Positions 1-64,000 of a stretch of DNA of 64,000 nucleotides are shown piece by piece. The position numbers were made by a program, and so were the translations under genes. The stretch is taken from positions 180,773-244,772 of the forward strand of contig NZ_AUUA01000004.1 of assembly GCF_000439085.1 (NCBI RefSeq), read 5' to 3'. This DNA comes from Leminorella grimontii ATCC 33999 = DSM 5078 (GTDB taxonomy: Bacteria > Pseudomonadota > Gammaproteobacteria > Enterobacterales > Enterobacteriaceae). Numbering within the stretch: position 1 is the first letter of the stretch; each line of letters begins with the position of its first letter. The notes beneath the pieces were generated by a model. It saw nothing but the letters and a program-made list of their open reading frames with translations, made no database searches and had not been told where the DNA came from.

Positions 1-1840
1 CGTCATCGTTTTGGTTGTCGTCGTAGCCGGAATGAGCGCGCTGGTTCTACTGGTCGATCCCAATGATTTTCGCAGCTACATGGTGAAAAAGGTTGAGGAC
101 AAGACGGGATACCACCTGAAGGTTGAAGGCGACCTTCGCTGGCACGTTTGGCCCCAACTCAGCATTTTGGCCGGACAGATGTCGTTGACCGCGCCGGGCG
201 CCGATTCACCGATTGTGAGCGCCGAGAATATGCGTCTGGACGTTGAGCTTATGCCGCTGTTTTCACATCAGCTGGTGGTAAAAAACGTCACGCTGAAAGG
301 CGGCGTTATTCAGCTTCTGCCGCAAACGCAGGCGCAGACGGCAGAAAGCGCGCCGATTGCGCCGCCGGATGCAACGCAGGGGAAGGGCGTACCGGAGAAC
401 GGCAGCGCAGGCTCTCGGTGGGCGTTAGAACTTAATCAGGTGAAAATCTCTGACAGCATTCTGGTTTGGCAGCGAAGCGAAAATGACACGGTGACCGTGC
501 GCGATATCAATATGACGCTGGAAAGAACCGATGACAGGGCCGCCGATCTTAACGTTAGCGCAAGGATTAATCGCGATCAGCGTGAGCTGGGTTTTTCTAT
601 GGACGGCGGTTTGAACCTTGTGGATTTCCCCCAGTCTTTAGCGGTGAATATCAGTAAGTTTGACTATCAGCTTCAGGGGGCGGGGATGCCCCAAAGCGGC
701 ATTAAGGGCGAAGGCGCTTTTGAGGCCGTTTATCAGCGTTCGCCTCAGTCCGTTCACATTGCGCCGCTATCGCTGACGGTAAACGACAGCCAGATTACGG
801 CAGACCTCTCGGCGACGTTGGGAGAGACGCCGCATTATGCGCTGAAGGCAAACTCGGAAAGTTTGGATCTGGATGCGCTATTTTCGAACTCATTGGATAA
901 TAACGGTGGATCGGCGGTAAAAAATGAGACGCCGCGCCCGGTAACTTCTTCGGCGAACGGGCTTTCTGATGCGCTTGATTTGAGCGTGTTGAAGAGTTTT
1001 GACGCCACGCTTGAGCTTTCCGTGGGTTCTTTGACCTATCATAAAATCCCCCTGAGCGGGGTAAGCCTGAAAGCGGTGAATAAAGACGGCGTATTGACGC
1101 TGGAAAACGCGACGGCGAAGGCTTTCAGCGGTGAGTTCGACGCCAAGGGCAGCGTTGACGGCACGAAGGCGCAGCCGACGATAGCCTTGGCCCCTCAGAT
1201 TAAGCACATTCAGCTGGGAGAGTTGCTGAAAACGCTGGGCTATCCGCAAACCATGACCGGGCAGTTGACGATGCAGGGAAACTTTAACAGCGTCGGCTCT
1301 GAGCTTACCAGCCTGGAGAACGGGTGGCGCGGAAGCGCCCATCTGGTGGTTGACGGAGCACGGCTGCACGGCCTGAACATTCAGCAGCTCATTCAGCAGG
1401 CCGTGACGAGAAGCAATAAGGACGTGAAGGGGATGGACAACTACGAGCGCTATACCGAGGTACAGCGGCTGGTTGTCGATACCGTGCTTAATCAGGGGCA
1501 GGTGAAAGTCACCCGCCTTAACGGTGCGTCTGAACTGTTAACCGTCGCCGGTACGGGAACGCTGACCCTGCCGAAGCAGTACTGCGACATGAACTTGAAT
1601 ATTCGAGTGACGAAAGGCTGGGGCGGCAAGTCGGAGGTTGTGAACATCCTGCAGAAGACCACAATCCCGCTTCGTATATACGGGCCGTGGAGCAAGCTTA
1701 GCTACCAGCTTAACGTCGATCAGATACTGCGAGACCAGTTAAAGAGTCAGCTTGGGCAAGCGCTCGACAAGTGGCTTGATAAGAACAAGGACAAGCAGGA
1801 AAGTAAAGACGCGAAAAAGCTGCTGGAAAAGCTCTTATAA
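1..1840 (+). CDS. asmA: outer membrane assembly protein AsmA (5' partial, N-terminus left of window)
   Basis: The ORF is open to the window edge. The sequence VVVVAGMSALVLLVDPNDFRSYMVKKVEDKTGYHLKVEGDLRWHVWPQLSILAG aligns to E. coli AsmA from about residue 9. It has a lysine-rich C-terminus. yegH follows, as in E. coli. Confidence 0.85.
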   Translation, partial: VIVLVVVVAGMSALVLLVDPNDFRSYMVKKVEDKTGYHLKVEGDLRWHVWPQLSILAGQMSLTAPGADSPIVSAENMRLDVELMPLFSHQLVVKNVTLKGGVIQLLPQTQAQTAESAPIAPPDATQGKGVPENGSAGSRWALELNQVKISDSILVWQRSENDTVTVRDINMTLERTDDRAADLNVSARINRDQRELGFSMDGGLNLVDFPQSLAVNISKFDYQLQGAGMPQSGIKGEGAFEAVYQRSPQSVHIAPLSLTVNDSQITADLSATLGETPHYALKANSESLDLDALFSNSLDNNGGSAVKNETPRPVTSSANGLSDALDLSVLKSFDATLELSVGSLTYHKIPLSGVSLKAVNKDGVLTLENATAKAFSGEFDAKGSVDGTKAQPTIALAPQIKHIQLGELLKTLGYPQTMTGQLTMQGNFNSVGSELTSLENGWRGSAHLVVDGARLHGLNIQQLIQQAVTRSNKDVKGMDNYERYTEVQRLVVDTVLNQGQVKVTRLNGASELLTVAGTGTLTLPKQYCDMNLNIRVTKGWGGKSEVVNILQKTTIPLRIYGPWSKLSYQLNVDQILRDQLKSQLGQALDKWLDKNKDKQESKDAKKLLEKLL

Positions 1841-1901
1841 TCGACAGATAGTTAAAAACGGAAAGAGGCGCTTCATGCGCCTCTTTCTGTTTGAGGAGGA
1901 A

Positions 1902-3488
1902 TTATTCCTCCTCGGGTTCAGGCTCAATCAGCGACGTAATGCGCACCTTCTGGATACGGTGGCTGCTGACTTCCAGCGGTTCGTACATCCAGTCTCCGAT
2001 CTTGATTTGCTCACCCACTTCAGGAATACGCTGCGCGTGTTCCATCAGCAGGCCGGCGATGGTGTGGTAGTCGCGCTTTTCCTCAATCTCTATCGGAATA
2101 TAGATAGTCAGGTCTTCCAGCGGCATATAGCCATTAACTATCCAACTGCCGTCGGCCTCGTGCTGAATGTCGTGGCGGGCGTCCAGATTTTCGCCGTGTA
2201 CCGGCAGGTTTCCCGCGATGGTTTCCATCACGTCGGTGAGAGTAACGATCCCTTCGACAGAACCAAACTCATCGACAACGAACGCGAAGTGCGTTTGCGC
2301 TTGACGAAACTGTTCCAGCGCCATGAGCAGAGAAACGGTTTCCGGGAAGATCAGCGGTTGCTTAATCAGCGCGCGAATGTCCAGCGTTGGCTCAGACAGC
2401 TGCTGCTTTAGCAGGTCGTTGACGTGTATCACGCCTAGCGGTTCGTCCGCGGCGCCGTCTTCTGTCACTACCATGCGCGTATGCTGGTTGCGATGCAGCG
2501 TTTCGCGGATAGCTTCTTCCGGTTCGCTCAGATCCAGATCTTCGATGTCGTGGCGGGAAGTCATGATGCTTCCCACCGAACGCTGCGCCAGCCCCAGAAC
2601 GCGCTCTATCATGTGGCGTTCCTGGCGGTTAAATATTTCGTCGCTGTCGCCCTTGTGGCTGTCGGCTATCAGATTTGCCGAATGGCTGTCCAGCTCTGCG
2701 TCTTCGTGCTTACCGCTGAGCATGCGAAGCACCGCTTCTGCCGTGCGCTGGCGAAGAGGCCTGCTGGAGGAAAGGTACTTACGGCGGTTGGCCAGAGAAA
2801 GCTGGTTAAACACTTCAATAAGGATTGAAAAGCCGATAGCGGCGTACAGATAGCCTTTAGGAATGTGGAAGCCGAAGCCGTCGGCGACCAGGCTGAAGCC
2901 GATCATCAACAGGAAGCTTAAGCACAGGATCACGATCGTCGGATGTGCGTTCACAAAGCGCGTCAGCGGCTTACTGGCCATCAGCATCAGCGCCATGGCG
3001 ATACAGACGGCAATCATCATGACCGCTAGGTGATCGACCATCCCTACTGCGGTAATGACCGAGTCGAGGGAGAACACTGCGTCCAGCACGACGATTTGGG
3101 CGACGACCGCCCAGAACTTGGCGCCTTTATGGGCCGTAGTATCCTCATGGTCTTTGCCTTCCAGCTGTTCATTAAGCTCCATGGTGGCTTTAAACAGCAG
3201 GAACAGGCCGCCCACCAACATAATGAGGTCCCGACCGCTGAAAGGATGGTCGAACACTCTGAATAGAGGGGCCGTTAAGGTCGACAGCCAGGATATGCTG
3301 GCTAACAGAACCAAACGCATCAGCAGCGCCAGAGCAAGTCCGACGACGCGTGCGCGATCGCGTTGGTGTTTGGGAAGCTTGTCCGCCAGAATGGCGATGA
3401 AGACCAGGTTATCTATACCAAGAACGATTTCAAGGACGACCAGCGTTGCCAGGCCGGCCCAAATAGTTGGATCAGCGATCCATTCCAT
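1902..3488 (-). CDS. yegH: TerC/CBS/CorC_HlyC inner membrane protein YegH
   Basis: 528 aa. The N-terminus [13 protein letters not shown]...[11 protein letters not shown] is nearly identical to E. coli YegH. CBS pair and CorC_HlyC C-terminal motifs are present. Confidence 0.9.
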
Positions 3489-3849
3489 AAGTCAGGTGGT
3501 TACCTTCATGTAAAACAGCACGTGCTGCCCTTTCATTGTAGGGGCTAAACCGCATCGCGACAATCTTTTCTCTTATTGTTAACGATATTGACAGTGAAAC
3601 TGACCAACATGGCTGATTTATTCTTATGAATACCAAATAACCATCTAAGGAAGTGGGGTGTCACAATATAAGCTTTTGTGAGTGGCGTGAAGAATGCGCA
3701 GCCGCAAAAAATAAAATGTCATCGGCGACAATTTCTCTGATAGCCATTTCTAACTTACCAATTACGGTATTGGTAAGTTATGATAACTTTATCTTTATAT
3801 ATTGTTCACGGTTATGCCCGTGAGTCTCCCCTGTCAGTGAGGTGTTTAT

Positions 3850-5256
3850 ATGTCTAAGCAGCAAATTGGTGTCGTTGGCATGGCGGTAATGGGCCGCAAT
3901 TTGGCGTTGAATATTGAAAGCCGCGGCTATTCCGTTTCTATTTTTAACCGCTCGGCGGATAAAACCGACGAAGTCATTGCTGAAAACCCGGGAAAGAAGC
4001 TGGTTCCCTGCTATAGCGTAGAAGAATTCGTTAACTCACTGGAAAAGCCGCGCCGCATTCTGCTGATGGTGAAGGCGGGCGTTGCCACCGATAAGACTAT
4101 CGAGTCTCTCAAGCCTTATCTGGATAAGGGCGATATTCTTATCGACGGCGGTAACACCTACTTCGAAGACACCATTCGCCGTAATAAAGAACTTTCTGCC
4201 GAAGGCTTTAACTTTATCGGTACCGGCGTTTCAGGCGGTGAAGAGGGCGCGCTGAAAGGGCCTTCCATTATGCCCGGCGGGCAAAAGGAAGCCTACCAGC
4301 TGGTGGCGCCGATCCTTGAGAAAATTGCCGCCCGCGCCAACGGCGAGCCCTGCATTACCTATATCGGTGCAGACGGCGCCGGCCACTACGTGAAAATGGT
4401 TCACAACGGCATTGAATACGGCGATATGCAGCTGATTGCCGAAGCCTATTCTCTGCTTAAGCAGGCGGTTGGCCTGACGAACGACGAGCTGGCCGATACC
4501 TTCTCGGAGTGGAACAAGGGAGAATTGGACAGCTATCTTATCGAGATCACGGCGGACATCTTCCGTAAGAAGGACGAAAGCGGTCAGTATCTGGTTGACG
4601 TGATCCTGGACGAAGCGGCCCAGAAGGGAACGGGGAAGTGGACCAGCCAGAGTTCGCTCGATCTTGGCGTTCCGCTTTCGCTGATTACGGAGTCGGTGTT
4701 TGCCCGCTTCCTGTCTGCGCTGAAAAACGAACGCGTAGCGGCGTCAAAAGTGCTAAGCGGCCCGGCACCGGTGGCGTTTAGCGGCGATAAGGCCGAGTTC
4801 ATCGAGAAAGTGCGCAGGGCGCTCTATTTGGGGAAAATTGTTTCTTATGCGCAGGGCTTTGCTCAGCTGAAGTCGGCTTCCGATGAGTACCAGTGGAGTT
4901 TGAACTACGGTGAGATTGCCAAGATTTTCCGAGCTGGCTGTATCATCCGCGCCCAGTTCCTGCAAAAAATTACCGATGCTTACGCTGAGAATGGCGATAT
5001 CGCCAACCTGCTTCTGGCCAGCTACTTCAAGAAGACCGCCGATGAGTATCAGCAGGCGCTGCGCGACGTTGTCGCCTATGCCGTTTTGCACGGCATTCCT
5101 ACGCCAACACTTTCAGCGGCGATCGCCTACTATGACAGCTACCGTGCGGCGGTGTTACCGGCTAACCTGATCCAGGCACAGCGCGACTACTTTGGCGCAC
5201 ATACCTATAAACGTACCGATAAAGAGGGTGTTTTCCATACGGAATGGATGGAATAA
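3850..5256 (+). CDS. gnd: 6-phosphogluconate dehydrogenase, decarboxylating
   Basis: 468 aa. [27 protein letters not shown] is the NAD(P)-binding N-terminus. Full-length collinear match to Gnd. A terminator follows at 5273-5298. Confidence 0.97.
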
Positions 5257-5272
5257 CACCGTCAACGTTATA

Positions 5273-5298
5273 AAAAATCCGGCCTGGCCGGATTTTTT
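5273..5298 (+). terminator. intrinsic terminator downstream of gnd
   Basis: Hairpin atccgg-cctgg-ccggat followed by a TTTTTT run. Confidence 0.7.
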
Positions 5299-5404
5299 GC
5301 CTATAGTGACAAAAGAGAAATTCTTTTCAGTGGCGGTTTGCAGGTGAGTTACGTACTATCAGACAAATCACCATTGATTAATTGTTTATGACCAGTAAGG
5401 GGAT

Positions 5405-5723
5405 CATGATGGAAAACGCGAAGCCTTCCTTCCAGAACGTGCTGGAATACGTACGCCTGTCTCGCCGCAAAAATAAGCTTAAGCGCGAAATTGTGGATAA
5501 TGAGAAAAAAATTCGCGATAACCAGAAGCGCGTTTTGCTGTTAGAAAACTTGAGCGATTACATCAAGCCCGGAATGAGCATTGAAGACATTCAGGCTATT
5601 ATCGCTAACATGAAGAGCGACTATGAGGAGCGCGTTGATGAATACATCATTAAGAACGCGGAGCTCTCTAAAGAAAGGCGCGATCTGTCTCAAAAAATGA
5701 AGTCTATGTCTGAAGTGAAGTAG
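5405..5723 (+). CDS. yeeX: DUF496 family protein YeeX
   Basis: [28 protein letters not shown]...[18 protein letters not shown] is collinear with E. coli YeeX (about 109 aa). The true start is the ATG at 5405 or 5408, not 5382. Confidence 0.85.
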
Positions 5724-5742
5724 CGCTGAAGGCCTAAAACGT

Positions 5743-5780
5743 AAAAATCCGCCGCGTAGTCGCTACGGGCGGATTTTTTT
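5743..5780. terminator. bidirectional intrinsic terminator between convergent yeeX and ptsG-like gene
   Basis: A-run, then stem atccgcc...ggcggat with an internal cgtag/ctacg extension, then a T-run. Confidence 0.7.
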
Positions 5781-5797
5781 ATGCCTGAAATCAGGCG

Positions 5798-7258
5798 TTA
5801 ATGGGTTCGGATATATTCATCCATATCGCTTTTCAGGTTGTCAGACTTGGTGCCAAAGATGGCCTGAACGCCAGAGCCTGCAACGACAACGCCGGCCGCG
5901 CCCAGCTTCTTCAGCCCGTCCTTGTCGACTTTTTCTATATCAGCGACGCCGATGCGTAAACGGGTGATACAGGCGTCCAGATTCGTGATGTTGTCTTTCC
6001 CTCCAAACGCTGCAACCAGCGCGGCAGCCATGTCTGAACTTGAAGCGGCTACGCTTTTTTCCGTCGTTTCCACTTCTCTTCCCGGCGTTTTCAGGTTCAG
6101 CTTAACGATGGCGAAGCGGAATACGACGTAGTAGAACAGCGCGTAAAGCGGGCCGAGGATGAAGAACATCCAGCCTTTGGTGGAAAGGTGGTAAAGCAGC
6201 ATAAAGTCGATGGCGCCGTGAGAGAACGTCATGCCGTGCTTCACACCCAGCAGTATGGTTATTACATAGGCAAGCCCGGCCAGGATGGCGTGGATTGCGT
6301 ACAGCACGGGCGCAACGAACAGGAAGGCAAATTCGATAGGCTCAGTAATACCGGTTAAGAAGGAGGTCAGCGCGGCAGAGATCATGATGCCGCCTATTTT
6401 TGCGCGGTTCTCTGGGCGAGCGGTGTGCCACATGGCGATGGCGGCAGCGGGAAGTCCCCACATTTTAAACAGATATCCGCCTGCCATGTTTCCAGCCGTC
6501 GGATCGCCCTGGAGGTAGCGTTGAATTTCACCGGTGATCCAACGTCCGCCTTCTGCCGTACAGGCGGCTTCGTTAGCGATACCGGAGACAATCTTACCGT
6601 TTACGATACAGGCCTGACCCGCTTCATAGAAGAAGGGGACGTTCCATATGTGGTGTAAGCCGAAGGGAATTAACGAACGTTCCACTACGCCGTAAATACC
6701 AAAGGCTAACGCCGGGTTTTGGTAAGCGGCCCACTGGGAGAAGGCGTTAATAGCGCCGCCGACCGGAGGCCAAATAAATGAAAGAACGATGCCCAGTGCG
6801 ATACAGGTAAAGCCGGTAATGATAGGCACGAAGCGCTTGCCGGCGAAGAAGCCGAGGTAGTCCGGCAATTGAATGCGGTAGAAGCGGTTAAACAGATAAC
6901 CCGCCAGGCCGCCGACCAGAATACCGCCCAACACTCCGGTATCTATTTTGGGAACGCCCAGCGCTTCCGCCATAACTTTAAGCGTGGCCGCCATAATGCC
7001 GTAGCCAACGATAGAGGCCAGGCCGGCGACACCGTCGTTGTTGGTGAAGCCCAGCGCGACGCCGACGGCGAACAGCAGGGGCATTTGGTCAAAAATGGAG
7101 CCGCCTGCCTGAGCCATAACTTTTGATACGACGGCGGGAAGCCAGCTAAATTCCGCGCTGCCGACGCCGAGCAGGATACCGGCGATGGGCAACACAGAGA
7201 CCGGAAGCATCAACGCTTTACCGACCTTTTGTAGACTTGCAAAGAGATTTTTGAACAT
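5798..7258 (-). CDS. ptsG: PTS glucose-specific EIICB component (PtsG-type)
   Basis: [35 protein letters not shown] is near-identical to the E. coli PtsG N-terminus. Collinear through the EIIB domain ([10 protein letters not shown]...[13 protein letters not shown]). Start is the ATG at 7258. The 23-codon upstream extension in the ORF track is rejected. Confidence 0.9.
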
Positions 7259-7349
7259 AAATGTGCCTTTGATGACGATGTTATATAAGTAGAAAAATAA
7301 CCTTTCTATGCATAGATGATTCGGAATCAATTAATAAAATTTTTTATAA

Positions 7350-7365
7350 AGTGATGACGATCACG
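7350..7365. promoter_or_regulatory. putative CRP binding site in ptsG promoter region
   Basis: aGTGAtgacgaTCACg matches TGTGA-N6-TCACA with one mismatch per half-site. It lies about 95 bp upstream of the ptsG start codon. E. coli ptsG is CRP-activated. Confidence 0.4.
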
Positions 7366-7683
7366 GCATTAAAATGAAGCAATAATTATAAGTATTAGAT
7401 CTCTTTTTTGTTGTCCTCGTTTAAGTACTTCCTTTATAAAGCTAATTATTTTAAATAAGTATAGTTGCCTTTTTTATCATTGCTAAAAAAGTCGATGTAA
7501 AAAATGATCCACTATCGATGAATTTTGTTTCTATTTATTAAAATCAATATGTTATGTTTTTTCTCGTTAGACGGTTCAATAGAGGTAAAATGGTTTTTCG
7601 CTCCTGCAATAATGTAAGCGTGGGGGAAGTTGTTGTTTATTTTACTATCTTATTTTTTTGTGTTTTTAATATAAAAAGAGTAT

Positions 7684-8178
7684 TGACAAACTTTAATAAA
7701 GAGCTAAATTTATAAACAACGCAGGCGCTATTAGCCTAACGGTTAAATAAAACGTTTGCGTTGTGAATGCGCGATAAAGGCCTTGTAGTTAACCAATGTT
7801 AATTGTGAAAGAGGATGCGGGCATCGTTCAACTGTAGTCACGTTTGGGAACCGCATCGGAAGTCGGGTCGCGTAGTTGAAGTACGATCGCGCTGCTGGGA
7901 ACGAAAGGGGGATACGCGGGTTTGTATCAACCGTTGTATCAAGTGATGTTGTGAGACGGCTAAACATGATGAATATGCCGCTCGACCTGTTTAGATGTGA
8001 AGAAAAAAGGCGTTTTGGTTAATAAATCGGAGGGTTTTTTACTACAACAGCTTAATTTCTCGCTTACAAAACAAGTGCATCTAACTGCTACTGTTTTAGT
8101 CCACTAACTTAATACATGTTTAACTTATTATCGGTTCGACCTTAAAGCCCTGGCGCAACGTCAGGGCTTTTTGGTTTT
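7684..8178 (+). ncRNA. candidate small RNA / structured leader ending in intrinsic terminator upstream of fetA
   Basis: Sigma70-like -35 ttgaca at 7684 with a -10-like taaatt 17 bp downstream. GC-richer segment 7790-8040 has several complementary stretches, for example gatgcgg/ccgcatc. No ORF of 60 aa or more on this strand. Terminator at 8143-8178: stem agccctg / cagggct, then TTTTTggTTTT. Confidence 0.35.
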
Positions 8179-8296
8179 ATGCGATAAGCGAAGTAAAGAT
8201 TGAACTAACGCATTAATCGGTAAGAATGTTCCCATAAGTTAAGCAAAGGCCGTTAAACTACCCGTGCGTGATAACGTTACATACAGTAGGAACGGC

Positions 8297-8974
8297 ATGA
8301 AAGAAAACAGTGAGCTATTGCGGCTGGAAAACGTCGGCTATCGAACCGACGAAACGACTATTCTAAAAGGCGTCGGATTTAGCCTTAATCCTGGCGAATT
8401 TAAGCTGATCACCGGGCCATCGGGCTGTGGGAAAAGTACGCTACTTAAAATAATTGCCTCATTGATAAGCCCAACTGAAGGGAACATTCTCTTTGAGGGA
8501 CAGGATATTAATGAGCTGTCGCCGGAGGCCTATCGCCAAAAGGTATCTTACTGCTCTCAAACTCCTTCGCTTTTTGGGAACACCGTCTACGACAATTTAG
8601 CCTTTCCTTATCTCATTCGTAAAGCCGAGCCGGACAGAAAAAAGCTGGCGGCGGACCTTAAGCGATTTTTCCTTCCTGAAAGCTTTCTTGATAAAGGCGT
8701 TAATGAGCTTTCCGGCGGAGAGAAGCAGCGCGTTTCTTTGATCCGCAACTTACAATTTTTGCCTAACGTACTGCTGCTGGACGAAATTACCAGCGCGTTG
8801 GATGAAGACAACAAGCGCAACGTGAATGACATTATCCATGACTATGTTCACAACGAGAATATGGCCGCGCTGTGGGTTACTCATGACAGAGGAGAGATCC
8901 AACATGTAGATGATGCGATCGTCCTGACGGCGCGCGCTGGAAATGTGCAGGAGGTGAAGCATGAGCCAGCATAA
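8297..8974 (+). CDS. fetA: iron export ABC transporter ATP-binding protein FetA (YbbL)
   Basis: Walker A GPSGCGKST, signature LSGGEKQR, Walker B LLLDEITSALD. 225-aa class collinear with YbbL. ATG at 8297. Confidence 0.85.
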   Translation: MKENSELLRLENVGYRTDETTILKGVGFSLNPGEFKLITGPSGCGKSTLLKIIASLISPTEGNILFEGQDINELSPEAYRQKVSYCSQTPSLFGNTVYDNLAFPYLIRKAEPDRKKLAADLKRFFLPESFLDKGVNELSGGEKQRVSLIRNLQFLPNVLLLDEITSALDEDNKRNVNDIIHDYVHNENMAALWVTHDRGEIQHVDDAIVLTARAGNVQEVKHEPA

Positions 8975-9737
8975 TATAACGAACGAGTCCCTTGCGCTGT
9001 CGATGCTGCTGGTGCTGGTAGCCATCCTTATCAGCCATAAAGAAAAGTTGGCGTTGGAAAAGGATATCCTTTGGAGCATTGGCAGGGCGGTAGTACAGCT
9101 GATTATCGTCGGCTACGTGCTGAAGTACATCTTTGAGCTGAATAACGCGGCGTTAACCGTACTTATGGTGCTGTTTATTTGCTTCAATGCGGCCCTTAAT
9201 GCGAAAAAGCGCAGCAGGTATATCGACAGAGCGTTTGCGATCTCTTTTGTCTCTATCACCACCGGGGCGGTGCTGACGCTCGTCGTACTAGTGCTGTCGG
9301 GTTCCATTGAGTTTGTACCTATGCAGGTTATTCCTATCTCCGGCATGATTGCCGGCAACGCGATGGTGGCGGTCGGGCTTTGCTATAACAATCTGGGGCA
9401 GCGCTTTAGCAGCGAGCGCCAACAGATCCAGGAGATGCTGAGCCTGGGCGCAACGCCAAGAATGGCCTCTGACAGGCTTATCAGAGACAGCATCCGAGCG
9501 TCGCTCATTCCTACCGTCGATTCGGCAAAAACAGTCGGCTTAGTCAGCCTGCCGGGGATGATGTCCGGCTTGATATTCGCCGGTATCGATCCGGTGATGG
9601 CGATTAAGTACCAGATTATGGTGACCTTTATGCTGCTTTCAACCGCCAGCCTGTCGACGATCATCGCCTGCTATCTGGGGTATCGGAAGTTTTATAACCA
9701 GAGGCATCAGCTGGTGGTGAGAGAGGTGAAGAAGTAG
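8961..9737 (+). CDS. fetB: iron export ABC transporter permease FetB (YbbM, UPF0014)
   Basis: 258-aa polytopic membrane protein collinear with YbbM. Overlaps the fetA stop by 14 nt, consistent with an operon. Confidence 0.85.
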   Translation: MSQHNITNESLALSMLLVLVAILISHKEKLALEKDILWSIGRAVVQLIIVGYVLKYIFELNNAALTVLMVLFICFNAALNAKKRSRYIDRAFAISFVSITTGAVLTLVVLVLSGSIEFVPMQVIPISGMIAGNAMVAVGLCYNNLGQRFSSERQQIQEMLSLGATPRMASDRLIRDSIRASLIPTVDSAKTVGLVSLPGMMSGLIFAGIDPVMAIKYQIMVTFMLLSTASLSTIIACYLGYRKFYNQRHQLVVREVKK

Positions 9738-9753
9738 GGAACGTAGAAGGTAA

Positions 9754-9777
9754 TACCCGCTTGAAAAGCGGGTTTTT
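9754..9777 (+). terminator. intrinsic terminator after fetB
   Basis: Stem acccgc-ttgaaaa-gcgggt, then TTTTT. Confidence 0.7.
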
Positions 9778-9895
9778 AAATGGAGAATCTTTACCGGAAA
9801 ATGCTTCTGGCCTGCTCACTGTGAAGAGTTAGCCTTGAAGTGGCGAGCTATTCTGCCGAGCCTTTTTGTTAAATAGCCTTTTAAAGGCGGTTTTT

Positions 9896-12583
9896 TTATT
9901 CCACGTTAGCGACATTTTCCTGCATGACTGAAGTGAGAAACGTTGCGATTTTATTCTCAATCTGACTATCGATCGTTCTTAGCCGCAGTAGGCTAATACC
10001 GCATTCGTCGAGAATAGCATTTTTTAGCGCGTCGCGTTCGCGCTGCGCTGGGCAGTCATGATGTCCGCCATCTATTTCAATCACCGCTAAAGGTTGCTTT
10101 CCTACACGATAGTAAAAAACAAAATCGCAGCTTGCTCCTTGTACCATAAACTCTCGCTGACGTAGCGTAAAACGATCGTCCATACGAGAGACCAGCTGTC
10201 TGAGTGGGATCTGTGCGTGTACAGTAAGGACGCGGTAAGTCGGCAGCCTGAGCGTATCGTTGATGAGCTGCGAAGCAATCTGTTCTGAGCGAAAGCGTGA
10301 GTCGTTGGGATTAAGTCGTTTTTTCAGTTTATCTAATGAGCGGTCATACTCTTCATAGAGCAGGTCGAATGCGCTGACTACTGGGCTATAATGTACCCGA
10401 TCGTTATCAGCGTAGTAGGTCATATAGCGAATTAGCGCAGCGATATGCTGATTGTTATTAGTGAATACATTATCACCGGTAACCAGCGTGAAGCGTTTTT
10501 GCGCACGTGAAACCGCGACATTGATAAGCTGCGGATCGTCAACAAAGTTAAGCGCCTGCCGATCTGCTTTCTTATCCAGTACGGTGGAAAAAATAATCTC
10601 TTCGCATTCGCGTCCCTGAAACTTATGCACCGTAGCGCTAATAAAATCAGTGGGAAGCGCTTGGTTTGAGAGGTCGACCTGAGCATTGTATGGCGCAATA
10701 AAACCGCGGCTATCTGCTTCGTCCCATTCTAGTGCCGTAAGCGACTCTAGTTCGCGTAAATTGCTTCTGTTACGCGTATGATTACCTTTAGCGGTCACTA
10801 CCAGCGATAGGGCTGATTCGCCGTTGTCACGGGTCATTGCGATTAACTGATTGTCATAAAATTGCTTATTGCAGAACTGAATTATTTTTGGATGACAACG
10901 ATAGTGCTCTTTCAACAAAGTGACGGGCAGCGAGTTGCCGTATAGCTTGAATAGTGAATCCAGCAGGCTGTGGCTGACACAGTCATAATGCGGCGCCGGT
11001 GCAAGCAAAGTGGTATTTTCTGGAACATGAGGAAGTTGCTTACGGTCGCCCACTACAATGACGTTTCTGGCGCAGCCTAAGGCTAAAATTCCCGGAACAA
11101 TATCTTGCTGCGATGCCTCATCAATAATGACGTAATCCAATAAAGCCCCTGGAGCCAGAGAATTAATGATGGAGTGTGTGCTACTACCAATTATCGGATA
11201 GCGTTTTAGAAAATTAGTAAAAACCTTCTGATAATTTCCCTCATTGAGGTTGTCATCTGGTGTGATTGATTTCCAAAGATGTGCGCGAAGAAACGCCATG
11301 GAATCCTGTGTCAGTTTTTGTTGCAAACTTATCACATCATTATTTTTTAAAGTTTTTTCGTTTTTTATCAGCGCATTTCTGGCCTGTTGTAAACGGATAG
11401 CATAATAATGACGCTGTAAGGCAAAGAATATCGACTGGCGTTTCTCCATAGTATTTAAAGGTTTCGTTCTCACAATGCTAAATTTGAACAGGAGTATTAG
11501 CCTATTGAGAAAGCTAATACGATTTTCTTTTAGAGACTGGAGAAAGGCCATCAAGTCAGTAATTTTATGCTGCGTCAGCTGATAGCGCTCAATTTTATGA
11601 TGATGTGTAATGTCGTGAGAATGTAGCCATTGGCTAAGATATTTTTCTTCGATGCTCAGTTCATCAATTTCAGCACGTAGCTTTGCTACGTCATTTTGTG
11701 CAAGGAGAAATTCTTTTAACCGCATTACTTGATTAGATATAACGCCGATTTCAGGTGCATTCGTTGGCGGTATTTTGGGGAGCTCGGGCTGAGTGGCGAA
11801 AAATTTGAGGCGATTATCCGCACTACCTAATCGAGCTACTACATAATCCAGATTTGCTTTTGCCAGTTTATCGTAAACATTCTCTACGGCAGTGTTGTTA
11901 TTAGAGACGATTGCGACACTGCAATTCTTGATCAGGATATTGGCGAGGATATTAAGTATCGTCTGGGTTTTTCCTGTACCAGGAGGTCCTTCTATAACTG
12001 AAATTTGTGCGCTAAATGCTTTCTCAACAGCCGTCATTTGGCTTTCATTCAGTCCGAAGGGATAGATAATGTTGTTCGGTATGCGTCGTGTTGCATTCTT
12101 ACTGTGGCAATAAGCTTCTAATGCCGTGTCGGGATGAGCCACAATTTTATCTAACTGATTCAGTATATTCTCTGCGATAGGCTTCTTGTCCTGAGTCGCG
12201 TTATGGACACGCTGTCTGGCAACGTCGCGGAAATAGGAAAAAACGTCATCATCTTTTAACGATGTTGCCGGCAGAATTTGCACGTCTTCAGCTTTCATCA
12301 CATAACATCGTTCCGAGTTTGGATAATAAATAAGAGCATATTTATTACCTACTATTTCGGCGCGAGCGATGGCTCGCACATTAGAGTGGCCTTTTTTGAT
12401 GAGTAAAGTGCCATTGACAAGCGTAGTGGGTTCGACCTTGCAGGCGCTGAACGGCCAAGTATAAGTTTTTCCTGAATGGAAATGACCAGTCAATTGAAGG
12501 CTCTTTGCGCTATTGCTGTAATACAGAGTCCAGTCAGAAAATTGCGCAGTTCTGTCTTGCCCTTCAACGTAAATAATGGTCAT
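9896..12583 (-). CDS. SF1 (DNA2/NAM7-like AAA_11/AAA_12) helicase fused to C-terminal DUF559/Vsr-like endonuclease domain; Hhe-like single-gene defense candidate
   Basis: 895 aa. Walker [11 protein letters not shown], motif II VIIDEASQ, motif VI TVHKFQGRECEEIIFS. The C-terminal region FVFYYRVGKQPLAVIEIDGGHHDCPAQRERDALKNAILDECGISLLRL is the DUF559 (Vsr-fold) signature. The gene is markedly AT-rich relative to its neighbours. An RBS ggaga precedes the ATG at 12583. Confidence 0.8.
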   Translation of the reverse strand: MTIIYVEGQDRTAQFSDWTLYYSNSAKSLQLTGHFHSGKTYTWPFSACKVEPTTLVNGTLLIKKGHSNVRAIARAEIVGNKYALIYYPNSERCYVMKAEDVQILPATSLKDDDVFSYFRDVARQRVHNATQDKKPIAENILNQLDKIVAHPDTALEAYCHSKNATRRIPNNIIYPFGLNESQMTAVEKAFSAQISVIEGPPGTGKTQTILNILANILIKNCSVAIVSNNNTAVENVYDKLAKANLDYVVARLGSADNRLKFFATQPELPKIPPTNAPEIGVISNQVMRLKEFLLAQNDVAKLRAEIDELSIEEKYLSQWLHSHDITHHHKIERYQLTQHKITDLMAFLQSLKENRISFLNRLILLFKFSIVRTKPLNTMEKRQSIFFALQRHYYAIRLQQARNALIKNEKTLKNNDVISLQQKLTQDSMAFLRAHLWKSITPDDNLNEGNYQKVFTNFLKRYPIIGSSTHSIINSLAPGALLDYVIIDEASQQDIVPGILALGCARNVIVVGDRKQLPHVPENTTLLAPAPHYDCVSHSLLDSLFKLYGNSLPVTLLKEHYRCHPKIIQFCNKQFYDNQLIAMTRDNGESALSLVVTAKGNHTRNRSNLRELESLTALEWDEADSRGFIAPYNAQVDLSNQALPTDFISATVHKFQGRECEEIIFSTVLDKKADRQALNFVDDPQLINVAVSRAQKRFTLVTGDNVFTNNNQHIAALIRYMTYYADNDRVHYSPVVSAFDLLYEEYDRSLDKLKKRLNPNDSRFRSEQIASQLINDTLRLPTYRVLTVHAQIPLRQLVSRMDDRFTLRQREFMVQGASCDFVFYYRVGKQPLAVIEIDGGHHDCPAQRERDALKNAILDECGISLLRLRTIDSQIENKIATFLTSVMQENVANVE

Positions 12584-13297
12584 TTTCTCTTCTCCATGAG
12601 GAATGGGAATGTTCTTGTCTAACTTTGGAGATAATAAGGATAAAAGAAATTTCCCCTAACGGAAAAGAAAAAAGATTATTTTTTATGATTCGTTTTTACT
12701 AGCTGTATCAGATGTGTGTTTTATCTTATGGAATATAAATATATTAAATTCTAAAACTCTAAATAATATCTAAAATTATATGGATATTGTCGCCGTTTTT
12801 AAACATTTCGGGCTGTTGTACTGTCTGTAATGAAAAAAGGCCGTTGGCTTAATGCCTGATACGGGAATTGATATGTGAAGATGCAGCTAGTACAACCATT
12901 TATTATTTAATCATAGGATTAAAAATAGGTTGTTTTTAGACGATATCTAATCGATTTTATGAAAACGGTTTTTTCTTACTTATAGCATCTGATTATATGT
13001 CCGCCGAATATTATAATCTCTTAATTCGGCAATGTAGAAAGTAGTTCATTTCATTTTCATCAATAGCCCTGCTTGTACGTGTAGTCTCCCCAGTTTTTCG
13101 GTACAGGCCGTAAACAGTGGATGTTATGCCCGTCATTCACTGAAATACTTGAATGCGTCTTCAGATTTGTAGCTATGACGCATGAATCCCTCATTCCGCC
13201 GCTTCATAATCACATTTATAGCTTTACATCTATATAGTGTTTAACCTATATTTTCGGGGCCCGTGTGGACGATTAAAACAACGGATACGTTCGATCA

Positions 13298-13606
13298 TTG
13301 GTGACTGATATAGACAGAGCCTGCGTGCTTGCGGCGTTAATTGTACTGAAAGAGAAGGGGCCAATGTTGTCCAGACCTTACGCCGATACGGTTAAAGGCG
13401 CTCGCTACGGTAATATGAAAGAGCTACGGCTGCTGAGGCGGGGCGAACCAATTCGGGCATTTTTTGCCTTTGATCTTCATCGTATCGCCATTCTGCTTTG
13501 CGCTGATAATAAGGTCGGTAACGAGAAACGTTTTTATGATGAAATGATTTCGATAGCCGATCGGGAATTTATGAACTATCTGAATAAATTAGAAGAGAAG
13601 GAGTAA
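13298..13606 (+). pseudogene. higB: HigB/Gp49-family (RelE/ParE superfamily) toxin, apparently frameshifted at N-terminus
   Basis: The frame starting at 13298 gives ...PMLSRPYADTVKGARYGNMKELRLLRRGEPIRAFFAFDLHRIAILLCADNKVGNEKRFYDEM, typical of the Gp49/HigB-2 family. The expected family N-terminus (V)WTIKTTDTFDHW is encoded in a different frame (GTG at 13263). That frame hits TGA at 13302-13304, a 1-nt register shift. Confidence 0.6.
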
Positions 13607-13610
13607 CGCC

Positions 13611-13913
13611 ATGGGCAGAACGCTGGAACAGCTTCTCGCAGATGAAAAACCGAGCGTCGTGGCCGAAGCTCAGGCAATGGCTAAGGATATCCTGCTCAAT
13701 ATTCATCTTGCTGAACTGCGTGAGAGGGTGCAGAAAACCCAAGTGGAAATGGCACAGGAGCTGGGCATCAAGCAGCCTACCGTCGCGGGAATGGAAAAGC
13801 CGGGACGCGACCTGAAGCTTTCTACGCTTAAACGCTACGTTGAGGCAGCGGGCGGTAAGCTGCGGCTTGACGTTGAGCTGCCGGACGGGTCGCATTATGG
13901 ATTTGTTTTGTAA
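13611..13913 (+). CDS. higA: HigA-family HTH (XRE) antitoxin
   Basis: 100 aa. HTH QVEMAQELGIKQPTVAGME. Starts 4 nt after the toxin stop. Toxin-first order is typical of higBA. Confidence 0.8.
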   Translation: MGRTLEQLLADEKPSVVAEAQAMAKDILLNIHLAELRERVQKTQVEMAQELGIKQPTVAGMEKPGRDLKLSTLKRYVEAAGGKLRLDVELPDGSHYGFVL

Positions 13914-13944
13914 GCAGTAAAGTGGGTCGTAGTGTAAATTCTTC

Positions 13945-13990
13945 TGGCGCAGCCCGGATACGGAAGCTGCGCCGCATTTTGTTTATTCAA
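13945..13990 (+). terminator. putative terminator after higA
   Basis: Stem ggcgcagc...gctgcgcc followed by a T-rich tract. Confidence 0.4.
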
Positions 13991-14250
13991 TCCGCAATAA
14001 TCCTTTTAACTGCAAAAACAGTTTTCTATCATCGACCTTCTTACCACGAACTAAGCTCTCGCCTGCACGAAATGCTTCATGGCCTGAAAGAAGCGCCTGA
14101 TGTATCAGGACGGTCACCGTTTTACCGGCAACGCCGCCTTTGAAAACTGCCGGATCTGTCCTCTGATGGATTAAGGCTTTCTTCACGCTTTATTGCGCTA
14201 AGGAAATCACAATGAATCTGATGAATAATTGTGCATCGCCCGCCGCAGAT

Positions 14251-14266
14251 GTTATATTAAAATATA
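14251..14266. promoter_or_regulatory. palindromic operator of chpSB-like TA operon
   Basis: Perfect inverted repeat ttatatt-aa-aatataa lies 18 bp upstream of the chpS-like ATG and overlaps the presumed -10. Confidence 0.5.
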
Positions 14267-14283
14267 ATATCCGGAGGTGCTCT

Positions 14284-14541
14284 ATGTATACCACTCGTCT
14301 GAAAAAGGTTGGCGGATCTGTCATGCTGGCGGTTCCTCCTGCCGTGCTGAAAACGCTGGGGCTGTCGACGGACAGCGAAGTGGGCATGACCATTGATAAT
14401 GGCTGCCTGATTATTGAACCTCAAAAACGTCCCCGCTATTCGCTCGAAGAACTGCTGGCGCAGTGCGATCCGCATGCTGAAATAAGCGAAGAGGGTCGGG
14501 AATGGATTGATGCGCCTGCGGTGGGCAAGGAGATCCTGTAA
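14284..14541 (+). CDS. chpS: ChpS/MazE/PemI-family antitoxin (AbrB/SpoVT fold)
   Basis: The 85-aa product MYTTRLKKVGGSVMLAVPPAVLKTLGL...RYSLEELLAQCDP closely parallels E. coli ChpS (ChpBI). Start is the ATG at 14284 after RBS ggaggtg. Confidence 0.85.
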   Translation: MYTTRLKKVGGSVMLAVPPAVLKTLGLSTDSEVGMTIDNGCLIIEPQKRPRYSLEELLAQCDPHAEISEEGREWIDAPAVGKEIL

Positions 14542-14874
14542 ATGGACAGAGGGGAAATCTGGCTCGTTTCACTGGATCCCACCAGCGGCCATGAACAAAG
14601 CGGAAAACGTCCGGTACTCATCGTGTCGAAGGCATCATTTAACACATTCACCCGGTTGCCCGTTGTTGTCCCTGTGACCAGCGGCGGAAACTTTGCTCGC
14701 GAAGCCGGTTTTATCGTCTCACTGGACGGCGCGGGAACAAAAACAACGGGCGTGATCCGCTGTGACCAGCCCAGAACCATTGATATGGGGGCCCGAAATG
14801 GTAAGCGACTGGAACGTATACCAGACGCTGTCGTGAATGAAGTGCTGGCCAGACTGGAAGCCATTCTGGGCTGA
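14542..14874 (+). CDS. chpB: ChpB/MazF/PemK-family endoribonuclease toxin
   Basis: 110 aa. RGEIWLVSLDPTSGHEQSGKRPVLIVS...GGNFAREAGF is collinear with E. coli ChpBK. The start abuts the antitoxin stop. Confidence 0.85.
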   Translation: MDRGEIWLVSLDPTSGHEQSGKRPVLIVSKASFNTFTRLPVVVPVTSGGNFAREAGFIVSLDGAGTKTTGVIRCDQPRTIDMGARNGKRLERIPDAVVNEVLARLEAILG

Positions 14875-14895
14875 TGTTTTTTATGTGATTGAGAG

Positions 14896-14935
14896 ATTCT
14901 GAAAAGCAAAAAGCCTGCTACAAAGCAGGCTTTTC
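14896..14935. terminator. bidirectional terminator between chpB and tRNA-Asn
   Basis: agcctgct-acaa-agcaggct with A-run upstream and T-run downstream. Confidence 0.7.
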
Positions 14936-14941
14936 TGAATT

Positions 14942-15017
14942 TGGCTCCTCTGACTGGACTCGAACCAGTGACATACGGATTAACAGTCCGCCGTTCTACC
15001 GACTGAACTACAGAGGA
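14942..15017 (-). tRNA. asn tRNA: tRNA-Asn (anticodon GUU)
   Basis: The reverse complement reads TCCTCTGTAGTTCAGTCGGTAGAACGGCGGACTGTTAATCCGTATGTCACTGGTTCGAGTCCAGTCAGAGGAGCCA. This is identical to E. coli tRNA-Asn including the encoded CCA. Confidence 0.97.
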
Positions 15018-15355
15018 ATCGTATAGACAGGGCGCATCATATCCGCCAGCCCGGGCGCTGTCAACCGCTTGGAAACCTCGTTAAGCGCGTTTGCTTATAC
15101 TTCATCCAAAAAGGGCGCGATCCGTTTCTATTTTAGCCATTTTGATACTTTTTGGGCCTAATTTTATTTTTTCTACGCGGCTGGAAAAGCTACATATCTT
15201 TAGTCAGAAATATTCTCATACGGGTATAGCTATTGAAAAAAGTAATATAGACTTTAAGTCAAGGTGGCCGAGGCTGCAGAGAGTGGGTATTTAGCCATTG
15301 CTTTCAATTTCACTTTTCGCAGCGGCATAATATTTGATGGCTAAGTGGTGGGCGA

Positions 15356-17914
15356 GTGCGTTTATTTAATTCCATATCATTAAAACCGCTAGTGACGCTG
15401 CTGTTTGTGCTGCTGTTGACGATTACGCTAAGTTCGGCGCTGTTTCTCCAGTTTCGCAATGAATTGCGCATTTTTGAAAGGCTTAGCGACCGCGTGACGG
15501 CGACGCACATTGAGTCCGTTGGCACCCATCTTTTCAACTTTATGGAAGTTCCTATCCAGTCTAACGCGGCCGTTGAAATGGTAATGCGGGAAGTTCTGGA
15601 TGCCCCTAAAGATACGCTGGAAGAGTTTGAATCACCGCTGAAGAGCACGATGGAAAAAATATTTCCCAATATGCCTCAGCTCAGCCTGATTGCGTTTGGT
15701 TCGGTTAACGGGAATTACATTGCGGTTGACAGAGGCACTGAAAATGGCAATTTTCGACTGCTGTTAAAAGACGCTAGGACTCACGGCGTAATGAACTTCT
15801 ATTCGGGGATGAGCATTCAAAGTCCGATTATTAATAGCGTTAACCACTACGATCCTCGTCTTCTGCCTTGGTACCGTGATGTAGAAATTAATCGCCAAGC
15901 TGTCTGGACTACGGCCTATTGGGACCTCAACAAGGTTAGGGAACTGACGATTTCTTATAACAGCCCCGTCTATGACGCCAACAGGCGGTATGTGGGGGTC
16001 GTCTCCAGCGACATCAAGGTTGAGCGCTTTAATCAATATTTACGTTCTATCCCCAGCTTGGGCAACGGCGTGATATTCGTTCTGGATGGCGACAACGAAA
16101 TGATTTCTTATTCGTCGAACGATAAGCTCTATAACGCGCCGGAGAGAGGAACGTTACTACACGATAAGGCTAAGCTTCGTACCCCGCTGGACAGCACTAA
16201 CCCCATTATTCACACCATGGCGCCCTATTTGGTTGACAGAGGGCTGGATAAGTTCACTTTTACTTTGAATGGTGAAATATTTCATGCTCGAGTTGCTCCC
16301 TTTGGCGCTTCGCTGGGGCTAAAAGATTGGCGGATCGTTGTCGCCGTACCTCGAAGTGACTTTATTGGCAGGCTTGACGCCGACAGGCGTACAACTATTT
16401 TCCTTATTTTAGGCGTATTTCTGGTTGGCATAACTCTGGCCTGGGTTGTTTTATCAAAAGTGACCACACCGATATTGGACGCAGCCCGACAGGCGAAGCT
16501 GCTTGCCCGGCAGGAGTGGTCTCCGTCCCACGAGTCGGGCTTTCAGCTTAAAGAAATCCGGCAGCTTAATAATGCGTTTAACGAGATGTCATCCCGGCTG
16601 TCAGCGGCCTTTTCGTCCTTGAAACATCAAGTTAACTACGATCCCGTGAGCGGGCTTTTAAGCGCCGAAGGGCTGTTGGAACAAATGAAGGCTCTCGATT
16701 TCTCGGGGAAAAAGCCCAAGTGGCGTGGGTTGATAATGCTAAGCCTGGATAATATTAGCGACGTCAACAACACGCTAGGCTATCAGAAAGGTGAGTGGCT
16801 GTTGGGCGAGTTTGCGGCGTCCTTAAACGCTATTGTGCCTGAAGGCGCGCTGCTTGCCCGGGTCAACGACGTCGAATTTGCCGTCTGCTACCCCGAAAGC
16901 CACCAGGGCGATATTCTGAAAGATAAAATTCCGAAATATGTTCATCTCTACACCCACTCTCAGGGCAGTGAGCACCTGATGTTTGTCGGTAATATTGCTT
17001 TCGTTGATGAAACGTTTGACGACGAATCCTTAACGGAGTATCTGCGTAAAGCGTCTCTGGCACTGGTGAGCGCACGCAAAAAGGGTACCGGCGCCTATGA
17101 AGTATATCGGCCGGAAATGATGACTCAGGCAGTTGAGAATACTCGAATGCTGTCGGAATTAAGCCAGGCGCAGTTTAATCAAGAACTGCTGGTCTACTTT
17201 CAGCCTATCGTTGAGTTGCGCGACGGCAGAGTTATCGGCGCGGAGGCGCTGATCCGCTGGCGGAGTAGGGCCTATGGCATGGTGGCTCCCTACGTTTTCA
17301 TTCCTTTAGCGGAAGAGTCTGGTCTTATTCTCTCTATCGGCCGCTGGGTGCTAAAAGAGTCGTGTCGCCAACTGGCGTTGAAGATTTCTGCCGGCTGGCC
17401 GAAGGACTTTATGATTCATATCAACGTTTCTGCCCGTCAGCTTATGCAGCCTGACTTTTATGATTCCATTGTAGAATCGCTGCGCGAAAGCGAGCTTTCT
17501 CCATGTAATCTTGCTCTCGAACTCACGGAATCCATTCTGGTAGAGAAGGGAACCATCATTGGCGAGCAAATTGCGAAAATCAGGGCATTAGGGCTTTCGG
17601 TCGCGATCGACGACTTCGGTTCCGGCTTTTCCAGCCTTTCTTATTTATATCGTCTACAGTTTGATTGCCTGAAAATTGATAGAGACTTCGTCTGTGGCGT
17701 ACTTGAAAGCGGCAGGAGCGAAGCGATCGTCTCTGCTGTCGTGCGACTGGCTGACGGGCTATCCGTACCGCTGGTTGCAGAGGGTATTGAAACCGAGGAG
17801 GCTGCCGCGAAGCTATATCACTTGGGCTGTAAACGCGGACAGGGTTACTATTTTGGCAGACCGATTCCGTTGGATGAATGGGAAAAGCCTGAGGGAGATG
17901 GCAAGAGAGGGTGA
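15356..17914 (+). CDS. membrane c-di-GMP phosphodiesterase: periplasmic Cache-type sensor, degenerate GGDEF, intact EAL
   Basis: 852 aa. Two TM segments flank a roughly 300-aa periplasmic Cache-like domain. The GGDEF position reads RVNDVEF, which is degenerate. EAL motifs are present: ELRDGRVIGAEALIRW, DDFGSGFSSL and EGIETEE. The GTG start at 15356 is uncertain. Confidence 0.8.
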   Translation: MRLFNSISLKPLVTLLFVLLLTITLSSALFLQFRNELRIFERLSDRVTATHIESVGTHLFNFMEVPIQSNAAVEMVMREVLDAPKDTLEEFESPLKSTMEKIFPNMPQLSLIAFGSVNGNYIAVDRGTENGNFRLLLKDARTHGVMNFYSGMSIQSPIINSVNHYDPRLLPWYRDVEINRQAVWTTAYWDLNKVRELTISYNSPVYDANRRYVGVVSSDIKVERFNQYLRSIPSLGNGVIFVLDGDNEMISYSSNDKLYNAPERGTLLHDKAKLRTPLDSTNPIIHTMAPYLVDRGLDKFTFTLNGEIFHARVAPFGASLGLKDWRIVVAVPRSDFIGRLDADRRTTIFLILGVFLVGITLAWVVLSKVTTPILDAARQAKLLARQEWSPSHESGFQLKEIRQLNNAFNEMSSRLSAAFSSLKHQVNYDPVSGLLSAEGLLEQMKALDFSGKKPKWRGLIMLSLDNISDVNNTLGYQKGEWLLGEFAASLNAIVPEGALLARVNDVEFAVCYPESHQGDILKDKIPKYVHLYTHSQGSEHLMFVGNIAFVDETFDDESLTEYLRKASLALVSARKKGTGAYEVYRPEMMTQAVENTRMLSELSQAQFNQELLVYFQPIVELRDGRVIGAEALIRWRSRAYGMVAPYVFIPLAEESGLILSIGRWVLKESCRQLALKISAGWPKDFMIHINVSARQLMQPDFYDSIVESLRESELSPCNLALELTESILVEKGTIIGEQIAKIRALGLSVAIDDFGSGFSSLSYLYRLQFDCLKIDRDFVCGVLESGRSEAIVSAVVRLADGLSVPLVAEGIETEEAAAKLYHLGCKRGQGYYFGRPIPLDEWEKPEGDGKRG

Positions 17915-17936
17915 GGCTTGTATTGCCTCTGATAAC

Positions 17937-17966
17937 GAAAAAGCCCGCTTTAAAAGCGGGCTTTTG
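17937..17966. terminator. bidirectional terminator between PDE gene and second tRNA-Asn
   Basis: aagcccgctt-taa-aagcgggctt flanked by A and T runs. Confidence 0.7.
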
Positions 17967-17971
17967 AAATT

Positions 17972-18047
17972 TGGCTCCTCTGACTGGACTTGAACCAGTG
18001 ACATACGGATTAACAGTCCGCCGTTCTACCGACTGAACTACAGAGGA
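17972..18047 (-). tRNA. asn tRNA: tRNA-Asn (anticodon GUU), second copy
   Basis: Same sequence as copy 1 except one T-loop change (GGTTCAAGTCC vs GGTTCGAGTCC). About 40 bp of 5' flank is shared (gcgcatcatatccg...ctgtcaac). Confidence 0.95.
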
Positions 18048-18717
18048 ATTACTTGAACGCCGCGCATCATATCCGGCTGTGCTCACCCTGTCAACGCTAA
18101 ATTTTTATCTTTTATCTAAGTGCTCATCAACTGAGCAAGCCGAACGTTGTTTGAGCAAGGATAGGGGGCATGGATATGCCGATGGTACGAATGGTAAAAG
18201 TGGCGGTAATAGACGGATGAGGGCGAGTGTATAAATAATAGTCGATAGAACGCGAGTTTGCTTTAAATTAAGATGTACGTTTCTTTACTCGAACAGCCAT
18301 CTATTTCATAAGGTGATTTTCACTAATCGAGAAGATGGAGAAAAAAGCATCAATACCAATAACGAAAAGCTCCATCTACCAACTTTTCGTTATTGAACTG
18401 TAATATTTATATTCTATTAATATTAATAATTAGGGGGTGTTGAAAATAAGGTGCTACGTCAGAAGATCTTTTTATACGGAATTGATTTTTTAACCTTAAA
18501 AGACGTTACTTTTACTTTCTATATATTTTGGCCGTTGGCAGCTAACAAAACACCCGACCTGAGGAAGGCACAATGTAAGTATTACTGAACCATCAGAGTA
18601 GGCAATTCTCTGGCTTGCTAATTAACAGGCACAGACAAACCGCAACGGCGTTCCGTTAGTCAACTAACTCAAACAGCAGGTGAACCCTAGCTTAATCAAC
18701 GCTCTTGAAGCGTCGAA

Positions 18718-18930
18718 TTATTTCACTTGGTACCAAATAGACTTTGGAACTTTGCCCAAATCAAAAAGCTTACCAGCAACCAGCTCTGCACGACGGTGAT
18801 CGGCAGCGCGATACATATTAGCCAAAATACTATTATCAGACAAAGAATAGTTTAGCTTATCGTAAAGACGCTCTAAGCTATCTTCGTTAGAACACTTACG
18901 AAACATCATTAAATAATCAATATCACTCAT
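18718..18930 (-). CDS. hypothetical small protein (70 aa), orphan ORF in AT-rich region
   Basis: Only ORF in the 1.1-kb AT-rich stretch. Reasonable composition but no recognisable family. Lies about 200 bp downstream of the ADH gene on the same strand. Confidence 0.25.
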
Positions 18931-19128
18931 TATAGGCTACTTTATATTTAGCTCTGCGTGCGTAAATACGTGCATTGATTAATGCATCTCTAATGTCATA
19001 CAACGCGCAGAGGTAATGGATTGAGAGTAATCAGCGACGGCATTAAAGTAAATGCCATCTCTGATATCATAGTCCGTTGGTAGAAAATGAACAAGCACTT
19101 ATAGCGTTATTATTGCAATAATATGCAG

Positions 19129-20283
19129 TTAGTAGCTTAAGCTCAAAATTCTACGGGCTTCAATTTCTGTGATGTCCTTATGCTCCCCAAGAGGAAATAA
19201 GTTAAATCTTTTTAAATAGTTAATTGCATCATCAATGGATGATTCCGGTATCCCATACGCTCTCAGACTGGTCATTATTCCCATATTTTCAAAAAAACGC
19301 TTGGTTAGAGATATCGCACTATTTATCCGTTCGTCTTCATTGCCGTCCGTTAATCCCCAAACTCTGTCTGCGTATTGTAATAGTTTCAATCGCTTGTTTT
19401 TTCTTTGTACTTCCAAAACGGAAGGCAGTATTACTGCAAGGGTTTGAGCGTGGTCAAGGCCGTGATATACCGTAAAATAATAGCCCATCCGATGAGTAGC
19501 CCAGTCCTGAGGAACGCCCAGACCAATCAGGCCGTTAAGCGCCTGTGTCGCACTCCACATAATGGAGGCTCTGACGTCGTAGTTCTGTCGGTCAGCCAGC
19601 GCCTTAGGGCCTTCTTCGATCAGCGTCAGCATTAATCCTTCCGCATAGCGGTCTTGCACTTTTCCGTAAACCGGGTAGGTAAGGTATTGCTCGGTAACGT
19701 GTACGAAGGCGTCGACAACACCGTTAGCAATCTGTTTTTCCGGCAGAGTGTAGCTTTTTTTCGGGTCGAGAAGGGCAAAGCGAGGGAAAAGCAGAGGATG
19801 CTTATGGCTTAGCTTGGCGTTAAGGTCTGAACGGCTTATAACCGCAGTGCCGTTCGTTTCAGAACCGGTTGCGGGGAGCGTTACTACACAGCCAATGGGA
19901 AGCGTCTGCTTTAAAGGGACGTTTTTTGTCCAGCTGTCCCATGCGTCGCCTTCAAAGTAACGAGCGGCGGCAATAAATTTTGTCCCATCAATAACGGAAC
20001 CTCCGCCGACGGCGAGAAGAAAATCGATTTTTTCTTCTTTTGCGATGCTTACGGCTTTCATCAACGTATCGTATTGGGGATTTGGCTCTATCCCGCCAAA
20101 TTCAATGTACTGTCTTGCGCCTAACGCGTGTTTTACCTCATCAAGCGTGCCGAATCGTTTCGCGCTCCCGCCTCCGTAGGTTATCAATACTTTGGCGTCC
20201 GCAGGGATTTGAGCGTCAATGTCCTTAATTCGCCCTTCACCAAAAAGGATCCGCGTTGGATTGTAGTAATCAAAGTTAAACAT
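19129..20283 (-). CDS. yqhD: iron-containing (group III) alcohol dehydrogenase / NADPH aldehyde reductase, YqhD-like
   Basis: 384 aa. ARVLITYGGGS..EFGGIEPNP..LLAVGGGSV.DGTKFIAAA and GVPQDWATH...HGLDHAQTLA are collinear with E. coli YqhD. RBS ggaga before ATG 20283. Confidence 0.85.
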   Translation of the reverse strand: MFNFDYYNPTRILFGEGRIKDIDAQIPADAKVLITYGGGSAKRFGTLDEVKHALGARQYIEFGGIEPNPQYDTLMKAVSIAKEEKIDFLLAVGGGSVIDGTKFIAAARYFEGDAWDSWTKNVPLKQTLPIGCVVTLPATGSETNGTAVISRSDLNAKLSHKHPLLFPRFALLDPKKSYTLPEKQIANGVVDAFVHVTEQYLTYPVYGKVQDRYAEGLMLTLIEEGPKALADRQNYDVRASIMWSATQALNGLIGLGVPQDWATHRMGYYFTVYHGLDHAQTLAVILPSVLEVQRKNKRLKLLQYADRVWGLTDGNEDERINSAISLTKRFFENMGIMTSLRAYGIPESSIDDAINYLKRFNLFPLGEHKDITEIEARRILSLSY

Positions 20284-20579
20284 CGTTATCTCCCAATAGC
20301 GGGCATATATAAAGCTATGCGCTGAGTGGCTTGACCTTCAAGGTACTTCTGTAAGCACCGTTTATTGATGCTTATTTTAGTGAGGGATATAAATATAGCC
20401 TATTTGCACCAGCCGCTTTACTGACGTGGGATAAATTATATTTCATTTTTATTTTCTTGTTATAGAAGGAGTAATTTTGAGATTGCGTGCAGATTTAATA
20501 AATAGTGCAGGAATGTATGAAGCGGAGCAATATCGGGGACAAAAAAGCCGACCCTAAGGTCGGCTTTGCAATGCGGTGA

Positions 20580-21965
20580 TTAAAGGAACACGCCGCCGGA
20601 CTCGCCCAGCTTCTGATCGCCGGCCTTAGGCTTAGCTTTTGCCTTTGGCTTGGATGAGGTTGCTTTGGCCGGCTCAGCCTTGGCCTTATCGGCTTTAGCT
20701 TCGACTACCGGAGGGGCTAAGCGTGCGACAGCGCCTTTATCTACGGCTTCGATTTTACCGCTTTCGATTACGCCGTAAGAGATTTTGTCTTTAATTGAGG
20801 TAATCACGATGGTCGCGACTTTCTCTTCAGCGGCGCCGAGCACTTCACCCGTATCCGGATCGACCAGCTCTTCGCCCTGAGAGTAAATGTCAAAACGGTC
20901 GCCGTCATAAACCATGGCTTCGCCGCGGTTGATAATAACCTGACCGTTCGCCACGGCAACGACTTTAGCCGGCGTCAGCTTGTTAACGATTTTATCGGCG
21001 ATAACGTCGCTAATTTGCTTACGCGCGGTTTCAATGTATCGGCCGCTTTGCTCAAATACCGTAGAGTCAGACCACTGAATGCCGTGGGTTGCCGCTTCCA
21101 ACAGGGAGTAGCGAACGGTGACCTTGGTTTTTGACGAACTGGAGACGTCAAATTCGCCAGTCAGGTCAACGCTGGTGACTTTGGTGGTCGTTCTTACGCC
21201 GGCTTCGGTCACGTTAATGACCAGCAGATAGTCAGCGGGTAGGGCGGTTTGGCGAACGTCGATGGAGTTGTTCAAACGGCCTTCCAGAAACTTCTCTTCT
21301 GCTTCAAAAGCCTTGTCGTTAGTCGCGCTGCGATCCAGTACGGTGAAGCGCTGTGACTGAACGATACGGTCAGTGATTTCCTGACGAAGCGTATTGGCGA
21401 ACGCCGAACGGCTGCGGTTGCCGGTAGTGATAATCGCCAAACGATCGCGCTTTGAAGCCGCTTGAGACGTTTTGCGTTCTACCTTATCGATTTCAACGGT
21501 CAGAATAACCGTACAGCCTTTGGCATCGCAGTCGCGCGTTTTAACCTTATAGCCTTTTACCGTACCTGCGCTGCGCGTGTCTATCTGTGCGCTTTTGCCG
21601 GTATTTACGGTAACGTCGCGGTTGGCGTTTCCGCCTACGTTAACGTCAAGGTTTTCGGTGTAGGTAGAGTCGCCGGCCTTGTTGCTGAGAAACGAATTGT
21701 CGTTGTTCTTCGTATTCTCAACGTAGGTGCCTTTTCCTTCCACGTTAACGTCGGCTTTGTCTTTGATACGGACATAGTCACCCGCACGTTCAGACTGCGT
21801 TTTTACGGTCATTCCATTCACCTGACGAACGGCGTCGGCCAGAGCGGCATCGACGGCTTTTTCGTAGGTTTCACCGTATCCTTGTGCTTCGACGGTTTCA
21901 ATTTTTGCAAAAGCAGAAGATGAAAACGCCAGAAGTCCTACAAGTACCAAGATCCATTTTTTCAT
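20580..21965 (-). CDS. secreted protein with N-terminal LPP20-like domain, central CsgG-like (COG1462) domain and Lys/Ala/Pro-rich C-terminal tail
   Basis: Sec signal MKKWILVLVGLLAFSSSAFA. LPP20-like IETVEAQGYGETYEKAVDAALADAVRQ. CsgG-like LAIITTGNRSRSAF...RFTVLDRS...ADYLLVINVTEAG. Tail AKADKAKAEPAKATSSKPKAKAKPKAG. Probable start is the ATG at 21965; the TTG at 21971 in the ORF track is less likely. Confidence 0.7.
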   Translation of the reverse strand: MKKWILVLVGLLAFSSSAFAKIETVEAQGYGETYEKAVDAALADAVRQVNGMTVKTQSERAGDYVRIKDKADVNVEGKGTYVENTKNNDNSFLSNKAGDSTYTENLDVNVGGNANRDVTVNTGKSAQIDTRSAGTVKGYKVKTRDCDAKGCTVILTVEIDKVERKTSQAASKRDRLAIITTGNRSRSAFANTLRQEITDRIVQSQRFTVLDRSATNDKAFEAEEKFLEGRLNNSIDVRQTALPADYLLVINVTEAGVRTTTKVTSVDLTGEFDVSSSSKTKVTVRYSLLEAATHGIQWSDSTVFEQSGRYIETARKQISDVIADKIVNKLTPAKVVAVANGQVIINRGEAMVYDGDRFDIYSQGEELVDPDTGEVLGAAEEKVATIVITSIKDKISYGVIESGKIEAVDKGAVARLAPPVVEAKADKAKAEPAKATSSKPKAKAKPKAGDQKLGESGGVFL

Positions 21966-22047
21966 TAGCAAGCCCTAATGGATGAAACAAACTTATGCGG
22001 CACAGCCCAATCTCTTGTCGGGCGCGCCGCTCCTAGGCATTCCGTCA

Positions 22048-22665
22048 TTACCAGCTGGCGGTGCGATTGTCGCCGCGCTTGATGATGGGATACTCTTTTT
22101 CCCAGTAAGCCAAACCGTCATCGAGGTTGGTCAGCGTCAGCTGGAAGTAGTATTCAACCTGCTGAGTGCTGGAGTTTACGGTACGGTTTTGCTGAATGAT
22201 CTTACCGGTCAGCGAGAAGTCAGGTGCGATAACGCGGCCGTCTTTCTTAACGGTTTTCTGGTTGACCATCTTGGAATTACGCAGCTGGCGCACTTTACGG
22301 GTCATCTCATCTTCCGGACCGTTGGCGCTAATTGCCGTAGTCACTACGAAACGGCCAGAGTTTAGCAGGCTGGTGCGGATTTTCTTGGTCAACTGATCGG
22401 TATCGATACGCTGATCGGTGTCGTTGATAATGCCGGTAACCGTCAGTACATAACGACCGCCCTGCGGATGAACCAGCAGGTCGGAGCTCAACATGTCGTC
22501 AACCATGTTGGTCGCCGCCATTTCGAAGTCCTTATAGTCCAGGCCCATAATGGCTACGTTATCGTTTTTGCTGTCGACGTAGTAGGCGCCATCCTGCGCA
22601 CATCCAGCGAGAGAAAGGGCTACTGCCGCGGCAAGAAAAGTCTTTTTGTTAAAAATAGTCATCAT
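22048..22665 (-). CDS. LpoB-like / DUF799(GNA1162)-like outer-membrane lipoprotein
   Basis: Lipobox LSLAGC. The motif pattern YKDF..MV..ML / YVLTVTGIINDTDQRID..LTKKIRTSLLNSGRFVVT / DFSLTGKI resembles LpoB-family activator lipoproteins. Sits 76 bp upstream of the CsgG-like gene. Confidence 0.6.
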   Translation of the reverse strand: MMTIFNKKTFLAAAVALSLAGCAQDGAYYVDSKNDNVAIMGLDYKDFEMAATNMVDDMLSSDLLVHPQGGRYVLTVTGIINDTDQRIDTDQLTKKIRTSLLNSGRFVVTTAISANGPEDEMTRKVRQLRNSKMVNQKTVKKDGRVIAPDFSLTGKIIQQNRTVNSSTQQVEYYFQLTLTNLDDGLAYWEKEYPIIKRGDNRTASW

Positions 22666-22720
22666 AACGTTCTCAACATAAGTTTAGGGTTATTACGATA
22701 TCGATCCCTCAAGGGAAATT

Positions 22721-24091
22721 CTACATCGCATTCTTACTGGTTAATACGTCCACTTTAGGCTGCATCAGCGAATTTATACTGCGCACATAAACGACCACGG
22801 GCTGTGGCGTTGCCGGCAGATCGACGGTGATAGCTGAACCTCCTGAAGGAGCAATCTGAATCTTTTGACTGCTGGGCCATTTGACATAGGCAACCTGAAA
22901 ATCGTAGGGAAGCGTATGCCAGCTGCGGATATCGGCCTGAGTGGTGACTGCCTGGGCAATCCCTGTGATAGCGCCGAGGATCCTGACCGTTTTATTATCC
23001 GAGTTCATCATCGTCGCCTGCGCTGCCGTCTTCAGAACGGCGCGAGTGAGCTCTTTAATAAGGATTCCGGTAAATTCCGTTTTAAATTCACCCTGAATGA
23101 TTTTATCCATTTGGGCGAAGGATTCCGTTTTAGTCCCTCCATTGACTGAAAGATAAGGATACGCCGGGCTGCCTGATTCCAGCGTCGGTAGTGCAATACC
23201 CGCGTAGGCTACGCGTTTGGTTAATAAAATCAACGGTAAATCAATGCGCCGTTCGACTTTCTGAGCCGCCGCGCCGTTTTCAAAAATCACCCAGACGCCG
23301 GGCGGAACGCTGCGGCCTTTGCTGTTCGCCAGACTGAGGTCTGAGCGAATCTGACGGTTGCGCGTTAGCGCATAGGCGCGCTTAAGGCTTTCCTTGGCTT
23401 TGGCCAAATCGCCTGCGCTTTCGTTATTAATCAAGAAATAAAGGCCGTGCAGATAGAGAGAGGCGGGGTTGATATAGCCATCATAGGGCTTCCACTTGTC
23501 AACATCGATCCCTGATCCTTCCAGCGTTTCCATTGATTTTTTATACGTATCGCCCAGGTTATTGCTTTTTATGGCGCTTTTCTGCTCATTGATCTCTTTT
23601 GAAAAATGTTCCGCGGCCCTGCGCTGGCGGTCGTCAACCCGGTTCCACTCTACGCGGGCGTTGTTAAAATCGGCCTGTTGCCAAAAGTTCAGCGCCTTAT
23701 AGGTATTCACCATCACTCGGTCATAAACGCGCGGAGAGTAGTCCATGACGTTGTCGTTGACAACCATAGACGCAGCCTGGCTGAAGCCGGACGCCGCGAT
23801 GTTTTTGGTCTCATCCTCTTTAATCAGAAGCTCTGCGCCGTCAAAAACTTTGGTTGAACGGTCCAACTGGTTGGTCATGCGAAGCAGGGCGCCCGCTTCC
23901 AAAGACCACAGCAGGTTTGTCGCTTCGCCGCTGCCGGATACGCCTTCATCCAGCGCAATTTTTTCCGCCATTTCAATCTGACCCTGAGACAGGGAGTAGT
24001 CAAGGTTTTTACGTGAGGGGGGATTAGCGCAGGAGGCTAGAGTTAGGGCGATGCCACAGCAAAGCGATATACGTGAGATCTGATTTTTCAT
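22721..24091 (-). CDS. large lipoprotein of unknown function (456 aa)
   Basis: The start is the ATG at 24091 (MKNQISRISLCCGIALTLASCANPP, lipobox LASC). The 64-codon upstream extension in the ORF track is rejected. Helical and repeat-like content. Lies 55 bp upstream of the LpoB-like gene. Confidence 0.65.
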   Translation of the reverse strand: MKNQISRISLCCGIALTLASCANPPSRKNLDYSLSQGQIEMAEKIALDEGVSGSGEATNLLWSLEAGALLRMTNQLDRSTKVFDGAELLIKEDETKNIAASGFSQAASMVVNDNVMDYSPRVYDRVMVNTYKALNFWQQADFNNARVEWNRVDDRQRRAAEHFSKEINEQKSAIKSNNLGDTYKKSMETLEGSGIDVDKWKPYDGYINPASLYLHGLYFLINNESAGDLAKAKESLKRAYALTRNRQIRSDLSLANSKGRSVPPGVWVIFENGAAAQKVERRIDLPLILLTKRVAYAGIALPTLESGSPAYPYLSVNGGTKTESFAQMDKIIQGEFKTEFTGILIKELTRAVLKTAAQATMMNSDNKTVRILGAITGIAQAVTTQADIRSWHTLPYDFQVAYVKWPSSQKIQIAPSGGSAITVDLPATPQPVVVYVRSINSLMQPKVDVLTSKNAM

Positions 24092-24279
24092 AAGGTTTCT
24101 ATTATTGGTAGTTATTATGTTGTCGTATTTTTTTCGTCGTATTAAAGCCGTATCGTTTGATAAATGGCTAAAAGGGCTTCCCTGCCGACTTAAAATAAAT
24201 CTGCGCTGGGTTGCCGAACCGAGAGACGTACTTTCTTTTTGGCTTATTGCCTTCTCAGTTTTCCTTAATGCCATTTCCA

Positions 24280-24978
24280 TCAATTAAACCTCCGCCACAG
24301 CTGAATAAACTGCTGTTGGTAGAGATTTAAAAGATCGGGATTGTCCGTTACGAGCACGTTTTCATAGTTATGTTGAGATGCGCTCTTCGTCCAATTAAAG
24401 CTGCCGTTAAGCAAATAGCGGCCGTCAAAAATCGCGAACTTATGGTGCATATGATAGGGCGTATCGTCCATGACGATAGAAATGCCCTTACGCATCAGAT
24501 AGTCGATATCGCTGCCGCGGTCTTCCGACTTATCGTCATCAGTAATAATTCTGATTTTAATATTTCGCTGATGGGCACGCATAATAGCGTCGGTGATATC
24601 ATCATCGGCGATAGTGAATACGCAGATGTCAGCGCTTTGCTTTGTATGGGAGAGGAGGGCGCAGATTTTATCGCGACAGGCGTTGCCGGGAGAAAAAAAG
24701 GCAGTGCTGTTAACCTGTTTTTGCTGGCCGGAGAGGTCCAGCGTTTTAACAACCGTTTCCAGCCACTTCAGCACTGGCTGAAGATCGGTCGGAGCGGTAT
24801 CGAGATGGTCACGTACCAGATCGAAAGCGCGATTGCGCATGAATCCATACTGCTCCGCCGTGAGCGACTGGCTGATTTCCCTTAACTGGATACGCTCCCC
24901 CTGGCTTAACGAAAGATCGGCCAGCGAGTCTTCGAGGTAGCGTTCCAGCTCTTTATTTTCCATTGTCCTTTTTCTCAT
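24280..24978 (-). CDS. phospholipase D-family protein with single HKD motif (Nuc-like endonuclease fold) and unique N-terminal extension
   Basis: HMHHKFAIFDGRYLLNGSFNWT contains H-x-K-x4-D...GSxN. 232 aa, no signal peptide. Alternative start MENKEL at 24963. Confidence 0.75.
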   Translation of the reverse strand: MRKRTMENKELERYLEDSLADLSLSQGERIQLREISQSLTAEQYGFMRNRAFDLVRDHLDTAPTDLQPVLKWLETVVKTLDLSGQQKQVNSTAFFSPGNACRDKICALLSHTKQSADICVFTIADDDITDAIMRAHQRNIKIRIITDDDKSEDRGSDIDYLMRKGISIVMDDTPYHMHHKFAIFDGRYLLNGSFNWTKSASQHNYENVLVTDNPDLLNLYQQQFIQLWRRFN

Positions 24979-25244
24979 CCATAAAAAGAAAAATTGAAAT
25001 GCTTTACATAATTTTTATTACTTTATTACCCTGCATATCAGTGATTTTTTACCTTTTAGTCAATATGCCGTCCTAGTTTGCGGGAATCGGTTACCAAAAG
25101 AAAGGGGATTAACTGAAAAATTACTTATAACGAAAGCGAATATCGCTAAGAGGGAAATATGCGAAATGAAGTCCTTCTTTGACGTTAATTTTTTCGCGCA
25201 GCTTCTGCCTTTAATTCTCTGATATCAATTCGTTAACGAGTGTT

Positions 25245-25805
25245 TTATTTTTTTAACCTATCCCTTCTCTTGGTGAATACGGCATAAAGAACGCCAGCCG
25301 CCGCGCCGGCGATGTGGCTTTCGGTTGAAATATAGGGATCGCTGGGCAGCAGGCCAGCCGCAATGCTGCCGTAATAAACGAGTACTAGCAGTGCAAAAAG
25401 CAGATCCAACAGCCTTCTGCGAGTGATTGCCTGAGCTAAAAGCAGCGCCCACAGGCCGAAAATCCATCCGCTGGCTCCAATATGATAGGCCGGACGGGCG
25501 AATAGCCAGACCAGCAATCCGCCGATAAAAATAATAGTCAGACTGGAGAACAGATAGTCCCGTATTGAATGCGTCATTAACAGCGCGCTGAGGAAAAGCA
25601 GTATCGGAAGGTTGCTAAAGAGATGCCTCCAATCGCCGTGAATAAACGGAGCCAGCGGGATCCCCCATAGTCCGTCCAAGCTGCGGGGCAGGATCCCCAG
25701 CGTCGCAAGCCGGCCGCCAAAAAGCGTATTGGCGCACTGAATGAGAATAAGCAGGGCCGCTAGAGCGGCCAACGTATAAACGCGATGCTTAAGCCAGGTC
25801 TTCAC
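25245..25805 (-). CDS. rhomboid-family intramembrane serine protease (short 6-TM form)
   Basis: 186 aa. Catalytic GASGWIFG and H in ESHIAGAAAG. GTG start at 25805 lies 6 nt after the stop of the upstream giant gene, consistent with translational coupling. Confidence 0.8.
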   Translation of the reverse strand: MKTWLKHRVYTLAALAALLILIQCANTLFGGRLATLGILPRSLDGLWGIPLAPFIHGDWRHLFSNLPILLFLSALLMTHSIRDYLFSSLTIIFIGGLLVWLFARPAYHIGASGWIFGLWALLLAQAITRRRLLDLLFALLVLVYYGSIAAGLLPSDPYISTESHIAGAAAGVLYAVFTKRRDRLKK

Positions 25806-25811
25806 CCTATG

Positions 25812-28800
25812 CTAGTTCCTCAATGCCTGGACGCTTTCAACCAGCGATGCCAGCTGAACAACAACGCGATCGCCGACGTCTGCGTTATCGCCGCCCAGCG
25901 CCTTGTTTTTCATAAAGTCGCGCTTAATTTGCTGCCAGCGCAGGGTCTCTTCCGGCGACATGGTGTCTCGAATTTCCGCCAGCTTAAGCAGGTTCTCTTC
26001 TGCGCCTTGAGTCAGCAGCTGCGCTTCTCCCAGATAGTGATCGTCAAGGATCTGGCGAATTTCTGCGGCGTTCATCACCGCCGAGATCTTCTCGGCCAGC
26101 TTGTTCATGTTGCGGTAGCTGCCCTGAAGCTTAAAGGGCGGTTCGGTTCGGTACTTATCCGACTGCGCGGCGCTGGCGATGTACTGCTGGTTGACCTTCA
26201 GCACCACGTCGCGCAGTGAAATCATGCGTTCCAGAATGGCGACGATCTCGCTAATTTCCGCTTCGCTATACTGATAGCTTAGCGACGTTGCGGAGAACGG
26301 CTTGCCCATGGCCTTATCGACAAACAGATAGAGATCGTTCATATCCCGCAGCGCCAGCGGCGCCAGCACAGGATTGGACGTCAGGCTGTTTTCTATATAG
26401 CTTAAGGCAAAGGCCTCTTCCATTCCGCCAAGCACTTCGCCCAGATTGTAGATGTCCGCCCGGTTGGCCAACATGTCGGGAATTTTGAATACCTCGCCGG
26501 ATTCCGTATACGGGTTGCCGGCCATGACGACGCAGAACTTTTTGCCGCGCATGTCGTAGGTTTTGGTCTTTCCTTTCCAAACGCCCTCGATGCGCCGCGT
26601 TCCGTCACACAGCGAAATAAACTTCTGCAGGAACTCGGGATGCGTATGCTGAATGTCGTCCACGTACAGCATCACGTTGTTGCCCATTTCCAGCGCCAGG
26701 TTGAGCTTTTCCAATTCCTGGCGGGCGGTGGCGTTCGGCGCCTGCTCGGGGTCGAGAGAAAGCACGTCGTGCCCCAGAGCAGGACCGTTGATCTTCATAA
26801 AGATCAGGCCCAGGCGGTTAGCGACGTACTCCATCAGCGTCGTTTTGCCGTAGCCGGGCGGAGATATCATCAGCAGGAGGCCCATCAGGTCTGTCCGCTT
26901 GTTTTCACCGATGGTGCCGATTTGCTTAGCCAGGTTATCGCCGATGATAGGTAGATACACGTCGTTAATCAGCTTGTTGCGAACGAAGGAACTTAGCGGC
27001 TTGGCCTTAAATTCGTGCAGGCGCAGGGCGTTTCTTTGCTCATTTAGCGCCTCCTGACGCAGCGACTGATAGCGCTGATAGCCGGGAATGAAGACCTTAC
27101 GCTGTTTGCGCATGCGTACGAAGTAGTCGTCTAACCTCAAGTGCAGAGACCTGTCGACGATAAGCGGATGTTCGCCCATCAGATCGCTTACCGTGAAGTG
27201 CAAATCGGCTTCGCTAAAGCGGGCAGTGGCCGATTTGTCCAACAGCGTGAGAACAACCGCTTCGGCAACGTAGTCGCACAGCGAAGCGTATTCCGGCAGA
27301 GAGCATAGCCCCTTGAGCCAGTTTTCTATCAGCGACCAGCGCTGGGCGTAGCGATGGCCCAAGTTCTGCTGGGACTGAATAAAGTCGCGCCACATGTGGG
27401 CCTGCGTCAGCCTGGCCTGTAGCCCTTCCAGCAGCGTTTTAGCATATTTGCTAAACGTAAACTCAAGGGGCGAGCGTCCCAGCGCTAGGCTGAGATATTC
27501 GGCAGCCTGGTGCTGTTGGTAAGGCTGGCAGCTTATCGGATTTTGCTCAAGGAACAGGCTTAACTCGGCCTCTATTTCCGCCTGCAGATCGAGCAAGCCT
27601 GAGTCGTGCCGGAACAGCTGTAAAATATTAAGGCTGGTGCGTGCGCGCTCCGGCCACAGCGACGGCAGCTCCTGCTTTTGTACGTGCTGCCAGAACAGCA
27701 CCGCCAGGCCGCGCGCCAACGGGTTAAAGCGCAGCAAATCCGCGCTTTGCCCGACCGGAATCAGCTTTTGTAAAATCGCGACGGCGTCATGGTCGTGAAT
27801 GCCTTTTTCATACCCTTCGCGGTAGCGCGGCGCGGCGAAGTCTCGTACGGCTTTTTCCAGCGCTTCCGGCTGATTAAGCAGGCTGGTCAGCGACTCCAGC
27901 GTTAGCCCGTCCTGCTCTTTGCTTGCCGCGTAAATCATCGAATAGGCCAGATACTCAGCGCGATAAACGCTGTCGGACTCAGACTCTATCGAAATTGGCC
28001 AGTAATCTTTCAGCTCGTCGAGTTCAGGCGTATTCAGCGGTTCCTGATAGTCGGTACCAGTCAGGTGTAGGAACAGGCGATCGCCGTGGGGCAAAATCGT
28101 GAGATCCAGCTCCTGCGTGTTGACGCTGAAACGATGGCGAGGGCCTAGTTTGATAACGCTGCCGTCGTTTTCAAAGATTTCCGACTTGTCCCTCAGGCTG
28201 CGGATAGCCTGATCGCGGGCGGCTTTGAACTTGGCGTCGATGTCGTCCGCTTTGACGCTGTCTTTCAGATCCCTTAGTCGCTCAACGATTTCCCTCGTTT
28301 TCAGCGAAAGAGGATCGGAGGCAAAGAACGCATTGAGCTCGTCCTGCGCGTTAAACTTGGCGGTTCGTCTGCGAATGCTGTCCAGCAGGCGTTCGGCGGC
28401 GACCTGAAGGTTTTGCGCCTTGCGTTGGCGCTCGTCAAGCAGCGCCTGCTTGTGGGTTTCAAACGTTTCCAGCAGCTCTTCGCGCTTGCCGAGAATGTCG
28501 TTTAGAAACTCATCGTGTTCGCTAAATTGGCTTTCCAGCTCTTCAAGCTGAACCAGCAGCCTTGAAAGCTGTTCATCGCAGCGCTCTGGGTCGGTTGCCA
28601 GCGAGAGCGCGTTGGCGATCCCCTGGCTGAACAGCTTGAACTGGGCGCCGAACTGAGCGACGGACTCGGTTGAGGTTTGCTCTTTACGGCGCTGCTGTAG
28701 CCGGGCTCTGGCCTGATTAAGCCGGGCGTAAATCTCTGAAATGGACTCAATGATGCGCGTTTGCTGCGTAGTGTCTTCAAACCGAAGCGACGCCATCAGG

Positions 28801-30749
28801 TTGGAGAGCATGTCCAAGTCTGCCGACATGGTGTCCATTTCGGCCATTGGCTCGGCCAGTTGGGCGCTGTTGACGGCCTCCTGGGTTTGCTTTTCCAGAT
28901 TTTGCAGGCGCTGATTGAAAGGGACAAGCGCCGCATCGCCGGCAAGAAACGACGCCGTCGCCAGCGAGATACGCTGCTGGCTTTCCGCCAGCTGTTTTTC
29001 CATCTCGTCTAAGCGTGCCAAATCGATATAGCGGTAGTCGCGCAGGGTGATAAGGTGGCCGCGCTGGACGCTCAGGGCGTTTAGCGCATCAACGAACTGC
29101 TGCGCGTCGGTCCAGCTGTCCGGCAGCATGGCGGACAGCAGCTGCTTTTGGCGCGTCGTCGCTTCGTTCATCGCGCGTACGGACTGGCGGCGAATGCTTT
29201 CTACTTTTTCGTATTCGTCCAGCACCAGCTCGCCGGTTTGGGCGATTTCTTTAAGCAGGATGGCGGCAAACAGGCTGTGCTCATCGTTAAGCCAGTAGTA
29301 GATGTCAATCAGGCGACGGGCGTCCTGACTTAGCTTTTCATAAAGCTGAGAGGAGATCTGCTGCTGTTCGATCTCTCTGGCGATGTGGTAAAGGTCGGAA
29401 ATCCCTCGCACCAGCTCGGCGTTGCCGATGCGGCCAAAGAAGCTGTTCTTGGCCGGCTGGCGCGCCGCGAATTCTTCCGAGTAGAAGGGCGTTTGCCAAA
29501 TCTGCATGGGATGAATGCGCGTTGGCTCGTCGGACTGACCTTCAAACAGCACCATTTTGCCGTCTTCCAGCATCGCGTAGCCGTGACCGAACAGCGGATT
29601 TTGCAGCCTGCGTTCGATCATGTTGTAGTTGAACAGCGCCAGTCGGCCTCGGTTGGGCTCATAAAATATGTACATGACGTCTTCGCCGTTTGGCGAACGC
29701 CTCACGCGGCGAAAGCGCATGCCGTCCATCGGCTGGTCGAAGGTTTTGTACTCGCCGTTTTGCAGGTAGTAGCCACCGGGGAAAATGATGCCGTGGTCTT
29801 CCGGCAGCTGGATACAGGCCTGTCCGATGGCGTCGATGCGCTGGACCGTTTGCGTCAGTGTGTTATAGACCAAATAGCGCCAGCTCTCTTCACGGTAGGG
29901 CAGCACTTTGATAAGGATCAGGCTGCCGGTTTGCGCATACTCGATTTGGGCGTCGTCCAGAGATTGGGTTTTATCCAGCACCGCTTCGCGATAGATCCCC
30001 AGCCCGTCCTCGGTGTTGTTTTCACACTTGATGGTCAGATCGCCGCCGATGGTTTCCACAAACACCGTATCAAGGATGTTCATGTGTGGATGTCGGCCGT
30101 TAACGGCATTTTCTCGCGTGGTTTTGTGCCATTCAAAGTCGTAGGCAGGGGGAAGGGCGATGTCGCGCTCGCCGCGGTTATCGATATAGCGGATTTCCGT
30201 CTTATCGCTTGAGATAGACCAGCGGAACACGCGGATGTCGGAGATGCGCTCGCCTATTTGAAAGCTGGCCAAAAGTTTGCCGTCGCGCTCGACCAGCTGT
30301 AGCAGCTGCGTGTTCTTGTAGTAGGTATAAAGCTCGTTGAAGTCCTGCACGAAGCTTTGAACGTTTAAGAACGTACCGGCCAAGGGGACGGACTCGACGT
30401 CGTACTCGCCGTTTTCCTCTTTTAACCGATAGAGAGAGAACACGTCTTCGATGCGGGTTTCTCTTTTTAGCCCGATAAAGACGTTATAGCCAAACAGCAG
30501 CCAGTCGCCGACGCGAACAATATCGCGGGCGACGCAGTTGTTTTCGGTACGAATACGAATGCGGCCGATGGCGTCCATTTGGCTTTTGCCAAACTCTTCC
30601 AGACGCCGGGCATTGAGCACGGCGGCTTTCTCATGCAGCTGTTGACCCTGTTCAGACAGCCGCTTGCGTAAGATATCGTAGGCGCCGCCTTCGGCAACGG
30701 CGTTATCCAATAATTCCTGTTCGCGCTGGTTTGTTTGACTGTCTGACAT
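25812..30749 (-). CDS. giant coiled-coil protein with C-terminal AAA+ ATPase (MoxR/AAA_5-like); unknown function
   Basis: The ORF is open 25812-30857 (1681 aa). The most plausible start is ATG 30749 (MSDSQTNQ, preceded by aaggga), but the start is ambiguous. N-terminal roughly 500 aa is beta-rich. A coiled-coil region of about 500 aa is rich in L/Q/E/R. C-terminal Walker A ISPPGYGKTT, Walker B VMLYVDDIQ, sensor VVMAGNP. Confidence 0.8.
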   Translation of the reverse strand: MSDSQTNQREQELLDNAVAEGGAYDILRKRLSEQGQQLHEKAAVLNARRLEEFGKSQMDAIGRIRIRTENNCVARDIVRVGDWLLFGYNVFIGLKRETRIEDVFSLYRLKEENGEYDVESVPLAGTFLNVQSFVQDFNELYTYYKNTQLLQLVERDGKLLASFQIGERISDIRVFRWSISSDKTEIRYIDNRGERDIALPPAYDFEWHKTTRENAVNGRHPHMNILDTVFVETIGGDLTIKCENNTEDGLGIYREAVLDKTQSLDDAQIEYAQTGSLILIKVLPYREESWRYLVYNTLTQTVQRIDAIGQACIQLPEDHGIIFPGGYYLQNGEYKTFDQPMDGMRFRRVRRSPNGEDVMYIFYEPNRGRLALFNYNMIERRLQNPLFGHGYAMLEDGKMVLFEGQSDEPTRIHPMQIWQTPFYSEEFAARQPAKNSFFGRIGNAELVRGISDLYHIAREIEQQQISSQLYEKLSQDARRLIDIYYWLNDEHSLFAAILLKEIAQTGELVLDEYEKVESIRRQSVRAMNEATTRQKQLLSAMLPDSWTDAQQFVDALNALSVQRGHLITLRDYRYIDLARLDEMEKQLAESQQRISLATASFLAGDAALVPFNQRLQNLEKQTQEAVNSAQLAEPMAEMDTMSADLDMLSNLMASLRFEDTTQQTRIIESISEIYARLNQARARLQQRRKEQTSTESVAQFGAQFKLFSQGIANALSLATDPERCDEQLSRLLVQLEELESQFSEHDEFLNDILGKREELLETFETHKQALLDERQRKAQNLQVAAERLLDSIRRRTAKFNAQDELNAFFASDPLSLKTREIVERLRDLKDSVKADDIDAKFKAARDQAIRSLRDKSEIFENDGSVIKLGPRHRFSVNTQELDLTILPHGDRLFLHLTGTDYQEPLNTPELDELKDYWPISIESESDSVYRAEYLAYSMIYAASKEQDGLTLESLTSLLNQPEALEKAVRDFAAPRYREGYEKGIHDHDAVAILQKLIPVGQSADLLRFNPLARGLAVLFWQHVQKQELPSLWPERARTSLNILQLFRHDSGLLDLQAEIEAELSLFLEQNPISCQPYQQHQAAEYLSLALGRSPLEFTFSKYAKTLLEGLQARLTQAHMWRDFIQSQQNLGHRYAQRWSLIENWLKGLCSLPEYASLCDYVAEAVVLTLLDKSATARFSEADLHFTVSDLMGEHPLIVDRSLHLRLDDYFVRMRKQRKVFIPGYQRYQSLRQEALNEQRNALRLHEFKAKPLSSFVRNKLINDVYLPIIGDNLAKQIGTIGENKRTDLMGLLLMISPPGYGKTTLMEYVANRLGLIFMKINGPALGHDVLSLDPEQAPNATARQELEKLNLALEMGNNVMLYVDDIQHTHPEFLQKFISLCDGTRRIEGVWKGKTKTYDMRGKKFCVVMAGNPYTESGEVFKIPDMLANRADIYNLGEVLGGMEEAFALSYIENSLTSNPVLAPLALRDMNDLYLFVDKAMGKPFSATSLSYQYSEAEISEIVAILERMISLRDVVLKVNQQYIASAAQSDKYRTEPPFKLQGSYRNMNKLAEKISAVMNAAEIRQILDDHYLGEAQLLTQGAEENLLKLAEIRDTMSPEETLRWQQIKRDFMKNKALGGDNADVGDRVVVQLASLVESVQALRN

Positions 30750-30911
30750 AGCGTGTAGCATTCCCTTTAACGATTCTACGCGCGCAGCCAGCGGGCTTAC
30801 GCGCTTCATAAGACTGACTGAGATAAGAACACGGCGCCGTATGCTTATCTCAGCCAACGTGGGCTAAAAACGCCCGACCTTTACCAGAGTAAAAGCCGGG
30901 CGCAGAGGACG

Positions 30912-33089
30912 TTACTCTTCGCTCACGCCGTGGTTGCCTGACGCGCCGGGCAGCGCTTTAGTGGCGCCAAACTGCTTTATCAGCGCCTGAACTTCAGGGT
31001 TTTGCAGCAGGGCGTCGAGGTCCAGCTTTTGGCCGTCCTTGCCGCTTAACAGCTTGTCGACCACGTTTTGCACCAGCGGGCTCTTTTCCACCACGCCGTT
31101 AATGGCTTTGCCTACGCTTAGCGCTTTAGAGAAGGTGTTAAAGAAGCTGCCGTCACCGCCCACAATGTCGATATTGGTCTTGCTGAGGGCCGACGCCAGA
31201 ACCTCCGCCTGCTCGCGAGCAATCTCTTTGTTGGCGGCAATTTCGGCCATGGCCTGCTCAAAGTGCTTCTCAAGACGCATGCGGAACTCTTCGTGGCTAC
31301 GTGCCGTATCGTTGAGGTTGCCCATAGCGGTGAACTTGTCGGTCAGACCGTCCGCCTCGGCCTTCAGGCGCTGGCGAATCACTTCGGCCTGCGCGGAGCC
31401 CAGTTGGCCCTCACCGCGAGCCTGTGCGCTCAGTTTTTCTTCCAGGATCTTGGCTTCCGCCAGACCCAGCTTCTCGTTAGCGGTGGCCTGCTGTTCGTCG
31501 CCGCGCGCTTGAGCGCTCAGCTTCTCTTCCAGCACCTTCGCGTCCGCCAGCCCTTGCTTCTGAGCGGCTTCGGCCTGCGCTTCCATCACGCGAGCCTGAG
31601 CCAGACCTTTTTCCTGAGTGCCGCGGGCTTCAGCCAGCAGTTTTTCGGCGGTGATGTTAGCCTGTACCAGACCCTCTTTCTCTTCCGCCTCGGCCTGCGC
31701 TTGGCGCACGCGAGCTTCCGCTAGCCCGGTTGCGGCCTGCTCGGCCTCGATACCTTCGGCCATACGCTTCTTGGCTTCCGCCTGCTTGGCGGCGGCTTCC
31801 AATTCGGCCTGAGCCATGGTGCTTATTTCCAACGCCCTAAACTTCGCGCTGTTTTCATCGGCTTCCGCCTGCTTGACCTGGCGCACCAGCTCCTGCTCGG
31901 CTGCGGCCTGCGCCTGGATCACGGTGACCTGCTTCTGACGGTCGGCGTCGGAGATCAGGCGAACTTCTTTGATGCGCTCTTCTTCCTGAGCGACGGTTTT
32001 TTCCACCGCGACGCGCTCGCGGATCACGTTAGCGATGTTCTTACGCTCTTCTTCCAGCGCCTTCTCTTTTTCGATGCGCTGCAGCTCGACTTCACGCTGG
32101 CGAGAGACCACTTCCAGCTCTTTCGCGCGGGTGACCTTTTCCATTTCAATGGTGACCGCGCGGGTGCGGTTTTGCTGTGCGACTTCCACTTCACGCAGGC
32201 GATTTTCTTCGCGAATTTCAATTTCCTGCTGGGTTTGGATGCGGGCCTGTTCGGCCTTCAGGCGCTCTTCTTCCTTCACGCGCAGCGTTTCAGCCGCTTC
32301 ACGTGCGCGGATGCTCTCGATTTCGCGCTGCTGGCGGGCTTCGGCGTCGGCCTGCTGACGCTCCAGCGCCAGGCTGGCTTCGCGGGTTTCCACGTTTTTC
32401 TTCTGGATGGCCAATTCCTGATCGCGTTCTTTCTGGTTGGTCTCGATGTTGTGGATAGCCGTGATTTCGGTGATCTTACGGATACCTTCGGCATCGAAGA
32501 TGTTGTTCGGATCGAGGGAGCTTTTCGGCGTTTGTTCCAAATAGTCGATGGCGACGTCTTCCAGCGCGTAGCCGTTAAGATCTTCACCGATAACGTCAAC
32601 GATGCGGTTGCGGAAGTTCTGGCGGTCTTCAAACAGCTTGGACAGCTCGAACTGCTTACCGACGGTTTTCAGCGCTTCGGAGAACTTGGCGTTAAACAGC
32701 TCGCTGACCGCCTGGTGATCGGAGGCGCGGTCTACGCCGATAGACTTGGCGACCTTCAGCACGTCTTCCGTTGTTTCATTTACGCGCAGGTAGAAGGCAA
32801 CGGTGATGTCGGCGCGCAGGTTGTCTTTACAGATAAGGCCGTCTTTGCCGCGGCGGTCTACTTCAAGCGTCAGCAGCGAAATGCGCATGAACTCTTTTTT
32901 GTAGATAACGGGATAAACCAGCGCGCCGGTAAAGTGCACCTTGGGCTGAGCGGTCATGTCGTTGACGATAAGCGCCGTCCCCTGAGGCACCTTGATGTAG
33001 AACGCCTTAAAAAGTCCAAATACGCCTAAAATAAAGACGATGAACCCGCCGATGCCGACGAGAAACGGCATGAGGTTTTCCATAGCCAT
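30912..33089 (-). CDS. yqiK: flotillin-family SPFH/band-7 protein (YqiK-like, extended 725 aa)
   Basis: N-terminal TM then SPFH core (KVPQGTALIVNDM...RADITVAFYLRVN). Long E/A/R/Q-rich coiled coil with internal tandem repeats (AKVLEEKLSAQARGDEQ / AKILEEKLSAQARGEGQ). Flotillin C-terminal region. Confidence 0.85.
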   Translation of the reverse strand: MAMENLMPFLVGIGGFIVFILGVFGLFKAFYIKVPQGTALIVNDMTAQPKVHFTGALVYPVIYKKEFMRISLLTLEVDRRGKDGLICKDNLRADITVAFYLRVNETTEDVLKVAKSIGVDRASDHQAVSELFNAKFSEALKTVGKQFELSKLFEDRQNFRNRIVDVIGEDLNGYALEDVAIDYLEQTPKSSLDPNNIFDAEGIRKITEITAIHNIETNQKERDQELAIQKKNVETREASLALERQQADAEARQQREIESIRAREAAETLRVKEEERLKAEQARIQTQQEIEIREENRLREVEVAQQNRTRAVTIEMEKVTRAKELEVVSRQREVELQRIEKEKALEEERKNIANVIRERVAVEKTVAQEEERIKEVRLISDADRQKQVTVIQAQAAAEQELVRQVKQAEADENSAKFRALEISTMAQAELEAAAKQAEAKKRMAEGIEAEQAATGLAEARVRQAQAEAEEKEGLVQANITAEKLLAEARGTQEKGLAQARVMEAQAEAAQKQGLADAKVLEEKLSAQARGDEQQATANEKLGLAEAKILEEKLSAQARGEGQLGSAQAEVIRQRLKAEADGLTDKFTAMGNLNDTARSHEEFRMRLEKHFEQAMAEIAANKEIAREQAEVLASALSKTNIDIVGGDGSFFNTFSKALSVGKAINGVVEKSPLVQNVVDKLLSGKDGQKLDLDALLQNPEVQALIKQFGATKALPGASGNHGVSEE

Positions 33090-33268
33090 AAGATGAGTGT
33101 CTCCGTGTTATACAAAGGGGGCTGGGCCCATAAGCTTAAGGTTTAAAACCGCTACCGGCTTTTAGTCGATAGCCATTATTCGAATTCGCCCCGAGCGCCG
33201 TAAGGGAGAAGGGCCGCGCTTGAACGAGCCGCGGCATTCCCACAACATGCAACGGGTAGTGCGCGAGG

Positions 33269-33913
33269 CTATAGTCGATTAAATTCTTCTTCGCTGACCA
33301 CGTCATAGCTGTGGGTTGCGGCGCTGTAGCTGATAATGACGACGAGGTCTCCGCGCTTGAGGCCTGCGTCTTCCGCCGCTCTGATTTGTAAGATAAGGCC
33401 AGCGCCGCCGTCTTCCATCAGGGCTTCGCCACGGCGCTCCGTGACGCTGTCTGAGCGCACTTTAGCCACTTTGCCGATCAGGTTTTTTACGCTTTTTTCT
33501 ACGTTGGTTTTAGCGAGGATCGGGCGAAACGGTTTCAGGATGAAGGCGGTTATCAGCAAGGCTACAAACGAGACAACAACAAGTACGACGACGCCGAGCG
33601 GATAACGAATCAGGTCGGTGTCAATAAATCGTAAGAACCAGTGAACGCTAAAGTAGCTCATAAACCAGCCGATAAAGCTGAAAAATGAGAGGATGATGGT
33701 GATGGGAATGCCCGCCAGGCCGAACTTCGCCAGCCAGCCGGCCAAGCCGCTGAGGTCTGCGCCATCGATGTCGACATCGGGCGTGTCAACGTTGAGAATA
33801 TCGGCGTCCATAAGGCCAAAAGAGGCGCTTATCCAATAAAGTAGCGTCAGAACCAGCAGGCCGCTGAAGATGATTGCCGGGAAGGTTAGACAGTTTTGCA
33901 AGAATACGGCCAT
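33269..33913 (-). CDS. yqiJ: NfeD-like short-form membrane protein (YqiJ-like)
   Basis: 214 aa. N-terminal TM helices plus C-terminal OB-fold-like soluble domain (KVAKVRSDSVTERRGEALMEDGGAGLILQIR...GDLVVII). Canonical partner of SPFH genes. Confidence 0.75.
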   Translation of the reverse strand: MAVFLQNCLTFPAIIFSGLLVLTLLYWISASFGLMDADILNVDTPDVDIDGADLSGLAGWLAKFGLAGIPITIILSFFSFIGWFMSYFSVHWFLRFIDTDLIRYPLGVVVLVVVSFVALLITAFILKPFRPILAKTNVEKSVKNLIGKVAKVRSDSVTERRGEALMEDGGAGLILQIRAAEDAGLKRGDLVVIISYSAATHSYDVVSEEEFNRL

Positions 33914-34227
33914 CAGAATCCTTTCTAAAATAGTGTATCAAGGTGAGTGTCCAAAACTGTCTTTAAGTAGAACAGTTTTTGCCTCGCTTTTGTAGTGCAA
34001 ATCCCCGCTTTTTTCGTTTTTTGAGACCCTAAGTTCGATGTTCGTATTATTTTTAACCAGTTATGCGCTGAAAGAAAAAATCAGAAAGAAAATCAGCGAG
34101 TAAAACACGTTTATCAGCGGCGTGGCGATCGAGTATAGTGGCGGCTTAACGTTATAACGTCGTGACCGTTTATCGGACGCTGAGCTTAGCTCATTCATAT
34201 TTATCAGCTTAGGAGCGTTGACCTGCC

Positions 34228-35061
34228 ATGCGTGGACCTTACGCCGTTCTCTTTTTATTTTTGCTGGCAATCGCGTCGGGCTGCACCCCGCTTAAGGACA
34301 GGGGAGACTATTGGGTTGACGAAAGTTACTCAGCGATAGGCTGTGAACCGCGCATTCAATCGCTGATTTTCCACTATACGGCGGAAAACTTTCCCGTTTC
34401 TTTGCGGGAGCTGACCGGCGAGCGGGTCAGCAGCCATTACCTTATCGACAGTGAGCCTCAGACGATAGGAGGAAAGCCGACCGTCTTTCAACTGGTGCCC
34501 GAATCGCAAAAGGCCTGGCACGCAGGGGCAAGCTTTTGGCGCGGTCAGTACAGGCTGAACGATACGTCGATTGGCATTGAAATCGTTAACTGGGGCTTTA
34601 GGGATGAACCGAACGTAGAGCGCTGGCAGCCCTACAGCGAAAGCCAGATTGAGCTGCTCATTGCGATGTCGAAGGACATCATTGCGCGCTATAACATAAG
34701 GCCGGAAAACGTGCTCGGCCACAGCGACGTGTCGCCGCAGCGTAAAGTCGATCCGGGGCCGCTGTTCCCTTGGGAGCGGCTTGCTCAAGCGGGCATTGGC
34801 GCTTGGCCGAATGCGGACGATGTAGCCAGACGCCTGAGCGTACGGCGCGAACGGGAAGCGGTCAACCTTGAAGAGCTGCAAACCAACCTGAAGCGTTACG
34901 GCTACGAAATAGACGTCAGCGACCGCATGGATGCGCAAACGCGCAGCGTAGTCAAAGCGTTCCAGATGCACTTTCGTCCGTCAAACTACGACGGCGTGCC
35001 GGATGCCGAAACGATGGCCATTCTGGATGCGCTGCTGATGAAGTATCACGACGGCTTTTGA
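34228..35061 (+). CDS. amiD: N-acetylmuramoyl-L-alanine amidase AmiD (amidase_2 family lipoprotein)
   Basis: Lipobox LAIASGC. Zn-amidase motifs IFHYTAE...AWHAG...HSDVSP. C-terminal peptidoglycan-binding-like domain. Collinear with E. coli AmiD (276 aa). Confidence 0.9.
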   Translation: MRGPYAVLFLFLLAIASGCTPLKDRGDYWVDESYSAIGCEPRIQSLIFHYTAENFPVSLRELTGERVSSHYLIDSEPQTIGGKPTVFQLVPESQKAWHAGASFWRGQYRLNDTSIGIEIVNWGFRDEPNVERWQPYSESQIELLIAMSKDIIARYNIRPENVLGHSDVSPQRKVDPGPLFPWERLAQAGIGAWPNADDVARRLSVRREREAVNLEELQTNLKRYGYEIDVSDRMDAQTRSVVKAFQMHFRPSNYDGVPDAETMAILDALLMKYHDGF

Positions 35062-36491
35062 CCGTCGCGCTCTAACGCCAGCTCCGCGATGCGCTTCGCC
35101 ATGCCCTTAAAGATGAACAGATGGGCCGGCATCATGGCGAACCAGTAAAGAAGCCCGTTGAAACCGGCCGGATGCCACCACGCCCGCACGTCAATTTGGC
35201 GATACTGAGTCGTATCCGTAATGGTCAGAGTGAGTCTCCCCAGCCCCGGCGCCTTCATGCGAAACAGCATGGCCAGCTGTTTTTGCGGTTTGATAGTAAT
35301 TACCTGCCAGGCGTCGATGCGATCGTCTATCTGAAGCTCTTCCCGGTCGGGACGGCCATAGCGCTTTTCTCCGCCGACCAAATCGTCTAAAACCGCGCGG
35401 ATTTTCCACAGTACGTTAGCGTAGAAATAGCCGCGCTCTCCGCCGATTTGCTGGCAGACCCACCACAGGCTTTCGGCGCTGGCGCGGGTTTTCACGCTAT
35501 AGCCCGCCTGTTTGGGATAAAAGGCGTATCCGGGCCGCCAGCGGGCTTTGGCTTCGGGGGAATAGCCCCAGTCGGTGGAGTTAACCGCCTGTTGCTCTTT
35601 TTGCATCGTCCTGCGCACCGCTTCGTCATAGTCGATGAGGGTCTGCGGGATAAGCCTGCGTATTTGCGTATCGTCGGCCGGTAAATCGTGCTTTAGCCCC
35701 TCAATCAGCGCTTTTGCCGTAGAGGTCGGCACGGTGGTTATCATATTCAGCCAGTAGATGGAAATCAGCTGTGTAGGCAGCGGAATAGGGATTATCCAGC
35801 GCTTTTTCCCCGCAAGGCGAATGAAGCGCTCAAACATGTTTTGATAGCTAATATATTCCGGGCCGCCGAGGTCGAAAATTCGATGCTCCTCAGAGGGATG
35901 CGCCAGAATTTTTGACAGGTAAATCAGCAGGTTTTCCAGTGCGATAGGAGAGGACTTGGAGCGCACCCAGCGTGGCGGAGTCAGCACCGGCAGGCTGTAG
36001 ACCATGTCCCTCATGACTTCAAACGCCGCTGAACCTGCGCCGATGACGATCCCTGCGCGCAGCTCAGTAACAGGAATACCGCTGGCGCGCAGAACTTCAC
36101 CGGTAATTTTTCTCGCCGTCAGGTGCAGAGAATGGCTACGCTCTTTGGGCTGAAGCGCGCTTAAAAAGACGATTTGCTTAACGCTAGAGAAACGCAGCGC
36201 CTGCTGCAAGTTTTGTGCAGCCAGGCGCTCGCTGTAGAGAAAATCGCTGTTATCCGCCATGCCGTGTACCAGATAGTAAAGGACGTCGACGTTGTTTAGC
36301 ACCGGCGCGATGGTTTCCGGCTGCAAAAGGTCAACGTACTGGCAGGACACGTTAGGAAAATTCTGTTCTTCCAGCCAGCCGATTCGCCGACCGGCGGCAA
36401 CGACCCGATGGCCATCGGCAACGAGATAGGGAAGGAGGTTTTGGCCAATATAGCCGCTGGCTCCTAAAACCAGTACGCGTAGTGGCGTCAT
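35046..36491 (-). CDS. ybjT: NAD(P)-binding SDR-family protein fused to DUF2867 (YbjT)
   Basis: The start is ATG 36491 (MTPLRVLVLGASGYIGQNL Rossmann motif). The 87-codon upstream extension is rejected. Overlaps the amiD 3' end by 16 nt (convergent). E. coli has the same amiD-ybjT neighbourhood. Confidence 0.85.
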   Translation of the reverse strand: MTPLRVLVLGASGYIGQNLLPYLVADGHRVVAAGRRIGWLEEQNFPNVSCQYVDLLQPETIAPVLNNVDVLYYLVHGMADNSDFLYSERLAAQNLQQALRFSSVKQIVFLSALQPKERSHSLHLTARKITGEVLRASGIPVTELRAGIVIGAGSAAFEVMRDMVYSLPVLTPPRWVRSKSSPIALENLLIYLSKILAHPSEEHRIFDLGGPEYISYQNMFERFIRLAGKKRWIIPIPLPTQLISIYWLNMITTVPTSTAKALIEGLKHDLPADDTQIRRLIPQTLIDYDEAVRRTMQKEQQAVNSTDWGYSPEAKARWRPGYAFYPKQAGYSVKTRASAESLWWVCQQIGGERGYFYANVLWKIRAVLDDLVGGEKRYGRPDREELQIDDRIDAWQVITIKPQKQLAMLFRMKAPGLGRLTLTITDTTQYRQIDVRAWWHPAGFNGLLYWFAMMPAHLFIFKGMAKRIAELALERDGQKPS

Positions 36492-36656
36492 AGGGTGTGA
36501 CCTTAACCTATAGATTCTAAATAGTTCGAGTATAGTCGTAGTCGTGGAGATGCGGCTCGATAAAATAGACTCTATCATAGTGAAAGTTAAAAAGTTATTT
36601 TTCTGTATCTTTTCTGTTAAATTACGGCGACTGTGCCTGCCGCATGAGAATGAGCA

Positions 36657-37391
36657 ATGAAAGAAAATATTTACGACAGCGAGCGCTTTTTTGAAAAATA
36701 CCGCCGTTTTCCCCGTTCGGTTCAGGGGTTGGCCGCGGCGGGTGAGTGGCACGAGCTGGAAAAAATGCTGCCTGACTTCGCTGGAAAAAGGGTGCTGGAT
36801 TTAGGCTGCGGTTTTGGCTGGCACTGTATTTACGCCGCCGAGCGCGGTGCGGCATCGGTGCTGGGTACGGATATTTCCGCCAACATGCTGTCCGTCGCCC
36901 GAGAAAAGACTGGCTTTTCGAACGTGGAGTATCGGCAAATAGCGATAGAGGACGTTAACCTGACGGCACACAGCGTGGACGTGGTTATCAGCTCTCTGGC
37001 GCTGCACTACGTCGAAGACTTTGAAAGCGTCTGCCAGCGGGTGTATGAAGGGCTAGCGCCAGGCGGTACGTTCGTCTTTTCCGTCGAACACCCGGCGTTT
37101 ACCGCCTACGGTACGCAGGATTGGTTCTACGATAAGCAGGGAAACCGCCTGCATTGGCCGGTCGATCGCTATTTTACGCAAGGGTGGCGCAAAGCGGTCT
37201 TTTTAGGTGAAGAGGTGCCCAAGCACCATAAGACGCTGACGACCTACATTAACGGGCTGCTGAAAAGCGGATTCAGGTTAACTTCGCTAGTAGAACCTCA
37301 GCCTGCGCCGCATTTATTGGAGACGGTGCCGGAGATGGCCGACGAGCTTCGCCGCCCGATGATGCTGCTGGCGGCGGCGGTTAAGCCCTAA
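36657..37391 (+). CDS. class I SAM-dependent methyltransferase (Methyltransf_11)
   Basis: VLDLGCGFGWH motif I, DVVISSLALHYV motif II/III. 244 aa. Confidence 0.8.
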   Translation: MKENIYDSERFFEKYRRFPRSVQGLAAAGEWHELEKMLPDFAGKRVLDLGCGFGWHCIYAAERGAASVLGTDISANMLSVAREKTGFSNVEYRQIAIEDVNLTAHSVDVVISSLALHYVEDFESVCQRVYEGLAPGGTFVFSVEHPAFTAYGTQDWFYDKQGNRLHWPVDRYFTQGWRKAVFLGEEVPKHHKTLTTYINGLLKSGFRLTSLVEPQPAPHLLETVPEMADELRRPMMLLAAAVKP

Positions 37392-37436
37392 TGGCGCGTT
37401 GGTCGCCGAGAGGTGGCGACCGTATTTACACGTGCG

Positions 37437-38444
37437 TCAGGCGATTTCTACGCTGCCCGTCAGTCGGCAGCTACAGGCCAGAACGTAACCCATGCTGATT
37501 TCATCGTCGGTCAGTGTTGACTGGCTGCTGGTGGTGTAGTCGCCCTGCAAAATTTGAGTTTTGCACGAGCCGCAGATGCCGGAGCGGCAGGCAGCAATCA
37601 CGGGCAGTCTGTTTTGTTCCAGTGCGTACAGCAGCGTAGCGCCCACCGGCACGGAAAAGTCCTGCGCCAGGCGGCGAACGCGCATTTTTATTTCATCGCC
37701 GTTGCCGTCCGCATTTTCCGCCGAAGAGTGAAACCTTTCCTGATAGAAACGCTCTGGCGTAATGCCCAGACGTTCACACAGCGCCTGCGCTTCGTCCATG
37801 TAGCCTTCGGGGCCGCAGGTCATCACGATGCACTTTGTCAGATCGGAAACGTGTTGGCGGACCTGCTCTTCACTAAGCCTGCCTTGAAGAAAGCCTTCTG
37901 AGACAGATGCGCTGGTTGCCAAGCGAAACCGGAGCCTTTGTGGATGATTTTCGCAAAGCGTACGCCACTCTTTGGCAAAAATAACGTCGTTGGGCGTATG
38001 CACGTGATAAATCACGGTCACGTCAGAGTTTGGCCTGTTGGCTAACAGCCAGCGCGTCATGGACATAATGGGCGTTACGCCGCAGCCTCCCGCCAGCATA
38101 AGAAAGGGGGCATCGCCCTTATCGGCGCAGGTAAACTCACCCTGCGCGTCCGACAGCCAGAGGGTGTCTCCGGGCTTAACGTCCTGTGTCAGCCAGTTTG
38201 AACCCTCGCCGTCTTCAATACGACGGACGGTGAGCGTGATAAAGCGGCTGAGGCCCGGCGATGAAGAGAGGGTATAGGCGCGAAGCACTGCATCGCTGTT
38301 GCGAATGCTGACCAGCGCATACTGGCCGGGAGAGTAGGGGTAAAAGTCCTGAGCGATAAGCTCGAGCGTCCAGACGTCGTCGGTTTCCTGATGAACGCCG
38401 TGAACCTGCATAGCGTTGGGGCAAAGGGAAGTCGGAAATGTCAT
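37437..38444 (-). CDS. hcr: NADH oxidoreductase for hybrid-cluster protein (Hcr)
   Basis: MTFPTSLCP...MQVHGVHQETDDVWTL..., FAD/NAD-binding motifs, and C-terminal 2Fe-2S CRSGICGSCKT are collinear with E. coli Hcr. ATG at 38444. Confidence 0.9.
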   Translation of the reverse strand: MTFPTSLCPNAMQVHGVHQETDDVWTLELIAQDFYPYSPGQYALVSIRNSDAVLRAYTLSSSPGLSRFITLTVRRIEDGEGSNWLTQDVKPGDTLWLSDAQGEFTCADKGDAPFLMLAGGCGVTPIMSMTRWLLANRPNSDVTVIYHVHTPNDVIFAKEWRTLCENHPQRLRFRLATSASVSEGFLQGRLSEEQVRQHVSDLTKCIVMTCGPEGYMDEAQALCERLGITPERFYQERFHSSAENADGNGDEIKMRVRRLAQDFSVPVGATLLYALEQNRLPVIAACRSGICGSCKTQILQGDYTTSSQSTLTDDEISMGYVLACSCRLTGSVEIA

Positions 38445-38507
38445 CGTTATCACCTTGAAAGATGCGGGAGCGAAGGGCGTTCGCTCCCGCAAAGCCGGAA
38501 AGAGATA

Positions 38508-40157
38508 TTATGCCGCGAGGATCTCTTCCATATCCTGTTCTACGGTGGTTATCGAGCGCAAGCCGAAGTTGTCCTTCAGTACGTTCATCAGGTTATCCGT
38601 CAGGAAGGCAGGCGCGGTAGGGCCGACATAAATATCCTTTACGCCCAGCGCCAGCAGCGTCAGCAGAATGACGATAGCCTTTTGTTCAAACCAGGACAGC
38701 ACCAGCGTCAAAGGCAGATCGTTAACCGTACAGCCCAGTTTCTCTGACAGCCTGACCGCCAGCATGATGGCGGAGTAGGCGTCGTTGCACTGGCCGACGT
38801 CCAGAAGGCGCGGCAGGCCTTCCAGCGTGCCGAAGTCCAGCTTGTTGAAGCGATACTTACCGCAGGCCAGCGTCATGATCAGGCAGTCCTGAGGCACGCT
38901 GCGGGCGAAGTCGGTATAGTAGCTGCGCTCCGTGCGGCTGCCGTCGCAACCGCCGACCAGAAAGACATGACGAAGCTTTTTCTGCGAGACTAAATCGATA
39001 ACCGTGTCAGCCGCGTTTAACAGCGTCTGGCGGCCGAATCCGACGGTGATATTATGCTCAAGTTCGCTGTAAGGGAAGCCCGCGAGAGACTGAGCCTGTT
39101 CGATAATCTGGCTGAAGTCGTCGCCTTTGAGATGCTTGACGCCCGGCCAGCCGACGATGCTGCGCGTCCAGATGCGATCGCCGTAGTTACCGACGTTAGG
39201 ATCGATAATGCAGTTTGATGTCATGACGATGGGGCCAGGGAACTTGGCGAATTCGGTTTGTTGATTCTGCCAGCCGCTGCCGTAGTTGCCGACCAGATGC
39301 TTGAACTTGCGCAGCTCCGGATAGCCGTGGGCCGGCAGCATTTCGCCATGGGTATATACGTTGACGCCGGTGCCTTCCGTTTGTTGCAGCAGCATGTGCA
39401 GGTCTTTCAGGTCATGGCCGGAAATCAGAATCGCTTTACCGGCGACGGGCTTCACGTTAACGGATACCGGCGTCGGATCGCCGTAAGCGCTGGTTTCACC
39501 GCGATCGAGCATGGCCATGATGCGAAAGTTCATGTGGCCAATCTGCATGGATTTTTCCAGCAGGTCGCCCATCTCGCTTGGCTGCGTTCCCAGCCAGGAC
39601 ATCAGCTGATGAAACTCGGCGTATACGCCTTCATCGTATTGGCCTAGCACCAGTGCGTGCTCCATATAGGCGGCGGCGCCTTTTAGCCCGTAGAGGCAAA
39701 GCATTCTCAGGCCGTGAATGTCGTCGCCGATTTCCGTTTTGTCCTTGTTCAGCGCAAATTCTGTCGCCTGCTCGAGCAGCTGAGGAAGCGTATCGGCGAG
39801 GGTAAGTTTCGCCATCGGATGGTCAAGAGTGACTGCGGCGTTTTGAGCCTGGCAGCGTTCGGCCAGAGAGGCTCTCATTTCGATAGCGTCTCTGGCGTAG
39901 GCGATGATGCGGTCGCTGTCGAAGTTAACGTTGGTGAGGGTGGAGAAAAAGGCTTTAGGTACGAAGGCGTCAATCTGATGATCGACAATGCCCAGATCGC
40001 GCGCTTTAGCCGCCCATGCTGAAAGTCCTTCCAGTACGGCAACCAGCAGGTCCTGCAGGTCTGAAACTTCGGCCGTTTTGCCGCACATGCCTTGAGCATA
40101 GGAGCAGCCGTTGCCGGCAGGAGTACGGATAGTTTGTTCACATTGTACGCAATACAT
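38508..40157 (-). CDS. hcp: hybrid-cluster protein / hydroxylamine reductase
   Basis: [30 protein letters not shown] is near-identical to E. coli Hcp. 549 aa. Confidence 0.95.
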
Positions 40158-40288
40158 AATGAATTATCCTATAAGTTGTATTTTATATTCATGTTTAATG
40201 GTAAGGGAGAGCGGCGCGTTTAAACAGGACTTTTTAGTGCAACTTCAAGGTCGCTTGATCGAAATCAATATTTTCTGCAGAAAGGCCT

Positions 40289-41191
40289 TTAGGCCGCCGA
40301 GAATAGCGCCATAAAGACCGGGGCGAGGAGGCTTAGAATAAAGCCGTGAACGATGGCTGCGGGGACGATTTCTACACCGCCGCTGCGCTGTAGAACCGGC
40401 AGAGTGAAGTCCATCGACGTAGCGCCGCAAACGCCGAGCGCCGCAGACTGGCGGCGTTGGATAAGTGAAGGAATAACCAGGATCGCGGCCAGCTCGCGCG
40501 CCAAATCGTTAAAAAAGGCGGCGCTACCGAGGACGGGGCCGAAGGCGTCGGTAAGTAAAATGCCGGAAAGGGAATACCAACCGTATCCGGAGGACATGGC
40601 GATGCCGACGTTAATCGGCAGCCCAAGAAGTAGCGCCGCAAGCGAGCCGCCGACGGCGGCGCTGAGGGCGACCGTCAGCGCAATCGCCGCACCGCGCTTG
40701 TTAAGCGTGATTTCTTTAATCGTCATCCCGCTGTTTCTAAGCTGAATGCCTATCAGAAGCAGCAGAATAACCAGCGCGACTTCGCTGGCGGTAGAGGCAT
40801 GCTTTAGCCAAGGGTAATGGGTCAGGCCTATCAGAAACCCACCCGCAACGACGCCGCAAAGCTGCAGCGACTCCAAAATCATGTGCAGCCGGGAGCCGGC
40901 CTCTTTTTTCAGACGGGGCAAACGCCAAGGCCAGCGTTTATCCAGAAGGAGCAGCGCTATCAGGTTGGTGCCGAAAATAGCGATAAAAAACGTCACGCTG
41001 TAAAGCAGAATGGTTTGCAGGTTAGCGGCAAGATTGTCGAGAAAGGCCAGGCTAATCCCCATAAAAAACAGTATGATGTAGACCATCGCCCCCAGCGTTC
41101 GGTGGATCGTGCGCAGCGCATCGACGCTCTTTAAAGGAATGAGGTAGCCTGCGATGAGTGGGAGTAAAACGATGGCCAATCCGGAATACAT
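40289..41191 (-). CDS. lysO: lysine exporter LysO (YbjE)
   Basis: 300-aa polytopic membrane protein collinear with E. coli YbjE. The position after hcp is conserved. Confidence 0.85.
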   Translation of the reverse strand: MYSGLAIVLLPLIAGYLIPLKSVDALRTIHRTLGAMVYIILFFMGISLAFLDNLAANLQTILLYSVTFFIAIFGTNLIALLLLDKRWPWRLPRLKKEAGSRLHMILESLQLCGVVAGGFLIGLTHYPWLKHASTASEVALVILLLLIGIQLRNSGMTIKEITLNKRGAAIALTVALSAAVGGSLAALLLGLPINVGIAMSSGYGWYSLSGILLTDAFGPVLGSAAFFNDLARELAAILVIPSLIQRRQSAALGVCGATSMDFTLPVLQRSGGVEIVPAAIVHGFILSLLAPVFMALFSAA

Positions 41192-41409
41192 AGCCTTCCA
41201 ACGGCGTTAGTGAACAATAGGATAACGCTAACCAAAAGCGGTCGCAGAGTAAAGGCGAGGCAGGAAAAAAGAGCGCATAAGCGGTTTTACCTCTCGTTTT
41301 TTACGGCGATCCGTCGCATTTGAAGTCGACTGGAATATAATTATGTTATCAGTCAGCCAATTAAAGTTAAGAAAATAGCCTAAACGACCGACCTGGGAGA
41401 AAACAAAGC

Positions 41410-43077
41410 ATGTTTTTAGAGCGCGTTGAAATCGTCGGTTTTCGAGGTATTAACAGGCTATCGCTGTTGTTGAACGACAACGTGGTTTTAATCGGTGAGA
41501 ACGCCTGGGGTAAGTCCAGCCTGCTGGACGCGCTGACGCTGCTGTTTTCGCCCGGCAACGGACTCTATCAGTTTAGGCTACAGGACTTTCACTATCCCTT
41601 AGGCGATATTTCATCCCGGCTTGACCACCTGCACATTGTCCTAACGTTTTGCGCCCGTGAAGTGGATACGCCCGAACAGCCCAAGTTTCAGCGCATTCGC
41701 CCTCTATGGGTAAAAAACGGGGACGCGCTGTCCCGCATTTTTTATCGCCTCGAGGCCGACGTTCAGGAAGACGAGAGCGTGGTGACGACCCGCTCGTTTC
41801 TTGATAGCCACGGTCAAACGCTGGAGCTGGACAACGTCGACGATATCGCAAGAGAGATAACGCGCCTGCATCCCGTACTGCGGCTGCGGGATGCGCGATT
41901 CGGGCTGCGCCTGAAGAACGGCACGTTGTTTAGCGAAGGCGAGAACGATACGCTGACCCGGCAGCTCAGCCGGCTGGCGACAGAGCTGGAGTGCAACCCC
42001 CACAAGATTAGCGACAAGGAGCTAAAGCTCGGGCTTCAGGCCATCCACGCGCTGTTAAAACACTACTTTTCCGCACAGTTTGCCAAAGAGGGCGGAGAAA
42101 CCGCGACGTATCGTAACGAGCGCTATCGCCGCGATACCCTACTGTGGCAGTCGCTGACTTACTTAAACCAGCTGCTGTCAGAACCGGAAAGCCGCCACAT
42201 GCGGCTAATTCTTCTGGGCGTGTTTTCCGCGCTGATTAACGCGCGCGGGCCGGAATATCTGGACGAAAAGGCCATTCCTCTGCTGCTGATTGAAGACCCG
42301 GAGAGCCGCCTGCACCCGATTATGCTGTCGGCGGCATGGGGGCTGTTGGACAACCTACCTTTGCAGAAAATTACCACCACTAATTCCGGAGACCTGCTGT
42401 CTTTGGTTCCTTTAGAGAGCGTAAGTCGGCTGGTGCGCCAGTCAAACCGTACGGCGGCGTTTAAAATTGACGCCGGCGAGCTTAACGTTCAGGAACGTCG
42501 GCGGATTTCGTTTCATATTCGGCTCAATCGCGCCTCGTCGCTGTTCGCCAGAAGCTGGTTACTGGTGGAAGGAGAAACGGAGGTATGGCTGCTAACCGAG
42601 CTGGCGCGCCAGTGCGGCTACCATTTCGAGAGCGAGGGCATCAAGGTTATCGAGTTTGCCCAAAGCGGGCTGAAGCCGCTGCTTAAGTACGCCAGCCGCA
42701 TGGGCATCGAGTGGCACGTTTTGGTCGACGGCGACGATGCGGGAAAGAAATATGCCGAAACGGTGCGCTCTTTTGTCAACGGCTCCGGCGACAGCGATCG
42801 CGAGCGGCTGACCCAGCTCCCCGCATTGGATATGGAAAACTTTATGTACAAGGCCGGGTTTAGCGAGGTGTACCACACCGCGTCGGGAATACCGATGAAC
42901 GTCCATATGCCGATGCGTAAAATCATTAGTAAGGCAATTCAGCACAGCTCGAAGCCGGATTTAGCCATTGAAGTCGCAGAACGTGCGGGCGCGCTGGGGA
43001 CGGAGAGCATACCGCCATTGTTAAAAAGGATGTTCTCTCGCATTCTCTGGCTGGCGAGAGGAAGGGCAAGCGCCTGA
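41410..43077 (+). CDS. ybjD: OLD-family ATP-dependent endonuclease YbjD
   Basis: MFLERVEIVGFRGINRLSL...IGENAWGKSSLLDAL (ABC-type ATPase) and a C-terminal TOPRIM-like region. Collinear with E. coli YbjD in its conserved location. Confidence 0.9.
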   Translation: MFLERVEIVGFRGINRLSLLLNDNVVLIGENAWGKSSLLDALTLLFSPGNGLYQFRLQDFHYPLGDISSRLDHLHIVLTFCAREVDTPEQPKFQRIRPLWVKNGDALSRIFYRLEADVQEDESVVTTRSFLDSHGQTLELDNVDDIAREITRLHPVLRLRDARFGLRLKNGTLFSEGENDTLTRQLSRLATELECNPHKISDKELKLGLQAIHALLKHYFSAQFAKEGGETATYRNERYRRDTLLWQSLTYLNQLLSEPESRHMRLILLGVFSALINARGPEYLDEKAIPLLLIEDPESRLHPIMLSAAWGLLDNLPLQKITTTNSGDLLSLVPLESVSRLVRQSNRTAAFKIDAGELNVQERRRISFHIRLNRASSLFARSWLLVEGETEVWLLTELARQCGYHFESEGIKVIEFAQSGLKPLLKYASRMGIEWHVLVDGDDAGKKYAETVRSFVNGSGDSDRERLTQLPALDMENFMYKAGFSEVYHTASGIPMNVHMPMRKIISKAIQHSSKPDLAIEVAERAGALGTESIPPLLKRMFSRILWLARGRASA

Positions 43078-43389
43078 CGCTTTAGCAGCAAGCGGTTTCT
43101 CTTCCCCGGGCGCATAAGAATATGCGCCTTTTCTTTCCAACGGTTTAGCCGATAGGTGAAATAGTTACAATAAATTGTTCTCTTTAACGCACACAAAAAT
43201 GGCTGATTATTGAGATACCATTGAGGCAGAAAACCCTACGCGAGTGTTGAAAAAAGAAGAAAAGAGCCCAATGATAGTGGTAGAGAATATCCCCCACATT
43301 GCACCGTTCTGAAACAGACGCCAAGCGTAGAGTAGATCGGTAAAATGAGTAAAGAAGAGTAAGCGTCATGAGAGAACGGCACGTAACGC

Positions 43390-43716
43390 ATGAATAATTT
43401 ATACGATTGGCTAAGCTTGGAAGAGAGCGTAGCGTCAGAGGAAGAAGCCGCGCTTAAACAGCAACCGCCGCCGATGTATCAGGTTATACTGAATAATGAT
43501 GACTATACGCCGATGGATTTTGTGGTGGAGGTTTTACAGAGGTTTTTTTCCTTCGATCTTGAAAAGGCAACGCGGCTGATGTTGGCCGTTCACTATCAGG
43601 GAAAAGCAATATGCGGGGTATTTACTGCGGAAATTGCCGAGACCAAAGTTACGCAAGTTAATCGCTACGCGCGAGAGAATGAGCATCCGTTGCTGTGTAC
43701 GTTAGAAAAGGCCTGA
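43390..43716 (+). CDS. clpS: ClpA adaptor ClpS
   Basis: [25 protein letters not shown]...[22 protein letters not shown] is near-identical to E. coli ClpS. Confidence 0.95.
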
Positions 43717-43735
43717 AAAGGCGATTGATGAGGAG

Positions 43736-46024
43736 GTGCCCATGCTTAATCAAGAACTGGAACTTAGTCTCAATGTGGCATTTGCGAGAGCCAGGGAACA
43801 GCGTCATGAATACCTGACCGTAGAGCATCTTCTTCTTGCTTTATTAAGTAACCCAGCGGCCAGAGAAGCGCTGGACGCCTGCCAGGTTGACGTCGTCACA
43901 TTGCATAATGAGCTGGAAACGTTCATTAGCCAAAACACGCCCCGCCTACAGGAAGGGCGTCCTGAATCCGATACTCAGCCGACGCTGAGTTTCCAGCGGG
44001 TTTTACAGCGCGCCGTGTTTCACGTGCAGTCGTCTGGCCGCACGGAGGTCAACGGCGCCAACGTGCTGGTGGCCATTTTTAGCGAGCAGGAGTCCCATGC
44101 GGCCTACCTGCTGCGCAAGCACGACGTCAGTCGCCTCGACATCGTGAACTTCATATCCCACGGTACCCGTAAAGACGGCTCTCAGGACGACATGGGAGCC
44201 CAAGGCTCGCTGTCTAACGAAGAGGAGCAGCCCGGCGGTGAAGAGCGGATGGATAACTTCACCTCCAATCTCAATCAGCTGGCGCAAAACGGCGGTATAG
44301 ATCCGCTGATTGGCCGCGAGCTTGAACTGGAGAGAACCATCCAGGTGCTGTGCCGTCGCCGTAAGAATAACCCGCTGCTGGTGGGGGAGTCCGGCGTAGG
44401 CAAAACGGCGATCGCCGAGGGGCTGGCGTGGCGCATCGTTCAGGGGCATGTCCCCGAAGCGATGGCTAACTGTACCGTATATTCGCTCGACATTGGCGCG
44501 CTGCTGGCGGGAACCAAATATCGCGGCGATTTCGAAAAACGCTTCAAGGCGCTGTTAAAGCAGTTGGAAGCCGACAAGAACAGTATTCTGTTCATCGATG
44601 AAATTCACACCATCATCGGGGCAGGTGCCGCTTCCGGCGGGCAGGTAGACGTCGCAAACCTGATTAAACCGATGCTGTCTAACGGTCGGATCCGCGTTAT
44701 GGGTTCGACGACCTATCAGGAGTTCAGCAATATCTTTGAGAAGGATCGCGCGCTTTCTCGCCGCTTCCAGAAGATTGATATTACGGAGCCTTCCGCTGAG
44801 GAGACCGTACAGATCCTGATGGGCCTGAAGGCGAAGTATGAGCACCATCACGACGTGCGCTATACCACCAAGGCTATTCGCGCCGCGGTTGAGCTGTCGC
44901 AGAAATACATCAACGACCGCCATCAGCCGGATAAAGCGATTGACGTGATTGACGAGGCGGGGGCCTATGCGCGCCTGGTGCCAGCCAATAAGCGGAAAAA
45001 GACGATTAACGTCAGCGATATTGAAACCATCGTAGCCAAGATAGCCCGCATTCCGGAAAAGACCGTGTCGGCAAACGACAGAACGGTGCTGAAGACGCTG
45101 GCGGAGCGGATGAGCATGATGATCTTCGGTCAGGACAACGCCATTTCGGCGCTGACGGAGGCCATCAAGATGAGCCGCGCCGGGCTTGGCGACGATCGTA
45201 AGCCCGTCGGTTCCTTCCTGTTCGCAGGTCCTACCGGGGTCGGCAAGACCGAGGTGACGGTTCAACTGGCCAAGGCGCTGGGCATCGAGCTCTTGCGCTT
45301 TGATATGTCCGAATACATGGAACGCCACACCGTCAGCCGCTTAATCGGCGCGCCTCCCGGCTATGTTGGCTTCGATCAGGGCGGTTTGCTGACCGATGCG
45401 GTGATCAAACATCCGCACTCGGTGCTGCTGCTCGATGAAATCGAAAAGGCCCATCCGGACGTCTTTAACCTACTGCTGCAGGTGATGGACAACGGCACCC
45501 TGACGGATAACAACGGTCGTAAGGCCGATTTCCGCAACGTCATTTTGGTGATGACCACCAACGCCGGGGTACAGGAGACGCAGCGCGAGTCCATCGGTTT
45601 CAGAGTGCAGGACAACCGTACTGACGCGCTGGGCGAAATCAAGAAGGTGTTTACGCCGGAATTCCGCAACCGGTTGGACGGCATCATCTGGTTTAACCAT
45701 CTGTCCGAAGCGGTTATTCAGCAGGTCGTCGACAAGTTCATCGTCGAGCTTCAGGCGCAGCTGGATGCGAAGGGGATTTCGCTGGAAGTTAGTCAGGACG
45801 CTCGCCGTTGGCTGGCAGAAAAAGGATACGACAAGGCAATGGGCGCTCGCCCCATGGCAAGAGCGATCCAGGAACACCTGAAGAAGCCGCTAACCAACGA
45901 GCTGCTGTTCGGCAAATTGGTGAACGGAGGCTCGGTCAGCGTAACGCTTGACGCACGCACGAGCGCTTTGGCGTACCAGTTTGAAAGCGTGAAAAAGGCG
46001 AAAATAGAGAAGGCCGTTCACTAA
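43736..46024 (+). CDS. clpA: ATP-dependent Clp protease ATP-binding subunit ClpA
   Basis: 762 aa. Two AAA+ modules ([15 protein letters not shown]; [18 protein letters not shown]). N-domain [19 protein letters not shown]. Confidence 0.97.
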
Positions 46025-46039
46025 CGTATCCTATACTAC

Positions 46040-46165
46040 TCTAAATAATTCGAGTTGCAGAAAGGTGGCAAGAGAGTGAATCCCGATGAGCTTACATAAG
46101 TAAGTGATTCGGGTGAACGAGCGCAGCCAACGCATCTGCAACTTGAAGTATGACGAGTAGAAATA
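46040..46165. repeat. ERIC (enterobacterial repetitive intergenic consensus / IRU) element
   Basis: GTGAATCCCGATGAGCTTACATAAGTAAGTGATTCGGGTGAACGAGCGCAGCCAACGCATCTGCAACTTGAAGTATGACGAGTA matches the ERIC core consensus. Flanking inverted repeat agttgcag/ctgcaact. Confidence 0.8.
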
Positions 46166-46197
46166 AAACGCCCTTGCCGTTTCAGGTAAGGGCGTAG
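46163..46197 (-). terminator. intrinsic terminator of infA
   Basis: On the minus strand, stem cgccctt...aagggcg is followed by a T-run. Confidence 0.6.
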
Positions 46198-46244
46198 GAG
46201 CGCTTATCGCTCCACGGTTTACGCATGTGCGTATAAACCGTCTA

Positions 46245-46481
<237 letters not shown>

Positions 46482-46609
46482 CTACCTTAGTTTTTAACCG
46501 GCAAGATAATGCCGAAAAACAAGCAAAGAGTAAAGAAAAGAGTGCGAACTAAGCCGGGTTATTACGGTTATGAATTAGTTCGGCCGCGTATTATAGCGCG
46601 CTATTTCTT

Positions 46610-47323
46610 TTAAGGGTTTTTATTATAGCTGAAATTTAATTCCTGTGGTTGCCAGCAGAGTGAAGGGAGCATATGGTCTCGAAGATCTGACAATCGCTGT
46701 CGATAGTCCGAGCGGGGGATCTCTATCACACCGAGAGACGCCGTGTGGTCGTTAAGGATCTGGCAGTCGATGAGCCTGCCGCCGTAGTCAATAAAGTGCC
46801 GACAGAATGCGTATAGCGCAAGCTTAGAGGCGTTGCTTCTTCGGCTGAACATCGATTCGCCGCAAAACATGGCGCCCTGTGCGATGCCGTATAGTCCGCC
46901 TATCAGCTCATCCTCCTGCCAAACTTCAACCGAGTGGGCTATGCCCTGGTGGTGTAGCTGCAAATATGCCTTTTGCATCTGCGGCGCAATCCAGGTGCCT
47001 TCATCCCGTTCGTTCGCGCAGGCGTGAATAACGTGTTCGAACGCGTGGTTTAGCGTGACGCGAAAATCCGTACGCTTTAAGAACTTGATCATGCTTCGAC
47101 TGACGTGCAGCTCGCCGGGGAACAGCACGGCCCTTGGGTCCGGAGACCACCATAAGATAGGATCGTCAGGGCTGAACCAGGGGAATATCCCGTTTCGGTA
47201 GGCGTTTTTCAGCCGTTCGGGCGAAAGGTCGCCCCCCAGCGCCAAAAGACCGTTAGGGTCGTTCAGCGCGAGGTCTATTGGCGGAAACTCAATAGAGTGG
47301 GGAGAGAGCTGAATTAAAGGCAT
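46610..47323 (-). CDS. aat: leucyl/phenylalanyl-tRNA--protein transferase
   Basis: 237 aa collinear with E. coli Aat ([14 protein letters not shown]...[21 protein letters not shown]). Confidence 0.95.
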
Positions 47324-47338
47324 TTGTTAACGTTCACC

Positions 47339-49057
47339 TTATCGCTGATGGAAGCGATAGTATTGTCCCTTCTGCGCCAGCAGCGTCTCGTGGTTGCCCT
47401 GTTCAACGATGCGGCCCTCGTCCATTACGTAAATTTTATCCATATGGTCTAAGTCTGACAGGCGGTGAGTGATCAGAATGACCGTCTTTTCCCGGCAGTG
47501 GGTGCGAAGCGCAAGCAGAATTTGCTTTTCCGTGTCTGCGTCCAGCCCTTCCGTCGGTTCATCGAGCAGGACCAGCGGAGCGCCGTGCAGCAGCACTCTG
47601 GCTAGCCCGATGCGGCGCTGTTCGCCGCCGGACAGCGGACGACCGCCTTCGCCGAGCCAGGCGTTCAGCCCCTCTTTTGCAAGCAGAGCGCCGAGCCCTA
47701 CGCGTTCCAGCACATCAGACAGGCGGGCATCGTCAGCGTTTGGCGCCGCCATCTTCAGATTATCGCGGAGCGTCGCGCTGAATATGTGAACCCGCTGCGT
47801 AACGACGACCATCATGTCGCGCAGGGTTGCCTCGTCGTAGTCGGCCAACGGGCGTCCATTAAGCGTAATCTGACCATGCTGCGGGTCCCAGGCTCGCGTA
47901 AGCAGCTGAAGCAAGGTCGATTTGCCGCAGCCGGTGCGGCCCAGCAAGGCTACGTGTTCACCGGCGTTAACGTGAAAGTCGATGTCTTTCAGCACAGGAA
48001 ACGGCTGATTACGATAGGTAAATTCAATCGCCTGAACGGAGAGCGCCGCCTGCGGCGAAGCGCCAACCTTCTGCGTAGGAAATTCTACCTCAGGCTTTTG
48101 TTCAATAATCTGGTGTACCCGTTCGGCGGAAGACATCACCTGTCCGAGATGGAGGAAAGCGCCGGCGACCGGCGCAAGCGCTTCAAAGGCGGCCAGAGAA
48201 ATAAAAACGAACAGGGCGATATAGGCGCCAGGATGAGTATCTCCGCCAACGCCTGCGGCAGCTAGCCAAAGAATGAGAATAAACGTTAGCCCGGAAGCCA
48301 GCGTCATCAGCGACTGAGAGGCGGCATTGAGCCGAGCCTGCTTTTTCTGCTGAGTTAGCCACTGCCGTTCGGTGTCGTCCAGCTTATGGCGAAACGCGCC
48401 CAAGGCGCCAAAAACGGCCAGCTCCGCCTGGCCCTGCAGCCAGGCGGTTAGCTGCCCGCGATAGTCGCTTCGTAGTGAGGTCAGCGCAACGCCAATCGGC
48501 TTGCCGGTTCGATAGAACAGCGTAGGAATGACGCACAGCAGCGCCAGCATAATGCCGCCCAGCGTCAGGGCCAGGAAGACGTCGAGAACGCTAAGGCCGA
48601 TAGTAACGACTAAAATGACGGCAACGGCGCTGACCAAGGGCGACATAAGCCGAAGGTAAAGGTGGTCAAGCGTATCGACGTCGGCCACCAGTCGGTTAAG
48701 CAGCTCGGCCTGACGGAAGCGGGCAATCGCGCCGGGAGAAAGCGGCAGGATCTTCTGAAAGGTGAACGTACGCAGGTGCGCGAGCACGCGAAACGTTGCA
48801 TCATGACTGGCCAACCTTTCGGCGTAGCGAGCGGCGGTGCGTATAATCGCGGAACCGCGCACGCCGGCGGCAGGCAGCATGTAGTTAAAGGTCAGCAGAC
48901 CTGCCAGCCCGGCCAGCGCCGAAGCGGCTAAAAACCAGCCGGACAGGGTGAGCAGCCCTATGCTTGCGAGGATCGTAACGATTGCCAACGCCATGCCGAG
49001 CGTCAGGCGAAACCAATGGCGGCGATACAGAGCCAGGAAGGGCAGCAGCGCTTTCAT
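47339..49057 (-). CDS. cydC: cysteine/glutathione ABC exporter CydC
   Basis: 572 aa. 6-TM domain plus NBD (GRTGCGKSTLLQLL, LSGGEQRR). Immediately downstream of cydD. Confidence 0.9.
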   Translation of the reverse strand: MKALLPFLALYRRHWFRLTLGMALAIVTILASIGLLTLSGWFLAASALAGLAGLLTFNYMLPAAGVRGSAIIRTAARYAERLASHDATFRVLAHLRTFTFQKILPLSPGAIARFRQAELLNRLVADVDTLDHLYLRLMSPLVSAVAVILVVTIGLSVLDVFLALTLGGIMLALLCVIPTLFYRTGKPIGVALTSLRSDYRGQLTAWLQGQAELAVFGALGAFRHKLDDTERQWLTQQKKQARLNAASQSLMTLASGLTFILILWLAAAGVGGDTHPGAYIALFVFISLAAFEALAPVAGAFLHLGQVMSSAERVHQIIEQKPEVEFPTQKVGASPQAALSVQAIEFTYRNQPFPVLKDIDFHVNAGEHVALLGRTGCGKSTLLQLLTRAWDPQHGQITLNGRPLADYDEATLRDMMVVVTQRVHIFSATLRDNLKMAAPNADDARLSDVLERVGLGALLAKEGLNAWLGEGGRPLSGGEQRRIGLARVLLHGAPLVLLDEPTEGLDADTEKQILLALRTHCREKTVILITHRLSDLDHMDKIYVMDEGRIVEQGNHETLLAQKGQYYRFHQR

Positions 49058-49059
49058 TT

Positions 49060-50844
49060 TTATACCTCCACGCTTCGGTTAGACAGCAGGTCGGCAAACG
49101 CGCCGGGGGACCGAGAGAGCGTTTGGTAGTCTCCTTGTTGGATAATCTGCCCTTTATCCATGACCCAAATCTCATCAAAGCGGGCGGTATCTTCAAGGCG
49201 ATGGGTGACCAGCAGCGTCGTTTGTCGCTCGGCGGCGTCGTTCAGCGCCGCCATAACGAGGCGTTCACTGTTTGCGTCCAGGCTGGCGGTGGGCTCGTCT
49301 AATAACAACAGGTAACAAGGGGAGAGCAGGGCGCGAGCCACGGCGACTCTTTGCGCCTGCCCGACGGACAGCCTGGCCGCGCCGTCGCCTACCTCTGTTT
49401 CCAGCCCTTCAGGAAAACGCGGCAGAAATTCGTCGACGTAGGCTCTGCGCACCGCTTGGGCGATTTGTTCTTCCGAGGCATCCGGGGAAGAAAGCGTAAT
49501 GTTCTCTCTCAGCGTACGTTCCGGCAGGTGGGGATTCTGTCCAACCCAGCTTAAGTTCTGGCGCCACTGCTCGGCGCTCAGCGCTTTTAGCTCCGTACCG
49601 TTGACGGTGAGCGAGCCGCGATAAGGGAGAAACCCAAGCAACAGGTTAAGCAGGGAGCTTTTTCCCGCTCCGCTGTGGCCGACGATGGCGACTTTATGGC
49701 CTGGCGACAGCGAGAAGCTGAGCGGGCCGGCAAGGGGGTGGCCATCGGGAGACAGGATTTCCAGATTTGTGGCTTGAAGTGTGACGTTGTCACTAATATT
49801 CAAGGAGGCCTTCTTCTCAGCCGCCGCTGGCGCAGCGTCGGTTTCTGCGTTTAAAAATGTCTCCAGCGTTTCCGCCGCGCCAATCGCCTGAGCCTTGGCG
49901 TGATAGTAGGTACCGAGGTCGCGCAGAGGCTGGAAAAACTCCGGCGCCAATATTAAAACCAGAAAGCCGGCGAAAAGCGTAACGGGCGTGCCATAGTGGC
50001 CAAAGTTCAGCTCTCCAAGGTAGGAGAAGCCAAAGTAAACGGCGGCGACGGCGATAGAGACTGACGCGAAAAATTCCAACACGGCGGAAGAGAGAAACGC
50101 CAGCTTCAATACGTCCATTGTGCGAGAGCGAAAGTCTTCCGAGGCCTGGCGAATCTGTTCGGTTTCCGCCTCGGCGCGGTGAAATAGGCGTAGAGTATCC
50201 AATCCTCTCAGCCTGTCCAAAAAGTTGCCGCTCAGGCGCGCCAGAGCGATAAAGTTGCGCCGGTTGGCCTCGGCCGCGCCCATTCCAACCAGCGCCATAA
50301 AGATAGGGATCAGCGGTGCGGTGACGAATAAAATCAGTCCCGCAATCCAGTTGATGGGAAAAACGGCGGCCAGAATTAGCAGCGGCACGGTGACGGCCAG
50401 CATCATTTGGGGCTGATATCGAGCGTAGAAATCCTGCATATCGTCAATTTGTTCTAAAATCATCGTCGCCCAGCTGCCGGCCGGTTTTCCCTGAATCCAA
50501 GCCGGGCCTAGCGCTTCAAGCCGGTTGAGCACCTGTTGGCGGATAGACTGACGGATAGTCGCTCCGTAGATAAATCCGGCCTGCTCCCGTAGCCAGACCA
50601 GTACCGCACGCAGTGCTACGGTGGCAATCAGCAAAAGAAAGTAGGTGGTAAGAGAAGAGCGGGAAACCTGTTCGATAATGAGTTCATGCAGCAGCGTCGC
50701 TAAAAGCCACGCCTGGCCGATAATCAGCAGGCCGCTAAGAAGCCCCAACAGCGTCGATACGCGTAACCAGCGGCGGGCAAGTAAACCGTTATTCTTTAAC
50801 CAGCGCGTGAGTTCGCGCTGCCGTGTTTTTTTCATTTCAGACAT
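49060..50844 (-). CDS. cydD: cysteine/glutathione ABC exporter CydD
   Basis: 594 aa. MSEMKKTRQRELTRWLK... collinear with E. coli CydD. NBD GHSGAGKSSLLNLL. Confidence 0.9.
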   Translation of the reverse strand: MSEMKKTRQRELTRWLKNNGLLARRWLRVSTLLGLLSGLLIIGQAWLLATLLHELIIEQVSRSSLTTYFLLLIATVALRAVLVWLREQAGFIYGATIRQSIRQQVLNRLEALGPAWIQGKPAGSWATMILEQIDDMQDFYARYQPQMMLAVTVPLLILAAVFPINWIAGLILFVTAPLIPIFMALVGMGAAEANRRNFIALARLSGNFLDRLRGLDTLRLFHRAEAETEQIRQASEDFRSRTMDVLKLAFLSSAVLEFFASVSIAVAAVYFGFSYLGELNFGHYGTPVTLFAGFLVLILAPEFFQPLRDLGTYYHAKAQAIGAAETLETFLNAETDAAPAAAEKKASLNISDNVTLQATNLEILSPDGHPLAGPLSFSLSPGHKVAIVGHSGAGKSSLLNLLLGFLPYRGSLTVNGTELKALSAEQWRQNLSWVGQNPHLPERTLRENITLSSPDASEEQIAQAVRRAYVDEFLPRFPEGLETEVGDGAARLSVGQAQRVAVARALLSPCYLLLLDEPTASLDANSERLVMAALNDAAERQTTLLVTHRLEDTARFDEIWVMDKGQIIQQGDYQTLSRSPGAFADLLSNRSVEV

Positions 50845-51105
50845 AAGAATGGACTGGTTAGCCTTACGATATGCGGCTTAGGATACCACACCGCTGTAAA
50901 AGAATAAGGCGACCTGAGGTCGCCTTACTATATTGAGGTAGCTATAAATTCAACACAATAGCTATTATTTGTTATTTATACTCGTCGTCCTTCAACTTGT
51001 AGCTGCGTTGGCTGCAAATACTCGGCCCATTTATGGGCCTCGCCCTAAAGGGCCAGCGCTTTACGCTGTTCAAAACGTCATGGACGTTTTGTCCTACAAC
51101 TCGAA

Positions 51106-52143
<1,038 letters not shown>

Positions 52144-52623
52144 TTACATCAATCCTTATGATAGTTATTGCCTATTGAATGATGCTTTTTGGATAAAAAA
52201 CAACGCAATTATGATTTTTTATAGAGATATGTGCTTTTTTTTACTCTTTTACTTTGACAATACAGCGTGTATTTGCGAAAACATTATCTTGTAATTACGC
52301 TAGTAATCGCGTGAATAAAGTCTATGAAGGTGGGTAATCAGGCAAGGTTACAGAGACTTACTCTTTATTTACGTGGATTAACGGCTAATTCAACTTGTTC
52401 AGCGGTTCGTTTGGTAGGGTTGCCCTGTCAAAAACAAAAACAGAGAGGACGATAAGTCTTTGCGACAGGCAGGCCTTTTGCTATTGAGGCAGGAACAATA
52501 GCAGAAGGCGCAGAGCACTATGCGGGCTATTCTTATCAAGCCTGGCTGAACGGTGGCGCCAACTATCTTTATATGGAGAGAGAGTGGTGTATCAGAAACA
52601 AGGAAGATATTGAGAGAAAAAAA

Positions 52624-53118
52624 ATGGTAGACAATAAAAAACGCCCTAGTAAAGATTTAGACCGTATTGACCGCAATATTCTGAATGAATTGCAGATGGA
52701 TGGCCGTATCTCTAACGTTGAGCTTTCAAAGCGCGTAGGCCTTTCGCCGACGCCTTGTTTAGAGCGCGTTCGCCGTTTGGAAAGACAAAAATTTATTCAG
52801 GGCTATACGGCGTTGTTAAACCCCCACTATCTGGACGCTTCACTGCTGGTTTTTGTTGAAATTACGCTAAACCGCGGCGCGGCCGACGTTTTTGAACAGT
52901 TCAACACTGCCGTTCAAAAGCTTGAGGAAATTCAGGAGTGCCACCTGGTTTCGGGTGACTTTGACTATCTGTTGAAAACGCGCGTATCCGACATGTCGGC
53001 ATACAGAAAGCTGCTGGGTGAAACCCTGCTGCGTTTACCGGGAGTTAACGACACGCGTACCTATGTCGTAATGGAAGAAGTAAAGCAGAGTAACCACCTC
53101 GTTATTAAAACGCGATAA
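52624..53118 (+). CDS. lrp: leucine-responsive regulatory protein Lrp
   Basis: From MVDNKKRPSKDLDRIDRNILNELQ the product is near-identical to E. coli Lrp (164 aa). Start is ATG 52624, not 52573. Confidence 0.97.
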   Translation: MVDNKKRPSKDLDRIDRNILNELQMDGRISNVELSKRVGLSPTPCLERVRRLERQKFIQGYTALLNPHYLDASLLVFVEITLNRGAADVFEQFNTAVQKLEEIQECHLVSGDFDYLLKTRVSDMSAYRKLLGETLLRLPGVNDTRTYVVMEEVKQSNHLVIKTR

Positions 53119-53244
53119 GTTCACGGAGACAGGTGCAAACCCTGTGGATTTCCGTTACACTCCTGTTTATCCATACAGTTTCAGCGCTGGGGAAATCCTG
53201 GCGCTGCCGTTTTTGCGTCACTACGATGACCTGGAGAGCCTTTC

Positions 53245-56200
53245 TTGAGCCAGGAATATATAGAAGATAAAGAGCCTAAGTTGAAGAAGCTGAGCAGCCG
53301 CCAGCGGCTGCTTGAAGCCGGCCTGTTGGTCGTGACGGTATTTGCCGTTTATATGATGGCCGCGCTGGTCAGCTTTAATCCTGCCGATCCCAGCTGGTCG
53401 CAGACGGCCTGGCATGAGCCCATCCATAACGTAGCCGGGGAGAGCGGCGCGTGGCTGGCGGACGTTTTCCTGTTTATTTTCGGCATTTTGGCCTATGCCA
53501 TTCCTCCCTTGATGATTTTTTCCTGCTGGATGCTGTATCGCTTTACGCGCGAACAAAAGAGCGTAGATTTTTTTGCCTTTTCGCTACGCCTTGTTGGCTT
53601 TTTGGCGCTTATCTTTTCTTCCTGCGGCCTTTTTTCCATCAGCATTGACGACTGGTACTACTTCGCGTCTGGCGGCGTCGTTGGCAACCTGATTGACAGT
53701 GCGCTGCTTCCGCATATGAACAGCATGGGGGCGACGCTGACCCTGCTGGGCATTTGGGCGGTTGGCCTGACGCTATTGACCGGCTGGTCGTGGCTGACGA
53801 TCGCGGAAAAAATCGGCGGAGTGGTCATGGGCATACTGACGTTTGCCTCCAACAAGACGCGAAAATCTTCCGGTGAGCCGTACGTAAATGAAAACGACGT
53901 TGACGAACGGCGGGATGAAAGAACCGTTGTGGTCGCGGGCGATGAAGACGACGTTTTACTTCGAGCCCCTACGCTGGACTTAACCGAAGAAGAAAAAGAC
54001 GATTCCAACGTTAATAATGAAGTTCAGCAGACGTTCACTTTTGCGCAGGCGAAAGAAACAGAGGATGAAATCGGCGAGGGCGTTCAGCTACAGCCTGGTC
54101 GCGTTGACATTTCCATGTTTGACAGCTCGCTGGTTTCTCAAAACGTAGAAGAGCAGCCCGGTGGCGAAGAGGCGGCTGCGCCTTCCTTCACCACGCAAAT
54201 GCAGCACGCTGAGCAAAGCGACACTAGCGAAGCTCCGCAACCGCATTCGTCGGCATTTTCCTTCGGGCAAACGACGTTTACCAGCGTATCGCCCGTATCT
54301 ATTGATTCCGAACGTGAACCTGCTGCTGAGCCTTCCGATAATCACGAACAATACGGTTCGTGGCCAGAGCCAGCGCCTGAATGGCCGTCGACAGCCGTAA
54401 ATAATGCCGCTGATAGCTCGAATGAAGCGCCGAAATATAACTCCACTGCGCCGCAGGATGCCGTATCTGAAGCGTTTAATGCGCTTTCCGTCTCTACCGC
54501 AGCGGCGGCAGCCAGCACGACTTCCGCCTCGACGGGAATGCCGTTTACGCCAGTGCCCGTAGGCGGAATGCCTCAGGTGAAGCAGGGCATCGGGCCCGAA
54601 CTGCCCAGACCCAATCCGGTCCGCATTCCGACTCGCAGAGAGCTGGCTTCCTACGGCATCAAGCTGCCGTCTCAGCGTGAGGCCGAGCTGCGTGAACGAG
54701 AAAAGCTGAACGATCTGAAAATTCAGGACGTAGAGCAAAGCGTACAGAATAGCGAAGAAGATCTGGACGCCATGCAGGAAGAGGCGCTGAGAAGAGCCTT
54801 CGCCGAGGAGCAGCGTGAGCGCTACGGTGACGATTATCAGATGGACGATGCGCACAGCAGCGCCGGCGATTTCTCTGCACAAAATAGCCCGTTGGCCGGT
54901 GTATCCGCCCGCGACGAAGACGATGAACCAATGGAAAGCCGTCCGGTTGAGCCGCTGTTTACTTTGCCTTCGCAGGCTAACTCAACGGATTTTGACGATC
55001 TGCCGTTTGGCAATCTGAACGACGTGACTTCACCGGCGTTTAGTTCTGCTCCTGTGGCTCCCGTTCAGGAACAGCCCTCGCACCCGGCGGCGCTCTCTGA
55101 ACCCGTTACGCCGCGTGCAGAGCCTGAGTATGACAGTCATCCGCAGGCTTCGGTTCAAGCGCCGGCGTTCACAACCCAGACGCCAGCCTTTATGCCGGAA
55201 CCGGAAGAAGAGTCAGAACCCACGGCTCCGTCGATGGAAGGGCTGATTCATCCTTTCCTGATGCGCAACGAGCGCCCGTTGGAAAAGCCAACCACGCCTT
55301 TGCCGTCCCTTGACCTGTTGGCCGCGCCGCCGGCCAACCCGACGCCGATAGATATGGAAGCGCTGGAAGAAACGGCGCGGCTGTTGGAGCGTCGCTTGGC
55401 CGACTTCCGCGTCAAAGCGCGCGTGGTTGATATCCTGCCTGGACCAGTCATTACGCGCTTTGAACTGGATTTAGCGCCCGGCGTGAAGGCCGCTCGCATT
55501 TCCAGCCTGGCGCGAGACTTGGCGCGCTCCCTGTCGGTAGTCGCCGTGCGCGTTGTGGAAGTTATTCCCGGTAAGCCCTACGTGGGGTTAGAGTTGCCGA
55601 ACGAGCACCGCCAAACCGTCTATATGCGTGAGGTGCTAAACGGCCCGGAGTTCACCAACGCCGCGTCGCCGTTAACGATAGTTTTAGGTAAGGATATTTC
55701 CGGGCAACCGGTGGTGGCGGATCTGGCTAAAATGCCCCATTTACTGGTGGCCGGTACGACCGGTTCAGGTAAGTCGGTCGGCGTCAACGCCATGATCTTA
55801 AGCATGCTGTTTAAGTCCAAGCCGGAAGAAGTTCGGTTTATCATGATCGACCCTAAAATGCTTGAGCTGTCGGTCTATGAAGGCATTCCACATCTGTTGA
55901 CCGAAGTTGTCACCGACATGAAGGATGCGGCAAACGCGCTGAACTGGTGCGTCGGAGAGATGGAGCGTCGCTATAAGCTGATGTCTGCGCTCGGGGTAAG
56001 AAACCTGGCGGGTTATAACGAGCGCCTGGCTGAGGCGGAAGCGCTGGGCCGCCCGGTTCCCGATCCGTTCTGGAAGCCGACGGACAGCATGGACATGACG
56101 CATCCGGTACTGGAAAAACTGCCCTATATCGTCGTGATGGTAGATGAATTTGCCGATTTGATGATGGCGGTGGGTAAGAAAGTCGAAGAGCTGATTGCTC

Positions 56201-56772
56201 GACTGGCGCAAAAAGCGCGCGCGGCGGGGATCCACTTGGTTCTGGCAACGCAGCGTCCGTCCGTTGACGTCATTACCGGCCTGATTAAGGCCAACATTCC
56301 GACTCGAATGGCGTTTACCGTTTCCAGCAAGATTGACTCGCGTACGATCCTCGATCAGGGCGGTGCGGAATCGCTGCTCGGCATGGGCGACATGCTTTAT
56401 CTGCCGCCGAACTCTTCTATGCCGATGCGCGTGCACGGCGCCTTCGTTCGGGATCAGGAAGTACACGCCGTGGTTCAGGATTGGAAGGCCCGCGGGCGTC
56501 CTCAGTATATTGAGAACATCACCGCATCCTCTGACGAAAGCGGCGATGGTTTGGGCTTTGACGGCGAAGAGGAGCTGGATCCGCTGTTCGATCAGGCGGT
56601 GGCTTTTGTTATCGAGAAGAAGAAGCCGTCCATTTCCGGCATTCAGCGCCAGTTCCGCATTGGTTATAACCGGGCGGCGAGAATTATCGACCAGATGGAA
56701 GCTCAGGGCATCGTTAGCCCGCCGGGGCACAGCGGCAACCGCGAGGTGCTCGCACGCTCTCAGTTTGAGTAA
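53245..56772 (+). CDS. ftsK: DNA translocase FtsK
   Basis: [25 protein letters not shown] is the N-terminal membrane domain. Long Pro/Gln/Ser-rich linker. C-terminal motor ([12 protein letters not shown]) and winged-helix gamma domain. Confidence 0.97.
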
Positions 56773-56954
56773 ACGACGACGGGCCGCCTATGCGGCCCGA
56801 ACTCTATAAGTGAAAAGATAGGTAAAAGATTATCGTTCAAGCGCTTTAGCGCGATAGTCTGTCGAAATGCACGATTTAGGTCGCATGTCTTCTAAACGAA
56901 ACGCTATGCACGCGGTGAATTAAAGAGTTACATGAGAGTGGAGTGATAGTCACG

Positions 56955-57566
56955 ATGAAGAAGTCTCTTATTGTCGCAGGCCTGTTGTTGACCGTGGCTT
57001 CATCCGCCGCATTGGCTGATGCTCGCTCCGATCTGCAAGGGCGCTTGAATAAGCTAAACAGCTTTCAGGCGCGCTTTACCCAGACGGTGAAAGACGCCGG
57101 CGGCGCTTCAATCCAACAGGGCGAAGGCGATCTGTGGGTCAAGCGGCCGAACCTGTTTCGTTGGCATATGACTTCACCGGATGAAAGCATTCTGGTGTCC
57201 GACGGTAAAACGCTGTGGTTTTACAACCCCTTCGTTGAGCAGGTTACCGCCACCTGGCTCAATAGCGTGACGGGCGATACGCCCTTCATGCTGATTACGC
57301 GCAACAGTAAGACCGACTGGGATAAATACGACGTCGCTCAAAAGGGCGACGAGTTTGAGCTGACGCCGAAGGCGAAGAAGGGCAACCTGAAAGCGTTTTC
57401 CATCAACGTTACCAGCGACGGCGCGATTAAGAGCTTCAGCGCCGTTGAGCAAGACGGGCAGCGCAGCACCTATCAGTTGAAGGGGCAGCAGGTCGGTTCC
57501 GTTGACGCATCCAAGTTTACTTTTACTCCGCCTAAGGGCGTCACTCTGGACGACCAGCGTCGGTGA
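56955..57566 (+). CDS. lolA: outer-membrane lipoprotein carrier protein LolA
   Basis: The start is ATG 56955 ([23 protein letters not shown] signal). Collinear with E. coli LolA ([41 protein letters not shown]). Confidence 0.95.
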
Positions 57567-57573
57567 GGTCAGC

Positions 57574-58917
57574 GTGAGCAACCTGTCTCTCGATTTTTCA
57601 CAAAACGAATTTCAGCCGCTGGCCGCGCGCATGCGGCCTCGCTCGCTTGAAGAGTACGTCGGCCAGCGCCATCTGCTGTCGTCCGGCAAGCCTTTGCCGC
57701 GCGCGATTGCCGCCGGTCAGCTTCACTCCATGATCTTATGGGGGCCGCCGGGCACGGGGAAAACGACGCTGGCGGAAATTATTGGTCGCTACGCTAGCGC
57801 TGACATCGAACGCATTTCGGCGGTGACTTCCGGTATTAAAGAGATCCGGGAAGCGATAGAAAGAGCGCGTATTAATCGTGACGCCGGCAGAAGAACTATC
57901 CTGTTCGTTGACGAAGTCCACCGTTTTAACAAAAGCCAACAGGACGCGTTTTTACCCCATATTGAGGACGGAACGATCTTCTTTATCGGTGCGACCACCG
58001 AAAACCCGTCGTTTGAGCTTAATTCGGCACTGCTGTCCCGCGCGCGGGTCTATTTGCTTAAGTCGCTGGACGCTGAAGATATCGAGCAGGTGCTGCTGCA
58101 GGCCATGAACGATGAAGAGCGCGGCTACGGTAAGCAGAACGTTCAGCTGCCTGATGAAACGCGCCGCCTGCTGGCCGAACTGGTGAATGGCGATGCGCGT
58201 CGCGCGTTGAACATTTTGGAAATGATGGCCGATATGGCGGAAATATCGTCGGACGGCCAGCGCGTTTTGACGACGGAGCTGTTAAAAGAAGTCTCCGGCG
58301 AGCGCAGCGCCCGTTTTGACAATCAGGGCGATCGCTATTACGACCTTATTTCCGCGCTGCATAAGTCGGTGCGGGGCTCTGCGCCCGACGCGGCGCTTTA
58401 CTGGTATGCCCGCATTCTTACCGCCGGCGGCGATCCGCTCTACGTTGCTCGCAGGCTGCTGGCGATCGCTTCTGAAGACGTGGGCAATGCGGATCCCCGC
58501 GGCATGCAGGTGGCAATCTCTGCCTGGGACTGCTTTACGCGCGTTGGTGCCGCTGAGGGCGAACGAGCGATTGCACAGGCGATAGTATATCTGGCCTGCG
58601 CGCCTAAGAGTAACGCGGTGTACACGGCCTTTAAGGCGGCAGTGAAAGACGCACGAGAAAGGCCGGACTACGACGTCCCCGTTCATTTACGCAACGCGCC
58701 GACTAAACTTATGAAAGAAATAGGCTTTGGCGCCGAGTATCGCTACGCTCATGATGAACCTAACGCCTACGCGGCCGGAGAGAGCTACTTCCCGCCGGAA
58801 ATGGATGGGCACCGCTACTATTTTCCAGAGCCGCGAGGTTTGGAAACCAAGATTGCTGAAAAGCTGAACTGGTTGGCTGAGCAGGATCAAAATAGCGCAA
58901 CAAAACGCTACCGTTAG
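57574..58917 (+). CDS. rarA: replication-associated recombination protein A (RarA/MgsA)
   Basis: The GTG at 57574 gives (M)[21 protein letters not shown], identical in register to E. coli RarA. AAA+ [12 protein letters not shown]. The ORF-track extension overlapping lolA is rejected. Confidence 0.9.
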
Positions 58918-58991
58918 CCGATAGGTTGCGGTAAGGTACAAGCTGTAAAAGGTTTATCAGCGCCCCTCAGAGGCGCTGATATCGTTATTAA

Positions 58992-60314
<1,323 letters not shown>

Positions 60315-60339
60315 CTGATATTCCATTTCGGGTAAATAG

Positions 60340-60382
60340 ACAGCGCCCGGTAAGCGAAAATTCCGCTTATCGGGCGTTTTTT
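60340..60382 (+). terminator. intrinsic terminator after serS
   Basis: cgcccggtaagcg...cgcttatcgggcg followed by TTTTTTATT. Confidence 0.7.
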
Positions 60383-61000
60383 ATTGTTTATACCAATGGA
60401 ATGCGACAACATTTTTCACTGTTATTACTCCTTTTAAAAATCTTTCCTTAATTTATTAAAATGAAACGTAACAAATTGGCCTTTGTTTGCGATTCCTTAT
60501 CTCCACTGCGTTAAGAATGTATGCGTTCGTTTTCTTAAAATAACGAATCGGGTTTATATTATTTGGTAATGATTATTGTTAACAATAATAAAGTGGTGAA
60601 AATGAAACAATTTATTGATTTAAATATAAAAAATAGAGGTTTATTTTATTTAAGCAGGCCATATTTCTTAACCTTTCTTTAAATAGCATTTTTTTGACTA
60701 AACGCAAGTTCCTTTTTAACCCTAAAGTAGTATAAAAAGTCAGGCAGGGATAAAAAGTATGATGGATATATTACTCCTTCCAAAAATAAATATTTCCTTA
60801 GCTGTTAGCCTTTATCGGTTGGATATTCCACAACGTTGAATATTCCTTTCTTATTACCGATCGTTTCGGAAAGCAGTAGTTTAACCCGGTGACGTTTTAT
60901 CGCGGTATTCACATTTTCGGCGCTATTTCCCGTAAGCAAAGAAAAACACTGTGAAAAAACGGCCTGATATCTAGTTCAACAATAAGAAAGCAGGTGAGTT

Positions 61001-63439
61001 ATGAGCCTTGACGAAAAGAAAAACGACGGCGTACTGCAGGTCAGTCGGCGCCAGTTGGTGCAAACCGGCGCTATCGGCGGTTTGGCGCTGGCAGCCGGCG
61101 GCGTTTCGTTGCCGTTTGGAACGGCAAAAGCGGAAGGCGGTCCCGTTCAAAGCGGAGCTGCCGATGAAAAAGTGGTCTGGAGCGCCTGTACCGTCAACTG
61201 CGGCAGCCGCTGTCCGCTACGCATGCACGTGGTGAACGGCGAAATCAAGTATGTCGAGACGGACAATACCGGCAATGACGACTATGCCGACAATCAGGTG
61301 CGCGCCTGCCTACGCGGGCGTTCGATGCGTCGTCGCGTATACAATCCGGATCGATTGAAGTATCCGATGAAGCGCGTAGGCAAAAGAGGTGAAGGCAAAT
61401 TCAAGCGTATTACGTGGGAAGAAGCCTATGATGAAATCGCCAATAGCCTTAAGCGCATTATTAAAGACTATGGCAATGAGGCCGTTTACCTGCAGTATGC
61501 GACCGGAACGTTAGGCGGGACGGTGACTCGCTCCTGGCCGCCGGGAACCTCCCTGATTGCTCGCCTGATGAACTGCTGCGGCGGCTACTTAAACCACTAC
61601 AATACCTACAGCACGGCGCAAATTACCACCGGGCTAAGCTATACCTACGGTAGCGGAGCGGGCAACAGCTTTTCCGATATTGAAAACACCAAGCTGGTGG
61701 TGATGTTCGGCAATAACCCGGCTGAAACCCGCATGAGCGGCGGCGGCATGACGTACCTGTTGGAGCAGGCGCGAGAACGCTCCAACGCCAGAATGATTGT
61801 TATCGACCCGCGCTATTGCGATACCGCCGCAGGTCGGGAAGACGTGTGGATCCCGATTACGCCGGGCACTGACGCTGCGCTGGTCGCCGGCATTGCCTAT
61901 GTGCTGATTACGGAAAATCTGGTCGACCAGGCCTTTCTGGACAAGTACTGCGTGGGTTATGACGAGAAAACGCTGCCGGCTTCCGCGCCGCGCAACGGAC
62001 ACTATAAGGCCTATATTCTGGGCGAAGGCGCCGACGGCATCGCTAAAACGCCACAGTGGGCGGAAAAAATCACCGCCGTTCCCGCCGATAGCATTATCAA
62101 GCTGGCGCGCGAAATCGGCAGCGCCAAGCCTGCGTTTATCTGTCAGGGATGGGGGCCGCAGCGCCACGCTAACGGGGAAATGACGGCGCGGGCGATCGCG
62201 ACGCTGGCCTGTCTGACCGGCAACGTCGGCATCAATGGCGGCAACAGTGGCGCTCAGGGCGGCACCTACGCCATTCCGTTCGTTCGTTTCCCTACGCTGG
62301 AAAACCCGATTAAGGACAGCATCTCTTTCTTCTTATGGACTGACGCCATTCTGCGCGGCCCGGAAATGACCGCTACCCATGACGGCGTGCGCAACACCGA
62401 AAGGTTGAAACAGCCGATTAAGTTCATCTGGAACTACGCCGGCAACAGCATCATCAACCAGCATTCAGATATCAATAAAACGCTTAAGATCCTGGAAGAT
62501 GACACCAAGTGCGAAATGATTGTGGTCATTGACAACCACATGACCGCCAGCGCCCGCTGTGCCGATATTCTACTGCCGGACTTGACTACCTCGGAGCAGA
62601 TGGATTTCTGTATGGACGCCACTTCCGGCAACATGGGATATGTGATTTTTGCCGACCAGGCGATTAAACCGCAGTTTGAGTGCCGCTCCATCTATGAGAT
62701 GACCTCTGAAATTGCTAAACGAATGGGCGTCGAGCAGAAGTTTACCGAAGGGCGTACTCAGGAAGAGTGGCTGCGTCACCTTTATCAGTTAACGCGGGAT
62801 AAAGATCCTCAGCTTCCGACCTTTGAAGAGTTTCGTCAAATGGGGATCGTCAAGCGTAAAGATCCAGCCGGGCATTTTGTTGCCTATAAGGCGTTTCGTG
62901 ACGATCCGCAGGCTAATCCGCTTCCCACGCCGTCGGGTAAAATTGAGATTTACTCCGAACGGCTGGCCGATATTGCCAAGAGCTGGCAACTGCCGGAAGG
63001 GGACGTCGTCGATCCGCTGCCGATTCAGGTCTCCACTTTCGAAGGCTTTGATTCTCCTCTGCGTAAGAAATATCCGCTGCAGCTAATTGGCTTCCACTAC
63101 AAGGCGCGCTGTCATTCTACCTACGGTAATGTTGACGTCCTTAAGGCTGCGGCCCGTCAGGAAGTGTGGGTGAATCCGATGGATGCCCAGCAGCGCGGTA
63201 TTAAAAACGGTGACGTTATTCGCATTTTTAACGATCGCGGTGAAGTTCATATTGAGGCCAAAGTGACCCCTCGCATGATGCCTGGCGTTGTGGCGCTGGG
63301 GGAAGGCGCGTGGTTCTCGCCGGATGAAAAGGGCGTCGACCACGGGGGTTGTATCAACGTGCTGACTACGCAGCGCCCATCGCCTCTGGCGAAAGGCAAC
63401 CCGCAGCACACCAATCTGGTTGAAGTTGCAAAGGTTTAA
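61001..63439 (+). CDS. dmsA: anaerobic DMSO reductase catalytic subunit DmsA (molybdopterin)
   Basis: Tat signal SRRQLVQTGAIGGLALAAG. 4Fe-4S CTVNCGSRCP. 812 aa collinear with E. coli DmsA. The 680-bp AT-rich upstream region is typical of the dmsA promoter. Confidence 0.95.
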   Translation: MSLDEKKNDGVLQVSRRQLVQTGAIGGLALAAGGVSLPFGTAKAEGGPVQSGAADEKVVWSACTVNCGSRCPLRMHVVNGEIKYVETDNTGNDDYADNQVRACLRGRSMRRRVYNPDRLKYPMKRVGKRGEGKFKRITWEEAYDEIANSLKRIIKDYGNEAVYLQYATGTLGGTVTRSWPPGTSLIARLMNCCGGYLNHYNTYSTAQITTGLSYTYGSGAGNSFSDIENTKLVVMFGNNPAETRMSGGGMTYLLEQARERSNARMIVIDPRYCDTAAGREDVWIPITPGTDAALVAGIAYVLITENLVDQAFLDKYCVGYDEKTLPASAPRNGHYKAYILGEGADGIAKTPQWAEKITAVPADSIIKLAREIGSAKPAFICQGWGPQRHANGEMTARAIATLACLTGNVGINGGNSGAQGGTYAIPFVRFPTLENPIKDSISFFLWTDAILRGPEMTATHDGVRNTERLKQPIKFIWNYAGNSIINQHSDINKTLKILEDDTKCEMIVVIDNHMTASARCADILLPDLTTSEQMDFCMDATSGNMGYVIFADQAIKPQFECRSIYEMTSEIAKRMGVEQKFTEGRTQEEWLRHLYQLTRDKDPQLPTFEEFRQMGIVKRKDPAGHFVAYKAFRDDPQANPLPTPSGKIEIYSERLADIAKSWQLPEGDVVDPLPIQVSTFEGFDSPLRKKYPLQLIGFHYKARCHSTYGNVDVLKAAARQEVWVNPMDAQQRGIKNGDVIRIFNDRGEVHIEAKVTPRMMPGVVALGEGAWFSPDEKGVDHGGCINVLTTQRPSPLAKGNPQHTNLVEVAKV

Positions 63440-63449
63440 GGAGCTGCTA

Positions 63450-64000
63450 ATGACAACGCAATACGGTTTTTTTATTGATTCCAGTCGTTGCACGGGCTGC
63501 AAAACCTGCGAATTGGCCTGTAAAGACTATAAAGACCTGACGCCGGAGGTCAGTTTCCGTCGCGTCTATGAGTACTCCGGCGGCGATTGGCAAAAGGACG
63601 GCGACGGATGGCGGCATAACGTGTTTGCCTACTATTTGTCTATTGCCTGTAACCACTGCAGCGACCCTGCCTGCGTGAAGGTCTGCCCAAGCGGTGCGAT
63701 GCACAAGCGTGAGGACGGTTTTGTCGTGGTGAACGAAGAGGTGTGCATTGGCTGTCGTTACTGCCATATGGCATGCCCTTACGGCGCTCCCCAGTTCAAT
63801 GCGGTGAAGGGCCACATGACCAAGTGCGACGGCTGCCACGAGCGCGTAGCGGTCGGCAAGAAGCCGATGTGCGTGGAGTCCTGCCCGCTGCGAGCGTTGG
63901 ACTTTGGGCCAATTGATGAACTGCGTAAAAAGTACGGCACGCTTGCCGAAGTCGCTCCGCTGCCTGAAGCAAAATACACCCAGCCGAATATCGTGCTGAA
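63450..64000 (+). CDS. dmsB: DMSO reductase iron-sulfur subunit DmsB (3' partial, runs off window)
   Basis: ATG 63450 after RBS aaggag. MTTQYGFFIDSSRCTGCKTCELACKDYKDL matches the E. coli DmsB N-terminus. Open to the window end. Confidence 0.9.
   Translation, partial: MTTQYGFFIDSSRCTGCKTCELACKDYKDLTPEVSFRRVYEYSGGDWQKDGDGWRHNVFAYYLSIACNHCSDPACVKVCPSGAMHKREDGFVVVNEEVCIGCRYCHMACPYGAPQFNAVKGHMTKCDGCHERVAVGKKPMCVESCPLRALDFGPIDELRKKYGTLAEVAPLPEAKYTQPNIVL

Follow-up and report, generated by a model that had tools for sequence, protein, structure and literature searches.

A gene of Leminorella grimontii ATCC 33999 = DSM 5078 encodes an 895-residue protein that is a real, horizontally acquired fusion of an Upf1-type helicase with a Vsr-like (DUF2726) nuclease. 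From the N-terminus onward the protein consists of a private double small-beta-barrel domain, a helical stalk, an SF1B helicase core with an insertion, a helical linker and the DUF2726 nuclease. We hold this architecture, together with the placing of the gene outside the Hhe anti-phage family and its standing as a solitary accessory gene, with very high confidence. To the fuller proposal, that this stand-alone mobile member of an unnamed helicase-nuclease family, distinct from Hhe and solitary, acts as a single-protein defence against phages or plasmids, we give slightly better than an even chance. Positions refer to the window, the whole stretch of 64,000 nucleotides that was analysed, and the features are collected in Table 1.

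Architecture of the fusion protein

The open reading frame and its minus-strand position are as given in the preliminary description of this DNA, and a 100% identical protein is annotated as "helicase [Leminorella grimontii]". The motifs quoted there are all found in the translation (GPPGTGKT at residues 199-206, DEASQ at 488-492, TVHKFQGRE at 651-659, AVIEIDGGHHD and RERDALKN), and the domain assignments bear out both the single-gene fusion of a helicase with a Vsr-fold nuclease and the SF1 DNA2/NAM7 type of the helicase core, to which Pfam assigns AAA_11 (2e-21, 77 bits) and AAA_12 (6e-24, 85 bits; threshold 27 for each). Sequence matches of the core in the PDB are IGHMBP2, UPF1, SEN1/SETX and DNA2, and the best Foldseek matches are IGHMBP2, SETX and UPF1 at E~1e-20 with a probability of 1.0 (4.6e-20 for IGHMBP2). 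Walker A, motif II and motif VI are invariant among 51 homologs. The AF2 model of the whole protein has a mean pLDDT of 83, and within the insertion that follows Walker A and motif Ia it predicts long helices at residues 279-322, 379-413 and 417-439 with a pLDDT of ~83-92.

The N-terminal stretch had been described as lacking a recognisable domain and as a possible sensor. The first ~172 residues indeed gave no Pfam match with the cutoff relaxed to E<=10, while the alignment to the IGHMBP2-family model TIGR00376 starts at residue 105. In the predicted structure the N-terminal domain is confidently folded, yet it has no informative or convincing structural match, and a BFVD fold search with it returned nothing significant.

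At the C-terminus the best match is DUF2726 (PF10881), which scores 50-54 bits where the gathering threshold is 24.7. DUF559 (PF04480), the family first proposed for this domain, is marginal, reaching 20.4 bits with the whole protein (threshold 20.6) and 23.7 bits with the C-terminus alone, and MTES_1575 scores 22.6 bits on the domain. The assignment therefore stands as regards a C-terminal Vsr-like PD-(D/E)XK nuclease but shifts from DUF559 to DUF2726, two families that have been grouped together as Vsr-like PD-(D/E)XK families (PMC3424549). The catalytic-type residues are D820, E836, D838, H842, Q847, D851 and K854, and the pattern D820...E836-x-D838-G...Q847...D851...K854 is invariant across Proteobacteria, Firmicutes and Actinobacteria; the catalytic residues of both the ATPase and the nuclease are all kept throughout the helicase-DUF2726 family. 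A search of the PDB with a profile of the nuclease domain found no solved structure by sequence.

Table 1. Features of the helicase-nuclease gene and its surroundings in the window
Feature	Position	Strand	Basis or remark
Helicase-nuclease fusion gene including stop codon	9896..12583	-	ORF list; 895 aa
SF1B Upf1-like helicase core, residues 176-727	10403..12058	-	Pfam, PDB sequence matches, Foldseek, translation check
Walker A GPPGTGKT	11966-11989	-	Translation-checked
Motif II DEASQQD	11102-11122	-	Translation-checked
Motif VI KFQGREC	10604-10624	-	Translation-checked
Large helical (coiled-coil-like) insertion after Walker A/motif Ia, residues 279-440	11264..11749	-	AF2
N-terminal all-beta domain, residues 1-105; 12 strands, resembling tandem small beta-barrels; private to the helicase-DUF2726 family	12269..12583	-	
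Helical linker ("stalk") joining the N-terminal domain to RecA1, residues 113-160	12104..12247	-	AF2 secondary structure
C-terminal DUF2726/Vsr-like PD-(D/E)XK nuclease domain, residues 786-880	9944..10228	-	PF10881, PF04480, MTES_1575, conservation
AT-rich (34% GC) divergent intergenic region, 714 bp	12584..13297	.	Composition
Gp49/HigB-like toxin	13298-13606	+	Pfam Gp49 2e-15
HTH-XRE antitoxin	13611-13913	+	Pfam HTH_3 3e-6
MazE-like antitoxin (likely start 14284) and MazF/PemK toxin (14542-14874)	14212..14874	+	Pfam
tRNA-Asn(GTT)	14938..15017	-	ARAGORN, Rfam
tRNA-Asn 3' end, attachment site AATTTGGCTCCTCTGACTGGA, unoccupied in this strain	14938-14958		21-mer also flanks the island of strain L001
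3,922-bp segment absent from L. grimontii assemblies L001 and L006	9836..13757	.	blastn breakpoints, junction sequences

Distribution and genomic context of the family

Proteins of the family are ~890-920 residues long, and at least 581 species genomes contain a relative. Among complete E. coli genomes a relative is carried by 648 of 5,426 (12%), inside IS-rich islands, and RefSeq gives it no name beyond "AAA domain-containing protein". This E. coli ortholog was reached by tblastn on plasmids followed by a DNA search of the genomes; megablast of E. coli genomes with the Leminorella gene gave no match. Nineteen plasmid records, mostly of megaplasmids or chromids, carry a relative. The phage collection contains no full-length relative, so that the gene is not prophage cargo in sequenced phages, from which the family is essentially absent. 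Identity across bacterial classes is high, at 53% or more, whereas defence sensors often diversify rapidly, and this counts against a defensive role.

Around the gene, eight sampled genera show eight unrelated neighbourhoods at different chromosomal sites, and no conserved partner gene emerges: across 80 species loci no neighbour family is present in more than 12 and none is adjacent, and no Pfam family accounts for more than 3 of 118 nearest neighbours, most of which are ordinary housekeeping genes. Roughly 10-15% of these 118 match defence families at E<=1e-15 (among them PDC-S34, MADS mad2/mad3, AbiEii, type IV REase, type II MTases, ZorF and SoFic), an observation on the side of defence, although the figure was estimated from per-family counts and has no matched background rate. 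At six of eight other loci the gene is lower in GC than its flanks, clearly so (by 6-12 points) at four. No model in PADLOC v2 or NCBIfam covers the whole protein, and a non-exhaustive search of the literature found no description of the helicase-DUF2726 family as a defence system. The prevalence of housekeeping neighbours and the lack of a defence-specific HMM covering the protein are further observations that weigh against defence.

The Leminorella locus and its variation among strains

The genes are arranged in the order fetB, helicase, a 714-bp AT-rich spacer, a higBA-like module, mazEF and tRNA-Asn. Two toxin-antitoxin modules and a tRNA-Asn had been noticed near the helicase gene, and they are present, the tRNA gene being called at 14942-15017 on the minus strand; both modules, however, lie on one side of the gene, which is thus not embedded between them as had been stated. 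The Gp49/HigB-like and HTH module is not found beside homologs elsewhere and is a neighbour rather than a conserved partner, and reading its toxin as frameshifted gave a stitched protein with no better Pfam score. The mazEF module is kept in strains without the helicase gene (gene calls in L001-L005). Presumably the spacer carries the promoters of both the helicase gene and the higBA-like operon; promoter-like sites occur in it on both strands, no more commonly than by chance. Searches of the spacer found no Rfam family and no open reading frame of at least 50 codons, and its sequence is not shared by the upstream regions of homologs in other genera.

The gene has a GC content of 43.8%, against 50.1% for fetAB and 52.1% for the window, ~1.9 SD below the window mean, and in tetranucleotide content no other part of the window deviates as far as its region does. 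The composition is thus atypical, as first noted, although "much more AT-rich" than fetAB and the core genes overstates the difference in GC.

The segment missing from two of the L. grimontii assemblies (Table 1) comprises the helicase gene and the spacer, and beyond them the Gp49-like toxin gene along with 49 codons from the start of the HTH antitoxin gene. Its right end falls inside the antitoxin gene and so does not mark a clean insertion; since a truncated antitoxin remains in the strains without the segment, the difference is a deletion in those strains. In L001 a Thoeris and integrase island of ~7.8 kb occupies the adjacent tRNA-Asn, with the same 21-mer on both flanks, and the presence of such an island at the fetB-tRNA-Asn locus of a sister strain counts in favour of a mobile, accessory status for the gene. 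The 21-mer itself occurs only at two tRNA-Asn genes, apart from a chance-like site with four mismatches inside mazF. No att repeat was found at the left border of the helicase segment, and no flanking direct repeat.

The preliminary description spoke of a tRNA-Asn-linked island without an integrase. No integrase lies between fetB and tRNA-Asn, or anywhere in 9.7-15.0 kb, and tRNA 3'-end repeats are not found at both borders; what holds of the island is strain-variable presence together with atypical composition next to a tRNA gene, while the integrase and direct repeats of an integrative island are lacking and the strain difference is one of deletion. With its 3,922-bp polymorphism and outlying composition, the gene is neither universal at this locus nor host-like. 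We conclude that it is a solitary, horizontally mobile accessory gene and that some L. grimontii strains have lost it by deletion.

Proposed function

By analogy with known helicase-nuclease systems, defence against phages or plasmids is a plausible role for the protein. Under such a model the helicase would load on single-stranded nucleic acid exposed by the replication or recombination of a foreign element, most likely ssDNA but possibly RNA, and would translocate along it in the 5'->3' direction at the expense of ATP, a polarity that to our knowledge is common to all characterised Upf1-like SF1B enzymes. The tethered Vsr-like nuclease would nick or cut the tracked or the displaced strand, and the N-terminal domain and coiled-coil insertion may serve in recognition of a substrate or trigger or in autoinhibition, in a manner analogous to Hachiman HamAB, Nhi and Hhe. 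HamAB has been described as a helicase-gated nuclease.

A bolder form of this proposal, in which we place somewhat less than even confidence, is that the gene is the founding example of a widespread single-gene immune system that has gone unrecognised. Such a "solo CnuH-like" helicase with a DUF2726 nuclease would be independent of Hhe and would work without McrBC partners, its N-terminal double barrel sensing a nucleic-acid structure or a protein of the phage, and what it surveys might be RNA or RNA-DNA intermediates and not dsDNA.

Should the gene prove defensive, a compact helicase-nuclease system of 0.9 kaa would join the known repertoire, one that hundreds of species, and ~12% of complete E. 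coli genomes, already carry under a generic annotation. It would also offer a simple single-protein entry to the biochemistry of bacterial Upf1-like helicases, whose predicted roles, as in CoCoNuT CnuH and Mokosh, are largely putative.

Alternative readings and comparison with known systems

Upf1-like helicase-nucleases such as Dna2 also act in replication and repair, so that immunity does not follow from domain content alone. The protein might accordingly be an accessory enzyme of DNA metabolism carried on mobile DNA, resembling Dna2 or RecD2 and working in end processing, replication restart or recombination with no immune role. The likeness of the protein to DNA2 and to RecD2/RecD models by Foldseek and by sequence, its high conservation across bacterial classes and its mostly housekeeping neighbours all fit this reading, as does the occurrence of DUF2726 proteins on plasmids next to topoisomerase-type functions. 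We nevertheless consider it unlikely, if well short of negligible, because the gene is patchy and strain-variable, has been deleted without obvious replacement, is atypical in composition, stands alone at many different loci and sits at a hotspot occupied by Thoeris in a sister strain. A part in the maintenance of mobile elements is further disfavoured by the scarcity of the family there, essentially none in phages and 19 plasmid records mostly of megaplasmids or chromids.

Among described architectures the nearest is the CnuH-Vsr fusion of Type III-B CoCoNuTs, which we compared by description. There a Vsr-like nuclease is fused directly to CnuH, a UPF1-like SF1 helicase in which Walker A is followed by a large helical or coiled-coil insertion (Bell et al., PMC10542128), and all three of these architectural features, the nuclease being C-terminal, recur in the Leminorella protein. 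One might therefore see in it an orphan or satellite CnuH-like part of a CoCoNuT-type (McrBC-related Type IV restriction) system, with unlinked partners or as a remnant, that might target RNA; the function of CoCoNuTs is itself only predicted, as is their targeting of RNA. CnuH, however, is defined by its operon with the CnuB/McrB GTPase and CnuC/McrC, and in Type III-B with CnuA and CnuD, and none of these four is found beside the gene in the window or in the eight other genera, nor among the recurrent neighbours at 64-80 homolog loci. The N-terminus, moreover, is all-beta, whereas a Sul7s-like wHTH has been reported in Type III-B CnuH, and on these grounds we regard a CoCoNuT origin as improbable.

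Less credible again is a selfish nuclease-type element, homing-endonuclease-like or an addiction module, that persists without benefit to its host. DUF559/Vsr-like domains do include homing endonucleases (PMC3424549), and the gene is a solitary insertion between core genes with toxin-antitoxin addiction modules nearby, but neither flanking repeats nor target duplication, nor the context of an intein or intron, were seen at its borders, the adjacent modules are not conserved partners, and the gene is large, with helicase motifs all under strong purifying selection.

Membership of Hhe, perhaps as a short form, was the family assignment first proposed, and we give it almost no credence. Gao et al. 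reportedly described Hhe (HheA) in 2020 as a single-gene system, and like the Leminorella protein it joins an SF1 helicase and a C-terminal Vsr-like PD-(D/E)XK nuclease in one polypeptide; a Vsr-like nuclease residue is required for its defence. The same general parts and weak model matches thus speak for the assignment. Yet NCBIfam Hhe_antiphage (NF042953) scores 74 bits (4.6e-21) against an equivalog cutoff of 2000, and both this profile and the PADLOC Hhe model (PDLC02194; 65 bits, 5e-19) align two short helicase stretches and nothing else, the best being residues 468-583 against positions 1267-1384 of 1797 in the former and residues 179-260 in the latter, a profile of 1911 positions. Mokosh helicase models (1e-44) and PDC-S37 score much higher, so that the Hhe match reflects shared Upf1-like helicase motifs only. 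The acidic residues D820, E836 and D838 of a C-terminal Vsr-like endonuclease are present, but this feature is common to several families. Hhe is annotated as "DUF4011 domain-containing" with an active-site nuclease residue at E1731, and in the Leminorella protein no DUF4011 match was found at E<=0.1. From E1731 and the profile lengths Hhe measures ~1,750-1,900 residues, about twice the 895 here, with helicase motifs spread across a profile of ~1,800 positions, whereas our protein has its private N-terminal domain and a nuclease of DUF2726 rather than DUF559/Vsr type. On its sequence, then, the gene is not Hhe, membership being ruled out by score, missing DUF4011, half length and an alignment confined to helicase motifs; homology by architecture ("helicase plus Vsr equals Hhe") mislabels the helicase-DUF2726 family.

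The best PADLOC and NCBIfam matches are all to defence-system helicases and cover the core only: MkoA/MkoC of Mokosh (1e-44), PDC-S37 (4e-36), ProA, PLuB and Hhe. Mokosh has an Upf1-like helicase core in common with our protein, the match being limited to this part (residues 175-727 against 615-1103 of the 1112 of MkoA). The nuclease of Mokosh is of the PLD family, either as MkoB or as a fused part of MkoC, and no PLD domain was found in the 895-residue protein or in adjacent genes. Membership of Mokosh was rejected, as the helicase core alone aligns and DUF2726 stands in place of PLD.

Nhi (nuclease-helicase immunity) of Staphylococcus is a single-protein defence said, in a later summary (PMC10734457), to degrade phage-specific replication intermediates. 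The PADLOC matches at E<=0.1 include none to Nhi, for which that release may contain no model. Nhi also combines a nuclease and an SF1 helicase in one protein; its nuclease is N-terminal, the reverse of the order found here, and its N-terminal domain is unrelated.

The nearest solved structures for the core are the Upf1-like SF1B helicases of eukaryotes and viruses (IGHMBP2, UPF1, SEN1/SETX, DNA2 and nsp13), from which it differs in identity (13-18%) and in accessory domains, and the L. grimontii gene is in contrast bacterial, accessory and horizontally transferred. Dna2 likewise joins a PD-(D/E)XK nuclease to a helicase of Upf1-like type, with a nuclease that is N-terminal and of RecB type in Dna2 and C-terminal and of DUF2726 type in L. 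grimontii.

Domain architecture and catalytic residues

The open reading frame is real: translation confirmed every motif quoted in the preliminary description and the coordinates of these motifs, and its 895-aa product is 100% identical to a deposited entry, 'helicase [Leminorella grimontii]'. The C-terminal domain had been assigned to DUF559; a Vsr-like nuclease domain is indeed present there, but DUF2726 outscores the marginal DUF559 match in the whole protein (Table) and in the isolated C-terminus, where Pfam gives 54 bits to DUF2726 and 23.7 bits to DUF559 and leaves MTES_1575 below its own threshold. DUF2726, DUF559 and Vsr are sister PD-(D/E)XK families (PMC3424549), and DUF2726 has been named as a REase-fold DNase fused to defence-type domains (PMC3710099).

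Among solved structures, sequence comparison puts the helicase core nearest to IGHMBP2, UPF1/NAM7, SEN1/SETX and DNA2. An AlphaFold model of the protein, built from 51 homologs (mean pLDDT 83), retrieved IGHMBP2, SETX and UPF1 with Foldseek at E~1e-20; Aquarius, DNA2, ZNFX1 and coronavirus nsp13 came next. The core belongs to the SF1B Upf1-like clade, whose characterised members all move 5'->3' along a single strand of RNA or DNA, and in the model a large helical insertion follows Walker A. Walker A, DEASQQD and QGRE are invariant across the 51 homologs, as are nuclease residues D820, E836, D838, H842, Q847, R850, D851 and K854, and the nuclease core D...E-x-D-G...Q...D...K is kept in Firmicutes and Actinobacteria relatives at 28-40% identity. 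Given these invariant catalytic residues, both predicted enzymatic activities, the helicase/ATPase and the nuclease, are very likely intact.

The N-terminal region reaches pLDDT ~90-95 whether it is modelled within the full-length protein or alone. It has no match in Pfam even at E<=10, and none among the viral structures of BFVD at E<=1e-3. Against 1.84 billion representative proteins its profile matched 67, about ten of which are full-size (846-923 aa) and share the same architecture, most of the others being shorter and apparently truncated. Since the full-size matches share this architecture, the domain is, as judged from sequence profiles, private to the helicase-nuclease family. It is not a sensing unit that unrelated effectors have exchanged. 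That small barrels of this sort often bind nucleic acids is only a hint.

Positions of the features discussed; plain coordinates refer to the window, L-prefixed ones to the compared loci
Feature	Position	Remark
AAA_11	residues 178-518	Pfam, E 2e-21
AAA_12	residues 538-701	Pfam, E 6e-24
DUF2726	residues 787-880	Pfam, 50 bits (threshold 24.7)
DUF559	residues 829-883	Pfam, 20.4 bits (threshold 20.6)
N-terminal strands	residues 1-105	12 beta-strands (model)
N-terminal helices	residues 113-160	three helices (model)
Insertion after Walker A	residues 279-322, 379-413, 417-439	helices (model)
Helicase-nuclease gene	9896-12583 (-)	895 aa
Gp49/HigB-like toxin gene	13263-13606	possibly damaged
Segment missing from L001 and L006 (L. 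grimontii)	9836-13757	3,922 bp
Site of the L001 island	14938-14958	empty in the window strain
Thoeris island	L001:12057-19872	L. grimontii GCA_024342105.1, ~7.8 kb
tRNA-Asn duplicated segments	17928-18075, 14898-15045	~150 bp, 87% identical
AT-rich stretch	18000-19250	37-39% GC
Hha-family gene	L002 19758-19970	L. grimontii
Intergenic stretch	7250-7750	27% GC
Low-GC patch	60000-60750	39-41% GC
tRNA-Pro	61082-61165
E. coli chromosomal loci, ortholog with ibrA-like and IbrB-like genes	L100:12001-17038, L101:12001-17037
Salmonella Newport locus	L014:144-1970, 6654-7922
Burkholderia ambifaria locus	L015:253-5580

Composition of the locus and its variation among strains

Between fetA-fetB and tRNA-Asn lie, in this order, the helicase gene, which is on the other strand from fetA-fetB, an AT-rich spacer, the genes of a Gp49/HigB-like toxin and an HTH antitoxin, and those of MazE and MazF; as previously noted, no integrase occurs in this stretch. 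With 43.8% GC the gene lies below fetAB (50.1%) and the whole window (52.1%), the 714-bp region upstream of it has 34% GC, and 10.5-13.7 kb is the top outlier of the window in tetranucleotide content. Only 4% of same-sized windows are equally GC-poor, all overlapping the gene itself or an AT-rich patch at ~17.7-18.3 kb. These comparisons show that the AT-richness of the gene is genuine but moderate, and the earlier wording, much more AT-rich than its flanks, was right in direction but too strong.

Other irregularities were seen along the window. In the Gp49/HigB-like toxin gene a short frame from GTG 13263 reads VWTIKTTDTFDHW up to a stop at 13302-13304 and the Pfam-matching toxin ORF resumes in another frame from 13298; gene calls differ between assemblies (80 aa, 93 aa or none). 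A stitched protein gave no higher Pfam score, and a frameshift is unproven. The 27% GC intergenic stretch, between a ptsG-like PTS gene and fetA, holds no family-assigned ORF, and the low-GC patch directly upstream of tRNA-Pro may be another tRNA-linked acquired segment. The second tRNA-Asn copy is followed by the AT-rich stretch with the Hha-family gene, which may likewise be a small acquired segment.

An exact FetB look-up returned several L. grimontii assemblies, most of them collinear with the window. Two contexts lack the gene (Table); their right breakpoint cuts the HTH antitoxin gene behind its codon 49 and leaves the 3' part in place. This remnant shows that the gene was lost from these strains by deletion and that the arrangement with the helicase gene came first. 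The border towards fetB bears no copy of the tRNA 3' end. One of the two strains, L001, has an island between mazF and tRNA-Asn that is bounded by a 21-bp direct repeat, AATTTGGCTCCTCTGACTGGA, identical to the tRNA-Asn 3' end. Besides the Thoeris genes (ThsB-TIR and ThsA-Macro) and an intact tyrosine integrase, the island contains HTH genes, integrase fragments and the gene of a 410-aa unknown protein. The deletion and the Thoeris island together make the fetB-tRNA-Asn locus a real variable, defence-accepting hotspot. Of the tRNA-Asn-linked island first proposed, the variable tRNA-proximal locus thus stands, but the helicase segment, with neither bounding repeat nor integrase, is not itself a bounded integrative island.

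Distribution and neighbourhoods of the family

The best 120 database proteins, spread over many Gamma-, Beta- and Alphaproteobacteria at 53-77% identity, measure 888-911 aa, two truncated entries of 753 and 711 aa excepted. Relatives occur in at least 581 genomes in a scan of one genome per species: those of Enterococcus and Erysipelotrichaceae have the full N-terminal domain, and those of Clostridia, Paenibacillus and Actinobacteria are 31-39% identical, and in some of these the N-terminus differs. Of 5,426 complete E. coli genomes, 648 have the ortholog (54% identical; WP_170937855.1 is one example), which bears the annotation 'AAA domain-containing protein' throughout; its O157:H7 copies appear split ('AAA domain-containing protein | hypothetical protein'). 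Sequenced phages hold no full-length copy.

Neighbours are mutually unrelated in Cedecea, Citrobacter, Pseudomonas, Salmonella, Burkholderia, Kosakonia, Rahnella and E. coli, and the GC of the gene lies below that of its flanks in six of these eight loci, clearly so (6-12 points) in four. ORF clustering over 80 species loci placed every neighbour family in at most 12 loci, none adjacent to the gene, and the 118 nearest neighbours (>=150 aa, 64 dereplicated loci) match 157 Pfam families, each in at most three of these neighbours. Unrelated neighbourhoods, no recurrent partner and lower GC together identify the gene as a solitary, horizontally moving accessory module.

Individual loci have features of their own. 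In E. coli a PAPS-reductase-like, ibrA-like gene always lies ~500 bp downstream of the ortholog, with an IbrB-like ParB-domain gene also downstream, in IS1/IS66-rich islands. The Salmonella Newport homolog immediately follows the gene of a 422-aa LAGLIDADG_3 protein; a NERD-UvrD-type helicase is encoded 6 kb away and IS66 TnpB lies downstream, a setting that resembles a small cluster of the variable or defence type. In B. ambifaria two 2'-5' RNA ligase (LigT) family genes and an RNase T-like gene flank the homolog, an RNA-repair-flavoured neighbourhood absent from the other loci.

Proposed function

By our estimate some 10-15% of the 118 neighbours, counted with no matched control, match PADLOC families at E<=1e-15, among them PDC-S34, mad2/mad3, AbiEii, type IV REase, MTases, ZorF and SoFic; this rate is suggestive of defence. 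We lean somewhat towards a defence function; the main rival, a repair or recombination helper with no immune role, seems to us rather unlikely. As a single-protein immune effector, the helicase-nuclease would load on single-stranded nucleic acid exposed in phage or plasmid replication, translocate 5'->3' and cut with its tethered nuclease, while the N-terminal barrels and the coiled-coil insertion might gate or target the activity. DNA would be a likelier substrate than RNA. There are precedents: Hhe defence needs its nuclease residue, Nhi is reported to degrade phage replication intermediates (PMC10734457), and in Hachiman HamAB the helicase is described as restraining the nuclease and then releasing it.

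Comparison with known systems

The architecture had been equated with that of Hhe, an assignment that we abandon. With the curated NCBIfam equivalog 'DUF4011 domain-containing anti-phage protein Hhe' (1797 positions) the protein scores 74 bits, where the cutoff is 2000, and aligns in no more than two stretches of the helicase; with the Hhe model of PADLOC (1911 positions) it scores 65 bits. Pfam finds no DUF4011 domain in the protein, which ends at residue 895, whereas the nuclease residue of Hhe lies at position 1731. No NCBIfam model reached its cutoff. In PADLOC, Mokosh MkoA/MkoC (1e-44) and PDC-S37 (4e-36) stand far above Hhe and align over the helicase core only; lacking a PLD nuclease, the protein is not a Mokosh member. 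A non-exhaustive literature search found no description of the family.

Among described architectures, CnuH of Type III-B CoCoNuTs comes closest: compared by description only, it likewise joins a Vsr-like nuclease directly to a UPF1-like helicase in which Walker A is followed by a helical insertion. That CoCoNuT family is defined by McrB/McrC-type partners (PMC10542128), which are absent here and around the homologs, and the reported N-terminus of CnuH is unlike the N-terminal domain found here. The family is not categorically new but of a known kind, that of helicase-nuclease single-gene candidates, and it draws interest because it is widespread, has no name and lends itself to simple tests.

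Follow-up and report, generated by a model that had tools for sequence, protein, structure and literature searches.

Three consecutive genes of Leminorella grimontii raise the question of which cell-envelope system their products form and whether that system exports a cargo. The genes lie on the minus strand of the 64,000-nt stretch of DNA that was analyzed (the window) and are transcribed in the order A, B, C. Gene A (22721..24091) encodes a 456-aa lipoprotein of the COG3014 family whose helical region is TPR-like and whose C-terminal domain is of beta/alpha type. Gene B (22048..22665) encodes a 205-aa LpoB-family lipoprotein with a short linker and a C-terminal extension ending in RTASW, and gene C (20580..21965, stop codon at 20580-20582) encodes a 461-aa Sec-exported FlgT-like protein. 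The length of gene C is counted from an ATG; a TTG at 21971 formally opens the reading frame and gives 463 aa. The gap between A and B is 55 bp, and that between B and C is 76 bp if the TTG is taken as the start of gene C and 82 bp if the ATG is. An earlier note had described a co-directional operon of three exported proteins, a description that the reading frames, spacing and export signals confirm throughout. Each gene has homologues at E < 1e-80 across several bacterial classes, thus these are real genes rather than chance ORFs.

Following gene C is an intrinsic-terminator-like stem-loop (AAAGCCGACC-TTAG-GGTCGGCTTT and a T-run; 20541..20567, minus strand) with a GC-rich stem, which appears to be the element that would close the operon. 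This stem-loop was read directly from the sequence, and 20567-20541 is not among the sites listed by a consensus terminator scan. The operon is flanked by a PLD gene next to gene A and an Fe-ADH gene next to gene C. The genes around the operon in the window include defence-like ones, which encode a PLD/DrmC-like nuclease and a Mokosh-like helicase.

Products of the three genes

The gene A protein carries the lipobox LASC with Cys21, and the cysteine is invariant or nearly so across the family, in agreement with the earlier designation of the first product as a 456-aa lipoprotein. Residues 25–256 (23324..24019, minus strand) form a TPR-like alpha-solenoid, where the invariant polar and basic residues mostly lie. 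The invariant positions in this region are N129, K132, N135, R146, E148, N150, R151, R155, R157 and R158, and the Asn, Lys and Arg positions are grouped in the TPR helices. Residues 265–451 (22739..23299, minus strand) constitute a conserved C-terminal beta/alpha domain with the motifs VWVIFENG and TxADxRxW..LP, for which no fold relative was identified.

The gene B protein has the lipobox LAGC with Cys22, likewise invariant or nearly so across its family. It matches Pfam PF13036 (LpoB) with an E-value of 7e-42 (143 bits, cut-off 22.3) and the NCBIfam equivalog TIGR02722 with 158.5 bits (cut-off 110.55). LpoB was the sole family reported in a Pfam scan at E <= 0.1. The earlier note had proposed both LpoB-like and DUF799/GNA1162-type affinities for this protein; the former is upheld by these matches, and the latter is not supported, as the scan reported no match to PF05643.

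The gene C protein has a Sec signal ending in AFA|K, as had been predicted, with no cysteine in this region in gene C or any member of its family. Because the signal peptide does not end in a lipobox cysteine, the protein is not a lipoprotein. The N-domain (residues 21–161; 21483..21905, minus strand) has a strand-helix...strand-strand, FlgT_N/LPP20-like arrangement with invariant C146 and C151, and is interrupted by an insertion of approximately 84 residues (51–134; 21564–21815, minus strand) that is predicted to be disordered. The alpha/beta middle domain (residues 174–330; 20976..21446, minus strand) belongs to the CsgG/LpoB/TolB_N/PelC/LptE fold group and contains one long beta-hairpin (residues 246–290), polar and rich in Thr, Ser, Lys and Asp, whose tip LTGE is invariant. 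A small FlgT_C/TsaP-like beta-barrel follows (residues 333–416; 20718..20969, minus strand). The tail (residues 417–461; 20583..20717, minus strand) is predicted to be disordered, is rich in Lys, Ala and Pro, as noted earlier, and ends in a conserved Q-x-LG-x-SGG-V-F-L.

The best solved structure in a Foldseek search with gene C is FlgT, from the Vibrio flagellar H-ring (3w1e; 323 columns, E 1.9e-16), whereas CsgG is matched at an E-value of about 1e-6, ten orders of magnitude worse. The AF2 model has moderate confidence (pLDDT 60.8, approximately 35% predicted disordered), and its inter-domain geometry is unreliable, with TM-scores of 0.2–0.3. Its domains 21–161, 174–330 and 333–416 correspond to residues 24–109, 121–287 and 292–377 of V. 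cholerae FlgT, and gene C thus has the three-domain N/M/C architecture of FlgT. No Pfam match to FlgT_N, FlgT_M or FlgT_C above threshold was found in gene C. Its relatives have weak matches to FlgT_C (0.017) and FlgT_N (0.019), and FlgT_C is above threshold only in distant tandem relatives. Alignment of the gene C family profile using hhalign with the last module genes of Vibrio and Stutzerimonas gave 99.9% probability (E 1e-32 to 1e-34), with homology extending along the entire protein.

This gene had previously been interpreted as an unusual fusion of LPP20 and CsgG domains. At the level of fold, the N-domain is FlgT_N/LPP20-like and the middle domain belongs to the CsgG group. However, LPP20 (PF02169) is not matched by gene C or any family member in the Pfam scan, CsgG (PF03783) is not matched by gene C at E <= 0.1, and FlgT is the best match. 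PF03783 is matched by 7 of 19 family members, all from Alcaligenaceae (best 5e-11). Nor is the architecture unusual, since it is standard for a large family comprising 3143 representative clusters.

Distribution and gene order of the module

A neighbourhood survey with the COG3014 profile yielded 387 species-level matches, from which 78 loci were usable. The genes are co-directional and occur in the order COG3014, [YcfL/DUF1425], LpoB-like, [DUF6844], FlgT-like, with brackets marking components that are not always present. An LpoB-like gene follows COG3014 in all 78 loci, and a FlgT-like gene closes the cluster in 76, so that the order recurs in 76/78. The module is found in Gamma-, Beta- and Alphaproteobacteria, Desulfobacterota, Planctomycetota and Lentisphaeria; an Azospirillum record is annotated with the same order. 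The flanking genes are unrelated between lineages. Together with the strict gene order (76/78 to 78/78 loci), this suggests that A, B and C would function together.

The window operon follows the module order without the small DUF1425 lipoprotein. The earlier note had likened it to a module of CsgG-like proteins with small lipoproteins, which corresponds to the DUF4810/DUF799/CsgG-like module. Both are three-gene envelope modules built on the TolB_N-like fold group, but gene B matches LpoB and not the GNA1162-like family, gene C does not encode a lipoprotein, and gene A encodes a 456-aa COG3014 TPR protein as opposed to a small DUF4810 lipoprotein. The comparison is therefore replaced by membership in the COG3014/LpoB-like/FlgT-like module. 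Synteny of the module and its flanking regions is stable within Budviciaceae, a sign of vertical inheritance, and plasmids carry essentially no copies of the module. The finding for the window itself is a modest one: its operon is a compact version of a widespread module, in an ordinary, vertically inherited Budviciaceae copy.

The extreme C-termini of the module proteins are conserved. The LpoB-like proteins end in tryptophan in all 78 module homologues (TASW in gene B), and the DUF6844 proteins end in [DE]F in 52/52. The FlgT-like tail motif, with its GGVFL end, is present in 51 of 76 homologues; it is kept in 49 of the 52 loci without DUF1425 and missing from 22 of the 24 loci with it. Identity between Enterobacterales and Alcaligenaceae is 72–80% for B, compared with about 50% for A and about 41% for C, and B looks like a putative hub of the module.

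A related arrangement has been described in C. jejuni and H. pylori. In C. jejuni, cj0089-cj0090-cj0091 form one operon, Cj0091 is located in the outer membrane, and a Cj0091 mutant is poor in adherence and colonisation (PMC3100323). In H. pylori, deletion of hp0018 produces chains of outer-membrane vesicles and altered cell shape, HP0018 forms foci and co-immunoprecipitates with AmiA and MltD, and homologues of hp0018 are found upstream of hp1457, which is an LpoB homologue (PMC11394524). Both systems have a TPR lipoprotein of approximately 450 aa, a small lipoprotein and an LpoB homologue of approximately 205 aa, and cj0089-cj0091 mirrors the COG3014, DUF1425, LpoB-like order of the survey. 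Based on this matching architecture and the statements in the papers, Cj0089 and HP0018 are probable homologues of gene A. However, the papers describe no FlgT-like gene, and the window operon has no small DUF1425 lipoprotein. Vesiculation and cell shape (HP0018) and adherence (Cj0091) are the sole experimental phenotypes for this type of operon.

Similarity to known systems and alternative functions

Gene C shares with FlgT (PDB 3W1E, 8Z5N) the layout of an N-domain, a TolB_N/CsgG-like middle domain and a C-terminal beta-barrel. Like FlgT, it is Sec-exported, non-lipidated and encoded with two lipoproteins, here predicted to reside in the outer membrane, and the flexible C-terminal loops through which H-ring subunits touch parallel the conserved C-terminal peptides of the module. 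However, no flagellar genes (flgO/flgP or a flagellar cluster) flank the operon or the module at other loci inspected. The partners of gene C are COG3014 and LpoB-like proteins rather than FlgP (LPP20 family) and FlgO, and gene C has the additional insertion and tail; ring formation is proposed here by analogy. The beta-barrel also resembles the FlgT_C-like domains of TsaP, the type IV pilus secretin-associated protein (family profile against PDB: 6ve2_O, E 1e-5, and 3jc8), although gene C has no LysM domain and no pilQ context.

CsgG is a lipoprotein that forms a nonamer in which two membrane-spanning beta-hairpins per subunit build a 36-stranded barrel, and it is encoded with csgE/csgF and curlin genes. 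The earlier note viewed the third gene as secretin-like, which would have gene C oligomerise in the manner of CsgG into an outer-membrane channel through which the operon exports a cargo. CsgG and HfaB share the fold group of the middle domain, and relatives of gene C pass PF03783. We consider the channel reading highly improbable. Gene C has no lipobox, no Pfam CsgG match and no evident transmembrane hairpins; its one long hairpin is polar with an invariant tip, and it has additional N- and C-domains. A comparison of alternating hydrophobicity between this hairpin and E. coli CsgG, a simple measure of amphipathicity, did not discriminate. FlgT, which is not a channel, is the far better match across all three domains. 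No cargo, csgE/csgF-like, curlin, hfa or amyloid genes were found among the window neighbours scanned or, as judged from gene order, at the 78 related loci, and there is no sign of a channel or secretin-like function. On the related point of whether the genes belong to a characterised flagellar or curli pathway, the window scan found no such genes near the operon, leaving the earlier description intact in this respect. Since FlgT and TsaP both ring another machine, the trio could instead be an accessory collar around a trans-envelope machine whose genes lie elsewhere, such as the flagellar LP-ring, a type IV pilus or type II secretin, or a Tad system. The TPR half of gene A resembles secretin pilotins and partners such as PilF, PilW and TadD, but these matches are generic for TPRs. 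Flagellar, pilus and secretin genes are absent near the operon in the 64-kb window and beside the module at other loci inspected, and the hosts differ widely in motility apparatus; a collar of this kind is quite unlikely. Cargo secretion or a flagellar function for the operon is less likely than the envelope role proposed below.

Gene B could be a true activator of PBP1b like E. coli LpoB, in which case A and C would be accessory factors that regulate peptidoglycan synthesis. It belongs to the same Pfam and TIGR families, the equivalent Azospirillum gene is named lpoB by PGAP ("penicillin-binding protein activator LpoB"), E. coli lpoB directly follows ycfL (DUF1425) in a pairing found in many modules, and HP0018 co-immunoprecipitates with peptidoglycan enzymes. 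However, E. coli LpoB scores 218 bits on TIGR02722, so this model spans both subfamilies. Although its host belongs to the Enterobacterales, gene B shares no more than 23% identity with E. coli LpoB, and a phmmer search against PDB LpoB chains (E 0.5) revealed no orthologue-level similarity to the E. coli or Salmonella proteins. The Pro-rich linker of approximately 45 columns that follows the cysteine in E. coli LpoB is absent from gene B and all module homologues; this linker reportedly lets LpoB reach PBP1b through the sacculus. Gene B also has a subfamily-specific insertion and the SW extension, neither found in E. coli LpoB, lies outside a ycfL-lpoB-thiK-nagZ neighbourhood, and is without exception linked to genes for COG3014 and FlgT-like proteins, Planctomycetota and Desulfobacterota included. 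We regard PBP1b activation as unlikely, and the automatic activator label of the LpoB-like component is probably an over-annotation. Still less probable is that the module modifies the cell surface, as an adhesin, in phage-receptor accessibility or in phage defence, and is a horizontally exchanged accessory trait. The Cj0091 phenotype, a COG3014-domain protein with significant predictive value in phage-host data for Vibrio (bioRxiv 10.64898/2026.04.04.715981), a Vibrio module adjoining AlpA, RadC and DUF2787 genes, and the nuclease and helicase genes near the window operon would fit such a role. However, PADLOC gave no match for A, B or C, for DUF6844 or for the FlgT-like protein of Vibrio; A and B have no PHROG match, and C has a single weak match to a PHROG family of unknown function. 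The synteny in Budviciaceae and the near absence from plasmids point away from exchange, and all parts of the module are periplasmic or envelope proteins without enzymatic or nucleic-acid domains.

A putative periplasmic scaffold

The reading we prefer, though tentatively, is that the operon encodes a self-contained cell-envelope module comprising the two lipoproteins A and B and a soluble periplasmic FlgT-like protein C. In Enterobacterales, the residues at +2 and +3 after the lipobox cysteine govern retention versus outer-membrane sorting (the Lol-avoidance rule). These residues are Ala-Asn in A and Ala-Gln in B, with no Asp, and both proteins are therefore predicted to be sorted to the outer membrane. 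The analysis shows the gene structure and the export signals, the family assignments and the similarity in fold, and the strict synteny and the terminal motifs. We infer that A, B and C could come together as a periplasmic scaffold anchored in the outer membrane, perhaps as an oligomeric ring, by analogy with FlgT and its lipoprotein partners FlgP and FlgO in the H-ring of Vibrio or with TsaP around PilQ. Given the conserved terminal motifs, the C-terminal peptides (SW-COOH of B, and the flexible tail with GGVFL-COOH of C) would dock onto partner subunits; the most plausible dock, by conjecture, is the invariant basic, Asn-rich TPR surface of A. The scaffold would likely contribute to the upkeep of outer-membrane-peptidoglycan architecture or to local control of peptidoglycan remodelling.

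Two observations sit less easily with such a scaffold. Cj0089 of C. jejuni fractionated with the inner membrane, unlike what a purely outer-membrane-anchored model would predict (PMC3100323). In addition, the FlgT and TsaP rings surround another machine (the LP-ring and PilQ, respectively), and neither the operon nor its immediate surroundings encode a partner of this kind.

A bolder and rather doubtful extension is that the trio forms a flagellum-independent, outer-membrane-anchored periplasmic ring or lattice, related to the Vibrio H-ring and the TsaP collar but standing alone, and kept together by docking of C-terminal peptides onto the TPR lipoprotein. The enterobacterial ycfL-lpoB pair, with its PBP1b activator, would then be an offshoot that gained the long linker. 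If true, the trio would represent a new class of envelope super-structure, and a widespread one, and would suggest an origin for flagellar outer rings and LpoB.

At least several hundred species of several phyla carry the module, which has no assigned function and almost no literature. Once the third gene is seen to be FlgT-like, and the three genes to be a single conserved unit marked by diagnostic C-terminal motifs, what were 'hypothetical lipoproteins' become the subject of a testable envelope-scaffold hypothesis. This view also ties two sets of phenotypes, vesiculation and cell shape for H. pylori HP0018 and colonisation for C. jejuni Cj0091, to one defined system of several proteins.

Architecture and conservation of the operon

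The earlier note described three closely spaced genes for exported proteins, and the operon is real. On the minus strand of the window, gene A (24091 to 22721) encodes a 456-aa lipoprotein (lipobox LASC, Cys21), gene B (22665 to 22048) a 205-aa lipoprotein (lipobox LAGC, Cys22), and gene C (21965 to 20580) a protein with a Sec signal (AFA↓K) that is 461 aa long from the ATG used as the start in homologues, or 463 aa if translation begins at a TTG two codons earlier. Genes A and B lie 55 bp apart, and B and C 76 or 82 bp. A stem-loop followed by a T-run, resembling an intrinsic terminator, lies 3' of gene C on the same strand (20567 to 20541); it was found by eye and was not reported by a consensus terminator scan. 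The best matches of A and C are in Leminorella richardii (92% identity) and Pragia fontium (87% identity) respectively, both Budviciaceae.

The lipobox cysteines of A and B are kept throughout their respective families, and neither protein has an aspartate at position +2. Lipoprotein sorting in Enterobacterales is decided by Asp at +2, and lipoproteins without it go to the outer membrane. By this rule both A and B are predicted outer-membrane lipoproteins and should be sorted there.

Gene A has no matches in Pfam or NCBIfam; NCBI naming places it in the "COG3014 family". Its AF2 model is confident (pLDDT 85.6, pTM 0.86) and consists of a TPR-like helical half (residues 25–256) and a beta/alpha C-terminal domain (residues 265–451). 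A COG3014 profile identified relatives in 387 species genomes, from which 79 loci were retrieved (L009–L087, the related loci) and 78 were usable. ORFs were called in these and searched with our own profiles. An LpoB-like gene comes after the COG3014 gene at all 78 loci, and at 76 of them the last gene of the cluster is FlgT-like. The commonest order is A-B-DUF6844-FlgT-like (30/78), followed by A-DUF1425-B-DUF6844-FlgT-like and A-B-FlgT-like (22/78 each), with other orders at four of the 78 loci. The compact form found in the window, A-B-FlgT-like, comes from Budviciaceae and Alcaligenaceae in 21 of 22 cases and from Phycisphaerales in the remaining one.

The flanks of the module vary among lineages and are syntenic within Budviciaceae; the module is thus self-contained and, within this family, vertically inherited. 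A plasmid search found it to be essentially chromosomal and near-absent from plasmids. The copy in the window is an ordinary one. Its operon represents a compact version of an envelope module that is widespread and conserved and has no characterised function. Literature searches on COG3014, DUF6844, FlgT-like proteins and LpoB with DUF1425 found no study of this little-studied module, which now has a concrete, testable architecture. A DUF1425 protein of the module clearly matches a single PDB entry, 3o0l (E 3e-5), with a weak match to 4gio, a 'putative lipoprotein' (E 0.24); these matches are insufficient to equate it with Cj0090.

The LpoB-family lipoprotein

Gene B is the only one of the three window proteins with a significant Pfam assignment (LpoB, 7e-42), and it scores 158 bits on TIGR02722 against a cut-off of 110. 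On these scores its membership of the LpoB family, as the earlier note had suspected, is unambiguous. However, it shares only 23% identity with E. coli LpoB, lacks the approximately 45-column Pro-rich linker of that protein, and has both an internal insertion and an extended C-terminus with a terminal Trp. Pairwise phmmer searches against solved LpoB chains gave an E-value of only 0.5. Such divergence within an Enterobacterales genome indicates a linker-less paralogous subfamily rather than an orthologue of the PBP1b activator, and we consider it unlikely that gene B is a true PBP1b activator. Gene B is also far more conserved than its neighbours, with cross-class identity of 72–80% compared with approximately 50% for A and 41% for C.

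TIGR02722 gives E. coli LpoB 218 bits, so this NCBIfam model covers both subfamilies. PGAP annotates an Azospirillum p1 cluster as hypothetical, YcfL family, lpoB, DUF6844 and hypothetical, with the module-type gene (L091, 6792–7424) labelled 'lpoB, penicillin-binding protein activator'. This label on module-type genes is probably a systematic over-annotation, since the TIGR02722 equivalog spans both subfamilies. The canonical lpoB of E. coli lies directly 3' of ycfL, a DUF1425 gene (L008, 4248–5280), and the same adjacency occurs in five-gene modules (for example L006, 7457–8493). This suggests that the E. coli PBP1b activator pair descended from the module or shares ancestry with it.

The FlgT-like protein and conserved C-termini

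The window protein encoded by gene C has no significant match in Pfam and none in NCBIfam; its domain calls were made only from relatives and from structure. Alcaligenaceae relatives (approximately 40% identity) match CsgG, LpoB and GNA1162-like models and, weakly, FlgT_C and FlgT_N, and the family profile matches the FlgT_C-like domains of TsaP (E 1e-5). The AF2 model (pLDDT 60.8) shows three ordered domains, a disordered insertion of approximately 84 residues and a disordered tail. The protein has two invariant cysteines and no lipobox. The earlier note had called a CsgG-like domain and envisaged an outer-membrane channel or export complex. The domain call holds for the middle domain, at the level of the fold group, but the full gene C protein resembles FlgT, is not lipidated and lacks evident channel features, and a CsgG-type channel is very improbable. 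A test for the alternating hydrophobicity of CsgG-type transmembrane hairpins could not discriminate, even with E. coli CsgG itself. The earlier interpretation is partly right: the genes form an envelope operon with an LpoB-family member, but the third component is FlgT-like and not a CsgG channel.

The family is large, with 3143 representative clusters when the cut-off is E <= 1e-3; a cut-off of E <= 1e-30 leaves 265. In five-gene operons the gene C equivalent is the last gene: gene C is homologous along its whole length to the shorter last genes of the Vibrio and Stutzerimonas operons (hhalign probability 99.9%). DUF6844 is unrelated to gene C (0.2%) and was rejected as the equivalent. Relatives of approximately 900 aa had been considered as DUF6844-FlgT fusions, which was rejected; they consist instead of tandem CsgG-like plus FlgT_C units. 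Such metagenomic proteins (P0159, P0161, P0169 and P0187; locus L089) have two or three units, and one of them has a 300-aa FlgT_C-containing protein encoded upstream. They represent their own branch within the FlgT-like superfamily, one that had not been described.

The extreme C-termini are conserved throughout the module. LpoB-like proteins end in Trp at all 78 survey loci (22048–22053 in the window) and DUF6844 proteins in [DE]-F (52/52), while 51 of 76 FlgT-like proteins have a basic, Pro/Ala-rich tail followed by G-G-[VI]-[IF]-L (20583–20597 in the window). This tail is present at 49 of 52 loci without the DUF1425/YcfL-like lipoprotein and missing from 22 of 24 with it, counts that ignore kinship among loci. 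The two are nearly mutually exclusive and may fill the same role.

A putative envelope assembly and neighbouring genes

From the strict synteny, the export of all three products, two lipid anchors, a FlgT-like subunit, the C-terminal peptides and a TPR protein (gene A) with invariant basic and Asn residues, we infer that the products would form a periplasmic assembly anchored to the outer membrane and joined by docking of terminal peptides. The nearest working parallel is the H-ring of Vibrio, where FlgT, which is not lipidated, and the lipoproteins FlgP and FlgO build concentric rings linked via flexible C-terminal loops. That the products instead form a collar for a machine encoded elsewhere seems a little more doubtful than a PBP1b activator role for gene B. 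A surface, adhesin or phage-related role is quite improbable. What prompts it is that a COG3014 protein is among predictors of Vibrio phage-host interaction (preprint, bioRxiv 10.64898/2026.04.04.715981) and that one Vibrio module (L005, 1–5657; CP033457) lies in a mobile-island context beside AlpA, RadC, DUF2787 and YagK/YfjJ-like genes. The module proteins have no PADLOC match, and of A, B and C only gene C matches a PHROG family, weakly and with no known function for that family, so a defence or phage origin has no direct support.

For the anchored assembly, phenotypes of probable homologues point to a role in envelope and peptidoglycan maintenance. Deletion of hp0018 in H. pylori abolishes helicity and yields outer-membrane vesicles in chains, AmiA and MltD co-immunoprecipitate with HP0018, and the LpoB homologue hp1457 lies downstream of hp0018 homologues (PMC11394524). 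In C. jejuni, cj0089–91 form a single operon and a cj0091 mutant is poor in adherence and colonisation, with the caveat that Cj0089 was reported from the inner-membrane fraction (PMC3100323).

Immediately upstream of the operon, 189 bp from gene A, is a gene for a PLD-family (PLDc_2) protein (24280–24978, minus strand) with weak PADLOC DrmC/Mokosh-like matches; its synteny holds in Pragia, Budvicia and Limnobaculum, and it is missing from module flanks in other lineages. Beyond it (25812–33913, minus strand) are genes for a 1681-aa DUF3686/DUF7902/AAA ATPase, followed by those for 725-aa and 214-aa proteins without Pfam matches; the first two of these are kept beside the module in Budviciaceae. 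An 895-aa SF1 helicase (AAA_11/AAA_12, C-terminal DUF2726; 9896–12583, minus strand) scores approximately 150 bits on PADLOC Mokosh MkoA and MkoC and may be a defence gene. Two tRNA-Asn(GTT) genes (14942–15017 and 17972–18047, minus strand) lie on either side of a dCache-GGDEF-EAL gene (15356–17914), and an Hha-family gene (18718–18930) lies just past them. ARAGORN calls an 84-nt tRNA-Pro(TGG) (61082–61165, plus strand) within an 812-aa ORF (61001–63439); either the tRNA is a false positive or the start of the ORF is wrong.

Follow-up and report, generated by a model that had tools for sequence, protein, structure and literature searches.

The locus described here, in Leminorella grimontii, is best explained as a flotillin-centred, Psp-associated inner-membrane maintenance module of the Pseudomonas aeruginosa bacABCDEF type, a reading that we regard as fairly probable and whose mechanism we infer. 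Across phyla, the obligatory part of such clusters is a trio made up of a YqiJ/NfeD-like protein, a flotillin and an ATPase of about 1650 aa that combines a beta-propeller, a helical/coiled-coil region and an AAA+ domain. The Leminorella copy is an "abbreviated" form, with no DUF2170-PspA in cis and with two downstream accessory enzymes, a rhomboid and a MitoPLD/Nuc-type HKD protein. This type of gene cluster is widespread, already described and mechanistically unsolved; the novelty lies in the rhomboid gene, a new and apparently undescribed extra element of the cluster. An earlier note on this DNA had presented the locus as a candidate uncharacterised system, a description that does not hold, since the neighbourhood appears in Ravi et al. 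2024 (PMC11237479) and has been studied as bacABCDEF (PMC2587700, PMC10948618).

The window, that is, the whole 64,000-nucleotide stretch of DNA that was analysed, carries on its minus strand all four co-directional genes reported in the earlier note, as seen in the list of open reading frames and their translations, and their identification as YqiJ/NfeD-like protein, flotillin, giant AAA+ protein and rhomboid was right. A fifth co-directional gene, encoding an HKD phospholipase D and forming part of the conserved cluster, had been omitted. The features of the cluster are:

33269..33913, minus strand: YqiJ/short-NfeD-like inner-membrane protein, 214 aa, equivalent to BacC/PA3730 (ORF, translation, hydropathy)
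30912..33089, minus strand: flotillin-type SPFH protein, 725 aa, equivalent to YqiK/BacD/PA3729 (Band_7, BLASTP)
31415..31601, minus strand: 87-nt tandem repeat in the flotillin coiled-coil region (Tandem Repeats Finder, 2.2 copies, 75% matches)
30865..30903, minus strand: 15-bp hairpin followed by UUUUU, 9 nt past the flotillin stop codon (RNA fold)
25812..30749, minus strand: giant cytosolic AAA+ ATPase of 1645 aa (ATG start at 30749), equivalent to PA3728/BacE (Pfam)
29295..30638, minus strand: DUF3686 region of the giant ATPase (model)
28680..28931, minus strand: DUF7902 segment, central helical coiled-coil-like region of the giant ATPase (Pfam PF25472, E 4e-27; composition profile)
26493..26876, minus strand: AAA+ core of the giant ATPase (Pfam AAA and AAA_5)
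25245..25805, minus strand: minimal rhomboid intramembrane serine protease, 186 aa (Pfam Rhomboid, E 2e-20)
24280..24978, minus strand: soluble single-HKD phospholipase-D superfamily protein, 232 aa, equivalent to BacF/PA3727 (Pfam PLDc_2, E 1.3e-31)

As to the earlier placement of the cluster between tRNA-Asn and amiD, the tRNA-Asn lies about 7 kb away and other genes intervene.

Hydropathy analysis indicates that the YqiJ-like protein begins with hydrophobic segments, has an acidic loop and ends in a soluble domain rich in beta structure. A Pfam scan of this protein returned no significant match, and a profile built from 15 orthologues aligned with E. coli YqiJ at 91% probability (hhalign, E 1e-6). 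The flotillin shares 30% identity with E. coli YqiK (BLASTP, E 2e-47) and has a single N-terminal transmembrane segment (residues 1-35), a Band_7/SPFH domain that Pfam detected only when the N-terminal 232 aa were scanned alone (E 8e-8) and a long Ala/Glu-rich coiled coil, the repeat expansion of which, proposed earlier, is borne out by the 87-nt tandem repeat. The two genes are homologous to the NfeD-flotillin pairs of E. coli (yqiJK) and B. subtilis (yuaF-floT), but the E. coli pair stands alone; its gene neighbourhood agrees with the previous remark that neither a giant ATPase nor a rhomboid accompanies it, and the phospholipase D gene is likewise absent after it. Between the flotillin and ATPase genes, the hairpin at 30865..30903 (-25 kcal/mol, z -4.65, none of 200 shuffles as stable) looks like an intrinsic terminator or attenuator, and a single four-gene transcript is therefore not established in Leminorella. 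The search for an upstream sigma-54 site returned only matches at or below chance.

The open reading frame of the giant ATPase (30857..25812) comprises 1681 aa when counted from a TTG, whereas its homologues and the NCBI protein start at the ATG at 30749, giving 1645 aa. The protein had been considered unplaceable in any named family. Pfam nevertheless assigns it DUF3686 (E 1.7e-206) and DUF7902 (E 4e-27), with AAA and AAA_5 above cut-offs, NCBI names it "DNA repair ATPase", and it is 68% identical to P. aeruginosa PA3728/BacE and 100% identical to a Leminorella grimontii protein. Hydropathy reveals no transmembrane segment. The beta-rich N-domain put forward earlier is supported by a confident model (pLDDT 88.9), in which the DUF3686 region is predicted to run from a long N-terminal helix through a beta-propeller-like domain into a helical bundle. 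The previously noted motifs GYGKTT and VVMAGNP are present and conserved, as part of Walker A (PPGYGKTT) and as sensor 1, and the motif residues of the AAA+ core are invariant in 21 diverse homologues; Walker B (LYVDDIQH) carries Asp-Asp rather than Asp-Glu, which makes the rate and mode of ATP hydrolysis uncertain. A model of the core, of moderate confidence (pLDDT 74), places a beta-hairpin ahead of the sensor-1 strand and matches MCM, Skd3/ClpB, RuvB, NorQ and Lon in Foldseek; the clade assignment of this AAA+ domain is soft. To our knowledge, none of the DUF3686 ATPases has been assigned a biochemical function.

All 74 informative loci carry the YqiJ-like, flotillin and giant ATPase genes in identical order on one strand, the YqiJ-like gene always lying directly upstream of the flotillin gene, in taxa that span Gamma- and Betaproteobacteria, Myxococcota, Acidobacteriota, Actinomycetota and one Clostridia MAG. 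PspA is encoded upstream of the trio in 41 of 72 loci, a connection that the earlier note did not make; in Leminorella, neither DUF2170 nor PspA is encoded in the operon or anywhere else in the 64-kb window. The gene that follows the ATPase differs among loci and may encode a phospholipase D, a rhomboid, an M50B protease or an alpha/beta hydrolase. The originally reported genes are a conserved unit and not a chance adjacency: the trio is constant, and 13 of 77 loci have a rhomboid gene at this position.

The P. aeruginosa locus reads DUF2170 - PspA - 213 aa - 688 aa - ATPase - PLD, and the next genes are yaeQ, recJ and lasB. Counterparts of BacC, BacD, BacE and BacF are found in Leminorella in the same order and orientation as in bacABCDEF (PA3732-PA3727; PMC2587700, PMC10948618), whereas BacA (DUF2170/CesT-like) and BacB (PspA) are missing, an additional rhomboid gene separates the equivalents of bacE and bacF, the upstream region yielded no sigma-54 site and a terminator-like hairpin follows the flotillin gene. 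In P. aeruginosa, bacA-F are reported to form one transcript by RT-PCR, and every product is raised in a bacA mutant (PMC10948618); osmotic shock reportedly induces PA3731, whose loss by mutation impairs biofilm formation, swarming and virulence (PMC2587700). A point against the maintenance reading is that deleting paFlo genes in P. aeruginosa, singly or in combination, is reported to have led to no pronounced change in phenotype (PMC13086221). The neighbourhood described by Ravi et al. 2024 joins CesT/Tir-PspA, a band-7/flotillin protein, an AAA+ protein with coiled coil and beta-propeller, and YqiJ/YuaF, often with DUF2170-PspA upstream and an optional HKD phospholipase D downstream, and PspA-less abbreviated operons are named there (PMC11237479). 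The Leminorella domain architectures match it, the optional phospholipase D included. That paper contains 0 occurrences of rhomboid or intramembrane protease, whereas of the 77 loci surveyed here 13 have the rhomboid and one has an M50B protease.

The phospholipase D gene begins 266 nt downstream of the rhomboid. Its product contains the HKD motif (HHKFAIFD...GSFN) and no transmembrane segment by hydropathy; among solved structures it comes closest to mitochondrial cardiolipin hydrolase (9lkx, E 3.5e-29) and next to the Nuc endonuclease (3e-11), and it is also related to the NucT endonuclease. Of the 77 loci, 19 have such a gene downstream of the ATPase gene, and 9 of these 19 also have the rhomboid.

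With about six predicted transmembrane segments and with the motifs HxxxxHLxxN, HxGxSG and SxExHxxGxxxG invariant in 14 orthologues, the rhomboid appears active as judged from its residues. Its GTG start lies exactly 6 nt past the TAG of the giant gene, just as the earlier note had reported, with an AGGA inside the end of the giant gene. In the 13 loci where a rhomboid directly follows the ATPase gene on the same strand, all gammaproteobacterial where named (Enterobacterales, Pseudomonadaceae, Oleiphilaceae, Cellvibrionaceae), its start codon is placed at -10 to +15 nt relative to the stop codon of the ATPase gene in all but one, and the codons usually overlap. The link between rhomboid and trio is facultative, and the N-termini of the flotillins are alike in loci with and without the rhomboid, so that no rhomboid substrate can be nominated from this comparison.

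This facultative link could mean that the rhomboid is a general housekeeping protease that stands beside the ATPase gene in some lineages and has no functional tie to the flotillin system, which we judge unlikely. Just two of seven sampled rhomboid homologues adjoin a DUF3686 gene; homologues with 51-60% identity are found at unrelated sites in Morganella, Proteus and Photorhabdus, no rhomboid adjoins the trio of Proteus or of Morganella, and the P. aeruginosa operon lacks one. One Pseudomonas-like contig (L088) keeps the rhomboid where the operon would be, the operon itself being absent, and another locus (L084) carries a rhodanese-rhomboid pair resembling E. coli glpE-glpG. Incidental adjacency is, however, difficult to reconcile with the recurrence of position and strand from Enterobacterales to Cellvibrionaceae, with the overlap or spacing of at most 15 nt between stop and start codons in 12 of the 13 adjacent loci, with the finding of no further rhomboid in about 2 Mb of surveyed locus flanks, with a rhomboid divergence that tracks that of the ATPase (r = 0.81) and with the Peptidase_M50B intramembrane protease that takes the same overlapping position in a Thiodiazotropha locus (L040).

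The variable gene after the ATPase also resembles effector swapping, and together with the kinship of the phospholipase D to the Nuc and NucT nucleases it lends something to an anti-phage or conflict system, in which the propeller ATPase would sense infection, the HKD nuclease and rhomboid would act as kill or arrest effectors, and flotillin and YqiJ would provide a membrane platform; we hold this to be quite improbable. Phage induction is a defining behaviour of the Psp stress response too, and hence cannot discriminate between the maintenance and anti-phage readings. This applies to PA3728-PA3732, which are up-regulated in all phage-infected P. aeruginosa samples (PMC12041424). The cluster is chromosomal and non-mobile in character: it was found in none of the phage records searched and in only 13 of 72,556 plasmid records, mostly megaplasmids or chromosome-sized. 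Defence genes are usually fast-evolving and patchy, but the ATPase retains 67-87% identity across gammaproteobacterial orders, and its P. aeruginosa cluster of 3222 member sequences is shown at one chromosomal site. PADLOC gave no match for the four proteins scanned (YqiJ-like, flotillin, ATPase and rhomboid), and the neighbours of the cluster in the window are housekeeping-type genes, all of which speaks against the defence-island idea raised earlier. Taking the database name literally, with a DNA-repair ATPase accompanied by a Nuc-like HKD nuclease and membrane genes as mere neighbours, is far less credible. Beyond the Pfam and NCBI names and the kinship to endonucleases, MCM and RuvB are among the best structural matches of the AAA+ model, but their TM-scores of about 0.2 reflect only the generic AAA+ fold; no mention of DUF3686 was found in the literature searched, domain scans turned up neither a DNA-binding nor a repair domain, the HKD protein resembles cardiolipin hydrolase more closely than Nuc, and the ATPase gene is linked to flotillin, YqiJ-like and PspA genes and never consistently to repair genes.

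If the locus is a membrane maintenance module, flotillin and the YqiJ-like protein would assemble into a cage or scaffold at the inner membrane, on its cytoplasmic side, by analogy with solved SPFH-NfeD and HflK/C complexes. The giant ATPase may dock on this scaffold via its propeller and coiled-coil region and spend ATP on remodelling or opening the scaffold or recruited PspA polymers, or on extracting damaged membrane proteins. Anchors or clients could be made removable through cleavage by the rhomboid within the membrane, and repair might include modification of cardiolipin-type lipids by the HKD enzyme. Envelope stress probably activates the module, as osmotic shock, phage infection and biofilm growth are reported to do in Pseudomonas. 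The combination of SPFH scaffold, rhomboid and AAA+ machine at a membrane is known from the mitochondrial SLP2-PARL-YME1L (SPY) hub and from the RHBDL4-erlin-p97 axis of the ER. The parallel with SPY drawn in the earlier note survives as an analogy, to which the resemblance of the Leminorella phospholipase D to mitochondrial cardiolipin hydrolase may be added, but goes no further: the giant ATPase lacks an M41 protease domain, and outside the AAA core its sequence resembles neither FtsH nor p97; the SPFH protein belongs to the flotillin type and not to the stomatin or erlin type; and the rhomboid, a minimal six-segment one, is only facultatively linked. The HflK/C-FtsH and QmcA-YbbJ SPFH cages, as cited in PMC13086221, similarly pair an SPFH protein with an NfeD-type partner or an AAA+ enzyme with an SPFH assembly, whereas the giant ATPase is soluble, lacks a protease domain and contains both a beta-propeller and a long helical stretch.

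The YqiJ-like, flotillin, giant ATPase and rhomboid ORFs that the earlier note had reported as co-directional were all found on the minus strand exactly where it had placed them, and a further co-directional gene that it had missed, encoding an HKD phospholipase D (PLD), was identified 266 nt downstream of the rhomboid gene. The cluster consists of the following features, in window positions:

33913 to 33269, minus strand: YqiJ-like gene, ORF of 214 aa
33089 to 30912, minus strand: flotillin gene, ORF of 725 aa
30857 to 25812, minus strand: giant ATPase ORF, 1681 aa counted from TTG
25805 to 25245, minus strand: rhomboid gene, 186 aa, GTG start
24978 to 24280, minus strand: HKD PLD gene, 232 aa, PLDc_2 E-value 1.3e-31

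The placement of the rhomboid GTG 6 nt past the TAG of the giant gene was confirmed in the junction sequence, and an AGGA lies within the 3' end of the giant gene, ahead of this GTG. For the giant gene itself, the ATG at 30749 is the most likely start and would give a protein of 1645 aa, since a 100%-identical Leminorella grimontii protein begins there and every other listed homologue spans the same 97-98% of the query; an AAGGGA is found 9 nt 5' of this ATG, and the N-terminal Met column is invariant in an alignment of 21 diverse homologues. A hairpin at 30865-30903 (15 bp plus U5), which begins 9 nt 3' of the flotillin stop and folds at -25 kcal/mol with a z-score of -4.65, may serve as an intra-operon attenuator keeping the ATPase below scaffold levels and thus setting the scaffold-to-ATPase stoichiometry. 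The spacer between the rhomboid and PLD genes is AT-rich and contains a weak terminator-like site. No sigma-54 promoter consensus was detected upstream of the operon, where matches were below chance, and the sole sigma-54-like match near the operon overlaps a start codon. Given this hairpin, the AT-rich spacer and the lack of a sigma-54 site, a single transcript for all cluster genes in Leminorella is unproven.

The giant protein, which the earlier note could not place in any named family, was assigned by Pfam HMM search to DUF3686 (E-value 1.7e-206, residues 74-521) and DUF7902 (E-value 4e-27), with AAA and AAA_5 also above their cut-offs (25.9 bits for AAA_5, against a cut-off of 22). It is 67-87% identical across gammaproteobacterial orders, and the P. 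aeruginosa homologue, 68% identical, belongs to a cluster of 3222 sequences. The beta-rich N-terminal domain that had been proposed is borne out by structure prediction: the model of residues 37-560 (pLDDT 88.9) presents a helix of ~50 residues, then a beta-rich domain of ~360 residues, and finally a helical bundle. For the C-terminal part the model is less confident (pLDDT 74); it contains an AAA+ core in which a beta-hairpin precedes the sensor-1 strand. Foldseek searches with the AAA+ model matched MCM, Skd3/ClpB, RuvB, NorQ and Lon, a mixture of several clades at low TM-scores, and clade assignment by this route was dropped; the protein is described as an AAA+ ATPase with a probable pre-sensor-1 hairpin. 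Pfam scans of the cluster identified no VWA-domain partner of the kind usual for the MoxR/AAA_5 type. The alignment of 21 homologues shows no variation in the Walker A motif PPGYGKTT, the sensor 1 GNP or a candidate arginine; in all 21 sequences the Walker B motif LYVDDIQH (window 26760-26790) carries Asp-Asp where Asp-Glu is usual, and an invariant Glu lies 7 residues downstream. The ATPase has no transmembrane segment, and neither Pfam nor NCBIfam detects a peptidase domain on it.

The family is named "DNA repair ATPase" by NCBI. A literal DNA-repair function appears very unlikely, as Pfam and NCBIfam find no DNA-binding or repair domain and the conserved neighbours are membrane proteins; in the library searched, no paper mentioned DUF3686, so that the name is unsupported by any domain, neighbourhood or literature evidence found.

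The flotillin assignment rests on a Band_7 match (E-value 8e-8), seen when the N-terminal fragment was scanned alone, and on 30% identity to E. coli YqiK (E-value 2e-47). The protein has a single N-terminal transmembrane segment as membrane anchor, and its coiled coil holds an 87-nt tandem repeat in 2.2 copies. Pfam scans of the full-length flotillin and YqiJ-like proteins returned no matches, the Pfam YqiJ models being only marginal and no Pfam match significant for the 214-aa protein, and a PDB profile search with its alignment matched nothing; a profile of 15 orthologues nevertheless aligned with E. coli YqiJ at 91% probability in hhalign (E-value 1e-6). Comparison of the 8.7-kb region with E. 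coli genomes by megablast gave no match.

Gene neighbourhoods were surveyed in 80 loci drawn from one-genome-per-species contigs; with the window and the P. aeruginosa locus included, the giant gene is present in 81 loci. The earlier note had proposed to check whether the four genes are conserved as a unit. This holds for the trio, as the YqiJ-like, flotillin and ATPase genes follow each other in one order and on one strand in all 74 loci with at least 3.2 kb of upstream sequence available, but not for the rhomboid gene, which lies directly downstream of the ATPase in 13 of 77. An HKD PLD gene is found downstream of the ATPase in 19 of 77 loci, and nine loci combine both genes in the order ATPase-rhomboid-PLD. 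PspA, usually accompanied by DUF2170, is encoded upstream in 41 of 72 loci; the obligatory partner of the ATPase is the flotillin/YqiJ pair, not PspA. The trio ranges across Gamma- and Betaproteobacteria, Myxococcota, Acidobacteriota, Actinomycetota (Planotetraspora) and one Clostridia MAG. HMMs built from 42 PspA and 41 DUF2170 orthologues detected no ORF of either family in the 64-kb window.

The conserved neighbourhood corresponds to a known operon. The P. aeruginosa locus reads DUF2170, PspA, a 213-aa protein, a 688-aa protein, ATPase and PLDc_2, followed by yaeQ, recJ and lasB; its neighbours match the locus tags PA3732-PA3727, which the literature calls the bac cluster (bacABCDEF). The Leminorella cluster shares with it the flotillin, the YqiJ-like gene directly upstream, the ATPase and the optional downstream HKD PLD; it lacks the DUF2170 (CesT/Tir-like)-PspA head, and so represents the abbreviated, PspA-less form of the neighbourhood, and it carries a rhomboid gene that is absent from P. 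aeruginosa. Transcription of bacA through bacF as one operon has been reported from RT-PCR, with all products up in a bacA mutant (PMC10948618). The PspA-like PA3731 is induced by osmotic shock, and its mutant is impaired in biofilm formation, swarming, rhamnolipid production and virulence (PMC2587700); phage infection up-regulates PA3728-PA3732 (PMC12041424). This exact neighbourhood was described by Ravi et al. 2024, who reported the addition of an HKD phospholipase D in some Proteobacteria and widespread abbreviated operons without PspA, and stated that it is unknown how assembly is regulated by those PspA homologues that have no AAA ATPase associated with them; the term rhomboid is absent from that work (PMC11237479). 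The suggestion of an uncharacterised system was thus superseded: the observation of the gene cluster is confirmed and its interpretation partly supported, and the locus adds a new member to a known system that has been described bioinformatically and touched genetically and whose mechanism is still hypothetical.

The 186-aa protein is predicted to be a minimal rhomboid intramembrane serine protease (S54), based on a Pfam Rhomboid match (E-value 2e-20), multiple hydrophobic segments and the motifs HxxxxHLxxN (TM2), HxGxSG (with the catalytic Ser) and SxExHxxGxxxG (with the catalytic His), which are invariant among 14 orthologues. Assignment to the rhombosortases (TIGR03902) was rejected at 37.6 bits against an NCBIfam cut-off of 84. 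Whether this gene is an obligate component of the system, a chance neighbour or something in between was assessed from both sides. Seen from the ATPase, a real link is favoured. In 12 of the 13 loci with an adjacent rhomboid, the rhomboid start falls between -10 and +15 nt of the ATPase stop, a 4-nt overlap being frequent; all linked rhomboids belong to one subfamily, and the ~2 Mb of surveyed flanks hold no other rhomboid. When the ATPases are placed in a neighbour-joining tree, the loci that bear a rhomboid form part of three related gammaproteobacterial groups (Cellvibrionaceae/Oleiphilaceae; Enterobacterales plus Entomomonas; Pseudomonas), with internal losses, for instance in P. aeruginosa and Xenorhabdus yunnanensis, and the pairwise identities of rhomboid and ATPase correlate at r = 0.81, the pairs not being independent.

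From the rhomboid side, the subfamily comprises 258 clusters at an E-value limit of 1e-5, of which seven members were looked up for genomic context:

L085 and L089: rhomboid adjoining a DUF3686 gene
L083, Morganella: rhomboid at an unrelated site
L086, Proteus: rhomboid at an unrelated site
L087, Photorhabdus: rhomboid at an unrelated site
L084, 8654-9567: rhomboid directly after a rhodanese gene, as in E. coli glpE-glpG
L088, 7001-7561, Pseudomonas-like metagenome contig: rhomboid alone between a CoA-transferase gene and GGDEF-yaeQ-recJ

These contexts rule out an exclusive pairing of the rhomboid with the ATPase. The rhodanese-rhomboid pair hints at the origin of the operon-linked rhomboid, and the isolated rhomboid of L088, which occupies the chromosomal place of the bac operon in P. 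aeruginosa (L001), may be a remnant left after operon loss. The Proteus and Morganella trios have no adjoining rhomboid, and a 201-aa gene after the Morganella ATPase was examined and found not to be one. Nor was a rhomboid-substrate signature apparent in flotillin, whose N-terminal anchors showed no feature that separates loci with the protease from loci lacking it. Linkage on the ATPase side combined with non-exclusive contexts on the rhomboid side therefore identifies the rhomboid as a facultative accessory that recurs within a restricted set of lineages and is no obligate part of the system, but no accidental neighbour either. In rhomboid-less loci the slot after the ATPase sometimes holds another tightly coupled gene, and in a Candidatus Thiodiazotropha MAG (L040:15273-15917) this is a Peptidase_M50B-like metalloprotease (E-value 4e-45) overlapping the ATPase stop by 10 nt, the single case in the survey of an M50B intramembrane protease in this position. 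The recurrent rhomboid, with the M50B case, appears to constitute an undescribed variant of the system.

The possibility that the cluster belongs to a defence island, which the earlier note had raised for checking, found no support. At an E-value limit of 0.01, PADLOC-DB 2.0 returned no family for the YqiJ-like protein, flotillin, ATPase or rhomboid. No phage record encodes the ATPase N-domain, and only 13 of 72,556 plasmid records do so, mostly megaplasmids or chromosome-sized records; one is the 425-kb P. fluorescens SBW25 plasmid NC_009444.1, where a DUF3686 ATPase with a 61% identical N-domain (92395-93963) is annotated as 'DNA repair ATPase'. In the window, the divergent amiD gene sits upstream of the cluster, and the other neighbours (an NAD-epimerase-like gene, a methyltransferase, an Fe-alcohol dehydrogenase and a GGDEF-EAL gene) are likewise of housekeeping type. 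Neither these results nor the high identity of the ATPase across gammaproteobacterial orders would be expected of a typical defence island. On the minus strand, two tRNA-Asn(GTT) genes (14942-18047) flank a dCache-GGDEF-EAL gene of 852 aa on the plus strand (15356-17914).

The PLD protein has a canonical HKD motif and no transmembrane segment, and clusters with the 19 PLDs linked to the operon. Among solved structures it is most closely related to the mitochondrial cardiolipin hydrolases MitoPLD/Zucchini (E-value 3.5e-29), with the nucleases Nuc and NucT ranking next. Past the PLD, three co-directional minus-strand genes (20580-24283) encode a 520-aa ORF, for which an internal Met is the probable start, with lipobox LTLASC, an LpoB-like lipoprotein (Pfam LpoB, E-value 7e-42) and a protein of 463 aa that bears a signal peptide; apart from the LpoB-like one, they have no Pfam match. 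As these genes trail the PLD elsewhere only in Limnobaculum (L002), in no other taxa, and their products have N-termini resembling exported lipoproteins, they are regarded as neighbours, not as members, of the system.

Bacterial flotillins and PspA are well studied. An AAA+ protein of ~1650 aa next to flotillin/NfeD in every informative locus surveyed, across several phyla, is an obvious candidate for the active remodelling of their assemblies, and its significance would be high if it proved to be the remodeller that flotillin or PspA assemblies have so far lacked. SPFH-NfeD and HflK/C proteins build membrane cages, and HflK/C is structurally tied to the AAA+ protease FtsH, as cited in PMC13086221. 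These precedents, together with the obligatory flotillin/YqiJ partnership, lead us to favour a docking model, in which the soluble ATPase would dock on the flotillin/YqiJ assembly via its propeller and helical region, and ATP hydrolysis could drive remodelling of that assembly or of recruited PspA polymers, or the extraction of damaged membrane proteins. The rhomboid (or M50B) protease would supply intramembrane cleavage, and the HKD enzyme might modify cardiolipin-type lipids; the translationally coupled, recurring rhomboid, with M50B in one lineage, suggests a role for intramembrane proteolysis in the system.

The earlier note had drawn a parallel to the mitochondrial SLP2-PARL-YME1L (SPY) hub. 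As a functional picture this is reasonable, but membership fails: the AAA+ component of SPY is a membrane-anchored FtsH-family M41 protease, whereas the Leminorella ATPase has neither peptidase domain nor transmembrane segment, its SPFH protein is flotillin-type, and its rhomboid is minimal and facultatively linked. The fullest extension of the docking model, to which we give little credence, would combine the flotillin/YqiJ scaffold, the ATPase, an intramembrane protease (rhomboid, or M50B in one lineage) and the cardiolipin-hydrolase-like HKD enzyme into a bacterial inner-membrane quality-control and repair hub. The ATPase would there be a dedicated remodeller or extractor for SPFH cages and/or PspA (ESCRT-III-like) polymers and thereby the functional counterpart of Vps4/p97 in bacteria, and the protease would license the removal of membrane-anchored clients; if true, the module would represent a prokaryotic analogue of SPY and of the cardiolipin/MitoPLD circuitry. 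Rhomboid-bearing Providencia, Xenorhabdus and several Pseudomonas species offer a tractable comparison to rhomboid-less P. aeruginosa.

Other genes also occupy the slot after the ATPase. In Xanthomonadales (L016, L019, L022, L025; Stenotrophomonas, Lysobacter, Solilutibacter) it holds a conserved Ala-rich soluble protein of 212-258 aa with a GWxGRLLGRD motif, which gave no Pfam match and overlaps the ATPase stop (-3 to -33 nt), and in a deltaproteobacterial MAG an alpha/beta hydrolase gene. In Comamonas (L033:15521-19009 and L034:15566-19012) the ATPase is directly followed by a gene for an MscK-like mechanosensitive channel of ~1150 aa, which would fit a stress-response role.
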